Below are positions 1 to 59,734 of a stretch of DNA of 59,734 nucleotides, one piece after another. Within the stretch, counting starts at the first letter, position 1, and each line of letters starts with the position of its first letter. Source of the stretch: a bacterium (lineage in GTDB: Bacteria; Patescibacteriota; Microgenomatia; UBA1406; GWC2-37-13); the NCBI GenBank assembly GCA_021787635.1, contig JAJYLO010000001.1, positions 1 through 59,734 of the forward strand, written 5' to 3'. Position numbers and translations under genes: made by a program. The notes under the pieces were generated by a model. It was not told where the DNA came from. It saw only the letters and a program-made list of their open reading frames with translations, and searched no databases.

Positions 1-879
1 TAGCCAAAACTGCCACTCCAAATGACTGTAGATAATAAACAGAATTAGCGCGATCAATAATAAACCGGGCCAAAAGATCCCCGTCAGTATAAAAAATAAA
101 ATTGCCGAGGCGGTGATCGCTTTAACCGCTTCTTTTTGCGAGGTGGCAACCGGATCGAATTTATAGCGTTTCAAATACAACTTTGCCCAAACATGGCTTC
201 GTTTGAAGTATTTTTTGGCAATCGGCCAAAAATCCTCAAATTCATGGAAAACCTGGAGTTCGGGGCAAAATTTTATCGGGGCGATTTTTTCAATCCGGTA
301 GGTTAAGTCAAAATCTTCCAGTTGACTATAATTTTCATCAAAGCCGCCGATTCGGAAAAACAGTTTTTTGTCAATGCCGGCCACTCTGGTTGAGAAAAGA
401 TAATAGCGGGAATTTTGCTGGCGCTCAAAAAGCCAGTAGCTCCAGTCGCGAAAAGCCTTAAACTGGGGAAAAAATTTAGTGGTTTCCTGATGACAATCCC
501 AGATGCCGGTAAAAGCTTTGATGTTATTTTTTTTGACCAAATCAAAAGCAATTTGGAGGGTATTTTTTTTCAACTGCGTATCCGAATCCAAAAAAAACAG
601 GTATTTTCCTTTGGCTGCTTTTGCCCCTTTGTTTCTGGCTGCGCCCGGCCCGCGTTGTTTATTTTGGAGCAATAACTGGAGAGGAAATTTCATTTTAGCC
701 GCATTTTGCCTGACGATTTTTTTAGTACCGTCTTCTGAATAGTCGTCGACAACAGCCGCCTCAATCCGGTTGAAGTTTTTAAAGTTGGAATTGTTGATTG
801 ACAGCAAAAGTTTTCCAATGGTTTTTTCACTGTTTCTGGCCGGGATGACGATCGAGAGAACAATTTTATTCTTAACCAT
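1..879 (-). CDS. Family-2 glycosyltransferase (3' end runs off the left edge)
   Basis: Absent from the ORF track because it has no in-window stop. My reverse-strand translation starts at the ATG (complement of 877-879) and gives MVKNKIVLSIVIPARNSEKTIGKLL..AVVDDYSEDGT..GPGAARNKGAKAAKGKYLFFLDSDTQ. That is the GT2 IVIPxxN / DDxSxD / LDxD pattern. The frame stays open to base 1. Confidence 0.85.
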   Translation of the reverse strand, partial: MVKNKIVLSIVIPARNSEKTIGKLLLSINNSNFKNFNRIEAAVVDDYSEDGTKKIVRQNAAKMKFPLQLLLQNKQRGPGAARNKGAKAAKGKYLFFLDSDTQLKKNTLQIAFDLVKKNNIKAFTGIWDCHQETTKFFPQFKAFRDWSYWLFERQQNSRYYLFSTRVAGIDKKLFFRIGGFDENYSQLEDFDLTYRIEKIAPIKFCPELQVFHEFEDFWPIAKKYFKRSHVWAKLYLKRYKFDPVATSQKEAVKAITASAILFFILTGIFWPGLLLIALILFIIYSHLEWQFWL

Positions 880-904
880 GGGTATATTGTATAATAATCA
901 GCAA

Positions 905-2149
905 ATGAAGAAAAAAACCGTGGCGGTAGTGGGTGTGGGTCGGGTGGGATTGCCGTTGGCCATCGTTTTGGCCGACTCGGGGTTTCGGGTTTTTGGGATA
1001 GGAAAATTTTCTCATAAAATGGATTCTTTAAATCACGGCGTTATGCCGTTTGCCGAGCGGGGAGCGGAAAAATTATTGAAAAAATATGCCGGTAGATCCT
1101 TATATTTTACCGCTTCTTACGAACCCGTCAGGCAAAGCGATATTGTTATTTTGACACTCGGGACGCCGGTTGATGAAAATATGAATCCGGTTCTAGACCA
1201 AATCAACCAGTCGCTCGCGAGCGCTTTACCTTATCTTAAGCGTGGGCAATTAATCATTCTTCGCAGCACCGTTTCACCCCGAACGACCATTTATGTCAAA
1301 GATACCATCGAAATGAAAACCAGGTTTAAAGTCGGAAAAAATATATATTTAGCCTTTTGTCCGGAGCGAATTGCCGAGGGAAACTCCATCGCGGAAATTA
1401 AGGAAGTGCCGCAAATCATCGGCGGCGTGGATAAAACTTCAACCAAGCTGGCAAAGGATTTTTTTACCGGTTTTGGCGCCCGCTGTCTGACGACTGACAG
1501 TGTTTCCGCCGAGCTGGCCAAGCTTTTTACCAATATGTACCGTTATATCTCATTTGCCATTGCCAATGAATTTATGGTGATTGCCGAAAATTTCAACCGC
1601 AACATTCATGAAATCATCCATCTGGTTAACGACGGTTACAAACGTGGCGGGTTGGTATTGCCCGGCTTGACCGGCGGACCGTGTCTTTTTAAAGACGGTT
1701 TTTTTCTAGTTAATGAAAACCCGTTTTTGGATCTTATTGTCGCCAGCTGGAAAATCAATGAAGCGCTGCCTTTGTTTATCCTGAAAAAACTGCGGGAACG
1801 GGTGAACTTGAAAAACAAAAAAATCGCCATTCTCGGCCTGGCGTTTAAACCGGAAATAGACGATATCCGCGAGTCTTTGAGCTTTAAAATCCGCAAGGCG
1901 CTTTTACGCGAACATGCCAAAGTCGTGCTTCATGACCCGTTTGTGGCCGAATACAAATCGCAAGAGATCGGCCATGATTTAAAAACGGCGCTGACCGGAG
2001 CGCAAATTGTCATCATCGCCATGCGGCATAAAGAATACGTCCGGCGGCAAAAAGAGATCGGTCAGTGGCTAGACAAAAAGGCGTACATCTGCGATGTCTG
2101 GAATATTTTCGGCACCAATAAGCTAATTTATAAAGCGGCACTTTTGTGA
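905..2149 (+). CDS. Nucleotide-sugar dehydrogenase (UDP-glucose/GDP-mannose dehydrogenase family)
   Basis: ORF 770..2149. The Rossmann start MKKKTVAVVGVGRVGLPLA begins at ATG 905; the 45 codons upstream overlap the divergent GT2 gene. FCPERIAEG and catalytic-Cys context GGPCLFKD are present. Confidence 0.9.
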   Translation: MKKKTVAVVGVGRVGLPLAIVLADSGFRVFGIGKFSHKMDSLNHGVMPFAERGAEKLLKKYAGRSLYFTASYEPVRQSDIVILTLGTPVDENMNPVLDQINQSLASALPYLKRGQLIILRSTVSPRTTIYVKDTIEMKTRFKVGKNIYLAFCPERIAEGNSIAEIKEVPQIIGGVDKTSTKLAKDFFTGFGARCLTTDSVSAELAKLFTNMYRYISFAIANEFMVIAENFNRNIHEIIHLVNDGYKRGGLVLPGLTGGPCLFKDGFFLVNENPFLDLIVASWKINEALPLFILKKLRERVNLKNKKIAILGLAFKPEIDDIRESLSFKIRKALLREHAKVVLHDPFVAEYKSQEIGHDLKTALTGAQIVIIAMRHKEYVRRQKEIGQWLDKKAYICDVWNIFGTNKLIYKAALL

Positions 2150-2895
2150 TAAACAAACTTATCTATTCGGTCAAATCATTGCTTCGGTTAATGACCGAAA
2201 TGGAGAATTTCCCTAACATCTTCAATTACTTGGTGAAAAAACCGGTCTTAGTCCGCCTGAAAAACGGCATCAGCCTTTATACCAGCCAGCCGATTGAGCT
2301 TATTACCATTAAAGAAACAATTTTGGACGATGAGTATAAAATTTCCCGGGTAAAAAATTTAAAAAATGTCGTCGATGTGGGTGCCGGTCTGGGTGATTTT
2401 TCGCTATTGGTGGCGAAAAGATTTCCCGGAGTCAGGATTACCGCTTTTGAGCCTAATAAGACGGTATTCAATCTTTTTAAAAAGAATTTATTGATTAATA
2501 AAATAACGAACGTGAAAGTTTACAATATGGCCGTTGGCCGGAAAGAAAACTATTTTTTATATCTGGCGGCCGCCAATGTTCACGGTTCGACCATTAAAAA
2601 TTACCGGGCCGTCAAAAAAGTCAAAGTCAAAGCGGGAAAACTGGCTGATTTTATCAGCCAAGAGGTTGATTTTTTGAAAGTTGACTGTGAAGGCGCCGAA
2701 ATAGACGTTTTAAAGAGTCTTGGTCCAAATAAATTTACTTTCATCCGCCGGATTATGGTCGAATATCATAACGGAATAATCCCCGCCGAAGACCAAAAAA
2801 TGGCCGCAATTTTGAAAAAATACCATTTTGAAGTCCAAATAACAAAAAATTATATCGTGCCAACTACCGGTTATATAATTGGAGTAAAATCTTAA
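2146..2895 (+). CDS. FkbM-family SAM-dependent methyltransferase
   Basis: VVDVGAGLGDFSLLVAKRFPGVRITAFEPN..FLKVDCEGAEIDVL. GTG start overlaps the upstream TGA (GTGA). Confidence 0.85.
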   Translation: MINKLIYSVKSLLRLMTEMENFPNIFNYLVKKPVLVRLKNGISLYTSQPIELITIKETILDDEYKISRVKNLKNVVDVGAGLGDFSLLVAKRFPGVRITAFEPNKTVFNLFKKNLLINKITNVKVYNMAVGRKENYFLYLAAANVHGSTIKNYRAVKKVKVKAGKLADFISQEVDFLKVDCEGAEIDVLKSLGPNKFTFIRRIMVEYHNGIIPAEDQKMAAILKKYHFEVQITKNYIVPTTGYIIGVKS

Positions 2896-2897
2896 CG

Positions 2898-3854
2898 ATG
2901 AAAATTCTGGTCACCGGCAGCGCGGGATTTATCGGCGGATATCTTGTTGATGAATTATTAAAACAAGGTTGTACCGTTGTTGGCATCGATAATTTCTCCA
3001 AATACGGCAAAAAGCAGAAGAAATACGCTAACGCCAACTATGAGTTGGTCAAAGGCGATGTTAAAAATACCCGTTTGTTAAAGAAATTGTTGGCTGGCTG
3101 CGACCACCTGATTGCCGGAGCGGCGATGATCGGCGGCATCGGCTATTTTCATAAATATGCTTATGATCTGTTGGCGGAAAACGAACGGATTATTGCCTCG
3201 ACTTTTGACGCCGCCATCGATGCGTTTAAAAACGACCGGTTGAAAAAAATCACCGTTATTTCCTCCAGCATGGTTTATGAATCAACACTGGTTTTTCCGA
3301 CACCGGAATCGTCGTTAGGTAAAACCCCCGCGCCGTTATCGACCTATGGCTTTCAGAAACTGGCGGCGGAATATTTTTGTCGGGGAGCCTGGGAGCAGTA
3401 CCGTTTGCCTTACACTATTGTCCGGCCGTTTAACTGCGTCGGCGTCGGCGAGGGAAAGATGGGCCATGTCGTCCCCGATATGGTCAGTAAGATTCTGGCC
3501 GGCCAGGATCCGGTCCACATTTTAGGTAAAGGCAACCAGATCCGCTGTTATACTTACGGTGGCGATATCGCCAGAGGAATTGTTGCCGCCGTTTTTTCCC
3601 CCAAAGCGGCCAATGGCGACTTTAATATTTCGACGGCCGAGGTGACGACGGTTTTGCAGTTGGTGAAATTGATCTGGAAAAAAATTAACGGTAATAAGCC
3701 GTTTCATTTTGTTTCCGATAAGCCATTTATTCATGATGTTCAGAAAAGAATACCGGACGTGAGAAAAGCAAAAAAAATATTGGGTTTTGAGGCCGAGATG
3801 AAATTAAACGAGATGTTAGATGAAGTTATAGATTGGATGAAAAAAAATCAATAA
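2898..3854 (+). CDS. NAD-dependent sugar epimerase/dehydratase (extended SDR)
   Basis: MKILVTGSAGFIGGYLV Rossmann motif and a YGFQK (YxxxK) catalytic motif. Confidence 0.9.
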   Translation: MKILVTGSAGFIGGYLVDELLKQGCTVVGIDNFSKYGKKQKKYANANYELVKGDVKNTRLLKKLLAGCDHLIAGAAMIGGIGYFHKYAYDLLAENERIIASTFDAAIDAFKNDRLKKITVISSSMVYESTLVFPTPESSLGKTPAPLSTYGFQKLAAEYFCRGAWEQYRLPYTIVRPFNCVGVGEGKMGHVVPDMVSKILAGQDPVHILGKGNQIRCYTYGGDIARGIVAAVFSPKAANGDFNISTAEVTTVLQLVKLIWKKINGNKPFHFVSDKPFIHDVQKRIPDVRKAKKILGFEAEMKLNEMLDEVIDWMKKNQ

Positions 3855-3980
3855 TTTATTGTTGCAGATTCCGTCGTTCGTGATCCTTTCTCTTCTGCGA
3901 GGCTCTGCGGCCTACGCCGCAATCCGTTTCTCGAAGAGACGCCTCACTCGCGGCACCGGCAACAATACAACAATATATTG

Positions 3981-4664
3981 ATGAAGCAATTATCAATCAT
4001 TATTCCCGTTTTCCACGAAGAAAAAAATATCGTCAAGGTTTTGGCGCGGATCGAAAAATCGGTCAAAACGCCGCACGAAACGCTCGTTATTTATGACAAC
4101 GAGGATGATCCGACGGTAAAAAAAGTTCAAAATACAGTGAAATTAATAAAAAATTCCGTTGGTAATGGCCGGGGAGTGATGAATGCCATTAAAACCGGTT
4201 TTAAAAAAGCCAAAGGAGAAGCGATTGTCGTCACCATGGCCGATCTTTGCGACGATGTGTCCCAGATTGATACGATGTACCGATCCATCGTAAACGGCTG
4301 TGACATTGTCTGCGCCTCCCGTTACATGAGAGGCGGTAAAAAAATCGGCGGCCCGCTGTTGAAAACATTTCTGTCCCGTCTGGCCGGGTTGACTCTTTAT
4401 CGTTTTTTCGGCGTGCCAACGCATGACGCCACTAACGCCTTTAAAATATACCGCCGGAAAATATTTAACCGGATCAAAATAGAAAGCACCGGCGGTTTCG
4501 AGTACTCCCTGGAAATTGTCGTTAAAGCCCACCGTTTAGGCTATAAAATAAAGGAAATTCCTACCGTTTGGAAAGACCGGGAAGCGGGAAAGTCGAATTT
4601 CAAGCTGTGGAAATGGCTGCCGAACTATGTACAATCATATTTATGTATTTTTAAGAAACCTTGA
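3981..4664 (+). CDS. Family-2 glycosyltransferase, polyprenol-phosphate mannose/glucose synthase-like
   Basis: MKQLSIIIPVFHEEKNI..VIYDNEDDPT..VVTMADLCDD. The track starts at TTG 3978; the ATG at 3981 is more likely. Confidence 0.85.
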   Translation: MKQLSIIIPVFHEEKNIVKVLARIEKSVKTPHETLVIYDNEDDPTVKKVQNTVKLIKNSVGNGRGVMNAIKTGFKKAKGEAIVVTMADLCDDVSQIDTMYRSIVNGCDIVCASRYMRGGKKIGGPLLKTFLSRLAGLTLYRFFGVPTHDATNAFKIYRRKIFNRIKIESTGGFEYSLEIVVKAHRLGYKIKEIPTVWKDREAGKSNFKLWKWLPNYVQSYLCIFKKP

Positions 4665-4738
4665 CATATCTTTTTTGGCTTCGGCCGGTCGCAAAAAATC
4701 CATGTCGGCGGTTTCTTTGACAATGCAGTGATGTAACT

Positions 4739-5392
4739 ATGTTGCAATCTCTTAAACAAATATATGTCGCCCGTTTTAATAATAAGCGGGAGCGGGAAAA
4801 TGTCTGGCGCATCCTGGTAAAAAATTATTTCCAGCGTTTCATCAGTAAAAACGATACGGTTTTGGATGTCGGTTGTGGTTATGGCGATTTTATTAATTAT
4901 GTCACCGCCAAAAAGAAACTGGCGGTCGATTTGAACGCGTTCGGCCGCGGCGAAATCGCCAAAGACGTCCGGTTTTTTGTCGCCCCGTCAAGCAAAATGC
5001 CGTTTATCAAAGCCGGCTCCATCGATAAAATTTTCGTCAGTAATTTTTTTGAACATCTGCGGCCGGAGGAAATCGAAGCGACGATTAAAGAATTCCGACG
5101 AGTGCTAAAAAGCGGAGGACAGGTCTTAGTCCTCCAGCCCAACATCCGTTTGTTACTTCACGATTTCTGGATGTTTTTTGACCACCTGACGCCGATTGAT
5201 GACCGGGGGCTTACTGAAATATTCGGCGTTTACGGCTTCAATTTGAAAAAACGGATCGTCCGCTTTATTCCCTATACCCGCAAAAGCCGACTGCCCAAAT
5301 GGCCGTTTTTTGTCAAACTGTACTTGCGGTTGCCGGTCATCTGGCCGATTTTTGGCCGGCAGAGTTTTTTAATCTTCGAGAAAGGTGATTGA
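4739..5392 (+). CDS. Class I SAM-dependent methyltransferase
   Basis: VLDVGCGYGDFINY glycine-rich SAM loop; LKSGGQVLVLQPN. Confidence 0.8.
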   Translation: MLQSLKQIYVARFNNKRERENVWRILVKNYFQRFISKNDTVLDVGCGYGDFINYVTAKKKLAVDLNAFGRGEIAKDVRFFVAPSSKMPFIKAGSIDKIFVSNFFEHLRPEEIEATIKEFRRVLKSGGQVLVLQPNIRLLLHDFWMFFDHLTPIDDRGLTEIFGVYGFNLKKRIVRFIPYTRKSRLPKWPFFVKLYLRLPVIWPIFGRQSFLIFEKGD

Positions 5393-5399
5393 TTTATAA

Positions 5400-7085
5400 T
5401 TATCGTACCTGATAAATTTTTACCTCCGGATTTTCGTAGATTTTTTTCAGAAAAGGATAAAGGGCGATATTGCCGCCGACAGCCCGTTCCTGATAGCCGT
5501 CATAGACATACCGGAAGTGATTGTTTTTCAAAAATTGGTCTGCGTCCCGGGCAGATAAAGTGCCGGAGTAGAAAGGTGTCCTTAAATTATAATCCATGTT
5601 GGCGCCGGTGGCGTTTCCGGAAAAGCCGATAATGAGAAAACTGGCTTCGTAAAGCGCCAAGACGCCGGAGCCGACCGGCGTGTTTTTTTCCAGCCACCGA
5701 AAAGCGGCCACTTGCGCAACGGTCGGATAAGTAAAATTGGAAAAGCTTTTAAAATCGGTGAAGGCGAAAAGCTGTTCCTTGTAGGACAGGTAATAATTGG
5801 GCCCGGTGATAATAAAAAGGGTGAATAATAGAAAGCTCAACACCGTGTTTCTCGCAATGAGGAACACCCATTCCCCCCGCTGCTGCTCGGTCTGCTCCTT
5901 AATTGCTCGAAACAGATGTTTTCGCTTTCTTAAAATTATTTGTATTATTATCTGCGTAAGTTGTGTGCTTACAATTGTAATCAGATAGGCGGAAAAAAGG
6001 GCCAGTGGCAGATAATACAGGCTGTTGAAGGAACGGAGGGGATCGAGCCGGACAAAATCGCCAAAAAAGAAGAGGAAAAGTTGGACGAAGAACCAGATTA
6101 TTAAAAATATTAATTGAGGAAGCTCGACATGACTTTGTCGCAAAAATTTCATATCTTCGCTTTCCCTTAATAGCATTAATATCGCACCGGCAATTCCCAA
6201 AAAGAAAATCGGACCGATAGACATAATGGCATCCCAAAAAGGAATCGCCGGATGGCTGATGATATAAAAAGCCGGCGCATTACCCAAGGTGCCCCAGGGC
6301 GGCTGTGATAGGAAGTGCTGATTATATAAAAAAAGCGGGATAGCCAGGGTAAACGGTACAAGGCTATCCCAGGCAAAAGTCACCAGGGCGAAAATGCCGA
6401 ATGACACGGATAAAATCAAAAAAGCAAACGGGTTGGCCAAAAGGGTAAAATTAATAAGTATTCCGGCCACCAGGATTTTTTTCCAGCCGGCAGTTTTTCC
6501 GGTGAACCACCATAAAACCACCAGGATAAAAAAAATAGCGCCGGCCGTATAATGAAGCGGCCCGGTCGCCCGGCCGATAATATTTTGCTCCTGGAACCAA
6601 GCCAGATAGCGGGAAAAGCTGATTGGCCAAAGATGGTCGATTTTCGGAAAACCGGCGACATAAAACGTCAGCCAAAAAGCGACGGCCGTCAGCATTTTGC
6701 TTTTGGTCAGCCGGTAAAAAAAGACCCAGCACAAGATCAGAAAGATTAAGCCGTAAATTGCTCTTGCCAGATGATAAGAAAATATGGAATTAAATCCGAA
6801 TAAATGGCCAAAAACAAACCCCGGCAGGGTATGGGCCAGATGAGCATAGACGGGAATTTGCGGTTGGGTAGTCGCCAGCAGCCGGGCGCCCAGTTCGCCC
6901 CGACGACCCAACTCAACATATGACAGGTAAGTAAAATAGTCGCTGCTCCAGCGGTTGATGCCGGAAAAAACCTGCCCGGCGGGTGTGGCCAGATATTCGA
7001 AAAACCAGGGTGAAAGGGAGATTGTTAAAGTGATACCGACCGCGACCGGCAATAAAAAATACCAGAAAAAGTTGTTGCTTTTCAT
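5400..7085 (-). CDS. Large polytopic membrane protein, putative GT-C-type glycosyltransferase (paralog A)
   Basis: 561 aa, more than 10 hydrophobic spans, soluble C-terminal domain. Its C-terminal motif NNHFRYVYDGYQERAVGGNIALYPFLKKIY is shared with the adjacent gene. Confidence 0.6.
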   Translation of the reverse strand: MKSNNFFWYFLLPVAVGITLTISLSPWFFEYLATPAGQVFSGINRWSSDYFTYLSYVELGRRGELGARLLATTQPQIPVYAHLAHTLPGFVFGHLFGFNSIFSYHLARAIYGLIFLILCWVFFYRLTKSKMLTAVAFWLTFYVAGFPKIDHLWPISFSRYLAWFQEQNIIGRATGPLHYTAGAIFFILVVLWWFTGKTAGWKKILVAGILINFTLLANPFAFLILSVSFGIFALVTFAWDSLVPFTLAIPLFLYNQHFLSQPPWGTLGNAPAFYIISHPAIPFWDAIMSIGPIFFLGIAGAILMLLRESEDMKFLRQSHVELPQLIFLIIWFFVQLFLFFFGDFVRLDPLRSFNSLYYLPLALFSAYLITIVSTQLTQIIIQIILRKRKHLFRAIKEQTEQQRGEWVFLIARNTVLSFLLFTLFIITGPNYYLSYKEQLFAFTDFKSFSNFTYPTVAQVAAFRWLEKNTPVGSGVLALYEASFLIIGFSGNATGANMDYNLRTPFYSGTLSARDADQFLKNNHFRYVYDGYQERAVGGNIALYPFLKKIYENPEVKIYQVR

Positions 7086-8707
7086 TTTTGAAAACGGAAA
7101 ATAGTGACCAGGGCCGACCGATATACCGGTTTTAGAAACGGATAGGCGTTAATATCGTTAACGGCATTTTCTTTTTCCTGCGGGCCGTAAAAAACATATG
7201 TGATGTTATTTTGGATAAGGAATTGTTTGGCCTGGTCGGCGGTTTCCACACCGGAGAAAAACGCATTCACCTGGGCTGACCGGGCATCAAAATGCGGTGT
7301 TTCCGAACCATGTCCGAGATAGACGAAATTGCCGGCGTAAGCCGGGATGTAGTTGCCGGCGGTATATTGGGAGAGGACGACGGCTGTTTCCGGCGTATTA
7401 TTTTTTAACCACATAATCGCCTGCCAGAAATCTGTTAACGGGTACATGACCTGCGGCGGGTAAGGAACAAGCGGCAGGGTAGCGATGACCCGCTGGTGGA
7501 TGAAGGCGAATTGGTGCTTGAGGGAGAGGACGGTTTGGTAGAGGCCGTTGACAATAATGACGGTAATAATTATTGTTGCTATTATCTTCGGCAACGGAAT
7601 TTTTTTCACACGAGAGTCTCCCCCTCGAATACCGGGGCTCTCGGAAGTGAGAAAAATTCCTTTTCTTCTAACAAGATAAGACAAAAAATAAACGCTCAAA
7701 ATCGCCAGCGGGATGTGATTGGCGGTTTGGACGAAGCGAAGGGGCGACTGGGAAGGAAGAAAGGTAAAAACGGTCATACCGGCCGCGGCGGCCAAAACCC
7801 AACTGGCAAGCGGTAACAGCCGTGAATTTCTTTTCCACAAAACAAGAATCAGGCCGGCTACACCGGTGAAAAAAATCGGCCCGAGAGCCAAAATATATTC
7901 TTTCAAGTTAAAAGGCAAGGGGTAATTTTTTTCAAAATCCACCAGGCTTTTCCACGGATATGTCGCCGTGACGGAGTGGATATATAAAAGAGGGATCAAA
8001 GCCACCACGATCAGAATAATTGTTTTTTTCCAGGGAAAAGGCCGTTTTAGAAGATGATAGATGAACCAGGAACCGAATATCAGGAGGGCGCCTGACGGTT
8101 GAACAAGAAATAATAAAAATACCAGCAGGCAAAGAACAATAAAATAGCGGTTCTTAAAAAACAATACCGAGGCAATAGCGATGCTTATATAGCTAAAGGT
8201 GTAATGGGGTACGTAGCTTAGCCGCTTTAAGACATCCATTTCCTGCCACCAGTCCATGTGGTGGCCCCAGCCGGCAGCCAGCAGAGAGAAAATAATGCCG
8301 AGCACGTATTGATTCGGCTGCCGCAGGAAATAGACGTTGAGAAAAATAATAGCCATCACCCAGGCGACACTAAGGATGGTCCGCAGAATTTGAAAAGTGA
8401 AGACCGGAGTAAAGTGAAAAACGCCGCCTAATTTGCCCGCCAGGAGATAGAGCATTTGCAGAAAAATACCTTTAGCGTCAGGATGGTTGTCATATTTATC
8501 AACGACGCTCCAGCGTCCTTCCTGTCCCTGGCGGATTTTGCTTAAATAAACGTTGTAATCATATGTGTAAATATGCTCGCCCCAGACCATTACCCGGTCG
8601 GCCGGTAAGGAATTGACCAATGATACTTCATAAATGTTGGGTAGATAACTTAAAAAAAGAAAGAGAAAGGAGAAGAAGATAAGGAAAAAAACAATTTTTG
8701 ATTTCAT
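7082..8707 (-). CDS. Large polytopic membrane protein, putative GT-C-type glycosyltransferase (paralog B)
   Basis: 541 aa. 4-nt ATGA overlap with paralog A. C-terminal NNITYVFYGPQEKENAVNDINAYPFLKPVY parallels paralog A. Contains the in-frame palindrome at 7596-7660. Confidence 0.6.
   Translation of the reverse strand: MKSKIVFFLIFFSFLFLFLSYLPNIYEVSLVNSLPADRVMVWGEHIYTYDYNVYLSKIRQGQEGRWSVVDKYDNHPDAKGIFLQMLYLLAGKLGGVFHFTPVFTFQILRTILSVAWVMAIIFLNVYFLRQPNQYVLGIIFSLLAAGWGHHMDWWQEMDVLKRLSYVPHYTFSYISIAIASVLFFKNRYFIVLCLLVFLLFLVQPSGALLIFGSWFIYHLLKRPFPWKKTIILIVVALIPLLYIHSVTATYPWKSLVDFEKNYPLPFNLKEYILALGPIFFTGVAGLILVLWKRNSRLLPLASWVLAAAAGMTVFTFLPSQSPLRFVQTANHIPLAILSVYFLSYLVRRKGIFLTSESPGIRGGDSRVKKIPLPKIIATIIITVIIVNGLYQTVLSLKHQFAFIHQRVIATLPLVPYPPQVMYPLTDFWQAIMWLKNNTPETAVVLSQYTAGNYIPAYAGNFVYLGHGSETPHFDARSAQVNAFFSGVETADQAKQFLIQNNITYVFYGPQEKENAVNDINAYPFLKPVYRSALVTIFRFQK
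7596..7660. repeat. 65-nt near-perfect palindrome inside the coding sequence of GT-C paralog B
   Basis: ggaatttttttcacacgagag tctccccctcgaataccggggc tctcggaagtgagaaaaattcc. The outer arms are complementary (ggaattttt.tcac..gagag), with an inner cccc/gggg pair. Confidence 0.8.
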
Positions 8708-8735
8708 GAAATTATTTTATATAACTTTTTTGCTA

Positions 8736-8764
8736 TTGACAAATCGGAAAATCTTTTTTAACTT
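8736..8764 (+). promoter_or_regulatory. Sigma-70-like promoter TTGACA-17-TAACTT, 6 nt before the ATG (leaderless geometry)
   Basis: ttgaca aatcggaaaatcttttt taactt atataa ATG. Confidence 0.5.
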
Positions 8765-8770
8765 ATATAA

Positions 8771-9415
8771 ATGGAGGAAAAAAATTCATTAGCGGTTGCC
8801 AGTCTGGTCGTGTTAGTTTTATTTCTTCTTTTGGTCGGCGGTATTTATTATTGGATGAGCAATAGGTCCAAGGGGGCAGTGATTTTTCCCAATGGCATCA
8901 ATTATCTGGGGCCGTCGACCACTCTTACTCCAGAACCAACGATCGATTTATCCAAGCTTGGTCAGTCCGGGCAATGGATAAAGGTTTCCGGCCGCCATTT
9001 TAAATTTGATATTGCCTATCCGGCCGAATTGCAAGTAACGGCGTTTATCGACGATCCGACGGACAAACTGGCATGGATTACCGGTATTAAGCCGCCGCAG
9101 GAGAACGTCTTTGCCAGTGTTGAGAAAATGTCCGAACTGGGATTAGAATATACTGGACAGCCGGAGAAATTCGCCTACGATTTTTGGAAAAAGTTCAGCG
9201 GCTTGTCCGGCGTCCAGTCGGTGACGGCTATCACCAACCAAAAAAATCTAAAAGGTTTTAAAGCTATTTATACGACCAAAACGCCGGGAGTGACGGTCAC
9301 CAATTATTTCTTCCCCGTCCCCAATGATGACGATCATGTCCTTCAGGTATTAAACGGCATTCTGCCGGTCAATATCTTTAACAGTATCGTCAATAGCGTC
9401 GAGTTTACGAAATAA
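8771..9415 (+). CDS. Hypothetical N-terminally membrane-anchored protein
   Basis: ORF with a single N-terminal TM (LAVASLVVLVLFLLLVGGIYYW). Promoter-like TTGACA-17-TAACTT lies 6 nt upstream of the ATG. Confidence 0.6.
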   Translation: MEEKNSLAVASLVVLVLFLLLVGGIYYWMSNRSKGAVIFPNGINYLGPSTTLTPEPTIDLSKLGQSGQWIKVSGRHFKFDIAYPAELQVTAFIDDPTDKLAWITGIKPPQENVFASVEKMSELGLEYTGQPEKFAYDFWKKFSGLSGVQSVTAITNQKNLKGFKAIYTTKTPGVTVTNYFFPVPNDDDHVLQVLNGILPVNIFNSIVNSVEFTK

Positions 9416-9416
9416 T

Positions 9417-11186
9417 GTGTTTTATGTGTTGTTGATATTAGGGATAGTCCTACGTTTAATTTTTATTCCCTTTCCCGGCTACCGCGCCGATATCGCTTTT
9501 TGGAAAGCATGGGGATTGGCGATGACCGATCACGGAATAGTCTGGTTGGTCCAAAACACTAATTACAATTACCCACCGGCGTTTGCTTATGTTTTATGGC
9601 TGGTTAATAAAACTTACGCCTTATTTAAAAATCCTTATATCATAAGCGATTATTGGGCGACCAACAATCTGCTTTATTTATTCTTGTTCAAACTGGTTTC
9701 GGTGATCGCCGATGTCGCTATCGTTTATTTATTAATTAAGATCAGTCGGCGTCTGAAATCACCGATCGGTTACATCATTGCTTTTGCCTATTTTTTTAAC
9801 CCGGCAACGATTACCGATGGTGTCTTGTGGGGGCAGGTTGACCAGTTCGGCCTGTTATTTTTCCTGGCGGCAATTTATTTAATGCTGACGGACCGTGACT
9901 TATGGGCCGCCATCATTTTTGTCGTCGGTATCTTGATAAAATTTCAGAATATTATTTTCATCCCTCTTTTTTATCTTTATATCTATAAAAAAAACGGTTG
10001 GAAGAAAATGATCGATAGTATTATTGTTTCTGCCCTGGTGTTTTTGGTAATTGCCGCCCCGTTTTGGCTAATTAAACAAACGGACAGCCTGGTGCGGCTT
10101 TTGACAATTAACGCCGACTGGTTTCCTTTCTATTCGCTGCATGCTTATAACGGCTGGTGGCTGGCGGCGGCCCTGCAGCATGGCTTCGGTCTGACGCTGA
10201 TCGACAAAAATCTGATTTTAGGCGTACTTAACGCCAAACAGGTGGGTTTGCTCCTTTTCAGCTTTGCCTATTTTATTAGCTGCATCTTGCTGTGGTTTGC
10301 TGACACAAAAAATCTTTTTCAAAACTTCATTCTCGCCACGTCATTGGCCGTCTTTTCTTTTTTTCATTTATTGACCGAAAGCCATGAACGGTATCTTTTT
10401 CCGTTGGTGGCGTTATTGCTTATTTACGCCATTTTTATTCCGAAAAAAAATTTCAAAAAGTATTCGATTCTCTATCTTCTGTTTTCCATTTTCTTCTTTC
10501 TCAATATGTACTTGTCGATGTTTCTCGATAGCAGCGATGAAGTCCCCTGGTGGCCACTGTCCCGTATTCATACACTATCGATGACAATGGTGATTGCCGT
10601 TTGTCAGATCGCGATTTTCCTGTTTTTTTTGGCCGCGTATGTTTGGCCAAAATTAAGGGAGAGTCAACGCCTTGCCCCTACATTGTTGGTGGCGGTTATG
10701 TTGTTAATTGCCGTTGTGTTGGCCAAAAATATGCCTTATTTATTGCATCAACCGATTTCTCTGGTTACAATTGCGCCGGTCGATTACCGGCAGGATTATC
10801 TTGCGCCGGTATACAATCATACGTTAAATTCCGACGGCCGGCCGTTTGCCTTTGACCGGTTGAGCGATAACTATTATTTTTACGACCGGGGAATCGCCAG
10901 CCACGCCAATTCGGCGATTACTTACCGGCTGGGCGGCCGGTTTTCGCAGTTTCATTCCGATTACGGCTTGGATACGGAAGCCGATAGCAACGCGGCCGTT
11001 TATTTTTCAATTTGGGGCGACGGACGTGAATTATTTAAGTCTGAAAAGAAAGGCCGGTATGACAATCCATCAACTACAACTGTCGATATTAATGGCATTA
11101 ACGAGTTAACTTTGAGAATCGACCGGGCGGGGAAAAGCATTTACGGTGCGCACGCCGATTGGCTGAACCCCGTGCTGATCAAATAA
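9417..11186 (+). CDS. GT-C-type (PMT/Gpi18-like) membrane glycosyltransferase fused to a C-terminal NPCBM-like carbohydrate-binding domain
   Basis: GTG start. N-terminal two thirds is polytopic (FPGYRADIAFWKAWG, NYNYPPAFAYVLW). The last ~110 aa, ASHANSAITYRLGGRFSQFHSDYGLD..AVYFSIWGDGRELF..VDINGINELTLRIDRAG..GAHADWLNPVL, fit the NPCBM pattern. Confidence 0.65.
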   Translation: MFYVLLILGIVLRLIFIPFPGYRADIAFWKAWGLAMTDHGIVWLVQNTNYNYPPAFAYVLWLVNKTYALFKNPYIISDYWATNNLLYLFLFKLVSVIADVAIVYLLIKISRRLKSPIGYIIAFAYFFNPATITDGVLWGQVDQFGLLFFLAAIYLMLTDRDLWAAIIFVVGILIKFQNIIFIPLFYLYIYKKNGWKKMIDSIIVSALVFLVIAAPFWLIKQTDSLVRLLTINADWFPFYSLHAYNGWWLAAALQHGFGLTLIDKNLILGVLNAKQVGLLLFSFAYFISCILLWFADTKNLFQNFILATSLAVFSFFHLLTESHERYLFPLVALLLIYAIFIPKKNFKKYSILYLLFSIFFFLNMYLSMFLDSSDEVPWWPLSRIHTLSMTMVIAVCQIAIFLFFLAAYVWPKLRESQRLAPTLLVAVMLLIAVVLAKNMPYLLHQPISLVTIAPVDYRQDYLAPVYNHTLNSDGRPFAFDRLSDNYYFYDRGIASHANSAITYRLGGRFSQFHSDYGLDTEADSNAAVYFSIWGDGRELFKSEKKGRYDNPSTTTVDINGINELTLRIDRAGKSIYGAHADWLNPVLIK

Positions 11187-11189
11187 TTT

Positions 11190-13352
11190 ATGAAAAGAAC
11201 AGTTATTTATGGATTATTGGTATTAATCGTTATCTTTAACGCCTATATTTACCGTCAGGAGGTAAATATCCGGCCGGAGGTGAACGATAACAGTTTTCAG
11301 TATACGCTGGTTGATGACGCCAAACATTTATGGCAGCAAATATTCGCCGGTAAATTGTCACCATTTTATTTAGTCGACAGTTTTAACAACCGGTGGGATG
11401 AAGGATTGGCTTTATCCGATTATTACAGCCATTTTCCCCAGGCGGTCATCGGTCTGACCAGTATTGTTACCCATACTGACGCTCATGCTCTTTTCCTTTG
11501 GACAAAATACCTGATGCTTATTTTGCTGCCGGTCATGTTTTTTGCCGGCGCGAAGATCATCGGAATGACCGATTTGGCCGCATTGTTATCCGCCTTTTTT
11601 TCCCAGGCGATTTTTACCAACGGTCTTTACGGCATTGACAGCACCAATTTTTTGTGGCGGGGATGGGGATTGTCATCACAACTGCTGGCGCTTTTCTTTT
11701 TACCGGTGGCGCTGGGATATGGATGGCGATATTTGGGGGGTTCGGGCGGTAAGGGAGGTTTGAGGAAGGCGGTTTTTTTTAATTTCCTGGTGGCCGAGTG
11801 CCATTCGGGGGTATTTTTAATGTTGGTCATAGCATATCCGGTAATAGCGGTAATAAGGGGAATAGGAGACAGAAGGGAATTCAGGGAGACCGGCAAACGG
11901 TTGGTGATATTCGGGGGGTTACTTTTTATCCTTCTCTCATATTTTCTTGTCCCGTATTTTCTCCAGGGCAATTACCGTAATTTTTCTTTCTGGGATCCGG
12001 CCTGGAAATTCAATTCTTTCGGTTTGCAGCAAATCGTCACCTGGTTTATTAACGGTGACCTGTTTGATTTCAACCGGTTGCCGGTATTGACCTTTTTGGT
12101 GTTATTCGGGGTGTTGGCCGGTTTAAAAAGTTTTAAAAGTTTGAAAAGTTCAGAAAGTACCTCGGGATGGCTGGCGGTATTATTTATCGTTTATTTTCTT
12201 CTTTATCTTGGCCGGTCAACGTGGGGAAAAGCGATTGATTTGATTCCCGGAATGAGCGAGTTTCATTTATCGCGGTTTATCGTCATGGTGCAGGTGGTGG
12301 GGGTATATGTGGCGGGGGGGCTAGTCAGCGATATCATCGAAAACCTCACTTCGTTCGGCATCCTAAGTCGTTCAAAATGGGTATCTTCGGTTTCCTCGAT
12401 AATTATTGTCATAATTTCCATCGTAATTGCTTATTATATGGAGCTTCCGGTCGTAAAGTATGCCGCCGAAAATAACGATATGATTGTTGCCTTTAATAAG
12501 CAATACGCCGTCGACTACCTGGATTACCAAAAAATCGCCGCCAAATTGCATTCCTTGCCCTCCGGCCGCGTCTATGCCGGCCGGCCGGGTAATTTCGGCC
12601 GGGATTTTACCGTCGGCGGCGAGCAAGTGTATATGGCCCTGGCGCAGGATGGATTTTATACTCTGGGTAATGCGCCGGAGAGCTGGTCGCCCAACTCGGA
12701 ATCGGACCAGTTTTTTGACGAAAGCCGACCGGAGTTTTACAATTTGTACAATATTCGTTATCTAGTGGTGCCGGAAAGCTACCGACCGCCTAAATTTGCT
12801 CAATTGGTAGCCCAGTCGGGTAAATATTATTTATACCGGGTGTCAACCAGCGGTTGGTTTGATGTCGGCGTCAGCAATCAGGCAGTGACGGTCAAAAAAA
12901 CCAGCCTGATCGATTTTGTTCACCTGTGGTTGTCAAGCATCATGGTGGCCCAAAAGAATTATCCGGAAATTATTTTTGGTCAATCGTCCATTGATCGATC
13001 GTCGCTTTGGAAACAATTTCCGTTGGCCGCCTCAACCTCGGCACCGGCCGTTACTGTCGGGGACGCCCAGTGTGCGTCCCCGACAGATCAATCATATTGC
13101 GCGGTGATTTCCCTGAAAAACGACTGTTCCGACTGTATTATTGTCCTGAAAAACACATATCATCCCAACTGGCAAATTTTTGTGAACGGAAAACAGGCAA
13201 AAGCGGTTCCTGTCTTTCCGTTTTTTATTGGCATCCCGGTGACGAAGGCGGGGGAATATCGAATTGAGGCTATTTATAAGCCGGGTATGGTAAAGGTTGT
13301 TCTTATCTATGCAGGGATAATATTTATTTTGCTTCCGGGCTGGCTTCTTTAG
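11190..13352 (+). CDS. YfhO-like large membrane protein (putative glycosyl/glycan transferase)
   Basis: 720 aa. Many TM spans, a large soluble domain, and a final C-terminal TM (VVLIYAGIIFILLPGWLL). Carries in-frame heptamer and Gly-rich tracts. Confidence 0.5.
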   Translation: MKRTVIYGLLVLIVIFNAYIYRQEVNIRPEVNDNSFQYTLVDDAKHLWQQIFAGKLSPFYLVDSFNNRWDEGLALSDYYSHFPQAVIGLTSIVTHTDAHALFLWTKYLMLILLPVMFFAGAKIIGMTDLAALLSAFFSQAIFTNGLYGIDSTNFLWRGWGLSSQLLALFFLPVALGYGWRYLGGSGGKGGLRKAVFFNFLVAECHSGVFLMLVIAYPVIAVIRGIGDRREFRETGKRLVIFGGLLFILLSYFLVPYFLQGNYRNFSFWDPAWKFNSFGLQQIVTWFINGDLFDFNRLPVLTFLVLFGVLAGLKSFKSLKSSESTSGWLAVLFIVYFLLYLGRSTWGKAIDLIPGMSEFHLSRFIVMVQVVGVYVAGGLVSDIIENLTSFGILSRSKWVSSVSSIIIVIISIVIAYYMELPVVKYAAENNDMIVAFNKQYAVDYLDYQKIAAKLHSLPSGRVYAGRPGNFGRDFTVGGEQVYMALAQDGFYTLGNAPESWSPNSESDQFFDESRPEFYNLYNIRYLVVPESYRPPKFAQLVAQSGKYYLYRVSTSGWFDVGVSNQAVTVKKTSLIDFVHLWLSSIMVAQKNYPEIIFGQSSIDRSSLWKQFPLAASTSAPAVTVGDAQCASPTDQSYCAVISLKNDCSDCIIVLKNTYHPNWQIFVNGKQAKAVPVFPFFIGIPVTKAGEYRIEAIYKPGMVKVVLIYAGIIFILLPGWLL
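12122..12160. repeat. Heptamer tract (AAAAGTT-like) in frame in the YfhO-like gene
   Basis: ttaaaaagttttaaaagtttgaaaagttcagaaagtac encodes LKSFKSLKSSES. Confidence 0.75.
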
Positions 13353-15327
13353 GGAGAGTGATCTTCGGGTTAATTGACGGTGCCGGCGTCGGTAATGTCA
13401 ACTGGCTCGGCTGCGCGCTTTGGGTGGCGGTAGCCCCTTCTTTTGGCAGCATTTTCTTGAATTGCGCCAATTCCTGTGCGGCTTTGTCATAGTCGGTTTT
13501 ATCGGACTTGGGATCGACTAAGGTCAGGACATTTTGCATTTCCGAGGCGGCCAGTTGATAATCTTTTTTCTGGTAAGCGGCCCAGGCAAGATTGTAATGA
13601 GCGTTGGCCCAGTCCTGTTTCAGGCTGGCGGATTGTTCAAATAATTGCTCCGCCTGGTCGTAATTACCCAATGAATAGAAAACTCCGCCCAGATTGAGCC
13701 GGTAAATCGGATTTTGCGGATCAAGGATGATTGCCCGCTGGTAGGCCGATACCGTCCAGGCGTCGGCGCCTTGAGCGACAGACAAAATATTACGATAAAT
13801 AACCGCCAGATTTTCCCAGTTCGCGGCTTTTTGCGGATTTAAAGCAACCGCCGCTTTGGCTTCGGCAATAGCGGCCTGGATGGCTTGAGTGATGGTTTGC
13901 TTATCTTGATTGGAAAGCTTTTTACCCGCTTTGGCGGCAATATTGTTGGCCAAAAGCAAATTCGTCTGGGAAAAATTAATGCGGAAGCGTTCGATGTATG
14001 GATTAATGACGATTGCCTGGCGCTGGTTGTTGTACAGTTCGCCGGCATTATTGGTCATATAGCCGTCAAGGGATTTCTTGAAATAATATTCGGCCAGGTA
14101 GGATTGGCCGGTAAAATAGGCAAGGACACCGACAACGGCGACGCCAATAATGACGATCCCTAAAAACAACGGGATAATTTCCGCTAAGTCAATGGAAGAA
14201 GATTTTATTGTTGAATTATTGGATTGCTGCATTGCTAAGAGAAGGAAAAATAAGAACATGATTGGCAGGGAAACGGGGAAAAAGAGGAGGACTAACAGTA
14301 AATAAATAGTAGATAGCAGTAAGGGGGAGGAAAATAAATGCTTGATTGTTATATTGTTAAATTGTTGTTTAATGACGAGAAATAAAATTAAGACAATGGA
14401 AACTAAACCAAATAAACCGGTTTCCGTAAAAATCTGGAGAATAGTCGAGCGGCTGACGCTAAAGGAATTGATCTGCCACAATGCTGATTGATTGTAATAA
14501 ATATCTTTTACCCGGGTAAACATGCTGGCAAAATTGTCGACGCCGACGCCGAAAAGGGCGGTCAGCGGTTGTTTCAGCGTTTCAACGGCAGCATACCAGC
14601 TAATGCTAAAAGGTGGCAACGTCGGGAACTGTTTATACAGCGAGTAGCCGGTGAGAAGAAGGGCAAGTAAGACAACGACTAAATATCCAGTATTTAGTAT
14701 GGAGTATTTGGTATTTTTATTTTTGATTAAAGATATCACGGCAAGGATAGTAAAGAATCCCAAAAAGAGCACTAGATTAAGCTGGTCGCCCAAAGGGTTA
14801 AAGCCGGGTGCTTTCAGGAACTGGAAATAGGCGGACAGAGAAGCGTTTTTAAAAGGATTGAAAAAGAAAATAATAGAAACAAGCGATAAAAGACTAACCG
14901 ATACCATCATCGTATTTTTCAATTGTTTCATTGCCTGATGATTGCGGGATAGATAAAAATAGAGGATAGCCAATGAAACAATTTCTGCCAGGCCGAAATT
15001 GGGATTTAGGATCGCCTGCACGCGGTTCGGAGAGCTAATAAGGACCGATAAGGCAGTAGCGATGACGAAAATAAGAACCGGGACATCCAGCGGCCCTTTT
15101 TGCCAGACAAGTTTTTTACTGGTTATAAACTGGATCAGGGAGATGAGGATAAGCAGCAAGGCGCCATAAATCAATAAGTAGAGTTTGTTGGTGATAAAAA
15201 ATTCCTGGGTAAGGGGAAGGAAAAAGAGAGGAAAGAGAAATAAAAGAGTATAAAGTATAAAGTATTTGATATTTTGGAGAAATTTTCCCATAAATTTCAG
15301 TGTAAAGAAAGAAGAAAAAAATGTCAA
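13324..15327 (-). CDS. Wzy_C (O-antigen ligase/O-oligosaccharyltransferase-like) membrane protein with C-terminal TPR repeats
   Basis: Polytopic N-part with SRSTILQIFTETGLFGLVSIVLILF (Wzy_C-like). C-terminal TPRs (NLGGVFYSLGNYDQAEQLFEQS, AHYNLAWAAYQKKDYQLAASEM). The track start is TTG at 15327; an ATG (MGKFLQN) at 15291 is an alternative. Confidence 0.65.
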   Translation of the reverse strand: MTFFSSFFTLKFMGKFLQNIKYFILYTLLFLFPLFFLPLTQEFFITNKLYLLIYGALLLILISLIQFITSKKLVWQKGPLDVPVLIFVIATALSVLISSPNRVQAILNPNFGLAEIVSLAILYFYLSRNHQAMKQLKNTMMVSVSLLSLVSIIFFFNPFKNASLSAYFQFLKAPGFNPLGDQLNLVLFLGFFTILAVISLIKNKNTKYSILNTGYLVVVLLALLLTGYSLYKQFPTLPPFSISWYAAVETLKQPLTALFGVGVDNFASMFTRVKDIYYNQSALWQINSFSVSRSTILQIFTETGLFGLVSIVLILFLVIKQQFNNITIKHLFSSPLLLSTIYLLLVLLFFPVSLPIMFLFFLLLAMQQSNNSTIKSSSIDLAEIIPLFLGIVIIGVAVVGVLAYFTGQSYLAEYYFKKSLDGYMTNNAGELYNNQRQAIVINPYIERFRINFSQTNLLLANNIAAKAGKKLSNQDKQTITQAIQAAIAEAKAAVALNPQKAANWENLAVIYRNILSVAQGADAWTVSAYQRAIILDPQNPIYRLNLGGVFYSLGNYDQAEQLFEQSASLKQDWANAHYNLAWAAYQKKDYQLAASEMQNVLTLVDPKSDKTDYDKAAQELAQFKKMLPKEGATATQSAQPSQLTLPTPAPSINPKITLPKEASPEAK

Positions 15328-16157
15328 GGGGTGGCGGGCGGCAATTGCGGTTCGATACGCAGGGCGGTGAGAGTTTGCGTCGCCGTCACGTCCTGGTTAG
15401 TGTAAACGGTAATTTGCATATTCGGCTGAAGATCAGTCAGAGATAATTTTTCCGGCTGGTGCGGAGCCGGTTGTTGGGGACTGGGAAGAGTCACCATTGG
15501 ATTAAAGCGGGAAATTTCGGTATTGGCGGTTACCGTCACCTGATAAGTAATTTCTCTCGCTTTCACTGTCAATGTATTGCCGGCAATGGCAACGATTTTG
15601 CCGGTAAGAGTATTGACAATCGGCGGCAGCCGGATATTGACGGCGGTAAACCGGTTATCGGCCAATGTCCGCAGATCGGTATTGGTGCTGATCGTGATAT
15701 TTTGGCCTTTTTTGATGTCGGAAATAGTTAGTTTAGGGGAAGTAAGGGAGGTGGGAAATCCGCCAGCGGGCGGAGAAGGAAATAAATAAATAACCATCGC
15801 TTCTGGCCGGCTGATTTGGGTGTTTGGCCCGACCGTCACCCGATAGGTTAGCTTTTTTACAATCGAGGTGGAAATGGGAGTGATCGGTCCGGTTGACGGA
15901 TTATTGGGTGTGGGAGGCGTGATGCCCATTTGGTACGGCTGATAATAAATAGTCTGGCTGACGGTGACCGTATTGCCGGCGATATCATCGACCACGCCGG
16001 AAAAATTGGTGACCGGAGAAGTCAGGTATAAAATATCCGGGGAAACGGTAATGGTTGTCGATCGTTTGAACGGCTTGACCTGGGTGAAGAAGAAAATAGC
16101 CAGAAAAATCACGGCGACCAATGCCAGCGCGGCTATTTTTTTACTTTTTGAGCCCAT
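15324..16157 (-). CDS. Secreted/anchored protein with two internal ~120-aa repeats
   Basis: N-terminal TM. Repeat 1 has ..IAGNTVTVSQ..LTYRVTVGPNTQISR..LTISDIKKGQNITISTN. Repeat 2 has ..IAGNTLTVKAREITYQVTVTANTEISR..LSLTDLQPNMQITVYTN. Confidence 0.6.
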   Translation of the reverse strand: MGSKSKKIAALALVAVIFLAIFFFTQVKPFKRSTTITVSPDILYLTSPVTNFSGVVDDIAGNTVTVSQTIYYQPYQMGITPPTPNNPSTGPITPISTSIVKKLTYRVTVGPNTQISRPEAMVIYLFPSPPAGGFPTSLTSPKLTISDIKKGQNITISTNTDLRTLADNRFTAVNIRLPPIVNTLTGKIVAIAGNTLTVKAREITYQVTVTANTEISRFNPMVTLPSPQQPAPHQPEKLSLTDLQPNMQITVYTNQDVTATQTLTALRIEPQLPPATP

Positions 16158-16176
16158 ACTTTAACATTTTAAATTG

Positions 16177-18090
16177 TTATTTTGAGATTTGAATTTTGAG
16201 ATTTGAGATGGTTTCTTTCAGCTGGTTGATTTCCTGCTGTTGTTGATTCACCTGATTCGTTAGATCGTTCAACTTTTTACCCACATCGACGCCGTTGACG
16301 ATGATCTGTTTTGCTTCCAAAAGACCCACTTTGATATGGCCGACAACCGCCTCGGCAAAAGCAGCAATTTGGGTAATGAGATTGCCGTGGATATCTTTAA
16401 CCTGACTGTTTTCATTAATAATTGCGCCACCTTCAGAATTAATATTTATGAACTTCGTAATATGCTGCAGATCAGTTATTTCTGCTCGTTGTGTTTGGAT
16501 CATGGATGTGTAGTCAAATGAGGAAAGCTTGTTTACTTGAGCAGAGATTGTTGCGACATTTTTAGCTAAAGCTTGGATACCAATCAGTGCGACACCAGAA
16601 GGATCGATCGTAGAAATAGCTTTATCCGTACCGTTTAATCCAAAGAGAGAATAGAAATCTTCAGCGACAGGACCGATGTGTTTTGCCGAAGGATCTTCAG
16701 TTTTATAATTCCATTCAGTGATTGGAAGCTGGTTGATCTTTTGTAATATAATATAAGGATTCAGTGCAGTGAAATTCTCTTTGACATCGCGGCTTGAACT
16801 ATTCTGCCAGGTGCTGCCATCGCTATAGGCACCTCCAGAAAGTTGAAAAAGATGGGAAGGACTCGTCGTCCCGATGCCGACTTTGCCACCACCATCTTGT
16901 AAGATCAAGTTTCCCCACGCGGATCCCGGTTTCAATGCATTAATAACACCAAAATTATTTGTGTCATTATAGCCGATTCTCACCCCATCTTGACCTGTAC
17001 CTGTAATAATTCCTGATCCAAAAATCGCGTGTTGAGAATCTGTATCATGGTTTATCCAGACAGGTAAGACAACTTGAAGTTTTCCTGCCGGACTCGTCGT
17101 CCCTATCCCGACGTTGCCGCTGCTGCCGTTATTTAATATAATTTTTGAACCATCCAAATACAGTGGTAAATAACCTGGGGAAGTTCGGTTATATGCTCGC
17201 AAGTTAGCTTCAATGCCATCCCAGGTTAATTCGGCTCCTGATCCACTGGTTGGGGCAACTTGGTTTATAGCCCTTATGGTTCCATTCACGTCGAGCTTTG
17301 CATAAGGTGCCGTCGTCCCGATGCCGACATTGCCACTTCCTGTAATACGCATGAAGATAGATTGATTAAAGGTGGTATTGTTGGAATGGAAGAAGTCCAT
17401 ATTACCGGTATTTGAAGAATTGGAAGCCATTCCAATACCCCAAGCTTCTCTAGTGGGATCACCAAGTACCCAGGATCCTGTTGCAAATGAGGCATTATTG
17501 CTTATGTCACCATATTTTGTAGTTAATGGATCAAAAGCTAATAATTCCAAGGAGCTGACTGTACCAAGAGAAATACGGGCATTATTTGTAGAGTAATTAA
17601 CCACTTGAAGAGCGTGCGCCGGAGTCGTCGTCCCGATACCGACGTTGCCGATAACACCAAGATCAGAGGATAACAGAACTGCATTCGAGAATGTTACACC
17701 AGGATCTGTAAGCGGTGGGGTGCTACCACCACCTTGAGTTCTGCTAACTGTTAGATTTCCAGAATTGTTAACTGTAAAAGATTCATAATTAGAAGTGTCA
17801 TAGCCAAGTCTGAGTTGTTCGGTAGTGGATAAAATGTGGAGATTAGCTCCTGGACTTGTCGTCCCGATGCCGACGTTGCCGTTAACATAGAGTTTGGCCG
17901 TGCCGCCGGTGACGTCGCCGCCGATGCCGACTTGATTAAAATTTTGGATGCCGCCTAAATGGGCATCGATGGTTAAATTGCCGGGATGGCCTATTCCGAG
18001 GGCCGGTACCGCTCTAAAAAGTTGAACAGCAATGAAACTGATAGTAATAAAAAAAAGAGTGATTAAAACTAGACGGATGGTAGTTTTCAT
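16177..18090 (-). CDS. Tail-fibre-like surface protein with GNVGIGTT repeats and a C-terminal peptidase-S74 intramolecular chaperone domain
   Basis: Signal/TM at the N-terminus. At least 6 copies of GNVGIGTT(S/A)P. SSSRDVKENFTALNPYIILQKINQLPITEWNYK..HIGPVAEDFYSLFG..VALIGIQAL matches the endosialidase/tail-fibre chaperone (S74) pattern, followed by a coiled coil. Confidence 0.8.
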   Translation of the reverse strand: MKTTIRLVLITLFFITISFIAVQLFRAVPALGIGHPGNLTIDAHLGGIQNFNQVGIGGDVTGGTAKLYVNGNVGIGTTSPGANLHILSTTEQLRLGYDTSNYESFTVNNSGNLTVSRTQGGGSTPPLTDPGVTFSNAVLLSSDLGVIGNVGIGTTTPAHALQVVNYSTNNARISLGTVSSLELLAFDPLTTKYGDISNNASFATGSWVLGDPTREAWGIGMASNSSNTGNMDFFHSNNTTFNQSIFMRITGSGNVGIGTTAPYAKLDVNGTIRAINQVAPTSGSGAELTWDGIEANLRAYNRTSPGYLPLYLDGSKIILNNGSSGNVGIGTTSPAGKLQVVLPVWINHDTDSQHAIFGSGIITGTGQDGVRIGYNDTNNFGVINALKPGSAWGNLILQDGGGKVGIGTTSPSHLFQLSGGAYSDGSTWQNSSSRDVKENFTALNPYIILQKINQLPITEWNYKTEDPSAKHIGPVAEDFYSLFGLNGTDKAISTIDPSGVALIGIQALAKNVATISAQVNKLSSFDYTSMIQTQRAEITDLQHITKFININSEGGAIINENSQVKDIHGNLITQIAAFAEAVVGHIKVGLLEAKQIIVNGVDVGKKLNDLTNQVNQQQQEINQLKETISNLKIQISK

Positions 18091-18137
18091 AGAATTACTG
18101 GATTTAGTTTAAGAATAATCCTTAATAAAGGAAAAAG

Positions 18138-19328
18138 TCAAGGGGGGCATTTGCCGGGATTGTCTTGACAACATTCGGTGCGGGTGCAATAAAATTTATT
18201 CGGTTGGCAGACGCTAGGGTCAAAATACCCGTTACAGTCGCCGCCAATATTCAGGCACCATTTTCCGCAGGACGGCGTCTGGGGAAACTGGTTGGGGCTG
18301 GAAACAGCATACTGGTAATTATGATCACTGTTGGTGCCGCAGCCGCCGACGCCATTACATCCCAGCTGGGAAATGATCGGGTCGCTGGTATTGTTGAGGC
18401 TACTATAAATAATGTATGATTTGGGGCACATGTTGGTGCAGTTGATTGTCGGACAATAGCCGGTGCAGGTGGTCGAATCGACCTGGTAAAGATATTCTTT
18501 GGTGGCATGTTGCGGGTCACAGGGCAGCTGGCTTAGATAAGGGGTAAGAGATGGTGAAGACGATTCGGTGCCGCAAATATAACAGGTTTGCCACCGGGAA
18601 ATTTGATAGCCCCCCACCCCGGTACAGATATTGCTAAATCCCGCCGGTGTCGGTACCGGCTTTTGGTAACAAATCTGGTCCGGCCGGGGATAGCAGCTGT
18701 GATCATTGTAATAATCCTCAAGGACTTTTCGGAGAGTGTCAAGGTCGTGCTTCCGGCGTGCGTCTTGCGCTTTGGCAATTTGCTGCCAGGGATTTAAAAG
18801 CCACAAGGTGGCGGCGGCGAGGAGGGCAAGGAGGGCGATGACGATCGTCAGCTCGAGGAGGGTGAAACTGCTTCGGGTAATAGATTTAGAAGATGGAAGA
18901 TGGAAGATGAGAGATGGAAGATGGAAGATGAGAGATGGAAGATGAGAGATGGAAGATTGAAGATAACGAATTAATCCTATTAATAATTTGCCGATTTCAT
19001 CAGCCTCTTTCTGTAATTGGGAATAGGTTCTGCTATCTAAATAATATAGATCTTTAGCTAGTAAAAGATGATATTTTGTTTCCGCTAACGAACCCTTAGC
19101 TGTATAAAGAAATTGGAGATATTCTTTGCGAGATTTCTTTTCATTACCTTCGACGATATTAGCGGAAATTGAAGAAGCGGATCTTCTAAGTTGATCAACC
19201 AGCAGGTACTTTTCTTCTTTAGGAAACTTTTTAGTAATTTGGTATATTGACAGAACAAACTGATGAGCTTTTTGCCAAACGATCAATCTCTCAAACTTAT
19301 TTAATTTTTTATTATCTTCCATCTTCAA
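18138..19328 (-). CDS. Chimeric ORF: four-helix-bundle protein (23S rRNA IVS / S23p / Avd-like) joined in frame through a heptamer-repeat linker to a Cys-rich type IV pilin-like protein
   Basis: Residues 1-124, LIVWQKAHQFVLSIYQITKKFPKEEKYLLVDQLRRSASSISANIVEGNEKKSRKEYLQFLYTAKGSLAETKYHL, fit the four-helix-bundle family. The linker is SHLPSLIFHLPSLIFHLPSS. Then comes a prepilin motif TRSS/FTLLELTIVIALLALLAAA and a ~230-aa domain with more than 20 Cys. Confidence 0.75.
   Translation of the reverse strand: MKMEDNKKLNKFERLIVWQKAHQFVLSIYQITKKFPKEEKYLLVDQLRRSASSISANIVEGNEKKSRKEYLQFLYTAKGSLAETKYHLLLAKDLYYLDSRTYSQLQKEADEIGKLLIGLIRYLQSSISHLPSLIFHLPSLIFHLPSSKSITRSSFTLLELTIVIALLALLAAATLWLLNPWQQIAKAQDARRKHDLDTLRKVLEDYYNDHSCYPRPDQICYQKPVPTPAGFSNICTGVGGYQISRWQTCYICGTESSSPSLTPYLSQLPCDPQHATKEYLYQVDSTTCTGYCPTINCTNMCPKSYIIYSSLNNTSDPIISQLGCNGVGGCGTNSDHNYQYAVSSPNQFPQTPSCGKWCLNIGGDCNGYFDPSVCQPNKFYCTRTECCQDNPGKCPP
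18892..18961. repeat. Ten tandem heptamers GATGRRA (plus strand) forming the linker between the four-helix-bundle and pilin parts
   Basis: Read directly: gatggaa gatggaa gatgaga gatggaa gatggaa gatgaga gatggaa gatgaga gatggaa gattgaa. Confidence 0.9.
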
Positions 19329-19344
19329 TCTTTAATCTTCTATC
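19314..19344. repeat. 4.4 tandem heptamers ATCTTYN, the reverse complement of the 18892-18961 unit
   Basis: atcttcc atcttca atcttta atcttct atc. Covers the TTG/ATG start of the four-helix-bundle ORF and abuts the stop of the giant gene. Confidence 0.85.
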
Positions 19345-22300
19345 TAATTAATGATCAGCCAATTAAATTGTATATTGTTTATCACCGGTTTATCAATAGT
19401 AATGATAAAGTATGGCTTATCGCTGACGATCTTTTGGCTGACCGTCAACGGCGGGGAGCCAGGCGTGGTGGGGGTAATGTAGATCAGGGAATCGGCCTTC
19501 ACACTACTATTATATATAAGTATCTCGGTGGAGTTCGCCGGCAAAATGCCGACACCCGCCGATTGTGACTTCGTCTCAATGGCCGGGGCATTGATCCCGT
19601 TCTGGACCAGATTATCAGGCGCGGCAATCACCGCCGCCGACGAGGTGGCGTCCATATATTTATTGCCAATTGCTAAATTGTTGATTGTTAAATTGTTGAA
19701 TTGAGCCGATCCCGAAGCATCAATAGATGCGACCGTGTCTCCCACCGGATTCTTGATCTGCAGCCCCTGGGCGATGATTTCGCCTTTGGTCGTGATTGTC
19801 CCGTCGCGGGCGATGACGACGCCGCCGTCAAACAAGGTGATCGTATTAAACGCCGACAGTTTCAAATCGGAGGCGAGGGAGAGAATGGAATTATTTTCAA
19901 TAAACGTCTGGCCGATAAGCATGGAACCGGCGACGGAAACGTTGTAAAGATTAGATTGGCCGGTGACGGTCAGGGAGTCGGATTTTAGATCTAAGATGGA
20001 AGATGGAGGATTGGAAGATGAAGAACTTCCATCTGTTATCTTCGATCCTCCACCTAATGTAATATTCTGGTAATAATTTGCATTCGGCAACGGCTGATTT
20101 TGAATTTTGGCGAGCAACGATTGGATATCGTTCACGTTCGATGATAATGTATCGAGCGACGACGATTGGGAAGCGACATTATTTTCCAACTGATTGATAT
20201 TTTCCGACCGGACATTTTGGGCGACAAGAGTGCCGGAAACAGTCGCCGATTGAGCAACGAGTGTCCCGGAAATGGTCGCATTTTGCGCAGAGAGCGTACC
20301 GCTGAATGAGGCATTGCCGGCAGCGTCAATACTGGCGACAGTGGCATTATTGAGGCCTCTAATGATAATTTTGGCAAGTTTGCCTTTATCGTTAGGGGGT
20401 AGGGAGTTGGGAGTAGGTTGTAGGTTAATCGTCAAATCTCCATTTTGTGGTGCAATTTCGTTCGTCTGTATTTTATTTAGTTGTGCCGAGCCGGTGGCGA
20501 CAATGTCTTTGGTTTCGGCAATCGGCGAAACGACGGATTGTGAACCGAGAACCGCCCGGATTCTGTTATCGATATAATCCTGAAGGCTTTTGCCGGCGAT
20601 AGTAATATTGCCGCTGGTGACATTGAGGCTGTCGGTAACGATATTTTGAGCATTGACCAACCCGGCCGTCAATTTGCCAATAACTGCTTGGGCGTAGGCG
20701 CCGATATCGTCGACGATAGTGCCCGTGTCAAACTTGACGGTATAACCGTTATTATTTAAATTCCCGTCATATACCAGCTGGGGCGTGCTGACGTTGCCGG
20801 AGGAATCGACGTTCAGCCGGCTCATGTCCGGATCGTTGATGGTCAGGCCGCCAACATCCGATGACGAGCGGGTATTTTTCCACTGGGCGTAGTCGAAGCG
20901 GGGCGCGGTCAGCCGGTAGCTGACGACGGTCGGCCGCGAGGCGTAAATAACCAATTGGAAATTGGCCGGGTCGACCGTATACCAAGTGCGGGCATTGGTG
21001 GTCGGCGTCAGGAGCGGAATCAGGTTTTGCATCGTATTGCGCAAATTGGTGACTTTGGCAAAAAGCCACAGGTCGGACGCTTTATCGGCATTATTGAAAT
21101 TGATGATATGGCGGTAGCCGACGCCGGCGACGTGCTCGTTGACGGCGACGGTGCCGGTCGTTTCTTCTTTGACGCCGGTCATTGACGGGTTATAAGTGGC
21201 GTATTTTTCGCCATTAATGACGTACGGCGGATCGATCGTGCCGGCGTCGATTTTGCCATCGCAGTTGGCGACGCCGGAAGAATAAGTGGTGTTGACGCAC
21301 AGGGTGGCACTGGGGGTAGCAGTGCTATTTATTATCAGCGTGCTGCCGGAGGCAGCAGTGATTGTCGGGCCGTTGGTCGGGCCGCCGGGGGTATTGTCTT
21401 CCAATATCATGTTCCAGTTGGTATCGGTGTTTTGGGCATATGAGTGTAACATGTTTATATAGCTCATGCCGGCCGGATCAAGATAGCGAGTATTGTCGGA
21501 ATTGTCGTAATACTTTTCAGCGTTGATACTGCCGCTGCCGACGTCCAATCTTTGTGTCGGGCTGGTTACGCCGATCCCCACATTACCGCTGACATAAAGT
21601 TCATTACTTTGTGGTAAGGCATTTGCCGGTAATGAGCCGATGGCGACGGAGCCGTTGACATCCAGTTTATCCAAGGGAGCGGTGGTGCCGATGCCTAAAT
21701 TACCGGTAATATCGCTATTGCCCGATACTTCGAGTTTATTGGCCGGCGCGGTCGTTCCAATGCCCACATTGCCGTTGTTTAAGACTGTCAGCCCCCTAGT
21801 CGTACCGTCGGCCGCCAGTGTGGAAAAGATATTGATGGGGGTAGCGGTAATCACCCACTGGTCATTTAAAGTATGGCCGGTTGTGGCTCCAAAAGTAATC
21901 GTTACTCCATTAGTCAGCGTCTGGGCCGATCCGGTGATGGCGACGCCTGTCGTCCATGATCCCGCGCCTTTTTGCCACTTGAAGGTATCCGGTGTCCCTG
22001 TCGCGTCGATGACGACGGTATAGGTCTGGGCAGTAGTATCGGTACCGGTATAAGTGCCGCCGGAAGTGGCATCATTTAAGCCGGTGCCGGTAAAGACGGC
22101 GCTGCCGATACTGCCCGATCCTTTGACATCCAATTTGTATGCCGGTGAAATGGTGCCGATGCCGACGTTGCCACTGCTATCTATCAACATCCGATACGCT
22201 GTTGCTGTACTGTCATAAATACCAAAAGCTCCGCTATTAGCTCCCAATGTACCAAGACTCTGTACTAACCAGTCCCGGGAAGCTTTAAGTTCCAAATTAG

Positions 22301-23918
22301 AATTATAGGAAGTGTTCGCATTTTCGACTAAACTAGTTAAATTTGCGGTAGAATTTTGATAAACATGTAACTTTTGACTCGGCCCCGTCGTCCCAATTCC
22401 CACATTGCCGGAAACATATAACTCATTACTTTGTGGTAAGGCATTTGCCGGTAATGAGCCGATGGCAGCTGAACCATTCACGTCCAGCTTGTTTAATGGG
22501 GTAGTGGTGCCGATGCCGACGTTGCCATTTTGGTCTATTCTCATTCTTTCAGATACGCCAGAGACTCCTGTAGCGAAAGTCAAACTTCCAGTTGAATCGT
22601 TCCCAATATAATTATTGTTTGTTGCTGAAGCATAATAGGTGTAGATCTTGTTTCCTATACTGTTTCCAGTAGTAATATTTCCACGTACGTCTAGTGTCTG
22701 AACTGGACTCGTCGTCCCAATCCCGACGTTGCCGCCGTTTTTGACGTATAAATTATCGCTACCAGCGGTTTGTAATCTTAAATTCCCGCTTTCCGAAGCA
22801 TTGAGGATGATGTCGCCGGTCGACGCCGACTGGATGGTAACTGCCGCGGCGCTTGTCAAAGCGAAAGTGGCGCTAGTCGCTGTCGAGCGGATGCCGGGCG
22901 CCGCCGCCGCCAGTAGCAGATCACCATCTTTATTGATAAAGGGAACGTTGCTGGTATTTCCACCAGGCGGCAGGCCCTGAAGGGTCGCGGCATTCATCGC
23001 ATATCCCACGTTCGCAATTTGTTGGCGCGGAGTCATTTCCGCATCGCTTGCCACTTGTATACTCATATAAACATTGGCATTTTCGGTAAAGACCGATGGA
23101 TCGATTTGGCTCCCGCAGACCGACTGGGGTGGAGTGGGGGAATAGCCCGATCCGCCAATGAGAACAGAAAAGATTCCGTCCGTATCGGGAGTGATAGAAC
23201 AAGCACCGGTGTCATAAAGCATGGTGCCGGCTGCGGGGGCATTGTACAGGCGGAAATCGACATTGACGGCCGAATTGATCGGATTTTTAGTGCTGTCGGT
23301 GAGGCGGCCCTGGAAGGAAAGAATCCGGCCAGCGGTAACCGGCGCAATAGGGTAAGCAAACGTCCGTGGACTTTTGTTAAAGAATTGATTGTAAAGTCCC
23401 GCACCGAGGACAGCGAGGAAGATTATAACAATGGTAAAGGCGACGTATTGTTGCGGTGACAATTCCTGTAGGGACGCGGTTTCTGCGCCCTTCATATTTT
23501 GTGTACGGGTGGTTGACGGGTCGGGAGACCCGGCCCCAACATTTTTGATGTTCAATAACGGAATCCGTTTCAATATCCCGAAAATGAATGATTTAATTTT
23601 ATTGGCCGATTCGAACTGGTCGATTGACGGCACGGTATCGATGATCATTCTGGCTTCAGATCGGGCTTGTTCCGTGTTCCGCGTTTTTCCGCGTTGATTT
23701 CCGCGTTGTTCGGCGGTGGCGCTGGAAAGATAATTAGCGATTAGTGGTCTTATCTGCTGATAGGAGGCAGTATCTATAAACCCCTTCCCGTGAGCCCAAT
23801 CTAAAAACTTATCCACCGACCGTAATTTCTTGGCCACAGTTGAGGAAGATTCTCCACGATCGTGAAGAGTTTGGATATAGCCTCGAATTGTTTCCGGTCT
23901 AATCGATTTAAAATTCAT
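19344..23918 (-). CDS. Giant (1524 aa) membrane-anchored surface protein: N-terminal integrase SAM-like (core-binding) domain, one TM, extracellular fibre with GNVGIGTT repeats
   Basis: The N-terminus ETIRGYIQTLHDRGESSSTVAKKLRSVDKFLDWAHGKGFI resembles the Xer/phage-integrase N-terminal domain. TM is YVAFTIVIIFLAVLGAGLY (~aa 158-176). Repeats such as LYVSGNVGIGTTGPSQ follow. Confidence 0.8.
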   Translation of the reverse strand: MNFKSIRPETIRGYIQTLHDRGESSSTVAKKLRSVDKFLDWAHGKGFIDTASYQQIRPLIANYLSSATAEQRGNQRGKTRNTEQARSEARMIIDTVPSIDQFESANKIKSFIFGILKRIPLLNIKNVGAGSPDPSTTRTQNMKGAETASLQELSPQQYVAFTIVIIFLAVLGAGLYNQFFNKSPRTFAYPIAPVTAGRILSFQGRLTDSTKNPINSAVNVDFRLYNAPAAGTMLYDTGACSITPDTDGIFSVLIGGSGYSPTPPQSVCGSQIDPSVFTENANVYMSIQVASDAEMTPRQQIANVGYAMNAATLQGLPPGGNTSNVPFINKDGDLLLAAAAPGIRSTATSATFALTSAAAVTIQSASTGDIILNASESGNLRLQTAGSDNLYVKNGGNVGIGTTSPVQTLDVRGNITTGNSIGNKIYTYYASATNNNYIGNDSTGSLTFATGVSGVSERMRIDQNGNVGIGTTTPLNKLDVNGSAAIGSLPANALPQSNELYVSGNVGIGTTGPSQKLHVYQNSTANLTSLVENANTSYNSNLELKASRDWLVQSLGTLGANSGAFGIYDSTATAYRMLIDSSGNVGIGTISPAYKLDVKGSGSIGSAVFTGTGLNDATSGGTYTGTDTTAQTYTVVIDATGTPDTFKWQKGAGSWTTGVAITGSAQTLTNGVTITFGATTGHTLNDQWVITATPINIFSTLAADGTTRGLTVLNNGNVGIGTTAPANKLEVSGNSDITGNLGIGTTAPLDKLDVNGSVAIGSLPANALPQSNELYVSGNVGIGVTSPTQRLDVGSGSINAEKYYDNSDNTRYLDPAGMSYINMLHSYAQNTDTNWNMILEDNTPGGPTNGPTITAASGSTLIINSTATPSATLCVNTTYSSGVANCDGKIDAGTIDPPYVINGEKYATYNPSMTGVKEETTGTVAVNEHVAGVGYRHIINFNNADKASDLWLFAKVTNLRNTMQNLIPLLTPTTNARTWYTVDPANFQLVIYASRPTVVSYRLTAPRFDYAQWKNTRSSSDVGGLTINDPDMSRLNVDSSGNVSTPQLVYDGNLNNNGYTVKFDTGTIVDDIGAYAQAVIGKLTAGLVNAQNIVTDSLNVTSGNITIAGKSLQDYIDNRIRAVLGSQSVVSPIAETKDIVATGSAQLNKIQTNEIAPQNGDLTINLQPTPNSLPPNDKGKLAKIIIRGLNNATVASIDAAGNASFSGTLSAQNATISGTLVAQSATVSGTLVAQNVRSENINQLENNVASQSSSLDTLSSNVNDIQSLLAKIQNQPLPNANYYQNITLGGGSKITDGSSSSSNPPSSILDLKSDSLTVTGQSNLYNVSVAGSMLIGQTFIENNSILSLASDLKLSAFNTITLFDGGVVIARDGTITTKGEIIAQGLQIKNPVGDTVASIDASGSAQFNNLTINNLAIGNKYMDATSSAAVIAAPDNLVQNGINAPAIETKSQSAGVGILPANSTEILIYNSSVKADSLIYITPTTPGSPPLTVSQKIVSDKPYFIITIDKPVINNIQFNWLIIN
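19994..20054. repeat. Heptamer-built imperfect hairpin lying in frame inside the giant gene
   Basis: agatggaagatggaggattggaagatgaag aa cttccatctgttatcttcgatcctccacc. Arms ggaggat/atcctcc and gatgaag/cttc(c)atc. Same GAAGATG unit as around the four-helix-bundle ORF. Confidence 0.7.
23670..23716. repeat. Irregular tandem TTCCGCG(TT) repeats in frame in the giant gene's cytoplasmic part
   Basis: ttccgtg ttccgcg tttttccgcg ttgatttccgcg ttgttcggcgg encodes (minus strand) AEQRGNQRGKTRNTEQ. Confidence 0.7.
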
Positions 23919-24024
23919 AGTTACTTTTTAAAGCGACCGAAGATCAGTTTTTCCGCCGGGTCGACTTTAAGCCCTTGATTTGTAATTAAAAACTGATGAT
24001 TTAAAATTTTGAATTGAGTAGTTT

Positions 24025-24064
24025 TATATATATTAAATACGCGCGCGCGCGAAAAAATATATAT
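24025..24064. other. (TA)n-flanked alternating (CG)6 tract upstream of the giant gene
   Basis: tatatatattaaata cgcgcgcgcgcg aaaaaatatatat. Confidence 0.7.
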
Positions 24065-24129
24065 CTGGCGGATAGGGTATAGTACTAAGGTTTTCACTAT
24101 TTTCATGATCCAGGATTTAAGATTTATGA

Positions 24130-24318
24130 TTAACGAAAAGCCAATCGCCGGCGTAAACCGAATCGCCGCTGGCTGCTTATTTTATCTTTTGGTCTGGATT
24201 CGATCACGGCCGAATCGTAAGGGCTGCCTTCCGCCGCCGGATCAAATAACAATTTGAGCGCGTTTAGCGCATATTTAGGGCTTTTTGAAGCCCAAGAGAT
24301 CATAGAAACAGTTTTCAT
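24130..24318 (-). CDS. Possible small hypothetical protein (62 aa)
   Basis: ORF lies directly downstream of the SAM-like gene on the operon strand. No recognisable motif. Confidence 0.25.
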   Translation of the reverse strand: MKTVSMISWASKSPKYALNALKLLFDPAAEGSPYDSAVIESRPKDKISSQRRFGLRRRLAFR

Positions 24319-24324
24319 ATAGTT

Positions 24325-24780
24325 TTATGAATTTATAATGGTGAAAAACTCGTTGAGATCATCTAAATCGTCACTTTGCGCCTCCGTGTCGGATTGGAAT
24401 TGAATCAAGGTGTTAGATAATGATATTGATCCAACGTTACCGATTTTTTTCGCCACATTTTCCTTTATCCAGCCTTGGGTGATGCAGAAAGAACAAAACT
24501 TTCGCATTGTTGAGAGGCGACGATTAATGGTTTTGGGAGGAATACGATTAGTGGTTAGATAATTTTTATATTCGGCGATTGTTTCGGCGGTTAACAATTT
24601 TTGTAGGAGCAAGGCTTCCTCGTCCTTATTTACTACATTTTGTTGCGTATTTGTTATCCACCCGGCGAAATGCCGGAAATCAGACAGGTAATTCTTGATT
24701 GAAACCGGTTTGGCATTTCCCGCAAAAAGGTAATTCCGAAACGGGGCCTCAAAATTATAAAGATTATACGGGTGAACCAT
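24325..24780 (-). CDS. Stand-alone integrase SAM-like (core-binding) domain protein, no catalytic domain
   Basis: SIKNYLSDFRHFAGWI..TAETIAEYKNYLTTNRIPPKTINRRLSTMRKFCSFCITQGWIKEN. Only 151 aa. First gene of the minus-strand operon. Confidence 0.7.
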   Translation of the reverse strand: MVHPYNLYNFEAPFRNYLFAGNAKPVSIKNYLSDFRHFAGWITNTQQNVVNKDEEALLLQKLLTAETIAEYKNYLTTNRIPPKTINRRLSTMRKFCSFCITQGWIKENVAKKIGNVGSISLSNTLIQFQSDTEAQSDDLDDLNEFFTIINS

Positions 24781-24966
24781 ATGATTTCATAATAAAACAA
24801 TAATAATAACGGTGTCAAGAGGTATTTTATATATATTTTGATATAGAAATTACCGCGAATTAGAAATAAATTTAAACGAATAAAAATACCTCATAGTAAG
24901 ATTTAATTGTATTTAATATAATTACCGTATGGTTCATTTGCTTACGCTTTTATATCAAATAACATC

Positions 24967-25037
24967 ATAAATCTTATAGTAATATGTCCTTATAGTTGAT
25001 ATGTTCTTATAGTTGATATGTTCTTATAGTTGATATG
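24967..25037. repeat. 17-bp direct repeats (3 good + 1 degenerate copy), iteron-like
   Basis: atgtccttatagttgat (24984-25000), atgttcttatagttgat (25001-25017), atgttcttatagttgat (25018-25034), preceded by ataaatcttatagtaat. Confidence 0.9.
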
Positions 25038-25273
25038 AGCCTGGTGTTAACCGCTCCGGCGTCGGGAAGTTAGTCAGTCGATCGCTATACTTTACAACCA
25101 AAGCTACTGGAGAAAATCGAAAATTTGAATTTTCCCCTTATAACATCAAGCTAAAAATTGCGTAAAGAACGTGTAAGAAGCGTGATTATCAGTTGATGTA
25201 TTTATTTGCTAAATATTAAAAAATGTCCGATGGATTATAAATACGCTTTAAACCGAATTGATGGGTGATGGGG

Positions 25274-25303
25274 TTGACTTTTTCTGTTAAATTTAGCTAT
25301 ATT
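25274..25303 (+). promoter_or_regulatory. Promoter-like TTGACT-18-TATATT upstream of 25318
   Basis: ttgact ttttctgttaaatttagc tatatt. Confidence 0.4.
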
Positions 25304-25317
25304 TATATTAGGGTTAT

Positions 25318-25731
25318 ATGAAAAAGTTATTCTTTTTTTTACTAATAATATTGTTTATTTTGGTTGGGTTTTCCCTGTTTTTTTGGCTTTATGAAGTGAA
25401 ATTCTTCGTTGGCCGCGCCGCCGTTACCGCCCAGTCTTTTTCCATCGACAATTCCTATCTTTTTACGACGCCACTGCGGGCGATGGCCAACGGACAAGAA
25501 AAAATCCGAGTGACGGTATTTATTCTCAACAATCAGGGATTGGGGGTAATGGGGAAAACGGTGCAGATGGGGCCGGATAAAAACCTGGTAATCGAAACAA
25601 TTCAGGGCCTCACAGACGGCTATGGTAAAGCCTATTTTGACGTATCTTCGACCCATGCGGGCGATTACTTCCTCCAGATTACAGCTGATGGTAAGGCGCT
25701 AAAACAGCAAGTCCACCTGTCTTTTTATTAA
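25318..25731 (+). CDS. Small membrane-anchored protein with a bacterial Ig-like (Big_1-like) domain
   Basis: N-terminal TM; KIRVTVFILNNQGLGVMGKTVQM..GYGKAYFDVSSTHAGDYFLQITADG. Confidence 0.55.
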   Translation: MKKLFFFLLIILFILVGFSLFFWLYEVKFFVGRAAVTAQSFSIDNSYLFTTPLRAMANGQEKIRVTVFILNNQGLGVMGKTVQMGPDKNLVIETIQGLTDGYGKAYFDVSSTHAGDYFLQITADGKALKQQVHLSFY

Positions 25732-25748
25732 TATAATTAAAACGCTGA

Positions 25749-26684
25749 TTATTCGGCCAAAGTGAGGGGATTTTTCTCCGCGACGATGAGAGATACTTGC
25801 CGGAGAGAAAGAGACCGGTTGCGGGCAATCACATGGGGATGTAAGAAGCGGCGAAGCAAATAGATGGTAATTAATGCCAATTCCGTGAGAATGATTACTT
25901 CCAACAGCCGGCTCTTGATCAGTGTGAATATAAGCAGAAAAAACTGGACAATCATCATCCACCAGGGCATAACCTGTAAATTAAGCTCAATGCTGTCCGG
26001 CGACAGTGATTGCTGCCAGTTGGCGCGGGCAAAAAGGCGGAATGTTTGGGCGCTGGCGGAGGGTAAAGATACGGAAAAATTGCCCTTGGCGTCGCTATGG
26101 GCGGCGAGGGAGGGAAAGCCGTAGGCCTCAACAGGCTTAACGATATTAAAATTAATTCCGCGTGAATTATTAGTGTTCATATAAACCGATAAATCTACGT
26201 CCGTATTGGGGACTGCTTGGCCCGACAAAACAATCTCGTCGCCGACATAATAATCACTACCGACGGACGGATTATTTAAAGAAACCGTCGGCGGCATAAT
26301 GACCGGACCGATCGTGGCATCGTATGATGTTGGAAACGGCGGCAGGCAAACCGGTGATGTTAGCCGGCCCAGCTGGTCCTGGGCGGTCAGGCAGGCGGCC
26401 CGCGGCGATTGGGGTGAGAAACGGTTCTTAAATTCAAAATAGCCCTTATCATCGGCTGTCGTCTGGTCGTATATCCCCAGGCCGTCAAACGTGATTAGTG
26501 CCCGAGGCGAACTATAGCCGTAAAGAGTAAAATGGTGATCGCCGACAAAAGCGCTGACAGTAACGTTTTGCTGAACTTCCTTGGCTATCGTCGGTGGTTG
26601 TTTTTCCAACCGGTAAGTAATCGCTTGAAAAATAATAACAATCGCTAAAAGAAGCCCGATAATTGCCAGCAGATGACGGTACAT
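25749..26684 (-). CDS. Membrane protein with two Ig/CarboxypepD_reg-like beta domains and C-terminal TM helices
   Basis: N-terminal TM; GYSSPRALITFDG..DDKGYFEF and LSGQAVPNTDVDLSVY..DAKGNFSVSL; hydrophobic C-terminus. Confidence 0.5.
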   Translation of the reverse strand: MYRHLLAIIGLLLAIVIIFQAITYRLEKQPPTIAKEVQQNVTVSAFVGDHHFTLYGYSSPRALITFDGLGIYDQTTADDKGYFEFKNRFSPQSPRAACLTAQDQLGRLTSPVCLPPFPTSYDATIGPVIMPPTVSLNNPSVGSDYYVGDEIVLSGQAVPNTDVDLSVYMNTNNSRGINFNIVKPVEAYGFPSLAAHSDAKGNFSVSLPSASAQTFRLFARANWQQSLSPDSIELNLQVMPWWMMIVQFFLLIFTLIKSRLLEVIILTELALITIYLLRRFLHPHVIARNRSLSLRQVSLIVAEKNPLTLAE

Positions 26685-26685
26685 T

Positions 26686-27699
26686 TTAATCCTTTCTCTT
26701 TTTCAATGCTTCCCGCAGTTTTTCGATTTCCGCTTTTTCCTCGGTAATTTCCTCTTCCAGGACCGATTCTTTTTTCATTAATTTAGTGTAGAAATTGCGG
26801 CCGAGGACAAACAGGATTACTAAGGTTAAAAGAACGACCAGCATGACGCGCCACGGCAACACCCAGACGTAGACTGTATCGGTCAGCCGTTGATTATTGC
26901 TGCCATAGCTGGCCAGAAGCGTAATTTTATACCGGCCGAACATCCATTTGTGGCCAAGCGATAACTCATAATTTTTTATTTTCCCCGGAAAAATCCGCCG
27001 ATCCGGCAAGTTCTGCTGGTCGACGTATGAACCGAAAAGATTGGTCAAAGTGGCGTATCCGGTGGGCGACAGATGAATATCGCCGTTATTGGCCAAATCG
27101 ATTGATAGAGGGATTGGTCCGTATTCCAGGAAGCTGGGGAAATTGACCTGGCTAAAGGACATGTTTTCATTACATTGCCGGCCTTGGGCGACAAAATTCA
27201 ACAAGGCGCCGATTTTGGTGGTGACGCTGGTGGCGGCTTCCTGGCCGGTACCCAAGCGTTTGATGGCCGCCGGATTTGGTTCATAATAAACCATAGCATA
27301 ATAACCACAGCTTGTCAGAACAGGCGGCGGGGTGATGTACATAGTTATTAGTACCGATTGTCTGGCCGGTATGGCGACATTGGTCGTGTCCGATAACGTG
27401 ATCCAGGAGGACGCCGAATATGTTGGCTTAAGAGTGGAATCTTCAATAATTTGTGTCGTTCCTTTTTTATCGGTGATGATAAAATCGGCGACTTTAACGG
27501 TACCGATCGCCAGCGAATCGGAATTATTGCGGAATTGGACCTGGGCGCGGGTTTTGACTCCGGGCGTGACTTTTATATCCTGGACGGCCGGAAAAACCGA
27601 ATAGGCGGCGGTATCCTGGGCAAAAGAGGGAATAGGGAGTAAAGCATAGAGAATAGCAAAAACAATAAAAGCGATAATGATAAATAATTTTTTCTTCAT
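26686..27699 (-). CDS. DUF916/CscA-like cell-surface protein (signal peptide, beta-sandwich part, C-terminal TM anchor plus charged tail)
   Basis: Signal peptide ..PIPSFAQD; YSVFPAVQDIKVTPGVKTRAQVQFRNNSDS..SWITLSD..GYYAMVYYEP; TM VMLVVLLTLVILFVLG; Lys/Glu tail. Paralog of 34284..35270. Confidence 0.5.
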   Translation of the reverse strand: MKKKLFIIIAFIVFAILYALLPIPSFAQDTAAYSVFPAVQDIKVTPGVKTRAQVQFRNNSDSLAIGTVKVADFIITDKKGTTQIIEDSTLKPTYSASSWITLSDTTNVAIPARQSVLITMYITPPPVLTSCGYYAMVYYEPNPAAIKRLGTGQEAATSVTTKIGALLNFVAQGRQCNENMSFSQVNFPSFLEYGPIPLSIDLANNGDIHLSPTGYATLTNLFGSYVDQQNLPDRRIFPGKIKNYELSLGHKWMFGRYKITLLASYGSNNQRLTDTVYVWVLPWRVMLVVLLTLVILFVLGRNFYTKLMKKESVLEEEITEEKAEIEKLREALKKRKD

Positions 27700-27753
27700 A
27701 TTTTTATATATTTTTTATTTCTAAGCCCTACATCCTATTCTCTAAACCCTATG

Positions 27754-29202
27754 TTAAAACGTCGGCGTCGCAATATACGTTAACTTATTCATATAATATC
27801 CGGCTTGCTGGACATTACTGACGGCCAATCCGTAACAAACATTGGTGGCGCTACCGCTGACCGGAGCGATGTTACGCATAATAATCTGGGCAGTGGTTGA
27901 ATCAAACGGCTTGGCCTGAAAAGTCATGCTGGCGCCATTGTTGTAAGTAAAACTGGCGTCGGTGCCAGAGCTGTTGGCCAGGGAATAACCGAAACCGGAA
28001 GCGGTATAAGTACGCCAATCGGCCGGCGTTGTTACGCTGCACGAGTTATCCGGACAAGTGGTGTTGGCCAGGTTAGTTGTTCCTAAACCGCCGATGGACA
28101 ATGCGCCGTTTTCCTGGGCAGTAACGACATAACCGTTGGCAGCATTGGTATTGACCGTCAGTAGTTGTGCCAGGGTATAAAAAGTGCCAGATGTTACTGC
28201 TCCATAGGGGACAGTCGTCGCTGTCGTGGTCTGACTGGTAGTCTTGCCGCAGACACTCGTGCTGGACAAAACGCCGGCAATACTAAACGTCAGGTAATTT
28301 TGGACGGTGGCCGATACCAAGACACCTTCGACCGGAGCAGTAGCAATAGTTGCCGAATCTACAATATTGCTGCAGGTATTATTGGTATATGCATCGGTGC
28401 ATTCATTAACTGTTTCCGCATAGATATCGGCCGCGCCGGTGGTATGGCCGGAGGTAACCGGAGCCGGATTGATTAATTTATTAGTGCCGCCGATGGTGAT
28501 GGTGACGGTTGTGCCGGAAGCTAATGTGCCCGATCCGGAACATTTGGCGATGTGATAATTACCGCCGGCAGTTTGAGAGTTGACAAAATATGGTGTCCAG
28601 GTGGGGCCGGTGCCGGAACAGATAACATCGCTATTGCCCATTGCCCCGGCATCAAAACCGGAAGTACCGGCAGTGGCCGACGTGCCGTAATCGGGAAAAC
28701 CGTCATGGGAAGTGGCTCCCGAACCGACGGCCGGAATCAGGACCTGAATATACGGATTGTTAACGGTCGTTGCTGTTGTGAAAACAACCGTATGTGTCGC
28801 TGATTGGCTGGCGATCACCGGATCACCGTCCATCGTTGAACCTAAGGCTGTAGTTAGATTAACGGTCGTACCGTTATAGGTCGGAATGGAAGAAACGGTG
28901 TAATTGGTGGTACCGACACAACCGTTAGGAGCGGTGAGCGAGTCGCCGAAACAAATCGTATCACGGGGGAAAAGATTAACAGTGGTTGAGTCTGATTGGC
29001 CCGATGTGATTGTGAAAGTATTGGCGCCTGATGCTCCAGCGGAAACCTTTGAGCGAAAAGACAAGCGTGAATTAGAAAGAGTATCTTTTGCACTGGTCAA
29101 TGTGCCGGCATGGACGGCTAACTGTTTTGGTAACTGGACTAAAAATAAGTAAGAAATTTGCCAAACGGCAAAAAGAATGACAATCATTTTCTTCATATAC
29201 AT
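27754..29202 (-). CDS. Secreted Thr/Ser/Gly-rich surface protein with a WxL-like C-terminal motif
   Basis: Signal peptide, low-complexity T/S/G/A/N composition, C-terminus AGYYMNKLTYIATPTF. Paralogous ending to 35375..36115. Confidence 0.5.
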   Translation of the reverse strand: MYMKKMIVILFAVWQISYLFLVQLPKQLAVHAGTLTSAKDTLSNSRLSFRSKVSAGASGANTFTITSGQSDSTTVNLFPRDTICFGDSLTAPNGCVGTTNYTVSSIPTYNGTTVNLTTALGSTMDGDPVIASQSATHTVVFTTATTVNNPYIQVLIPAVGSGATSHDGFPDYGTSATAGTSGFDAGAMGNSDVICSGTGPTWTPYFVNSQTAGGNYHIAKCSGSGTLASGTTVTITIGGTNKLINPAPVTSGHTTGAADIYAETVNECTDAYTNNTCSNIVDSATIATAPVEGVLVSATVQNYLTFSIAGVLSSTSVCGKTTSQTTTATTVPYGAVTSGTFYTLAQLLTVNTNAANGYVVTAQENGALSIGGLGTTNLANTTCPDNSCSVTTPADWRTYTASGFGYSLANSSGTDASFTYNNGASMTFQAKPFDSTTAQIIMRNIAPVSGSATNVCYGLAVSNVQQAGYYMNKLTYIATPTF

Positions 29203-29256
29203 ATAATAAAAATGTAATTGTTATGTATGAATTTGTCAAGTGATATAATCTTTGTT

Positions 29257-30867
29257 ATGCGGAAACGGTTTTTATTTTTAGGAATCATTATTTTGATTGC
29301 CTATCACAACGCAATATTTGGTCAATTCATTAGTGACGACAAGAGTTTGCCGGCCGTCATGAATCATTTTGGCGACTGGAAATACATGTTTGTTCACAAC
29401 ATGTCAATTATCTCCACCGGGCTAAGTTATCTCATTTATCGAATTAACGGCTGGCAGCCGTTTTATTTTCATGTTGTTAATATTATTTTACACATAATTA
29501 ACGTTTGGCTAGTTTATGTTTTGGTAAAGGAATTGTGTCATTGCGGGGGAGCGGGGCGACCGAAGCAATCTGTCCCCATCGCTTTTATGACGGCCGCTAT
29601 TTTTGCCATTCACCCAATTTTAACCGAAGCCGTTAGCTGGGTCTCCGGCCAAAGTTATCTTTTATATACAATATTTATATTATTATCATTATTACTATTT
29701 ATCAAAAAGCGCTATTGGCTGTCGCTGGTAATTTTTATTTTAGCATTATTATCATCAGTTAAAGCAGTTATTCTTCCGTTGATTCTTATTGTATATTGTT
29801 GGAGTTTTGCCCGAAAAAAGTTGAGATATGTCATTCCGTTTGCGGCAGTTGTTTTAATTCCCTTATTAATAATAATTGTTCCCAATATCGGGCCGCGGAT
29901 GATCCAGTCACAGGCAAAACCGGATTTCATTATGCCGTTCGTTTCGTTTGCTACCTATATCCGGTTATTGTTCTGGCCGGATAATCTGACATTTTTTCAC
30001 GTCAATCCATTAACGACTGGGGATTATATTTTCAGTTTCAGCGCGGCGGGTTTATATTTATTAGTTTTACTTTATTTTTGGCGAAAAGATAAAATTGTTT
30101 TTTTCTGGCTGATGTTTTTTTTGATCGGCCTGCTGCCGGTGATTACGCCGTTGCCGATCGCGTCGTTTGTCGCCGAAAGGTATGTTTATTTGGCGGCGAT
30201 CGGGATGTTTTATGTATTGGCGAGAATATTGTTGTGGATCGATGTTCTACTGACTCGGCGACACGATTTTTCTCACCTTATCAGTATATTTAGTTTTACC
30301 CTTATTATTGTTTTATTAATGATCCGGACAATCGAGCGCAATAACGATTGGCAAACTAATTATTCGTTTTGGCGGGCGACGGCCATTTCAACACCATTCA
30401 GTTTCCAGGCCCACGACAGTTATGGCATGGCCCTTGTTGATAAAAAACTTTATTCCGATGCGATTGCCGAATTGACCAAGGCGCTGATTTTAAAACCGGA
30501 TTATGCTCTCGGCCACCAAAATCTGGCTTATGCTTACCAGTTAAGCGGCCGATTAAGCGAAGCGATTAATGAGTACAACCGCGCTTTATACCTTTACCAA
30601 TCAGTCGCGACATCTACGGACAACATCAGTAAAATATACCAGGATCTTGGCGGCGCTTATTTGTCGTTGGAACAATATGACAATGCTTTAGTCTATGCCC
30701 AAAAAGCGTTGAGGCTTGAACCGGCCAATGCTGATTTGATGACAAATGTCGGGATCGTGTATTTTAAGTTGGGAAATAAAGAAAACGCTCGTAAATATTT
30801 TACTGCCGCAATAAAAATGATACCAAATTTTTCCAAGGCGAACTACTGGCTACAACAATTAAAATAA
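29257..30867 (+). CDS. TMTC/PMT-like polytopic membrane protein with C-terminal TPR repeats (putative protein O-glycosyl/mannosyl transferase)
   Basis: The track ORF starts at TTG 29218; ATG 29257 (MRKRFLFLGIIILIAYHNAIFGQFISDD) fits better. About 10 TMs, then TPRs (AHDSYGMALVDKKLYSDAIAELTKAL, GHQNLAYAYQLSGRLSEAINEY..). Confidence 0.65.
   Translation: MRKRFLFLGIIILIAYHNAIFGQFISDDKSLPAVMNHFGDWKYMFVHNMSIISTGLSYLIYRINGWQPFYFHVVNIILHIINVWLVYVLVKELCHCGGAGRPKQSVPIAFMTAAIFAIHPILTEAVSWVSGQSYLLYTIFILLSLLLFIKKRYWLSLVIFILALLSSVKAVILPLILIVYCWSFARKKLRYVIPFAAVVLIPLLIIIVPNIGPRMIQSQAKPDFIMPFVSFATYIRLLFWPDNLTFFHVNPLTTGDYIFSFSAAGLYLLVLLYFWRKDKIVFFWLMFFLIGLLPVITPLPIASFVAERYVYLAAIGMFYVLARILLWIDVLLTRRHDFSHLISIFSFTLIIVLLMIRTIERNNDWQTNYSFWRATAISTPFSFQAHDSYGMALVDKKLYSDAIAELTKALILKPDYALGHQNLAYAYQLSGRLSEAINEYNRALYLYQSVATSTDNISKIYQDLGGAYLSLEQYDNALVYAQKALRLEPANADLMTNVGIVYFKLGNKENARKYFTAAIKMIPNFSKANYWLQQLK
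29537..29570. repeat. Short hairpin element (family 'cattgcg..gcgac.gaagcaa'), in frame in the TPR membrane protein gene
   Basis: gtcattgcgggggagcggggcgaccgaagcaatc encodes CHCGGAGRPKQS. Related copy at 53813-53845. Confidence 0.65.
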
Positions 30868-30875
30868 ATATCCTC

Positions 30876-30904
30876 TTGACAGATTTTTTTTCGTCTGTTA
30901 CAGT
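30876..30904 (+). promoter_or_regulatory. Promoter TTGACA-17-TACAGT, 9 nt before ATG 30914
   Basis: cctcttgaca gattttttttcgtctgt tacagt gtagcttat ATG. Near-duplicate architecture at 43910. Confidence 0.55.
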
Positions 30905-30913
30905 GTAGCTTAT

Positions 30914-31648
30914 ATGGGGATCAAGGAACGACGAACGAAAATTTTGCTTATTTTATTCTTATTATCGGACGTAAGTTTTAATTTCACTTCGTTTGACGAA
31001 AAAGTTCAAAAAGCGTTTGACATTGCTTTAAATGAAAAAACCAGAGGGACGTTGTCCGGATTACTGCGCGAAGGGTTAATCGAAAAATCCGAAACAAACC
31101 AATATAAACTGACCCCAACCGGTTTAGCTGAACTTTTCCTTCAGTTTCCTTTTTTCCGGTTCCTGACGGAAAACTGGGATAAAAAATGGCGGATTATCTC
31201 TTATGAAATTCCTGAGAAAAAACGGGAACTGCGCGACCGGTTACGCCGGGAAATGCAGGGGTGGGGGCTTGGTCCCTGGCACCGTTCTTTTTGGATAACT
31301 CCGCACCCGATTATCGAAACATTACGTCAGTTAGTTTCTCAAAAAGAAGAGGAGCAATACGTCCAGGCGTTTGAGGCGGATCATGTTTTTGGCGGACGGG
31401 AAATTTTAATTGAGAAAGTTTGGGGAAAATCGCTTTTGGATAAAAAATACCGTGAACTTTTCAAAAAATGGCACGATGTTTTGTCCGGGGAAGAGGATAA
31501 AATGGAGAAGCTAAAAAAAGTCGTTAACGCTTATGTGGAGATGCTTAAAACCGATCCTGGGTTGCCCAAAGAATTGTTGGGTGAGCAGTGGATCGGGTAT
31601 GAGGGGTTTAATATCTTCAAGGAGATAAGGGGCATATTACTAGCGTAA
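30914..31648 (+). CDS. PaaX-like winged-helix transcriptional regulator
   Basis: wHTH-like N-part. WDKKWRIISYEIPEKKRELRDRLRREMQGWGLGPWHRSFWITPH matches the PaaX middle-domain pattern. Confidence 0.6.
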   Translation: MGIKERRTKILLILFLLSDVSFNFTSFDEKVQKAFDIALNEKTRGTLSGLLREGLIEKSETNQYKLTPTGLAELFLQFPFFRFLTENWDKKWRIISYEIPEKKRELRDRLRREMQGWGLGPWHRSFWITPHPIIETLRQLVSQKEEEQYVQAFEADHVFGGREILIEKVWGKSLLDKKYRELFKKWHDVLSGEEDKMEKLKKVVNAYVEMLKTDPGLPKELLGEQWIGYEGFNIFKEIRGILLA

Positions 31649-32524
31649 TTTGTATATAATATCTCCTTCAAGATCGGTTCGTCGAATTTTAATATGTAAG
31701 GCTTCCAGCGCCTGTAAAACTTCACCCGCCGGGTGGCCGTAACTGTTTTTAGCGCCGACACTTATCACTGCTAGCTTAGGATCTGCTAATTCCAAAAATT
31801 TCCGGTTTAGTCCATTTTTTGAGCCGTGATGGGGAATTTTTAAAATATCAATATGAGAAATGTATTGCGGAGACAATCTATCCAATACTTCAGCCGAAGC
31901 ATCGCCCGTAAATAGGATCCGTTGACCATTTTCTTCCAAAGACAATATCAGGGAAAAATTATTGTCGTTGACGGTGCCTTCTCCAAGGATATCGGATAGA
32001 TTGTTGCGATGGTGGGCAAAGATGATGTTTTGGTCGATGTACTGGCGAGTGGGCCAATAAAAATCCAAGCGGTCGCCGGTAATCGCAATATCCAAACCGG
32101 CTTGACCGGCGGTAACCGGCACTTTTTTAGCGACGAGCATTTGTTTAATTTGCTCGAAAATAACCGATGGGTCATCCAGCGGGCCAACGATCAGCCGGTC
32201 GATGGTATACCGGTCGAGGATAAAACGCAAACCGCCGACATGGTCTTTTTGCGAATGACTGATGACGGCCAGTTCGATTGTCCGGTCGTAAAACGGCATG
32301 TAGCGGCCAAGGCAGTCGAGGACTTTTTTGTCCGGACCGGCATCGACAAGAACGTCGATTTTATTCTTAATTCGGATATAAGCTGCATCGCCTTGACCGA
32401 CATCGCAAAACACGACGGTCGTACGATTATCAAAAAGTTGCCGGCAAAGAAGGGCCAGAATAATGAGAAATGAAAAAATAGCAGCATAGACAAGACTCTT
32501 TTTTGTGATTGGATTAATGTCCAT
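31640..32524 (-). CDS. comEC: ComEC/Rec2 C-terminal metallo-beta-lactamase domain protein
   Basis: VVFCDVGQGDAAYI..VDAGPD..ISHSQKDHVGGL..TGDA..IPHHGSKN. N-terminal TM. Confidence 0.85.
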   Translation of the reverse strand: MDINPITKKSLVYAAIFSFLIILALLCRQLFDNRTTVVFCDVGQGDAAYIRIKNKIDVLVDAGPDKKVLDCLGRYMPFYDRTIELAVISHSQKDHVGGLRFILDRYTIDRLIVGPLDDPSVIFEQIKQMLVAKKVPVTAGQAGLDIAITGDRLDFYWPTRQYIDQNIIFAHHRNNLSDILGEGTVNDNNFSLILSLEENGQRILFTGDASAEVLDRLSPQYISHIDILKIPHHGSKNGLNRKFLELADPKLAVISVGAKNSYGHPAGEVLQALEALHIKIRRTDLEGDIIYKLR

Positions 32525-32533
32525 TGGTGATGT

Positions 32534-33310
32534 CTAAAAAGAAATTGAAGCAAAAGGTATTTTTGCCAGCCATTGGACGACAATGACCATGCAGCTTAAA
32601 AGACCATAGGAGATGTAGGCGGGAAGAAGACCAAGAGCGAAATGGATCTTACCCAAAATCGCCGTTAAAAAACCAAAAATCATGAGCGGTGGAATAACCG
32701 GAGCAATTAAGAGATTGGCGAGCGGTGAAATAAGAGAAATTTGCCGGAAATAGTGGAGGATAATCGGAACCGTTAGGACTTGTGCCGCCAGAGTAATTTT
32801 TAATTCCTTCCACAATTCACTGGTGGACTTGGTTTGGCCAAAAAGAATAATTCCCAGGGTGGCTCCGTATGACAGTTGGAAGGAAATTGTGGATAGCCAC
32901 TGGGGCCAAAAAATGGCGATAAAAATTCCGGATAAAAACAAGGAATAAAGAGCGATATCTTTGCGGCCGAATAACATAGCGACGAGCGTGAAAATTCCCA
33001 TTAGGCCAGCTCGGATAATTGAGGCTTGCGGTCCGACAAATAAGATAAATAAAATGATAGTTAGTATAGTTAGCAAAACAGATATAGATTTGCTAAAAAA
33101 ACGGGTTACTGTACCGATAATAGTGGCTAAAATGGTAATATTCATACCGGAAAGTACGACGATATGGAGTAATCCAACAATCCGCAGCTGATCGTAAAAC
33201 AGCCGGCTGGTTTTAAGAGGAGTGCCGAAGATTATACCGTTAAGGAGGGAGGCGTGCGGTTCAGGGAGATAGCCGTTGATGACGGTGGTAAAAATAGAGG
33301 GTGTAGCCAT
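32534..33310 (-). CDS. comEC: ComEC/Rec2 'Competence' integral-membrane channel domain protein
   Basis: LLNGIIFGTPLKTS..LRIVGLLHIVVLSGMNITIL. In the same frame as the MBL ORF, separated by TAG plus 3 codons. Confidence 0.85.
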   Translation of the reverse strand: MATPSIFTTVINGYLPEPHASLLNGIIFGTPLKTSRLFYDQLRIVGLLHIVVLSGMNITILATIIGTVTRFFSKSISVLLTILTIILFILFVGPQASIIRAGLMGIFTLVAMLFGRKDIALYSLFLSGIFIAIFWPQWLSTISFQLSYGATLGIILFGQTKSTSELWKELKITLAAQVLTVPIILHYFRQISLISPLANLLIAPVIPPLMIFGFLTAILGKIHFALGLLPAYISYGLLSCMVIVVQWLAKIPFASISF

Positions 33311-33313
33311 AGT

Positions 33314-33937
33314 TTATAAGCTTATCAATTCCTTAATTTGTTCATACACGTTTTTATTCACGATTTTTTTATTCAACAGCTCTTCGACCGATCCGTAAGG
33401 GCGGTTTTGGATAATTTTTTGGGCCGTTGTTGAGCCTATACCCGGTAAACCGTCGAGTTCTTGGACAGTCGCCTGGTTAAGATTGACTGCTGTCGGTTGG
33501 TTTTGATTGTCGGGATTGGTATGTGTATCCGTCACGGACGGGATATATATCTTTTCCTGGTCGGCGACGATTTTGGCCAGGTTGAAATTGCGGTGAAAAT
33601 AATTCAAATCGGCCTCGGCTGATAAGCCGTCAGCCAGATCGATAATATCCTTGAGGCGGGCGGAGGAGGTGACTTCGTACACGTTGGGTTTATTGACCGC
33701 GCCGGCCACGTCGACCATGATGCCGTTATTTTTGGTGGCAGCAGTTGCTTCTTCGATTGAGACGGACATCCGGCTATTTAAGCTCTGAAAAAAGATTATA
33801 CCGGCGGTAAAGGCGGCAGTTAACGCTATTGCCGCCAGTGCCAATTCTATCTTGTATTTTTGGAAAGGTTTAACTAGCGGTAGAAAAGATTCTAGAAAGC
33901 CGGACATAGTTACAATGTAGCAATGTTGTATTTTCAT
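33314..33937 (-). CDS. comEA: ComEA DNA-binding competence protein (SLBB + helix-hairpin-helix)
   Basis: N-terminal TM; VNLNQATVQELDGLPGIGSTTAQKIIQNRPYGSVEEL. Confidence 0.85.
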   Translation of the reverse strand: MKIQHCYIVTMSGFLESFLPLVKPFQKYKIELALAAIALTAAFTAGIIFFQSLNSRMSVSIEEATAATKNNGIMVDVAGAVNKPNVYEVTSSARLKDIIDLADGLSAEADLNYFHRNFNLAKIVADQEKIYIPSVTDTHTNPDNQNQPTAVNLNQATVQELDGLPGIGSTTAQKIIQNRPYGSVEELLNKKIVNKNVYEQIKELISL

Positions 33938-33989
33938 GTCAATGGACTATAATCTACAAAATAGCACTAATAGGAACTTCTGACAATCT

Positions 33990-34169
33990 ATGAAAAAGCA
34001 ATTACCTACCTTAAAATTAGAAGCCGAACTATAGGATAATGAACGGCTGGTAATCGGTATTGGCGATGTAGGTCGTGGGGCTCTAGCAGGCCTCATCACC
34101 GCCGGAGCAGTCTGTTTCTTTCCGCCGGTTTCTTCGCTTTCTTTATTAAATCTAGGGATTAATGATTCC
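33990..34169 (+). pseudogene. rnhB: Truncated RNase HII remnant
   Basis: My translation gives MKKQLPTLKLEAEL*DNERLVIGIGDVGRGALAGLITAGAVCFFP..LGINDS. It parallels the RNase HII N-terminus (..[24 protein letters not shown].DSKKL), but DE is replaced by GD and there is an in-frame TAG at 34032-34034. Homology is lost after ~55 aa, where a convergent gene begins. Confidence 0.5.
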
Positions 34170-34283
34170 AACTATCCAGACAGTATACTTGTTACTGCCG
34201 GCAGGAAAATAAGGGTTATGGGACGAAAAAACACATTGAGGCAATCAGAAAATACGGGAAGACGAAACTGCATAGAGAGTTAT

Positions 34284-35270
34284 TTATTCGTCATTTCTCA
34301 ACCGGCGGATAACAATAACGGCGATAATCAAAGCGGCCAAAACGGCAACAGTAAATTTAATCGGCAGGGCGATAAACGCGGTCGAGGCAAAAATCTGCGG
34401 TGAATTTTCGCCGAAGTTGACAGCGGTGTTGAGGTGATATTGGCCGATAAAAAAGCCGGATAAAACGAGCGATGTAGGAGTTACGCATGCTTCACTCCTG
34501 CACGTTAATTCCGCCGATGGCGTCGCTGTCATTAGCCGTTGCGATCCGGCCAAAACATTTTGCGGCACAATGTCGTAATTGGCCGTTTCTCCGAAGTTGC
34601 CGCGTAAAGTAATTTTACCCTGCGGCGTAAACAGATTTCGGCCTAAATTCCGGACATATAATACGACCGGAATTTTATCAGTGCTGTCAACTAACCGAAC
34701 CGGATTACCAAATAAATTAAACCGGAAACGGGAAATGACATCAAAAAGCGCTATTTTGCTTTTGACATCGACGGCGCCGCTGTCAGTAACGGTTATTAGG
34801 ATATTGCTGCCGATTGAGGCTTTTGTTCTGGCCGAACCGATTCCTTCGGTGGCCGGCGGCGGCGATGTTTCAGCGAGCAACGTGTAGTAATAGTCGCCGT
34901 TAGGTGTCCCGTCGGGAACCCGGATATGGAGAAGTAATTGCACCGAGTCGCCGGTTTTCATAAAAAAAGGCTTATCCATTTCCAAATCGGCATTGTCCAA
35001 ACTGAAACGGATCGGCCCGGAGAATTCGGTGTCTATATGGACGTCGCCAAAATTATCTTTCGCCGAAAATGGCCGGACTTTAGCGGTAATAATCGTTGGA
35101 TCGCCCTGGTTGATCAGCCGGTAGGCAATCATAATCGACTTGCCGGGTTTAATGATTGTTCGCAGTAAGGGAGGGGAGATAGCGAGATCGACCTGCTGGG
35201 CTTTTACCGTTAACGGCAACGTGACCAATAATGTTAGGATTCCGATGATAGTTAAGAGTTTGTTTTTCAT
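34284..35270 (-). CDS. DUF916/CscA-like cell-surface protein (paralog of 26686..27699)
   Basis: Signal peptide ..TVKAQQ; VDLAISPPLLRTIIKPGKSIMIAYRLINQGD..GDYYYTLLAE; C-terminal TM FTVAVLAALIIAVIVI plus RRLRNDE. Confidence 0.5.
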   Translation of the reverse strand: MKNKLLTIIGILTLLVTLPLTVKAQQVDLAISPPLLRTIIKPGKSIMIAYRLINQGDPTIITAKVRPFSAKDNFGDVHIDTEFSGPIRFSLDNADLEMDKPFFMKTGDSVQLLLHIRVPDGTPNGDYYYTLLAETSPPPATEGIGSARTKASIGSNILITVTDSGAVDVKSKIALFDVISRFRFNLFGNPVRLVDSTDKIPVVLYVRNLGRNLFTPQGKITLRGNFGETANYDIVPQNVLAGSQRLMTATPSAELTCRSEACVTPTSLVLSGFFIGQYHLNTAVNFGENSPQIFASTAFIALPIKFTVAVLAALIIAVIVIRRLRNDE

Positions 35271-35283
35271 ATTTATACACCGA

Positions 35284-35362
35284 TTAACACGGATTACTAA
35301 CGGATTTTCACTGATTTACGGACCCATGTCTCCGTATTAATCCATCGGTTATTATCCGTGTT
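35284..35362. repeat. Intergenic inverted repeat (aacacggat..acggatt / aatcc.tcgg..atccgtgtt)
   Basis: The left arm ttaacacggattactaacggatt and right arm aatccatcggttattatccgtgtt are imperfectly complementary. Lies between the two genes of the second Csc-like module. Confidence 0.65.
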
Positions 35363-35374
35363 CACCTGTATGTT

Positions 35375-36115
35375 TTAATATGACGGTGTTGCCACAAAAT
35401 TGATAATCGTCTGATAGCTGCCTGCGGGTTGAGTATTACTGACGTTAACTTTATAGGTAATGGTCGACTGGCGGTTGGTACCGACCGTACTGCTGCTCAT
35501 AACAACGGCCGGCGAAGAAATGCTGGCAAACGGCCGGTAATAAGTGCTGTTGATAAAATCGGCCGGGATGTCGTTGCCGCTCATGTTGTATCCGAAACCA
35601 TAAGCCGTACCGGAACTCCAGACTTTGGCGGTTCCCGTATTACAGGTGTTGCTGCCGCCGTCGCAACTGGTGTCGGGGATAGTGGTTGTCGGATTACTTA
35701 AAAGTGCCATTGAGCTGTTTTCACCGGCTGTTACCTGATACTGGCCGGCGCCGCCATAATCGATCGTCAGTGTAGCATTGGCGGTGCTGGGAGTTTGGGC
35801 ACTCAAAGTGCCCAAGTTGATATTGGTATTGGATATGACGAAGCGAAAAGGGATAATGGAGTGAAGATATTGAAAACCGGCCAAAATATAGTAACCGGAG
35901 GAAGAAAAACTGCCGGCTGCCGTTTGACCGACCGTATCGGAAAGGGCATAGTTAGTTGAACTTTTATTGCCGGCTGCATCGCTGACGTTAGCCGACTCGA
36001 TCTTGTAGTCTGGTGAGTACATGCTTACCGCTTGGACCGGGGTATTTAATATGAAGTATTGAGTATAAAGTATGGGGAATACAACCAATCCAATATAAAA
36101 TACCAAATACCTCAT
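35375..36115 (-). CDS. Secreted surface protein with a WxL-like C-terminal motif (paralog of 27754..29202)
   Basis: Signal peptide, T/S/G/N-rich, ends GSYQTIINFVATPSY. Confidence 0.5.
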   Translation of the reverse strand: MRYLVFYIGLVVFPILYTQYFILNTPVQAVSMYSPDYKIESANVSDAAGNKSSTNYALSDTVGQTAAGSFSSSGYYILAGFQYLHSIIPFRFVISNTNINLGTLSAQTPSTANATLTIDYGGAGQYQVTAGENSSMALLSNPTTTIPDTSCDGGSNTCNTGTAKVWSSGTAYGFGYNMSGNDIPADFINSTYYRPFASISSPAVVMSSSTVGTNRQSTITYKVNVSNTQPAGSYQTIINFVATPSY

Positions 36116-36133
36116 ACTTTATACTTAATACTT
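36054..36133. repeat. 21-bp inverted repeat (1 mismatch) spanning the start codon and signal-peptide codons of gene 35375..36115
   Basis: aagtattgagtataaagtatg (36054-36074) against catactttatacttaatactt (36113-36133). The right arm contains the start codon (complement of 36113-36115). Confidence 0.8.
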
Positions 36134-36152
36134 AATGCTAATGATTAAATGA

Positions 36153-36782
36153 TTAACTGTTCTCCTTTTCATACTCTTCAATCAACTTTTCCATCCGATG
36201 GGTAGACTTACGAATACTTTCCAGATCATGATCTCCCAAAAAATTCTCGACCGTAGTTTTTATATTTTTGAGGTGATTTTTGAGCATCAAGGACAAAAAA
36301 AGAAACGTGTTTTCCTTGTTTTTTTGGTTTTCCAAGTAAAGGGTTCCCATGAATAGGGCAAACGGTGTCAAGAAAGCGAGCGAAAAAATCGGCAGTAGGG
36401 AATGCAGATCGGTATTCCCATTAGGCAGATTAAGGAGAAAAAAAATAACGAGGGTCAATGTGGCCGTAATGGAAATAACCGGTTCAAGCAGGAGACTTAA
36501 GGAAAAGAGTAAAAAATAAATCAGAAAGAAAAAAGGGGAATCGGTACCGCCGGTCGTATTAACGATGCCGAGAACGACCAGGGTGAATATGACCGATTCC
36601 AATAAGAGCGAATGTACGGACGCGTCATGTCGCGCACCAACGAATTTTTTGGCAATAAACAAAACTAAAAAGAGCCCGGCGGCAATCTGAATGTCGTACT
36701 GGGCGAGACCGGTTTTAGGGAAGATAAACGTTAACGCGATCGCCACTATCAAAATGAGGGAGTGGATAACTTTTTTGGACAT
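36153..36782 (-). CDS. Hypothetical polytopic membrane protein with a short cytoplasmic helical tail
   Basis: 209 aa, 5-6 TM spans, charged C-terminal helix. No family recognised. Confidence 0.5.
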   Translation of the reverse strand: MSKKVIHSLILIVAIALTFIFPKTGLAQYDIQIAAGLFLVLFIAKKFVGARHDASVHSLLLESVIFTLVVLGIVNTTGGTDSPFFFLIYFLLFSLSLLLEPVISITATLTLVIFFLLNLPNGNTDLHSLLPIFSLAFLTPFALFMGTLYLENQKNKENTFLFLSLMLKNHLKNIKTTVENFLGDHDLESIRKSTHRMEKLIEEYEKENS

Positions 36783-36825
36783 AATTACATTATATATACG
36801 GCAATCTTATGTTACAATATGAGTT

Positions 36826-37029
36826 ATGCCAAATATAAAATCATTACCAAACAATAATTTTGCTACCGATGTCGTTGAAGAACTTAAAAAAGTCAGCTGG
36901 CCGAACCGGAAGGAAACAGTGAGATTGACAACGGTTGTGATCGCAATCTCCTTGATAATCGGGACATATATCGGTATAATTGATTTCCTACTAGCCAAAG
37001 GGTTAGATATTTTCACAAAGTTTAGATAA
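36826..37029 (+). CDS. secE: Preprotein translocase subunit SecE
   Basis: FATDVVEELKKVSWPNRKETVRLTTVVIAISLIIGTYIGIIDFLL. Conserved secE-nusG-rplK-rplA order. Confidence 0.9.
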   Translation: MPNIKSLPNNNFATDVVEELKKVSWPNRKETVRLTTVVIAISLIIGTYIGIIDFLLAKGLDIFTKFR

Positions 37030-37043
37030 ATAATAATTATTTT

Positions 37044-37625
37044 ATGGCAGAAGATCAGAATCAGACTGTGCCGGTTGCGCCAGAACCGCAGCCAACCCCC
37101 TCAACGGGTAAATGGTATGTTATTCATATCCAAACCGGCTATGAAAGCCGGGTCAAGCATGCGCTGGAGCAGCGGGTAAAAAGCCTTGGTGTTGAGGGCA
37201 AGATTTTTGACGTCGTTATTCCCACCCGGGAAGTGGTTGTTGTCAAAAAAGGCAAAAAGACTAAAGCGACGGAAAAAGTTTTTCCCGGCTATATCCTTAT
37301 TCAGATGATTCTTGATGACGATTCGTGGTTGGTGGTGCGGACGACCGAAGGTGTTACCGGTTTTGTCGGCGCCGGCCTTAAACCGACCCCGATTTCCGAA
37401 AAAGAAGTCGAGGCAATTATGAAGTTTGTTACCCAGGAACAGCCGAAATTCAAGACGAAATTTTCCGTGGGCGAAGCGGTCAAAATCACCGAAGGGCCGT
37501 TTGCCGACTTTTTGGGCACGATTGAAGGAATCGACGAGGAACGGGGGAAGGTTAAAGTACTGGTTTCGATTTTTGATAGGGAAACGCCGGTGGAGCTGGA
37601 TTTTTTACAAGTGGCGAAATTATAA
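37044..37625 (+). CDS. nusG: Transcription termination/antitermination factor NusG
   Basis: KWYVIHIQTGYESRVKHAL (NGN); FSVGEAVKITEGPFADFLGTIEGID..KVKVLVSIFDRETPVELDF (KOW). Confidence 0.95.
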   Translation: MAEDQNQTVPVAPEPQPTPSTGKWYVIHIQTGYESRVKHALEQRVKSLGVEGKIFDVVIPTREVVVVKKGKKTKATEKVFPGYILIQMILDDDSWLVVRTTEGVTGFVGAGLKPTPISEKEVEAIMKFVTQEQPKFKTKFSVGEAVKITEGPFADFLGTIEGIDEERGKVKVLVSIFDRETPVELDFLQVAKL

Positions 37626-37707
37626 TTTTCAATTTACAATTTTCAGTTTTTAAACGGTTTGAAAACTGATAATTGATTGAAAATTGAGAACTGAAAATTG
37701 AAAATTT
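37625..37707. repeat. Heptamer-built hairpin filling the nusG-rplK intergenic region
   Basis: Left arm aattttc aatttac aattttc agttttt. Loop aaacggt. Right arm ttgaaaa ctgataa ttgattg aaaattg agaactg aaaattg aaaattt. Confidence 0.8.
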
Positions 37708-37714
37708 AATAGAT

Positions 37715-38137
37715 ATGGTAAAAAAAGTAAAAACAATCATTAAGCTCAATCTCCCCGCCGGGGAGGCGACTCCGGCGCCGCCGGTTGGTCCGGCTTTGGG
37801 CCAGCATGGCGTGCCGATAATGGACTTTATTAAGGAATATAATGCCCGGACGGCGAAATTAAAAGGGCAGATTATTCCGGCGGTGATTACCGTTTATGAG
37901 GACCGGTCGTTTACTTTTATTACTAAACTGCCGCCGGTCGCCGCCATGATTAAGAAAAAAATATCGTTGCAAAAAGGTTCGGGCCGTCCCAATACGGAAA
38001 AAGTTGGCAAATTAACCAAGGCGCAGGTCGAGGAAATTGCCAAGGAAAAACTGGCCGATTTGAACACGGATAACATTGAGGCGGCGATGAAAGTCGTTGC
38101 CGGAACGGCGAGATCGATGGGGATTGAAACGGAGTAA
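37715..38137 (+). CDS. rplK: 50S ribosomal protein L11
   Basis: [35 protein letters not shown]. Confidence 0.95.
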
Positions 38138-38164
38138 TTTTTAATTTTAAATTTTTAATTTTAA

Positions 38165-38962
38165 ATGGGAAAAGTCAAAGCACGATTACTTGGAGACGTT
38201 GAAGTCGAGAAGAAACAGAAAGAGGAAGCGAAAACTAAAGCCGCGGAAAAAAAGATGAAAAAAACACAGAAGGAAGAAACGCCAAAAGACGCAAAACAAG
38301 TTGGGGTTGGATTTTCCAGCCCGAAAAAGGAAGAAAAAAAATCCGCTCCGCCTTCGCTTAAGCTTCGGCGGACAAGGGGTAAAAAATACCAGGCGGCTAA
38401 AACATTAGTCGATAAAAATAAGTTTTATCCGTTAGACGAAGCGATAGCTTTGCTGAAAAAAATGGCACTGGCCGCTTTTGACGAAGCAGTTGAGCTTCAC
38501 CTTAATGTTAATGAAACCGGCTTGAAAGGCGAAGTGGAATTGCCTCACAGCACGGGTAAAACCGTGCGCATTGCCGTCGTCAACGACGCGGTCCTTGCCG
38601 ATATCGAAAAAGGAAAAATCGATTTTGATATTTTGATTACTCATCCGTCTTTTATGCCGAAGCTGGCGCGGTTTGCTCGAGTCTTAGGTCCGAAAGGCCT
38701 GATGCCTAATCCCAAAGCGGGCACGATTTCCACCAATCCCGATGAAGTGGTTAAAAAATTTACTAAAGGGACATTGCGTTGGAAAACCGAACCGAAATTT
38801 CCACTTGTCCACCAGATGATCGGCCGAAAATCGTTTGACGAAAAAGAATTAGCGGCCAATGCCGAAAAATTCATTCAGTCAGTTGGGCCTAATCGTATCA
38901 CCAAGGCATTCATCAAAACCACGATGAGTCCGGCGGTGCAGTTGGAAATTAATAAGGAATAA
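38165..38962 (+). CDS. rplA: 50S ribosomal protein L1 with a ~70-aa Lys/Glu-rich N-terminal extension
   Basis: The canonical L1 core starts at ..RGKKYQAAKTLVDKNKFYPLDEAIALLKKM. The preceding 70 aa are low-complexity and contain the hairpin element at 38347-38372. Confidence 0.9.
   Translation: MGKVKARLLGDVEVEKKQKEEAKTKAAEKKMKKTQKEETPKDAKQVGVGFSSPKKEEKKSAPPSLKLRRTRGKKYQAAKTLVDKNKFYPLDEAIALLKKMALAAFDEAVELHLNVNETGLKGEVELPHSTGKTVRIAVVNDAVLADIEKGKIDFDILITHPSFMPKLARFARVLGPKGLMPNPKAGTISTNPDEVVKKFTKGTLRWKTEPKFPLVHQMIGRKSFDEKELAANAEKFIQSVGPNRITKAFIKTTMSPAVQLEINKE
38347..38372. repeat. Hairpin element tccgcc-N14-ggcgga, in frame in the rplA N-terminal extension
   Basis: tccgccttcgcttaagcttcggcgga encodes PPSLKLRRT. 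Homologous copy at 47933-47958. Confidence 0.7.
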
Positions 38963-39040
38963 AATCTTCTTCCGATACAAATTCGTTTTAATGCTGTTTT
39001 TGGCTGGGTAAAAAATCCATTTGAGTCGTTCCGACATTCC

Positions 39041-39072
39041 AATAACTCTTCAACGATCGTATAATAGTTATT
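39041..39072. promoter_or_regulatory. 32-bp imperfect palindrome ATAACT-N5-ACGATCGT-N5-AGTTAT, copy 1
   Basis: aataactcttca acgatcgt ataatagttatt. 9 of 12 arm positions are complementary. Lies 3' of rplA and upstream of the PaaX-like gene. Confidence 0.6.
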
Positions 39073-39082
39073 TAGTATTGAT

Positions 39083-39114
39083 TATAACTTGACAACGATC
39101 GTGGATGAGTTATC
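39083..39114. promoter_or_regulatory. Palindromic element, copy 2, overlapping the promoter of the PaaX-like gene
   Basis: tataacttgaca acgatcgt ggatgagttatc. The -35 TTGACA lies in the left arm and the -10-like TATCAT in the right arm. Confidence 0.6.
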
Positions 39115-39116
39115 AT
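39089..39116 (+). promoter_or_regulatory. Promoter TTGACA-16-TATCAT, 6 nt before ATG 39123
   Basis: ttgaca acgatcgtggatgagt tatcat aaaatt ATG. Confidence 0.5.
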
Positions 39117-39122
39117 AAAATT

Positions 39123-39713
39123 ATGGTTGAAAAAAAACGGAAGTTGAAATCAGGACAACTGTACTGGGAAATTTTGAAAGTGATCGGGATGGGAATCGCG
39201 GCCAGTAGCGGCAATCCTCTTCGGCCGACGCTGCCGATTATGGTTAGGGAAATTAGCCGGTTGCTTCGGGAAAATACCCAGGCCGATATCGGCGAGGACT
39301 CGATCCGCAAAAGTTTGCGTCACCTGGAGAAAAAAGAAGTAATTAACCTGGTTGAGCGTGGTGATAAAGCGTACGTCTATCTCAAAGACGTCGGCAACTT
39401 TACCATTGCCGAATATTCTATTAAGACACTACTTGATCTGAAAAAGAAAAATAAACAGTGGAACGGCAAATGGTTTTTAGTTTTTTTTGACGTGCCGGAA
39501 ATTCAGCGCAAGAAGCGCGATATTCTCCGGAAATATCTGACTAAGATTGGTTTTTACCGGTACCAAAAAAGCATTTATCTTTTTCCTTACGAATGTGAAA
39601 AAGAAGTGGTTTATCTTAAAAAGATTGTCGAAGGAGCGAAATATATGAAATACATTATCGCGGACAAAATTGAAGATGAGGCCGAAGTGAAGGCCTATTT
39701 TCACCTGTCGTAA
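39123..39713 (+). CDS. PaaX-like winged-helix transcriptional regulator
   Basis: NGKWFLVFFDVPEIQRKKRDILRKYLTKIGFYRYQKSIYLFPYE. The track ORF begins at 39105; the ATG at 39123 sits 6 nt after a -10-like box, which looks leaderless. Confidence 0.6.
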   Translation: MVEKKRKLKSGQLYWEILKVIGMGIAASSGNPLRPTLPIMVREISRLLRENTQADIGEDSIRKSLRHLEKKEVINLVERGDKAYVYLKDVGNFTIAEYSIKTLLDLKKKNKQWNGKWFLVFFDVPEIQRKKRDILRKYLTKIGFYRYQKSIYLFPYECEKEVVYLKKIVEGAKYMKYIIADKIEDEAEVKAYFHLS

Positions 39714-39744
39714 ATAACTCTGTTACGATCGTAGCAAAGCTATT
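39713..39744. promoter_or_regulatory. Palindromic element, copy 3
   Basis: aataactctgtt acgatcgt agcaaagctatt. Starts at the stop codon of the PaaX-like gene and lies upstream of the GNAT gene. Confidence 0.55.
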
Positions 39745-39765
39745 TATGTTATAATACGCTTTCAT

Positions 39766-40152
39766 ATGAAGGGAAAAATCCGGACAGCAAATAAGCGTGA
39801 TATTGCAGCTAAACATCACCGGGTCCTGCCCCGGTCAAAAAAAGAATTGCTAAAAGTACTCGGCGCTTTTTTTGTATTTGAAGCGGACGGAAAAATTATT
39901 GGGTGCTGCGCACTGGAAATCTATAGTTCACGAATTGCCGAAATTCGCTCACTCGTCATTGATAAAGATTACCAAAATAATGGCATCGGAACCATTTTGA
40001 TCAAAGCCTGCCTGACGCGCGCCGAAAAGAAGAAGATACAAAAAATTCTGTCGGTGACCGATAAGGTCGATGTCTTCCGCAAATGCGGGTTTGATACGTG
40101 CCTAAACGATCAATATGCGATGTTTGCCAATCCTAAGAAGATCAAGCTCTAA
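39766..40152 (+). CDS. GNAT-family N-acetyltransferase
   Basis: IAEIRSLVIDKDYQNNGIGTILIKA (acetyl-CoA binding Q/RxxGxG motif). Confidence 0.8.
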   Translation: MKGKIRTANKRDIAAKHHRVLPRSKKELLKVLGAFFVFEADGKIIGCCALEIYSSRIAEIRSLVIDKDYQNNGIGTILIKACLTRAEKKKIQKILSVTDKVDVFRKCGFDTCLNDQYAMFANPKKIKL

Positions 40153-40738
40153 ACCTTTTTTTCGCTTCATCGACAATCAGATCGGCCGCATCTTTGATGC
40201 TTAAATTCGGCCCGGTGCGAATGACCAGATCATAGTGATGGGCTTTGCGCGGATCATGTTTATAGACGTTTTTCACAAAATCAATCCGCCGTTCGTCGGA
40301 TTGCCGGATATCGCGGATGGCTTCGCTCCGGACCATGTTTTCGTATTCCATCAGCCATTTTATCCGCTGCTCCATTTCGCAAATTATCCGCACTTTCAAC
40401 GAGTTTGGAAAAAGAAAGGTGGCTCCCCGGCCGACAATAATCGCATAGCCGCGCTGGCCAATTGTCGATAACGCTTTAACTAGGTTGCGGTGATAAACGG
40501 AAAAGTTCAGATAGCGTTCGCCAAAAAAATCAGCAAGCAATTCATCGATGAACGGGATATTGCTTTCATCGATTTCCTTAATTATTCCCCGGGCCAGTTT
40601 CGTTTGTTTGGCAATGTCGTCGATTATTTCCTTGTTAAAAACTTTCCATGGTGATCCCAATTGTTTTTCCACCAGATTGGCAATTGGCCGTCCGCCCGAC
40701 CCTCTTTCGCGTGATAAAGTAATAATTGGCTTTTTCAT
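40142..40738 (-). CDS. Cytidylate kinase-like family protein
   Basis: MKKPIITLSRERGSGGRPIANLVEKQLG is typical of the Cytidylate_kin2 N-terminus. Confidence 0.7.
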   Translation of the reverse strand: MKKPIITLSRERGSGGRPIANLVEKQLGSPWKVFNKEIIDDIAKQTKLARGIIKEIDESNIPFIDELLADFFGERYLNFSVYHRNLVKALSTIGQRGYAIIVGRGATFLFPNSLKVRIICEMEQRIKWLMEYENMVRSEAIRDIRQSDERRIDFVKNVYKHDPRKAHHYDLVIRTGPNLSIKDAADLIVDEAKKRFRA

Positions 40739-40774
40739 GGTATTATAAATATAATATCATTTATTAAAAAGTCA

Positions 40775-41284
40775 ATGGTCGATCAAGGCGGAGAATTTTG
40801 GCGGTATCTTTCCCAAAACCAAAAAGATTTGATTATTGAAGGGCAATATCTCATAAGTGATATTATTAAAGACGACGCCTTGCATTTTAAGGATTATTCT
40901 TTCCTGGTTTTTCCTTTTGCCAAAGCTTATGAAGGGTTTTTGAAACAATTGTTTCGCGATATCGGTTTTATTTCCCGACTCGACTATATTTCCGACCATT
41001 TGCGGTTGGGAAAGTTGATGTCGCCAGAGCTTATTAACCGTCTCGGTGACCGATCGCTTTATCAAAAAATCGAGACGGCGGCCGATAAAGCGTTAGCGGA
41101 TGAAATTTGGAATACCTGGAAAACCGGCCGAAACCAGATTTTTCATTATTTCCCCCACAATCTGAAAGCGATCGGTTTTAGCGAGGCGGAAGAGATAGTA
41201 AATCAGATTACTCGGGTGATGAAAACGGCGTTTGAAAGACTGCGACTGGCGCAAACTGTAAAAAAGCTGGAAAGGTATGTTTGA
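40775..41284 (+). CDS. Hypothetical protein
   Basis: 169-aa ORF with coding-like composition. No family recognised. Confidence 0.5.
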   Translation: MVDQGGEFWRYLSQNQKDLIIEGQYLISDIIKDDALHFKDYSFLVFPFAKAYEGFLKQLFRDIGFISRLDYISDHLRLGKLMSPELINRLGDRSLYQKIETAADKALADEIWNTWKTGRNQIFHYFPHNLKAIGFSEAEEIVNQITRVMKTAFERLRLAQTVKKLERYV

Positions 41285-41291
41285 ATCACAA

Positions 41292-41323
41292 AACAGCTCC
41301 TCAACGATCGTAGCGAAGTTATT
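41292..41323. promoter_or_regulatory. Palindromic element, copy 4
   Basis: aacagctcctca acgatcgt agcgaagttatt. Lies between convergent genes 40775..41284 and tkt. Confidence 0.5.
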
Positions 41324-41329
41324 AGATTG

Positions 41330-42283
41330 TTACAATAGTGTTTTTACTGTTGTGACAATTGCCGTCGCGTCGATTTCTTCGTAGGCGAGCAATTCTTCCG
41401 GCGTGCCGGAACGGGGAATTTTACGGACGTAAAGATGGATAAAATTAATTAATGATAGATCATGGATGATAGATGACAGAATTGCTTCGCCGAGGCCGCC
41501 GGCCGGATAATGATCTTCGACGACGACGACGTTTTTTATTGTTTTAATCAGGTATTTAATTGTTGTTACATCGAGCGGTTTGACCGAGTAGCAATCCATG
41601 ACGACCGTTTCGATATTTTCTTCCGCTAGTTGTTTTTGTGCTTTCAGGGCTTCATGAACTGTGATTCCTGCAGCCATAATTAATACTTTTGATTTATGGT
41701 TTAGAATTTTCGATTTATGAATTTTACTGCTGCCGATTTTGAATTCCTCCTGATTTTTATAGATAACGGGAGTTTTGTTGCGGGTCACACGCAAATAAAA
41801 CAATCCCGGCTCTTTGACCATGATACGGGTTAATTTAGCGGCCGATACGGCATCACTCGGATACAAGACTACGCTGTTCAATATACTGCGGAACATAGCA
41901 ATATCCTCGAGTCCCATTTGTGAAGGTCCGTCAGCCCCGATAGCGACGCCGGCATGGGAGCCGACGAATTTCAGATCAGGTTTCGAATATTGCGCCATTC
42001 TAATCTGGTCGAAAGCTCTTGTCCAGAAGGCGGCAAATGTCGCCATAACGGGGATAAAGCCCATTTTGGATAGACCTAGGCCGACCGAGGCTATATTCTG
42101 CTCGGCGATAAACATTTCCAGGAAACGCTCCGGAAACAGTTTTTGAAATTTATCGGTATAAGTGGAATTAGACGTTTCCCCATCAAGGACCAAAAGCGAT
42201 GACAGTTTTTTGCCGACCTCAACCAGAGCGTCGCCAAAGGCTTCACGAGTGGCGACAAGATCATTTATTTTATAATTTGACAT
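41330..42283 (-). CDS. tkt: Transketolase, C-terminal (pyrimidine-binding + C-terminal domain) subunit
   Basis: ATREAFGDALVEVGK..FIAEQNIASVGLGLS..GSHAGVAIGADGPSQMGLEDIAMFR. Confidence 0.9.
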   Translation of the reverse strand: MSNYKINDLVATREAFGDALVEVGKKLSSLLVLDGETSNSTYTDKFQKLFPERFLEMFIAEQNIASVGLGLSKMGFIPVMATFAAFWTRAFDQIRMAQYSKPDLKFVGSHAGVAIGADGPSQMGLEDIAMFRSILNSVVLYPSDAVSAAKLTRIMVKEPGLFYLRVTRNKTPVIYKNQEEFKIGSSKIHKSKILNHKSKVLIMAAGITVHEALKAQKQLAEENIETVVMDCYSVKPLDVTTIKYLIKTIKNVVVVEDHYPAGGLGEAILSSIIHDLSLINFIHLYVRKIPRSGTPEELLAYEEIDATAIVTTVKTLL

Positions 42284-43088
42284 AAAAGGATTCTAATTTT
42301 TTATTGATTTTGTTAAGCTCCAACTTTTCCGCCGGAATGACTTTGCCGTGCCAGCCGTTCTGGTTTTCGACCGCCGGGACGCCTTTACCTTTGACGGTGC
42401 GGGCGATAAGCATTACTGGCAGTTTTAAGGTTTTAAAGTTCAAAAGCTTGAAAGTTGATATTACTTGTTGGAGATCGTTGCCATTATCAATAATAGATGT
42501 TTTCCATCCAAATGCCTCAATCCGTTTCCGATATGTTGTTAAATCCCACCCGAGCATTGTTTCACCCCGTTGGCCCAGGCGGTTGACGTCGATAATACCG
42601 ATTAAATTGTTTAATTTATAGTAAGAAGCAATTGCCATCGCCTCCCAGACCTGACCTTCGGCCATTTCCGAATCACCGAGAAGGACGTATACTTTGGCTG
42701 ATCTATCATCTTTTATTTTCATACCCAACGCCATTCCCACACCAATGGATAATCCCTGACCAAGGCTGCCTGTTGCCACATCAACATATTTAAATCTTGG
42801 GGTCGGGTGGCCTTCAAGCGGCGAATCGAATTGGCGCAATGACATTAATTCTGCCGTCGTTATCAGTCCGGCTTGATGGTAAAGGGCATAAAGTAGAGGA
42901 GCGGCGTGGCCCTTGGAAAAAATCAGCTTGTCGACCTCTGGCCGAAAATAATTGAAAAAGAGCGTTGTCGTCAGTTCGACGGCCGATAAGCAAGAAGTCG
43001 GATGGCCGGAGCCGGCAGTGGTAGTTGAGGTGAGAATGTCGCGCCGAATTAGTTGACAAAATTCCGTTAACTTTGTAAAGTTAAACAT
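42270..43088 (-). CDS. tkt: Transketolase, N-terminal (thiamine-diphosphate-binding) subunit
   Basis: AGSGHPTSCLSAVEL..SKGHAAPLLYA..GSLGQGLSIGVGMA..LLGDSEMAEGQVWEA. Confidence 0.9.
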   Translation of the reverse strand: MFNFTKLTEFCQLIRRDILTSTTTAGSGHPTSCLSAVELTTTLFFNYFRPEVDKLIFSKGHAAPLLYALYHQAGLITTAELMSLRQFDSPLEGHPTPRFKYVDVATGSLGQGLSIGVGMALGMKIKDDRSAKVYVLLGDSEMAEGQVWEAMAIASYYKLNNLIGIIDVNRLGQRGETMLGWDLTTYRKRIEAFGWKTSIIDNGNDLQQVISTFKLLNFKTLKLPVMLIARTVKGKGVPAVENQNGWHGKVIPAEKLELNKINKKLESFYVKL

Positions 43089-43111
43089 AATATCATATTA
43101 ACAAATATTTT

Positions 43112-43885
43112 ATGGGGTCATTACCGAATTCAGAAATTGTTTTATTAAAAAACACTTCCCATCCAGACGCGGTTAAAAACTACATGAAAGCAGGCTTAAA
43201 TGAGACAATCGCGCGCCAGCAGGCTTATAAAGACTTAAGAACAGGACGGCTGGAAAGGGATATAAAAAACAAAAACCAAGAATTGGATAAGGCTAGTGAA
43301 ATGGTAAAAAAATATCAGGTATTAAGCATGATCGATACGCTCACCGGATTGCCCAACCGACGGGCACTGGATGGTGACCCCAACCTTAATCCGCCTTACA
43401 CTGGTGAACTGATCAGAATCTTTAGTCACGCGAAAAGATACAGTGAGCCGGTTACTGCCATAATGCTTGATATAGATTTATTCAAGCGAATTAACGATAC
43501 ATATGGTCATAAGATCGGTGATGAAGTGCTTAGGGTGGTTGGTAAGATAATTTTAGGGAGTATCCGCGGTGGTGATTTTGCCTGCCGCTATGGCGGAGAA
43601 GAATTCATAATGCTTCTGCCGAAAACCAATCATGAAGAAGCAGTAAACCTGGCGGAAAGACTTAGACTGAAGGTAGCCAAAGCGGCTGAATTGGAAAGAT
43701 ATCCGGTTACAGTCAGCATCGGTGCTGCTGATTACCCCAATTTTCATCACCCGGAAGTCGCTGACTCGGCGGCATTGGTCGGTGCGGCTGACAAATGCCT
43801 TTATGAGGCAAAAAAAGAAGGCCGCAATCGGATAGTGTCTATTAACGGGACTCGGCCGAAAGTATATCCCATTAATCCTACATAA
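43112..43885 (+). CDS. GGDEF-domain diguanylate cyclase (no recognisable sensor domain)
   Basis: DTLTGLPNRRAL..DIDLFKRINDTYGHKIGDEVL..RYGGEEFIMLLP..ADKCLYEAKKEGRNR. Confidence 0.85.
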   Translation: MGSLPNSEIVLLKNTSHPDAVKNYMKAGLNETIARQQAYKDLRTGRLERDIKNKNQELDKASEMVKKYQVLSMIDTLTGLPNRRALDGDPNLNPPYTGELIRIFSHAKRYSEPVTAIMLDIDLFKRINDTYGHKIGDEVLRVVGKIILGSIRGGDFACRYGGEEFIMLLPKTNHEEAVNLAERLRLKVAKAAELERYPVTVSIGAADYPNFHHPEVADSAALVGAADKCLYEAKKEGRNRIVSINGTRPKVYPINPT

Positions 43886-43909
43886 AATAACTACAGGATA
43901 AAATACCTC

Positions 43910-43938
43910 TTGACAAATAAAATAATATACGCTACAGT
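43910..43938 (+). promoter_or_regulatory. Promoter TTGACA-17-TACAGT, 8 nt before ATG 43947
   Basis: cctcttgaca aataaaataatatacgc tacagt gatattat ATG. Confidence 0.55.
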
Positions 43939-43946
43939 GATATTAT

Positions 43947-44111
43947 ATGGAAAAATATTATAAGATAGAAAATTCTCAGATTAAACCCAATTTAAATATT
44001 AATTTGCTTTATTCTTTAATCTTAGTTCTTACTTCTAATCCCGGCCAGCTGGATGTTAAAAGTTCTCATAAATCTTATGGTAAGGCAATGCCCTCTCTTG
44101 CCGGAAACTAA
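43947..44111 (+). CDS. Possible 54-aa small membrane protein (below the ORF-track cut-off)
   Basis: My translation is MEKYYKIENSQIKPNLNINLLYSLILVLTSNPGQLDVKSSHKSYGKAMPSLAGN*. The ATG sits 8 nt after a TTGACA-17-TACAGT promoter. A terminator-like hairpin lies downstream. Confidence 0.3.
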   Translation: MEKYYKIENSQIKPNLNINLLYSLILVLTSNPGQLDVKSSHKSYGKAMPSLAGN

Positions 44112-44170
44112 TCTGCCGGAAGGCATGTGGAATGGCTAAGAGAGAAATATTTACGTTCGTTATTATTTAT

Positions 44171-44216
44171 GCGCAGCCGAGTCCAAAGACATTTCTGCGG
44201 GCTCGGCGCGTTTTTT
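44171..44216 (+). terminator. Intrinsic-terminator-like hairpin + T-run
   Basis: cgcAgccgag ..20 nt.. ctcggcgcg ttttt. Confidence 0.45.
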
Positions 44217-44226
44217 GTTGTTGAAT

Positions 44227-44258
44227 ATTAACTCTTCAACGATCGTATAAGAGCTATA
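44227..44258. promoter_or_regulatory. Palindromic element, copy 5
   Basis: attaactcttca acgatcgt ataagagctata. 23 of 24 nt identical to copy 1 over aactcttcaacgatcgtataaKag. Lies just 3' of acs. Confidence 0.55.
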
Positions 44259-44266
44259 AGATTAAT

Positions 44267-46162
44267 TTATTGCTCCAATGTGGATGTATCACCGAGGGGT
44301 TGGCCCAGCTCCTGGGCTTTTAGTACCCGTCTCATTATCTTCCCCGACCGGGTTTTCGGCAGTTTGTCGATAAAGACGATTTCATCGGGGGTGGCAATCG
44401 GGCCAATGAGCGTCCGGACTTGTTTTTTCAATTCTTCTTTGAGCGTATCGGTTGGTTGTTGGCCATGCTTGAGAATGACAAATGCCTTGATTGATTCGCC
44501 TTTGATTTCATGTGGTTTGCCGATGACGGCCGCTTCAGCGACAGCCGGGTGGGCGACAAAAGCGCTTTCGAGCTCCGCCGAACCGAGTCGATGGCCGGAA
44601 ACCTTGATGACGTCGTCATTGCGGCCGACGATCCAAAAATAGCCGTCCTTGTCTTTTTTGGCGCTATCTCCGGTAAAATATAAGAAATTACTGAAGCTCG
44701 CCTCATTATTTTTGTTTATATTTAGCGCTTCGTTCTCAAAATATGTTTCCAAATATTTTTTTGGGTTTTTATAAACATCCATTAGCATCGATGGCCAAGG
44801 GGTTTTGATGACCAAATATCCCTGGGTATCGACCGGTACCGGTTTACCGTTGGCATCGACGACATCGGCCTCAACTCCAAAAAACGGTTTATTACAGCTT
44901 CCCGGTTTTAAGGGTGAAGACGGCAGAGGTGTTAACATGAACATGCCGGTCTCCGTCTGCCACCAGGTATCGATAAGAGGACATTGTTCACGCCCGATCG
45001 TTTTATAATACCAAAGCCAAGCTTCAGGATTGATTGGTTCGCCAACGCTACCTAAAATTTTTAGGGAAGACAAATCGTATTTTTTCGGCCATTCGTCACC
45101 GTAACGCATCAGCGAACGGATGGCCGTTGGGGCAGTATAAAATTTCGTCACTTTGTATTTTTCCACCAGCGACCACCATTTACCCCGGTCGGGATAGTCA
45201 GGAACGCTTTCATAAACAAACGTCGTGATTCCGTTTAGCAGCGGACCGTACACAATATAACTATGACCGGTAATCCAGCCGGCGTCGGCGGTACAGAACC
45301 AAATGTCATCAGACCGTATGTCAAAAACCCATTTCAAGGTCAAATAAGTACCGACTTGGTAGCCGCCATGGCTGTGGATGACGCCTTTCGGTTTACCGGT
45401 GCTGCCGGACGTATAAAGAATGAAAAGGGGATCGGTCGCCTCCATAATTTCGGTGGAACAGATAGTATCCTGCTTTGTTATTAATTCATCCCACCAGATA
45501 TCGCGACCGGGATTCGTGGTGATTTGGTTGCCTGCCCGTTTGGCGATGATAACATGTTCAACTTGTGGCAAATCTTTAATCGCCTCATCGACATTTTTTT
45601 TGCACTCAATCACTTTGTCTTTATACGGATATCCATCAGCACAGATGACGGTTTTGGCTTCGGCGTCGATAATCCGATTTTTCAGGGCTTCAATGGAAAA
45701 ACCGGAAAAAACAACCGAGTGGACCAAGCCGATTTTGGCGCAGGCGAGCATGGCGATTATTTGCTCCATAATACGCGGTAAATAAATGCTGACTTTGTCG
45801 CCTTTTTTCAGACCTAAAGATTTTAGGCCATTAGCCAGGCGGCAGACCTCTTCGTTTAATTGCCGGTAAGTGTATTTTCGGACCGTTCCGTCCTGCCCCT
45901 CCCAGATATAAGCTAGTTTGTCAGCGATAGGCGTTTTCTGATACCGATCTAAAGCGTTGTAGACGATATTGGTCTGGCCGCCGACAAACCAGCGGGCATA
46001 AGGATAATCCCAGGCAATGACTTTATTCCATAGTTTAAACCACGAGAGTTCTTTAGCAATATTGGCCCAGAAGGCTTCCGGATCTTCTTTAACCTGGGCA
46101 TACAATTTTTCGTAATCGGGGACGTAGGATTCTTCAATTGTTTTCTCAGAAGGGAAAATCAT
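44267..46162 (-). CDS. acs: Acetyl-coenzyme A synthetase (AMP-forming)
   Basis: 631 aa; LFILYTSGSTGKPKGVIHSHGGY, WWQTETG, SGHRLGSAELESA, LPKTRSGKIMRR. Confidence 0.95.
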   Translation of the reverse strand: MIFPSEKTIEESYVPDYEKLYAQVKEDPEAFWANIAKELSWFKLWNKVIAWDYPYARWFVGGQTNIVYNALDRYQKTPIADKLAYIWEGQDGTVRKYTYRQLNEEVCRLANGLKSLGLKKGDKVSIYLPRIMEQIIAMLACAKIGLVHSVVFSGFSIEALKNRIIDAEAKTVICADGYPYKDKVIECKKNVDEAIKDLPQVEHVIIAKRAGNQITTNPGRDIWWDELITKQDTICSTEIMEATDPLFILYTSGSTGKPKGVIHSHGGYQVGTYLTLKWVFDIRSDDIWFCTADAGWITGHSYIVYGPLLNGITTFVYESVPDYPDRGKWWSLVEKYKVTKFYTAPTAIRSLMRYGDEWPKKYDLSSLKILGSVGEPINPEAWLWYYKTIGREQCPLIDTWWQTETGMFMLTPLPSSPLKPGSCNKPFFGVEADVVDANGKPVPVDTQGYLVIKTPWPSMLMDVYKNPKKYLETYFENEALNINKNNEASFSNFLYFTGDSAKKDKDGYFWIVGRNDDVIKVSGHRLGSAELESAFVAHPAVAEAAVIGKPHEIKGESIKAFVILKHGQQPTDTLKEELKKQVRTLIGPIATPDEIVFIDKLPKTRSGKIMRRVLKAQELGQPLGDTSTLEQ

Positions 46163-46378
46163 ATTTTATTTTAGGAACTCTTTCGTTTATAGTCAAGGCG
46201 TTTTTTTACATTGATTTTGCCGGTTTTTATGATACGCTTTCTTTTATGAAAACCAATTTGTTTACAGTTGAATATTATCGCCCGGCCTAAACGGCGGGAT
46301 GTTTTTTTGGAAAAAGACCAGCCGATACAGGATACGACTCTTAATGAATTATTGTAAAGATTCAGTATAATAAAACTT

Positions 46379-47482
46379 ATGAGCAATTTAAGCCTTGAGG
46401 AACGGTTAAATTTGATCAAGGAGGTCGGGGAGGAGATTGTCACCGAAAATGAACTGCGAGCTTTATTGGAAAGCGGTAAACCACTAATTGCTTATGACGG
46501 CTTTGAGCCTTCGGGCCAAATCCATATTGCTCAAGGGTTACTGCGGGCCATTAATATTAACCGGATGACGCAGGCCGGCATCCATTTCAAAATGTGGGTG
46601 GCCGACTGGCACGCGATGGCCAACAACAAAATGGGCGGCGATCTGGAAAGAATCAAAACAGTTGGCCACTATTTTATTGAAGTCTGGAAAGCCTGCGGTA
46701 TGGATATGAGCCACGTCGAATTTTTGTGGGCGTCGGACATGGCCAAAAATCCCAATTACTGGAAATTGGTCGTCCAGGTCGGCCGGACAAATGTTTTAAA
46801 AAGATTTATCCGCACGGCGGAAATGATGGGTCGGGAAGAATCGCTGGATAATCTAACCGGTGCCAATATTATTTACTCCTGTATGCAGGTGGCCGACATT
46901 TTCATGCTGAAAGCCAATATTACCCAGCTGGGGATGGACCAGCGCAAACTAAACATGCTCGCCCGGGAAGTCGGGCCGCAACTCGGGTTTTGGAAACCGG
47001 TAGTGGTCAGTCATCACATGCTTATGGGGCTTGGTAAGCCGCCGCCGACTAACGGGGATAAAGTTGCCCGGACGATCGCCATGAAGATGTCCAAATCCAA
47101 TCCGGATAATGCGATATTCATGACGGATACCCATGAGGATATCAAACGGAAAATTACCAAAGCCTATTGTCCGGAAGGCCAGGCGACGGAAAATCCGGTG
47201 CTCGAATATTGTAAATACATTATTTTCCCGCTGCTGCCGCGGTTGGGGATGGAGCAGGTGGTGGTCAACCGGCCGGAAAAATTCGGCGGGCCGGTCATCC
47301 TCAATTCCTATACCAATCTGGAAAAATTATTTGCCGAAAAACAAATTCATCCGCTTGATCTGAAAAATACCGTTATTCCATTGCTTGATAAATTAATTTC
47401 TCCGGTGCGGGAGTATTTTACCAATAATTTATTTGCTCGTGATCTTTTGCGGAAAGTTCAGTCGTACCAAGTAACACGGTGA
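46379..47482 (+). CDS. tyrS: Tyrosyl-tRNA synthetase, archaeal/eukaryotic type
   Basis: AYDGFEPSGQIHIAQG, KMSKSNPDNAIFM, KITKAYCPEG..NRPEKFGGPVILNSYTNLEKLFAEKQIHPLDLKN. It runs closely parallel to the Methanocaldococcus-type TyrRS as I remember it. Confidence 0.85.
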   Translation: MSNLSLEERLNLIKEVGEEIVTENELRALLESGKPLIAYDGFEPSGQIHIAQGLLRAININRMTQAGIHFKMWVADWHAMANNKMGGDLERIKTVGHYFIEVWKACGMDMSHVEFLWASDMAKNPNYWKLVVQVGRTNVLKRFIRTAEMMGREESLDNLTGANIIYSCMQVADIFMLKANITQLGMDQRKLNMLAREVGPQLGFWKPVVVSHHMLMGLGKPPPTNGDKVARTIAMKMSKSNPDNAIFMTDTHEDIKRKITKAYCPEGQATENPVLEYCKYIIFPLLPRLGMEQVVVNRPEKFGGPVILNSYTNLEKLFAEKQIHPLDLKNTVIPLLDKLISPVREYFTNNLFARDLLRKVQSYQVTR

Positions 47483-47489
47483 ACCGCGG

Positions 47490-47518
47490 TTGACATTCGG
47501 GACAGATTATCATATACT
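47490..47518 (+). promoter_or_regulatory. Promoter TTGACA-17-TATACT with a ~105-nt 5' UTR before the RRM gene
   Basis: ttgaca ttcgggacagattatca tatact. Confidence 0.6.
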
Positions 47519-47629
47519 GGAAAAATTATCTGTTTTCGCTACGGCGCTTTTATCGAGTGAGTTTACGTTTTTTTTCCGGGAAAATCTTCGTAATCAGCAT
47601 TCTTTTTCAACAGAGGGGAGGTGATCTTC

Positions 47630-47932
47630 ATGAATAAAAAACTTTATGTCGGCAATTTTTTGTACGAAGTCAATGACGATGATTTGAAGGAGCTTTTCAT
47701 GCAGGCCGGTAATGTCGTTACCGCCACTGTCATTCGTTTCCGTGACTCCGGTCGATCAAAAGGCTTTGGGTTTGTGGAAATGGAAGATGAAGCCGGTGCC
47801 CAAAAGGCGATCGACATGTTCAACCAGCAGGATTACAAAGGCCGGAAACTGGTTGTGTCGGAAGCCCGACCGCCGCGGCCGAGGAATGAAATGGGAGGCG
47901 GCAATCAGGGTGGAGGCGCGCCACAGAGTTGA
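47630..47932 (+). CDS. RRM (RNP-1) RNA-binding protein with a Gly-rich tail
   Basis: KLYVGNFLYEV (RNP-2), KGFGFVEM (RNP-1). GGGGAGG lies 8 nt upstream of ATG 47630; the track begins at GTG 47621. Confidence 0.9.
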   Translation: MNKKLYVGNFLYEVNDDDLKELFMQAGNVVTATVIRFRDSGRSKGFGFVEMEDEAGAQKAIDMFNQQDYKGRKLVVSEARPPRPRNEMGGGNQGGGAPQS

Positions 47933-47958
47933 TCCGCCTTCGTTAAAACTACGGCGGA
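47933..47958. repeat. Hairpin element tccgcc-N14-ggcgga immediately 3' of the RRM gene stop
   Basis: tccgccttcgttaaaactacggcgga. Same element as in rplA, here non-coding. Confidence 0.7.
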
Positions 47959-47965
47959 CGAAGAA

Positions 47966-47999
47966 GGCATTCGCGAGTTTTTCGGGAGTGCCTTTTTTT
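47966..47999. terminator. Hairpin + T7 between the convergent RRM gene and tgt
   Basis: ggcattcgcgag tttt tcgggagtgcc ttttttt. Confidence 0.5.
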
Positions 48000-49194
48000 A
48001 TGGATAAAATTTTAGGTATTTTTCTTTTAATTCAAAAAATTTATCGGTGGCAATTGCTTCGCGGATATTTTTCATCAGATCGGAATAAAATTGGATGTTG
48101 TGGGCGGTGGCAAGATAATAAGCACGCGGGTCTTTAAGAAAAAATAAATTGTTTAATTGTTGAATTGTTAAATTATTGGAGCACATTTGGCAGCGGCAAT
48201 TCTTATCAGCCACTTCATTGACGGTTTTATATTTACGAACGTTAATTTTGCCTTTGGTGGTGTATAGGATGCGATGGCGGGCTTCGCGCGTCGGGATGAC
48301 GCAATCGAAAAGATCGACACCCCGAACGACTGATTCGAAAATATCGCGTACTTGGCCAATGCCCAATAAATGTTTCGGCTTTTCTTCCGGTAAAAGGGGA
48401 ATCGTCCAGTCAAGCACGTCCTTGACTTCATCTTTGGTTGTTCCCAAAGCGCCGCCGATACCAAAACCCAATACCAGCTGTTTGGCCATAAATTTGGCTG
48501 ATTCACGTCGCAGATCTTCGAACATGCCTCCTTGAACGATGGCGAAAAGAGCCTGCTGTCGGTTAGATGATGGAGAGGATTGTCGATCATTTATGATCGA
48601 TGATCTATAATCTATTGCGCTAAGGCATCTTTCCAGCCACCGGTGCGTTCGTTCCATTGCTTTTTTTGTGTATTCATGGCTGTTTAGCGGCGACGTGCAT
48701 TCATCGAAAGCAAAAATAATATCGGCGCCCAATCGCTTTTGGATGGCAATCGATAATTCAGGAGTAAACATAATTAGTTTCTCGTCATAACTAAACATGA
48801 CTCCCTTTTCGGTGATTTGCAGCAAATTATCATGATCGCGGGTGATTGTCGGTTCTTTCGAGGCGATTTTACCGACCTGGTGGATTTTACCAAAGCCCAA
48901 AGAAAATACCTGAAAGCCGCCGCTGTCGGTGGCAGTAACATTTTTATATTCCATATAATCATTCACTCCGCCGGCCTGTTCAATCGCCGGTACCAATCCT
49001 TTGGTAAATGTATGGAAGGTGTTCGTGATGGTGTATTGAATTGTCAATTTATTAATTGACTTTTTGGGAATTGCCCGAATTTCCGCATCGGTCGCGACAA
49101 ACGCCAACTCCGGCGTCAGCAACTTGCCATGCGGTGTCTTAAAAACTCCCGTCCGGGCATTTTTATTTTTATGGAGAATATTGAATTCAAACAT
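47998..49194 (-). CDS. tgt: tRNA-guanine transglycosylase (queuine tRNA-ribosyltransferase)
   Basis: MFEFNILHKNKNARTGVFKTPHGKLLTPELAFVAT..; DSGGFQVFSL; LFAIVQGG; LGIG; DCVIPTREARH; CRCQMC. The start is set at ATG 49194; the longer track ORF would overlap nadE. Confidence 0.9.
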   Translation of the reverse strand: MFEFNILHKNKNARTGVFKTPHGKLLTPELAFVATDAEIRAIPKKSINKLTIQYTITNTFHTFTKGLVPAIEQAGGVNDYMEYKNVTATDSGGFQVFSLGFGKIHQVGKIASKEPTITRDHDNLLQITEKGVMFSYDEKLIMFTPELSIAIQKRLGADIIFAFDECTSPLNSHEYTKKAMERTHRWLERCLSAIDYRSSIINDRQSSPSSNRQQALFAIVQGGMFEDLRRESAKFMAKQLVLGFGIGGALGTTKDEVKDVLDWTIPLLPEEKPKHLLGIGQVRDIFESVVRGVDLFDCVIPTREARHRILYTTKGKINVRKYKTVNEVADKNCRCQMCSNNLTIQQLNNLFFLKDPRAYYLATAHNIQFYSDLMKNIREAIATDKFFELKEKYLKFYP

Positions 49195-49234
49195 ATGAAA
49201 GTTAATTATATACGGTAAAAGCTCGGTATTGACA

Positions 49235-50071
49235 TTAATTTTTCCTTGTCTTATTCTGGAGCGATGTCGAAAGACATAATAAACTATCACGGTTTCTTGA
49301 GACATAAGGAAATCGCCTCCAGACTACTTTCGGCGAAGAGTCAATAGTATAAGGAACTTCATGTTTAAAAGCATTTGCTTTCATTAAGGCTAAAATTTTT
49401 TCGGCATTTTTTCGTCCAAAGGGCGATATCTTCTTATCATGGTACAAGTGAAGAACTTCATCCGCCTCTTCATAAGTGAAACCGAATTCGCCTTCGTCGG
49501 TTTGGCGGGGCCAGAGGCCGGCGGTCGGCTTTTGGCGGATTATTTTTTCCGGTACGCCCAAATATTTGGCCAACTGGTAAACCTGGGTTTTGTACAGGTG
49601 AACAATCGGTTCAATATCCGAGGCGGCATCGCCGAAACGGGTGAAATATCCCAGTAAATGTTCGGTTTTATTTTCCGTGCCGACGACCAGGGCGTTATTT
49701 TTTTTGGCCAGGTCAAAAAGGATAATCATCCGGACGCGGGCCATGATATTGCCGCGAGAAATTATATCCCATTTGGGAAAGCTCGATATATCTTTGCTTT
49801 CCCTTAAAACATTTAAAATTTCATCGACGATTGTTTTTGTGGAAATTACTTTTGCTTCAGGAAAGGGCGATTTCATATTGAAATACGGCATACTGACGCC
49901 GATGATATTTTTTTCCGGCAACGCTTTTTTCAACAGATAATAAGCGGTGGTGGAGTCAACGCCGCCGGAAAGGCCGATAACCGCCTTGTCGATATCTTGC
50001 TCTTTAAAGGTTTGTTTAAGGAAACGGATAATACGGATGGTTTCGATTTTAGGGTCGATGGAGATTAGCAT
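49235..50071 (-). CDS. nadE: NH3-dependent NAD+ synthetase
   Basis: KAVIGLSGGVDSTTAYYL (PP-loop); GTENKTEHLLGYFTRFGD. Confidence 0.9.
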   Translation of the reverse strand: MLISIDPKIETIRIIRFLKQTFKEQDIDKAVIGLSGGVDSTTAYYLLKKALPEKNIIGVSMPYFNMKSPFPEAKVISTKTIVDEILNVLRESKDISSFPKWDIISRGNIMARVRMIILFDLAKKNNALVVGTENKTEHLLGYFTRFGDAASDIEPIVHLYKTQVYQLAKYLGVPEKIIRQKPTAGLWPRQTDEGEFGFTYEEADEVLHLYHDKKISPFGRKNAEKILALMKANAFKHEVPYTIDSSPKVVWRRFPYVSRNRDSLLCLSTSLQNKTRKN

Positions 50072-50107
50072 ATTTTTCTTTAAATCACAATATTATATAA
50101 TCATCAC

Positions 50108-50614
50108 ATGCAAAAATACAGCACCGGTTTGCTCATCGGTCGCTTCCAGCCTTTCCATAACGGTCATTTGTGGCTGATCAAGCATGCATTGAAATTTGTT
50201 GATAAATTAGTAATCGGTATCGGTAGTGCCAATGTCCAGGATAAAAATAACCCGCTGGGTTGTGAGGAAAGAAAAAAAATGGCGGAAGAAGTCATTGTCC
50301 ACGAAAATTTAAGCGACCAGATCAGTAAAATCGTTCCTCTCGATGATTTTCATGATGACGAAAAATGGTTTCAAAATACATTGCGGCAAACCGGGCCGAT
50401 CGATGCCGTTATCGGTAATAACGAGTGGGTGAATGACATTTTCGAAAAACAAGGATATCCGATTTTGCGGGTGGGGTATTATAAAAGATACATACTGGAG
50501 GGAGAGAAGATACGGCAATTAATAAAAGAAAATAAACCATGGGAAAACCGAATTCCCAATTATTTATTACGGATTACTAATTACGAATTAAAAAAGAAAA
50601 TCCGCAATCCGTAA
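50108..50614 (+). CDS. Nicotinamide-nucleotide adenylyltransferase, archaeal (NadM) type
   Basis: GLLIGRFQPFHNGHLWLIKHAL..VIGIGSAN. The C-terminal 15 aa are encoded by a hairpin repeat. Confidence 0.8.
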   Translation: MQKYSTGLLIGRFQPFHNGHLWLIKHALKFVDKLVIGIGSANVQDKNNPLGCEERKKMAEEVIVHENLSDQISKIVPLDDFHDDEKWFQNTLRQTGPIDAVIGNNEWVNDIFEKQGYPILRVGYYKRYILEGEKIRQLIKENKPWENRIPNYLLRITNYELKKKIRNP

Positions 50615-50636
50615 TTCGCAATCGGAAAATTGCAAT

Positions 50637-51623
50637 ATGCATAATCATGTAATATTAGGCGGTACCTTTGACCATTTCCATAAAGGTCATCAAGCGCTTA
50701 TTGACAAAGCGTTAGCGGTCGGAAAAAAAGTATCAATCGGCATCGCCGGAGAAAATTTGTACAAAAATAAGTTCTTAGCGGAGTCGATCGAGCCATACGA
50801 AATTAGATACGGTTCTGTCCGTCATTATTTGCAACAAAAAGGAGCGCTGGGACAAGTAAAATTAACGCCGATCAGTAATATTTTCGGTTCGTCAATTGCC
50901 AACCCGGCCGTTGATGCCGTTATTGCCTCTAGACAAACATATCAAAATACATTATTAGTCAATCAAAAGCGGTCGGAAAATGGTTTGCGCGAGCTCAAAA
51001 TCATTATTGTCGATAACGTTTTGGCGGCCGACGGAAAATTGCTGTCATCGGAAAGAATCCGGACGGGAGAAATTGACCGGGAAGGAAACTTGTATGTGAA
51101 TATTTTCCGTGAAAATTTAAATTTACCGGATAATTTACGGGAGGAATTACGAAAGCCGCTGGGAAAAGTGTTTTCCGATGTAGTGGCGTTTCGTGAAGCG
51201 CCCGCAAAATCAATAATGATAATTACTGTTGGCGATATTGTTTCCCGGTCGCTCGAAGAGGAGGGAATAACGCCGGACGTGAAGATTGTGGATTTTCGAT
51301 CTAGAAGAAAAGATTTACTCGAAGTATCCCGGGTCGTACGAAATAGGCCTCGGCGCAATTCGCAGATTACTAATCATCCCGGAACAATTAATAAATTAGC
51401 TTCCGAAAGTATCCAGATAGCAATTAAAAATTTTCTAAAATTGTACGAAAAACAGACTATTGTCATTGACGGCGAAGAAGATTTGCTGGCCTTACCGGCA
51501 ATTTTATTGGCACCGTTGAATTCGTTGGTTCTTTACGGTCATTTCGAGTTGGGTATTATCGCGGTAACGGTGACGGAGGAGGAGAAGGCGGAGGTGAAAA
51601 AGCTTGTCGGTAGGTTTATTTGA
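50637..51623 (+). CDS. Fusion protein: archaeal/eukaryotic-type phosphopantetheine adenylyltransferase + DUF359 (archaeal GTP-dependent dephospho-CoA kinase family)
   Basis: N-part VILGGTFDHFHKGHQALIDKAL. C-part ITVGDIVSRSLEEEGITPDVKIVDFRSRR..IVIDGEEDLLALPAILLAPLNSLVLYGHFELGIIAV (DUF359 signature). Confidence 0.7.
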   Translation: MHNHVILGGTFDHFHKGHQALIDKALAVGKKVSIGIAGENLYKNKFLAESIEPYEIRYGSVRHYLQQKGALGQVKLTPISNIFGSSIANPAVDAVIASRQTYQNTLLVNQKRSENGLRELKIIIVDNVLAADGKLLSSERIRTGEIDREGNLYVNIFRENLNLPDNLREELRKPLGKVFSDVVAFREAPAKSIMIITVGDIVSRSLEEEGITPDVKIVDFRSRRKDLLEVSRVVRNRPRRNSQITNHPGTINKLASESIQIAIKNFLKLYEKQTIVIDGEEDLLALPAILLAPLNSLVLYGHFELGIIAVTVTEEEKAEVKKLVGRFI

Positions 51624-51639
51624 ATGTATAATATACTCT

Positions 51640-54315
51640 ATGTCGGCTAAATATCAACCGCAAGAATTCGAAAAAAAATGGATTGAACACTGGGATAAAA
51701 ATAAAACGAATAAAACCATCAATCCGGACAAAAATCGCCAAAAGGAATATATACTAGCAATGTTTCCGTATCCGTCCGGTGCCGGTCTGCATGTTGGTCA
51801 CGTCCGTGTATATACCGGTACAGACGTTTTAGCCCGTTACTTTCGAATGAATGGTCGCGCAGTTATGAATCCGATGGGTTGGGATGCTTTTGGTCTGCCG
51901 GCGGAAAATGCTGCCATTAAGGCGAAAAAAAATCCGATGGATATGGTGCCGGAGCATATTGTTAACTTTAAAAAGCAGATGAAAATGTTGGGGTTCTCCA
52001 ATGACTGGGACAAGGAATTGGCAACGACTGACCCCAACTACTACAAATGGACCCAGTGGTTATTTATCCAATTTTACAAAATGGGGCTATTATATAAAAA
52101 AAATACCCCGATTAATTTCTGCCCGGTTTGTAAAACCGGTTTGGCTGAAGAGGAAGTGCTACCCAATGGTACGCATGAACGGTGTGGTAACAAAATCGAA
52201 AAACGGGAATTGCCGCAGTGGATTTTTAAAATCACGGATTACGCGGATCGTTTACTGGCGGATTTAGACAGATTAGATTGGCCAAAGGGGATTTTGGAAA
52301 TGCAACGGAACTGGATCGGACGTAAAGAGGGTATGAATATTACGTACGATGTTGTCGATAATAAGGATGTTCGATACCGCGTTTCTCACTCCAGTGGGTC
52401 TCCTAGCCACTTCGTGGCAGACATCCCAAGCCGTTCAAAACGGATATCTTCGCTTCCGATTATCGACAAAATAACATGTTTCACCACTCGACCAGATACT
52501 AATTTTGGCGCCACATTTATCGTGTTAGCACCTGAACACCCGTTCGTCGCTTCGCTCCTAAATTCAAAAATCAAAATTCAAAAATCAAAATGGGGAGAAA
52601 TAAAACAATATGTTGAAAAGGCAAAAGCAAAAACGGAAATGGAGCGGGAAGCAGAAAGCCGGAAAAAAACCGGCGTATCAACCGGTTTTTACGCCGTCAA
52701 TAACTTGACCGGTAAATTAATGCCGGTGTGGGTATCCGATTTTGTCCTGATGGGTTTTGGCACCGGCGCCGTCGTCGGTGTTCCCGGTCATGATATGCGC
52801 GACTTTGAATTTGCCAGGGAATTCGGTCTGGAAATAATCCGGGTGGTTGTCGGCCGCGATGGCGATAAATCACCAATTACCAAAAAGGAGCAGATTCAGG
52901 AAAAAGAAGGATCGATGATAAATTCGGAATTCCTTAACGGATTGGATATTCATGAAGCCACAAAGAAAATTATGGATTATTTGGAAGAAAAAGGTTGGGG
53001 AAAACGGCAGGTGACTTACCATTTGCGCGACTGGATTTTTTCGCGGCAGCGATATTGGGGTGAGCCGATCCCGATGATTTTTTGCGAAAAATGCGCAAAA
53101 AATCAAGTTCAAAGTTCAAAATTCAAAGTTCAAAATGGGATGGCTGGATGGTATCCGGTTCCTGAAGACCAACTACCAGTTAAGCTACCTTACGTCAAAA
53201 GTTATGAGCCAACGGGAACAGGGGAGTCGCCGTTATCTGCCATTAAAGATTGGATGAATACAACTTGTCCGAAGTGCGGCGCGCCGGCGAAAAGAGAGAC
53301 GGACACGATGCCGAATTGGGCGGGAAGCTGCTGGTATTTTATCGCATTTGCGTTTTGGGGAGAAAATAGCAATTCGGAAACGGAAAGAATAGCTTTTGCT
53401 TCATTGCCGCCATCAATTGGAAATTGGAAATTAAAAATTGAAAATTCGGGTAACCGTTGGTTACCCGTTGATTGGTATTTGGGCGGCGCCGAACATGCCG
53501 TTTTACATTTATTATATTCCCGTTTCTGGGTGAAAGCCCTGTATGATTTAAAATTGCTGGATTTCAAAGAGCCGTTTGCGCGCTTAAGGAATCTGGGAAT
53601 GATTATTGCTGCCGACCACCGGAAAATGAGCAAGTCTTTCGGTAATGTCATTAATCCCGATGATGTCGCCGCCGAATTCGGTGTCGACGCGCTGCGGATT
53701 TATGAAATGTTCATGGCCCCTTTCAGCCAGGAAATCGCCTGGTCGGATACGGCACTGCAGGGATCGTACCGGTTTATAAAAAGAGTGTGGGCGATGTATC
53801 AACAATATGGTACCATTGCGAGGAGCGAAGCGACGAAGCAAAATGACAATCTTGTTGTTAAATTAAACAAAACCATTGCCAAAGTGACCGCCGATATTCC
53901 ATTGACCAAATTCAATACCGCAGTGGCGGCGATGATGGAATTTTTGAACGAGTGGGAAAACAATTATTTGTCTGACGATAACGCAAAAAAATTTCTGCAA
54001 ATTTTGGCGCCGTTTGCTCCTTTCACCACGGAAGAAATCTGGCATGAAATTTTCGGCGAAAAAGAGTCGATTCATTTATCGGCCTGGCCGAAAGCGAAAG
54101 AAACCACTGTTGTCGAAGAAGAAATAACGATTCCGGTGCAGGTGAACGGGAAAGTGAGGGCAGTAATAAAAATTCAAAATTCAAAATTCAAAATTCAAAG
54201 TGATGTTGAAAAACAAGCGATACAAGACGAGAAAGTAAAGAAATATGTGGAGGGGAAAAAGTATAAAGCGATTTACGTACCGGGAAAAATCCTTAACTTT
54301 GTATTAACAAGCTAA
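51640..54315 (+). CDS. leuS: Leucyl-tRNA synthetase (with several low-complexity in-frame insertions)
   Basis: MFPYPSGAGLHVGHVRVY (HIGH-type), TTRPDTNFGATF, KMSKSFGN. The start is set at ATG 51640 (MSAKYQPQEFEKKW). Confidence 0.95.
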   Translation: MSAKYQPQEFEKKWIEHWDKNKTNKTINPDKNRQKEYILAMFPYPSGAGLHVGHVRVYTGTDVLARYFRMNGRAVMNPMGWDAFGLPAENAAIKAKKNPMDMVPEHIVNFKKQMKMLGFSNDWDKELATTDPNYYKWTQWLFIQFYKMGLLYKKNTPINFCPVCKTGLAEEEVLPNGTHERCGNKIEKRELPQWIFKITDYADRLLADLDRLDWPKGILEMQRNWIGRKEGMNITYDVVDNKDVRYRVSHSSGSPSHFVADIPSRSKRISSLPIIDKITCFTTRPDTNFGATFIVLAPEHPFVASLLNSKIKIQKSKWGEIKQYVEKAKAKTEMEREAESRKKTGVSTGFYAVNNLTGKLMPVWVSDFVLMGFGTGAVVGVPGHDMRDFEFAREFGLEIIRVVVGRDGDKSPITKKEQIQEKEGSMINSEFLNGLDIHEATKKIMDYLEEKGWGKRQVTYHLRDWIFSRQRYWGEPIPMIFCEKCAKNQVQSSKFKVQNGMAGWYPVPEDQLPVKLPYVKSYEPTGTGESPLSAIKDWMNTTCPKCGAPAKRETDTMPNWAGSCWYFIAFAFWGENSNSETERIAFASLPPSIGNWKLKIENSGNRWLPVDWYLGGAEHAVLHLLYSRFWVKALYDLKLLDFKEPFARLRNLGMIIAADHRKMSKSFGNVINPDDVAAEFGVDALRIYEMFMAPFSQEIAWSDTALQGSYRFIKRVWAMYQQYGTIARSEATKQNDNLVVKLNKTIAKVTADIPLTKFNTAVAAMMEFLNEWENNYLSDDNAKKFLQILAPFAPFTTEEIWHEIFGEKESIHLSAWPKAKETTVVEEEITIPVQVNGKVRAVIKIQNSKFKIQSDVEKQAIQDEKVKKYVEGKKYKAIYVPGKILNFVLTS
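52561..52590. repeat. Heptamer tract in leuS (aattcaa aaatcaa x2)
   Basis: aattcaaaaatcaaaattcaaaaatcaaaa encodes NSKIKIQKSK. Confidence 0.8.
53104..53136. repeat. Heptamer tract in leuS (AARTTC-A x4-5)
   Basis: caagttc aaagttc aaaattc aaagttc aaaat encodes QVQSSKFKVQN. Confidence 0.8.
53415..53449. repeat. Heptamer tract in leuS (AATTGRA x5)
   Basis: aattgga aattgga aattaaa aattgaa aattcgg encodes IGNWKLKIENSG. Confidence 0.8.
53813..53845. repeat. Second copy of the 'cattgcgaggagcgaagcgacgaagcaa' element, in frame in leuS
   Basis: ccattgcgaggagcgaagcgacgaagcaaaatg encodes TIARSEATKQN. About 80% identical to 29537-29570 by eye. Confidence 0.65.
54169..54196. repeat. Four perfect tandem heptamers AAAATTC in leuS
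   Basis: aaaattc x4 encodes KIQNSKFKIQ. Confidence 0.9.
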
Positions 54316-54316
54316 T

Positions 54317-54919
54317 ATGTTTACCTATCCCAACCGGGAAAAATTTGCCGCTGCCGTCCAACAGCAGCTTGAACCGAATATTTACAAGCATTCTTTGGCG
54401 CTGGAAGCCTGCATGGCCGGTTTATACGATTATTTTGCGGTCAATAATTTATTGGGAGCAAACGAACCGCCGAAAGAAGAATGGCTACTGGCAGGCTTGG
54501 TACATGACATTGACTATTCCGGCGAATACAAACCGTTTCACCCCACCAAAACATTGGAAGTCTTGCAAAAATACGGTTTATCGTTGCCGGAAAATGTTCA
54601 TCATATCGTCAAAGTCCACGCCCCGGCCATTACCGGCCAGAAACAGGAAACAAAAGCTGACTGGGCGATATTTTGTGCCGATAGTCTGACTGGATTGATT
54701 GTAGCGACGGCCCTTGTTTATCCGAGCAAAAAATTAGCGGACGTTAAACTTTCATCAGTGATGAAACGGCTCCTCAAAGAGCCGCGTTTTGCCGCTGGCA
54801 CAAGGCGAGAAGAGATAAAAATGTGCAGCGATCCGCAAGGCTTAAATTTGCCGGCGGAAAAATTTGTCGAAATTTGTCTTAACTCCATGAAAGCAATTGC
54901 GCCGGAATTAGGGGTGTAA
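54317..54919 (+). CDS. HD-domain metal-dependent phosphohydrolase
   Basis: HSLALEACM..AGLVHDIDY. Confidence 0.7.
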   Translation: MFTYPNREKFAAAVQQQLEPNIYKHSLALEACMAGLYDYFAVNNLLGANEPPKEEWLLAGLVHDIDYSGEYKPFHPTKTLEVLQKYGLSLPENVHHIVKVHAPAITGQKQETKADWAIFCADSLTGLIVATALVYPSKKLADVKLSSVMKRLLKEPRFAAGTRREEIKMCSDPQGLNLPAEKFVEICLNSMKAIAPELGV

Positions 54920-54926
54920 ATTTTAG

Positions 54927-55676
54927 TTACTTACCAAGAAGGACAACGATATCAGCTCCGGCTGAAGCCTCGCCTTTAGGTAGTATATCGGTGATTTCTC
55001 CAGCAAAAATAGACTGCAGTTTACGAACCGTGTCTGAATGTGTGCCGGCGATGTCGACAATTTCTGTCCCTTGATAATCTCCCAAAGCATTGCCAACTAT
55101 AACAACATCAGCCCCCGGAATTTTTTCAATAATTGTTTCTTTTGACAAACTGGCAAAACCTTCGACTTTCGTTCCATTGTAAATAGCAATCTTTATTTTA
55201 GATACAGATGTTGGCGGTGGAGTCGATTGCGTAACAGTTGCCGTCTTAGCAGAAGAGGAAGAATTAATATTAATCGGCATCACTTCTATAATCTTATTGA
55301 CTGATGGACGATATAAAAAGGCTTTTTTTGCTTTTATATAAATTAAAGCCTTATCTCCATCGGCCGCATTGTAAAAAAATGGTTGGCTTTTAACTTTATT
55401 TACGTCCGTAACCGTAGCTACAGTTGGCATCTCGTCAGCCGGTAAAACAATTATCTGACCAACCTTTTTTACTAATGCTGCCGCTTCAGATTCTGGGGAT
55501 GCGGATTGTGTGGCTTCATTTTTATATCGACTGTAGAAATAAATGACTGTTAAAAACAAAATAAGACAAACTACCAAAATTATTATAAAAACTCGATTTT
55601 TTTTAGTTACTGATTTATTAGCCGAAGTTAAATCCATATAATAATTAATCATAACCTGATATCCATCATAATACAA
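54927..55676 (-). CDS. LytR_C-domain (cell-envelope-related) membrane-anchored protein
   Basis: Single TM. C-terminal IKIAIYNGTKVEGFAS..VVIVGNA..GTEIVDI..GADIVVLLG. The start is uncertain (Met1, 9 or 14). Confidence 0.7.
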   Translation of the reverse strand: MYYDGYQVMINYYMDLTSANKSVTKKNRVFIIILVVCLILFLTVIYFYSRYKNEATQSASPESEAAALVKKVGQIIVLPADEMPTVATVTDVNKVKSQPFFYNAADGDKALIYIKAKKAFLYRPSVNKIIEVMPININSSSSAKTATVTQSTPPPTSVSKIKIAIYNGTKVEGFASLSKETIIEKIPGADVVIVGNALGDYQGTEIVDIAGTHSDTVRKLQSIFAGEITDILPKGEASAGADIVVLLGK

Positions 55677-55786
55677 GGTAGAAACTTAATGTAGGCCGGC
55701 TATGTGATTTAAGGCTCCACAGTGCTGTACCAAATATTTTCTTGCTTACAAAAAATAATTTTCCAACTGTCAAATGAAAATAAAAG

Positions 55787-58331
55787 TCAGAATGTGAATG
55801 GTTGCCTGATCCCGGAAGAGTCAAACCATTCCCCGTGGCGTAAAAGTTGATTGGTGCTTGGACCGGAAGAAATGGCCGATGAGTTGGGAGTGGTAATATA
55901 ATCAGAAGAGGTGTTTTGTTCAAGCTTCCAACCACCACTGTTATTACTAGTAGAACTAGTATTGATGACAAATTCTGTATATAGTTTTTCACCTGATGCC
56001 CAGTTGGTAGAGGCGCCTGTAAAGCTTACTGTTTGCTGTGATGATAGAGTGCCACTTGAGGGAATTGTGCCGATTGTCGTTTGTGCCCAGCCGCTGCCTG
56101 AAGGAGCCGACGCATCGGTTGGGGAGATGGCGGAAACTTGTGTGCACGTTCCGCCCGAACAGGTTACTTTCAAGACCCGATACCAGAGCACTGTAGTTGT
56201 GGGTGCGTTGCGGCTATAAGTGACGGAGTATATATATCCGATTGTCCATGTCCCCGAGGGAGTATTTTGTCCATCAAGTTGAGTGCCGGTATTGATCCAG
56301 CCGTTGTTTGTCGGTGTAGTCGGCAAAGACGACGCACTTGTACCAAGAGAGGTGGTATTGGTGACACTGGGCTGAAATTGATAAAAACCAGTACTTTTGG
56401 CGTTTTGGGCAAATGTAGTTACGTCCGAGGAAGAATTGCTTGTCGTACTATATAAATTAGAGGTTGTTGAATAAGGAGATGAACCGGCGGTAGTGGTGGT
56501 ATAAAAAGTATTAACTGCATCGGCGGCAATTTGCCATTGACGCATTTCCGTAAAAATACTACTTCCACTCTTATCGACAAAACTCAAAGGTCCCAATAAA
56601 TAAAATTGCGGCGAAACGGCTGGCGGTAGAAATTGGTAACCCAGGGTAAGTTTATCGCCTTTTTTGATCGAAACGTTCCAGGATAAAACTCTAACCGAGA
56701 TATCGGAACCGAGCGCCGAGTAAGGAAGATAAGATAAAGGGTCAACCTTACCGTAATACCCATTCTGATAATTTGGGTTATTCGGCTCTATACCAAAGTG
56801 AAGATGTGGTCCGGTGGCATAACCGGTTTCACCTGATAAGCCAATAACATCGCCTTTTTTGACTACCTGACCGGTGGTGACTTTTATACTGTCCAGATGT
56901 CCATAAATTGATTTTCCCCACGAGTGCCTTATCACGACGGTTTTACCGTATGAGTTGTCAATAGTCAATATTTTACCATCATCAACGGCTATAATCGGTG
57001 TATTCATCGGCACGCCGAAATCAATTCCGTCATGAGCGGTGAGATGGTTTTTCGTCAGTTCATTGACTATAAAAGGATCGTTGCTTGTTTCTCCAAAATT
57101 AAAGTCAATCGGATAGTTACCATCAAAAGGCATCCGCAACCCGAGGCTGATGTTATCATTCTGGCCATCACTTTTAGATTTTAATGTCGCTGTTCCCGAT
57201 GCATCATATTTGGTTACTAATGGATCGTTTAACGGTGAAATTGTAAAATTTTCGGGAACGGTTTCTTTGATTGTTCCGGTAAAGTCCTGATTGGCAAGAA
57301 TATTTATTTTTACCGGATATGTTTTTAAAGGGTAAATGCGTGTTGCCGATTGTCTTTCCACATCAAAGGCGACTGAATCTCTAACTTCAAATGCGTCGGA
57401 AACGGTATGCGTGCCATTTTTATCCACCGCGGTCAGATCCATATTATATGTTCCTGTTGGTCCGACTTGATAGTGAGCCTCATAATCGGGATTAAGGGTA
57501 TAATCATGAATTTTGCAGTCGGGGTTAATGACGATTTTGCCGTTATCGGTTGATAAAATATCATCGATCTTTGCCGAATTATTAGTTATATGCAGGGTTA
57601 CTTTGGCATCACAAACCATCGCTCCTTGACTATCAAGCACCGCCATCGCAATATCCGCCGTCTCATTAGGCAGATAAATTGATTTATTGGTATTTATAGC
57701 AAGCACTCCCCAAATAAAGGATTGTTCCTCTGTATGGCCCAATTCATCAGTCACTTTTAGCGTGTACTTTCCGGGTCTGGTGTTGGGGGGCGGATCAAGC
57801 ATCAGGATAACTTCATTGCCGATGGTCTTTTTTCTTATAACTACCGGGACGTTATCACCGCTATTGTTGATTAATTCTGCTTTTAGATTTACTCCTTGTG
57901 CATTAAAAATCTGTACCGACATAGTCTCCTGTCCGGTCAATTCATTTTTTGAAAGCAGTGACATCTTTATCGGCTGGCGAATCACCGCCGAACTTTGAGT
58001 TGTCTGATCGTATAAGGGGAGAGTGGGGACTAGGGTCGGCGTTGGAGACGAGGTGATGGTTGGAAGAATGCTTGGTGACGGTGTTAAGGTAACTTCCGGA
58101 TTGATAGTCGGCGTGATTGTTGCCGAAGGAGTAGCGGTTGGCGTGGGGATTATAGTTGGAAAGGAAGTTGGTGATGGAGACGGTGTGACTGAAGGAGAGG
58201 GTATTGCTGTTGGGGTAGGTGAGGTTATTGCCGCCGACGGCGTTGCCTCTTGAGCATAAATAATAGCGGCATAATTGTTGAGCAACAGCAAAGATATTAT
58301 TACAAAAGAAGCGATTTTTTTTATAAATCTA

Positions 58332-58348
<17 letters not shown>
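55787..58348 (-). CDS. Large secreted M23-family metallopeptidase with a Pro/Thr-rich linker and beta-rich flanking domains
   Basis: Signal peptide. (P/T/S)-rich 90 aa. [47 protein letters not shown]. Confidence 0.85.

Positions 58349-59734
<1,386 letters not shown>

Follow-up and report, generated by a model that had tools for sequence, protein, structure and literature searches.

The leucyl-tRNA synthetase gene (leuS) of an uncultured Roizmanbacteria-type bacterium (Patescibacteria/Microgenomates) contains tandem arrays of 7-nt units that are read in frame. leuS is an essential, single-copy gene, and the question is how repeats with a unit not divisible by three could arise and be tolerated there. 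The gene occupies positions 51640–54315 on the forward strand of the window, that is, of the whole stretch of 59,734 nt that was analysed, and its ORF encodes 891 aa from the ATG at 51640. The product is a bacterial class Ia leucyl-tRNA synthetase (LeuRS), without the leucine-specific domain, by sequence and by predicted fold. It matches the LeuRS of T. thermophilus and E. coli in phmmer with E-values of 1e-204 (T. thermophilus) to 1e-180, and the HVGH, KMSKS and TTRPDT signatures are all present. The AF2 model has a pLDDT of 87 and Foldseek TM scores of 0.82–0.85 to the E. coli and T. thermophilus LeuRS structures 5omw/4aq7/2bte.

A first-pass annotation had listed six repeat elements in leuS, among them four heptamer tracts. 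All four tracts were recovered in place, in frame and translated. In TRF and lag-7 scans, each has at least three head-to-tail copies with period 7 (about 4.4 copies, 4.3–4.6), all are variants of AAATTNA, and the match is 87–100%. Tract 1 (52560–52591, forward strand, like the other three) is AAATTCA AAAATCA x2, with a 14-nt super-period and a match of 100%. Its peptide, LNSKIKIQKSK (residues 306–318), lies in the loop between the editing-domain helices H301-307 and H315-329, with pLDDT above 90. Tract 2 has its core at 53104–53136 (AAGTTCA/AAATTCA x4.3) in a 51-nt segment at 53095–53145, which encodes AKNQVQSSKFKVQNGMA after the CxxC of the Zn module and is predicted to be coil (pLDDT about 64). 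Tract 3 (53415–53447) is AAATTGG AAATTGG AAATTAA AAATTGA AAATTC (x4.6; the unit can also be read as AATTGGA/AATTGAA) and encodes SIGNWKLKIENS, residues 592–603. Tract 4 (54169–54199 within 54165–54202) is a perfect array of AAAATTC x4.4 encoding IKIQNSKFKIQS (residues 843–855), at the end of the strand 838–846 plus a turn, with pLDDT of 84–91.

Five of the six listed elements are demonstrably of repeat type, and the six fall into three classes or more. The string cattgcgaggagcgaagcgacgaagcaa was confirmed at 53814–53841 on the forward strand, in a degenerate in-frame copy of a palindromic element that encodes IARSEATKQ. The element consists of (GTC)ATTGCGAG, a GCGAAGC-type mini-hairpin and GAAGCAAT(C). 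Its relatives, at L040:2464 (GTCATTGCGAGTCACGAAGTGACGAAGCAATC) and L014:4812, are among many GTCATT... hairpins, and it is a dispersed, multi-copy small palindromic element. The leuS copy folds weakly, and L081, the nearest relative of the window, is without the element at that site. The 17-nt core of the element, AGGAGCGAAGCGACGAA, recurs inverted (2 matches vs 0.13 expected) at 52543–52559, abutting tract 1. There it appears as the GC-rich string TTCGTCGCTTCGCTCCT on the reverse strand, an exact inverted copy that encodes FVASLL. The junction between this string and tract 1 is kept in L003, L006, L018, L023, L042 and L081.

The remaining listed element, a segment of about 90 nt said to stand immediately before TTRPDT, is present at 52371–52463 (forward strand; RYRVSHSSGSPSHFVADIPSRSKRISSLPII), but six residues upstream of the motif, and it has no repeat or hairpin character. 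It is a variable loop insertion at the junction of the catalytic core and the editing domain, corresponds to a 30-aa gap in T. thermophilus LeuRS, and is predicted to be disordered. Its residues 248–261 are the only segment of at least three residues with pLDDT below 50. Homologous inserts are seen at the same site in L047, L014 and L001, and 23 of 47 orthologs have a minimal form. Neither a significant fold (z -1.6) nor dispersed copies were found for this loop. A seventh small element, missed in the first pass, is a 30-nt indel at 53365–53394 (forward strand; NSNSETERIA; pLDDT 67–74) with AATAGC as a direct repeat on both sides. It is probably the remnant of a small palindromic element that is complete in L001 and L002 (QFLSQR...SEKIAF).

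The heptamers are not a peculiarity of leuS, as a search beyond the gene shows. Periods were scanned with a 17/21 lag match and compared with shuffles. The window contains 13 period-7 tracts vs 0.05 in shuffles, and the other periods from 4 to 18 give 0–1, except for the 14-nt harmonic. In 81 related Patescibacteria/Microgenomates loci, 181 period-7 tracts were found vs 0–29 for the other periods from 4 to 12 (9 for period 6, 29 for period 8 and 19 for period 9), so that period 7 is over-represented against its neighbours in both data sets. The 194 tracts comprise 95 distinct units, and their lengths are continuous from the detection floor of ~28 nt, with a median of 34 nt. Long ORFs contain 152 of them (78%), and 90% of the DNA is coding; the density is 1.24 per 10 kb in long ORFs vs 3.12 outside, 2.5-fold lower in ORFs. 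Of these 152 tracts, 129 have the A-rich strand as their sense strand (26 vs 4 for units without a stop codon in either orientation). Outside leuS, the window has two short forward-strand arrays at 50566–50623 (ATTACGA x3.6 and AATCCGC x3.6), which make up the C-terminal tail of a cytidylyltransferase-like gene and continue into the spacer. An inverted array pair at 37623–37709 forms a strong hairpin in the nusG-rplK spacer (dG -18.1, z -5.8), TAATTTT x4.6 at 38133–38167 fills the rplK-rplA spacer, and another inverted pair, AGTATNR / AATACTT at 36046–36142, forms a hairpin at a gene boundary (z -3.7). The leuS tracts are local cases of a repeat class that pervades the whole lineage.

Comparison of leuS orthologs shows what the arrays replace. 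In total, 49 tracts are present in 21 of 47 orthologs, at nine hot spots, and the units differ at one and the same site. Variable columns, which make up 20% of the 47-ortholog alignment, hold 87% of the tract residues. In the alignment to solved structures, three of the four window tracts coincide with gaps (6, 17 and 13 aa vs T. thermophilus). The earlier view that the tract peptides have no counterpart in LeuRS holds for tract 2, but not for tracts 1 and 4, which lie length-neutrally over native variable sequence. The hot spot of tract 1 is 23 aa long vs a median of 23 in tract-free orthologs. Tract 4 is not an insertion, because its segment is 23–25 aa in all 47 orthologs; L081 has a degenerate array of equal length there, and L057 has TTCAGAA x4, independent of the window array. 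At site i, (AAATATC)x5 in L004, L013 and L071 replaces the native KYKVKNSDEIIT at identical length, and the arrays at this site start from a native proto-repeat, AATATCAAGTATAAAGT. The arrays appear usually to overwrite already-variable protein segments rather than to insert new ones. All units of an array can change alike, as in TTCAGAA of L057 vs TTCAAAA of the window, xCAAAAG x5 of L023 and AAATTTC x3 of L002. Within-array identity exceeds the identity of positionally orthologous units at only one of the three sites tested.

The first-pass annotation also reasoned that with a 7-nt unit any slippage would cause a frameshift. This is false for steps of three units: LeuRS pairs that are at least 80% identical differ by 7-aa indels with heptamer-coded peptides such as FKIQNSK, ISNIKYQ and RIQNSEF. 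The excess of indels at 7, 14 and 21 aa is modest and rests on gaps in the multiple alignment. Selection on the reading frame acts on the leuS arrays: a frameshift at an array is absent from all 82 orthologs (the single apparent case is a scaffold gap), and every indel between the leuS genes of the window and L081 is a multiple of 3. Of the two causes of tolerance proposed earlier, copy-number selection and frame-preserving insertion, selection survives in the form of selection on frame, and the insertion mechanism is unnecessary: purifying selection and length-neutral homogenisation explain the data.

A repeat of 7 nt within a reading frame is how a frameshift switch is classically built, and tract 4 is a perfect array of 4.4 copies; both features would suit contingency (phase-variable) repeats. 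Against such a role stand the essential, single-copy nature of leuS, the intact frames of the 82 orthologs, and the fact that the arrays are for the most part short and imperfect. This explanation, together with the one that the tracts arose in assembly or sequencing, is highly improbable. An assembly artefact, which the first pass had allowed for, is excluded because an identical 8.7-kb stretch is found in a second public assembly, GCA_027331625.1, and because leuS orthologs of independent samples also carry the tracts.

Tract 2 differs from the others. It is the only leuS tract with clean presence/absence relative to the nearest relative, as a 51-nt indel vs L081 and a 17-aa gap vs T. thermophilus LeuRS. 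Neither a target-site duplication at the indel (window vs L081) nor a proto-repeat at the empty site of L081 was seen, and 51 nt is not divisible by 7 or by 21. Loss, recombination, insertion and an origin in situ would account for this pattern equally well. The 17-aa cassettes, with the same ends, have a sporadic distribution on the tree and are interspersed with relatives that lack one. Cores of the same length but with other heptamer units occupy the site in P0005, P0028, P0053 and P0090, and in P0007 a 15-aa element lies inside the array at this site (site iii). Over a 35-nt stretch that takes in the 3' flank AAAATGGG, tracts 1 and 2 share 86% identity. Besides the genuine palindromic element at 53814–53841, several others are seen in orthologs at the same leuS hot spots. 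It could be considered from these observations that the tracts are small mobile elements inserted in frame, like Rickettsia palindromic elements (RPEs), as pre-formed cassettes of ~30–50 nt moved by transposition or recombination. We regard this as quite unlikely. The diversity of units described above is not that of a conserved multi-copy element, the hairpin potential of tracts 1 and 2 is worse than that of shuffles (z +1.6 and +2.2), and no target-site duplication accompanies the tracts. Insertion cannot yield the length-neutral overlays of native sequence. The ends of the tract 2 segment, AKNQ...EMAGW, have their homologous sequence in a longer insertion, free of repeats, that a large sister clade carries; they are remnants of that older insertion and not element termini, and descent from it explains the shared ends of the site-iii cassettes. 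The TCGCTTCGC 'head' beside arrays is found at only two orthologous leuS sites, one of which is native coding sequence (RFA).

Some tracts might instead be selected for a function, either as flexible Lys/Asn/Gln-rich surface segments of LeuRS, for example in tRNA contacts, or as nucleic-acid signals, such as periodic sites for proteins (S23p, cold-shock proteins) or sites of RNA processing or regulation. Tract 3 is widely kept as SIENWKLKIENSGN in many orthologs, is missing from the minimal 24-aa forms, and is part of a confidently predicted helix (593–607, pLDDT about 90). Because tract 3 is conserved across many lineages and predicted to be helical, selection at the level of the protein may by now maintain it, so that it would be more than tolerated sequence. 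Tract 1 with its flank is 100% identical in nucleotides to L081, vs a background of 88%. The C-terminal domain, where tract 4 is found, contacts tRNA in solved LeuRS complexes. For nucleic-acid signals, the inverted array pairs in operon spacers form strong hairpins, and next to S23p-like genes the enrichment of arrays is about 11-fold. The cold-shock protein CspB of B. subtilis is reported to bind heptamer repeats, with a single protein per heptamer (PMC4679880). Taken jointly, the two versions are still unlikely as a general explanation. The units, and hence the peptides, differ freely between lineages at one site, and any given site is without an array in about half of the orthologs, very close ones included. 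Depletion in ORFs and avoidance of conserved columns are the signature of tolerated, not selected, sequence, and the tracts within genes form no structure as single strands.

Based on these comparisons, the leuS tracts are probably heptanucleotide 'long SSR' arrays that were homogenised in situ by misalignment and filtered by selection. The starting point of an array would be a proto-repeat that had arisen by chance in coding or spacer DNA rich in A. The array would then spread and be homogenised in place by misalignment of the nascent or repaired strand out of register by 7 or 14 nt. Changes in one unit would be copied to its neighbours, often with zero net length change and at times by three units together (21 nt, 7 aa), and the arrays would be transcribed and translated as parts of LeuRS. 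Selection would then keep arrays that preserve the reading frame, whose unit is free of stop codons in all three sense-strand frames, whose sense strand is A-rich and gives K/N/Q/S/I-rich peptides, and which lie in already-variable protein segments, of which LeuRS would offer about nine. We infer the misalignment or conversion step from sequence patterns. The preferred register is 7 nt, and it is 8 nt in L070.

As summarised in PMC4692102 and PMC4679880, heptanucleotides are the commonest long SSRs in many bacteria, and slippage has been proposed for them (Mrazek 2007). Known examples are the cyanobacterial STRR repeats, GGGNATC in Xanthomonas and Nostoc (PMC4692102), and TAACTGA in Beggiatoaceae, Cyanobacteria and Bacteroidetes (PMC4679880). 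The arrays described here resemble these, as far as they are described there, in the tandem 7-nt units, the genome-wide excess of period 7, the typical number of ~4 copies, the many arrays per genome, the inverted hairpin-capable pairs, the patchy phylogenetic spread and the proposed polymerase slippage. In the same accounts, a single unit or a handful of units dominates the published repeats of each genome, and these repeats lie mostly between genes or are depleted in ORFs, whereas here there are 95 A/T-rich units with 78% of arrays in ORFs. Translation in an essential aminoacyl-tRNA synthetase, often with length-neutral overwriting of native sequence, also sets the present arrays apart from those accounts. 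From the known class, as these sources describe it, so many arrays within ORFs would not be expected. A literature search found no report of such repeats in Patescibacteria (CPR).

Rickettsia palindromic elements and intragenic MITEs (PMC10969869) are likewise selfish or neutral repeats tolerated in frame in housekeeping genes at fold-compatible positions, and the leuS element at 53814–53841 is of a kind comparable to in-frame RPEs. RPEs are conserved palindromes of ~150 bp in few families, each with a conserved peptide (PMC10969869), whereas the heptamer tracts are ~30 nt long, non-palindromic and made of many unrelated units, and at least some came from conversion of native sequence. The tandem repeats of Borg extrachromosomal elements create disordered protein regions (PMC9879509). 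They share with the present arrays A-richness, local independent origin, fast evolution, occurrence in spacers and ORFs, and selection that keeps ORFs intact. In Borg ORFs every unit length is a multiple of three, and the repeats are perfect in amino acids (PMC9879509). The 7-nt unit instead makes the frame rotate through the array, so that the peptide period is 7 aa and viable length changes are 0 or 3 units; moreover, some heptamer-encoded segments are predicted to be structured, unlike those of Borgs.

S23p/four-helix-bundle genes flanked by inverted heptamer arrays were observed in the window, in its relatives and among 80 metagenome loci. The longest array of the window (18886–18964, reverse strand; CATCTTC/CATCTCT x11) is the linker between S23p-like and pilin-like domains, and its inverted partner is at 19312–19345, also on the reverse strand. 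The arrangement looked for was a cassette made of a PF05635 ORF with short-period arrays on either side, each within about 120 nt and one the reverse complement of the other. Such cassettes are found in the window (18954–19328), in L023 and twice in L070. In L070 the arms have period 8, and this is also the only related locus dominated by 8-nt arrays. In the 80 metagenome loci, matching arms were found in 31 of 71 cassettes (28 inverted) vs 1 of 102 controls, 19 of the 31 pairs have period 7, and the array density is 39.4 vs 3.6 per 10 kb. The cassettes occur in CPR and diverse metagenomic lineages, and the arms include the classic cyanobacterial CCCCAGT-type unit. In the 23S rRNA IVS of Coxiella burnetii (PMC4990558), the stem processed by RNase III has at its base 2–3 tandem heptamers that precede a PF05635 (S23p) gene. 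S23p-family genes bracketed by heptamer arrays are similarly present in the window, in L023 and in many metagenome loci, although these cassettes are outside rRNA genes and have arms of 4–11 units or more, with many units. The likeness concerns the S23p cassettes and not the leuS tracts.

It can be speculated, as a tentative and unlikely idea, that the arrays are mechanistically tied to the S23p/four-helix-bundle family (PF05635, bAvd-like) and are more than slippage debris. If so, the S23p protein, or a machinery that mobilises or processes the cassettes, would recognise or generate 7-nt-periodic DNA or RNA. This would explain why heptamer arrays abound in particular lineages and extend even into essential genes such as leuS, and would give the first functional handle on two old orphans, the STRR-type repeats and the S23p proteins. 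The bracketing of S23p genes by inverted arrays is a testable lead on the STRR repeats and on the 23S-IVS protein family.

If the leuS tracts arose in situ as proposed, mutation with a 7-nt register can keep reshaping the variable surface segments of essential, highly conserved enzymes in an uncultured lineage, giving rise to new peptide segments while the gene stays intact. This would be a concrete route for the origin and turnover of many lineage-specific 'insertions' in CPR proteins, and annotators could regard such K/N/Q/S/I-rich segments as repeat-derived rather than as acquired domains. Because the 7-nt unit rotates through all three frames, the arrays would also be a natural experiment on the peptides that protein loops tolerate.

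The ORF at 51640–54315 on the forward strand encodes an 891-aa bacterial leucyl-tRNA synthetase (LeuRS), whose translation shows the HVGH, KMSKS and TTRPDT motifs and matches the LeuRS of T. thermophilus and E. coli with E values from 1e-204 to 1e-180. Four heptamer arrays are found in frame inside this gene, and repeat scans confirmed all their positions claimed in the first-pass annotation. Tract 1 (52560–52591) consists of about 4.4 copies of AAATTCA/AAAATCA with a 14-nt super-period and a 100% match. Tract 2 (53104–53136) contains 4.3 copies of AAGTTCA/AAATTCA, tract 3 (53415–53447) 4.6 copies of AATTGGA/AATTGAA, and tract 4 (54169–54199) 4.4 perfect copies of AAAATTC. Once set in a common register, the four units are all variants of AAATTNA, and they are placed in a single family by the repeat finder. 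The tracts inside the gene lack the potential to form secondary structure.

The heptamer tracts are not peculiar to leuS. A lag-autocorrelation scan detected 13 period-7 tracts in the window versus 0.05 in shuffles; each of the other periods from 4 to 18 gave 0 or 1 tract, the 14-nt harmonic excepted. Tracts are also present within the ORFs of a TPR protein, a Peptidase_S74-domain protein, a 1524-aa repeat protein and TGT. Some correspond to the C-terminal tails of proteins, and others are located in spacers. The spacers of the nusG-rplK-rplA ribosomal-protein cluster are made of heptamer arrays: an inverted array pair with a hairpin z of -5.8 between nusG and rplK (37623–37709), and a TAATTTT array that fills the spacer between rplK and rplA (38133–38167). 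Another gene boundary (36046–36142) has an inverted array pair with a strong hairpin (z -3.7). These two inverted-array hairpins are possibly terminators. A minor class of period-8 arrays (AATTGTTR) is seen at 14331–14367, 19668–19706 and 48134–48178, all inside ORFs; the three group as one direct-repeat family.

The relatives of this LeuRS belong to the Microgenomates/Roizmanbacteria group of Patescibacteria. A scan of 81 related loci (1.3 Mb) gave 181 tracts of period 7, versus 9, 29 and 19 tracts of periods 6, 8 and 9, respectively. Their spread is patchy, and around 35 of the 81 loci are without any. The 194 tracts of the window and these loci represent 95 distinct units, and their lengths are continuous from the detection floor of ~28 nt, with a median of 34 nt (n = 194). 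Long ORFs hold 152 of the 194 tracts and are 2.5-fold poorer in them per unit length than the remaining DNA (1.24 vs 3.12 per 10 kb). The A-rich strand is the sense strand in 129 of the 152 ORF tracts. Stop-codon avoidance is not the sole cause of this orientation, because units that are stop-free in both orientations show the same bias (26 A-rich versus 4 T-rich on the sense strand).

LeuRS of this clade ranges from 808 to more than 1000 aa, and the variation is gathered at few sites. In 21 of the 47 complete leuS orthologs, 49 strong heptamer tracts are distributed at nine hot spots. The variable columns constitute 20% of LeuRS, yet hold 87% of the tract residues. Different units can occupy the same site. 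At site iii, the hot spot of tract 2, the units AAGTTCA, AAATATC, AAAGTCA, AAATTGR, AAATTTA, AAATGTC, AATCAGT and ATTCCAA are seen among lineages. Compared with the T. thermophilus LeuRS, the gaps are 6, 17, 13 and 2 aa for tracts 1 to 4, and 30 aa for the RYRVS segment at site i. The nearest relative, locus L081, is syntenic with the window and has 88% nucleotide identity. Tract 1 and its flank are identical in L081, tract 3 shows two substitutions, and tract 4 is represented by a degenerate array of equal length. Tract 2 corresponds to a clean 51-nt indel, and there is an additional 30-nt indel at 53365–53394. At the RYRVS site and at the 53814 site, L081 has unrelated sequence. All indels between the window and L081 are multiples of 3.

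Several arrays are length-neutral. The length of tract 1 is the same as that of the non-repeat versions of most relatives (23 vs median 23). The segment of tract 4 is 23–25 aa in every ortholog; the related locus L057 carries TTCAGAA x4 there, which evolved independently of tract 4 in the window. At site i, the minimal form of 23 aa is seen in 23 of the 47 orthologs, and three loci (L004, L013 and L071) have (AAATATC)x5 in place of the native sequence with the 23-aa length kept. The site i array begins at the native proto-repeat AATATCAAGTATAAAGT. Tract 3 overlays part of the native PWSNESMKQWL found in the minimal form of 24 aa, and lies within a 19-aa expansion. The tracts had been described as insertions without a LeuRS counterpart; this holds only partly, tracts 1 and 4 being length-neutral and tract 2 alone showing a clean indel relative to L081.

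In a large sister clade, site iii is occupied by a long insertion, both conserved and non-repetitive, CAK-KISWWDTEEGKTFQKTYQNISKVD...EMAGW. The window version of 17 aa retains the ends AKNQ...MAGW, with the array as its core. Scattered lineages have 17-aa versions of equal length with other units, and the ortholog P0007 has the same array as tract 2, broken by a 15-aa element. Since the ancestral insertion shares the ends of the tract 2 segment, the conserved ends indicate ancestry and not element termini. The presence of tract 2 in the window and its absence in L081 could be due either to loss in L081 or to acquisition of the window copy by recombination. The KISWWDTEEGKTFQKTYQNISKVD...EMAGW insertion itself is ~35 aa, belongs to a large Roizmanbacteria subclade (e.g., P0078, P0099 and P0112), and at this site (window residues 485–503) separates the two Cys pairs in the zinc module of LeuRS; a role as a lineage-specific structural element is possible.

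A composite mobile element, with the GC-rich sequence TCGCTTCGC as its head and a heptamer array as its tail, was considered. TCGCTTCGC is found within 20 nt of 13 of the 194 tracts (expected <1), immediately upstream of the array in all 13. This possibility was rejected because the 13 cases come from just two orthologous sites in leuS, at one of which the motif is native sequence coding for conserved RFA.

The AlphaFold model of LeuRS based on a 118-sequence alignment had a mean pLDDT of 87 and superposed on solved LeuRS structures with TM 0.82–0.85; it was taken instead of a model with a 19-sequence alignment (pLDDT 54), which was set aside. In this model, the heptamer-coded peptides are not uniformly disordered. 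Tract 1 (residues 306–318) is placed in a loop joining two editing-domain helices with pLDDT >90, tract 2 (residues 488–500) in coil with pLDDT about 64, tract 3 (residues 592–603) in a confident helix (593–607), and tract 4 (residues 843–855) at a strand end and turn of the C-terminal domain. The only segment with pLDDT <50 is residues 248–261 within the RYRVS insertion. Tract 3 is conserved in many lineages and is possibly a recruited segment.

Lineage-specific substitutions are shared by every unit of some arrays: TTCAGAA versus TTCAAAA in L057, xCAAAAG x5 in L023, and AAATTTC x3 in L002. The same substitution in all units points to concerted evolution or re-seeding. Unit identities within and between arrays gave a mixed result, partly through mis-registration of L068, and thus the argument for concerted change rests on these specific examples. 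When LeuRS pairs with 80% identity or more are compared, many of the 7-aa indels plainly consist of three heptamer units (for example FKIQNSK, ISNIKYQ, QISKIKD and RIQNSEF). The raw pairwise gap-length spectrum was pseudo-replicated, and a recount on unique events weakened the signal to a modest excess of indels of 7, 14 and 21 aa. No frameshift was found at an array among 82 leuS orthologs, the apparent one at the L040 array being a run of N (scaffold gap). Splicing out of the tracts, or their bypass in translation, was rejected, because every indel length is divisible by 3 and no stop codon interrupts the tracts on the sense strand; both features would be needless if the tracts were removed.

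Other elements are present in leuS. The GC-rich string at 53814–53841 has a 17-nt core that is found again, inverted, at 52543–52559, adjoining tract 1. The string is a degenerate copy of a dispersed small palindromic family, (GTC)ATTGCGAG-[mini-hairpin]-GAAGCAAT(C), abundant in these genomes. Hairpin elements of the form GTCATT...AATC, such as GTCATTCCCGCGAAGGCGGGAATCCAG and GTCATTCTGGGGAGCGAAGCGACTCCAGAATC, are dispersed in the related loci (e.g., L040:2464, L023:21093 and L014:4812). Related palindromic families are inserted in frame at LeuRS hot spots of orthologs, encoding the peptides VIPTKAGIQ, RHSG...PES and QFLSQR...SEKI, and 53365–53394 looks like a remnant of the last. The elements at 53814–53841 and 53365–53394 are genuine in-frame insertions of the RPE type (compare PMC10969869) and constitute a class apart from the arrays. 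For the 90-nt segment coding for RYRVS...LPII (52371–52463), homologs occur at the corresponding site in L047, L014 and L001. A fold test and a repeat search of the segment revealed no hairpin and no dispersed copies, and its listing among the repeat elements in the first-pass annotation is not supported, as no repeat character was found.

Outside leuS, a dispersed 29-nt palindrome with a CGATCG centre, TAACTCTTCAACGATCGTATAATAGTTAT, occurs five times within 39043–44257; this family is distinct from the arrays and the GTCATT hairpins. Two large genes near each other share ~11 copies of a 45–57-nt coding repeat, located at 16835–17884 and 21544–22737. One encodes 637 aa with a Peptidase_S74 chaperone domain, and the other 1524 aa without a Pfam match. 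The end of the window (59327–59734) contains a collagen-like gene of 9- and 27-nt repeats. The repeats suggest that these three genes encode cell-surface or fibre proteins.

Heptamer arrays are also associated with S23p genes. The ORF at 18138–19328 on the reverse strand opens with a PF05635 (23S-rRNA-IVS protein, bAvd-like) domain, and its start codon falls within a heptamer array. An inverted array of 11 units serves as an in-frame linker from the S23p-like domain to a type IV pilin-like protein with the FTLLELTIVIALL motif. The stretch 18138–19345 on the reverse strand resembles an IVS-type cassette inserted into the 5' end of a pilin gene rather than into any rRNA. Inverted short-period arrays bracket all four PF05635 genes of the window and the 81 loci, the others being L023:15385–15852 and L070:15600–16110 and 17380–17900. 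The arms have period 7 in both the window and L023, and period 8 in L070, the only related locus dominated by period-8 arrays. In 80 independent metagenome loci, the density of arrays within 120 nt of PF05635 is 39.4 per 10 kb, versus 3.6 on the rest of these contigs. Of the 88 arrays near PF05635, 69 are of period 7. Matching arms are seen in 31 of 71 PF05635 cassettes (28 inverted) versus 1 of 102 controls. The arms include GGGGACT/CCCCAGT, which we take to be the cyanobacterial STRR1 unit. A literature search for a general association between S23p and heptamer arrays yielded nothing beyond the Coxiella IVS. There, 2–3 heptamers lie directly upstream of the S23p ORF (PMC4990558). It is speculative to tie this association to how the coding tracts originated.

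The best-supported explanation is that the tracts are heptanucleotide SSR-type arrays, which would have arisen and been homogenised in situ under selection. Misalignment in a 7-nt register would generate and homogenise the arrays, and selection would sieve them for a kept frame, the absence of stops, hydrophilic peptides from the A-rich sense strand, and permissive sites. What is inferred is the step itself, misalignment or conversion, and the reason why the register is 7 nt. The class of heptanucleotide arrays is already known. Passages in PMC4692102 and PMC4679880 describe heptanucleotide units as the commonest long SSR in many bacteria (Mrazek 2007); the arrays favour about four units, also occur as inverted pairs and have been proposed to originate by polymerase slippage. 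The tandem repeats of Borgs are functionally analogous to the leuS arrays, but every Borg repeat unit within an ORF has a length divisible by three. A literature search for heptamer repeats in CPR found no report. What is new here is that translated arrays occupy coding sequence on a massive scale, an essential synthetase included, together with the unit diversity, the length-neutral overwriting and the CPR host.
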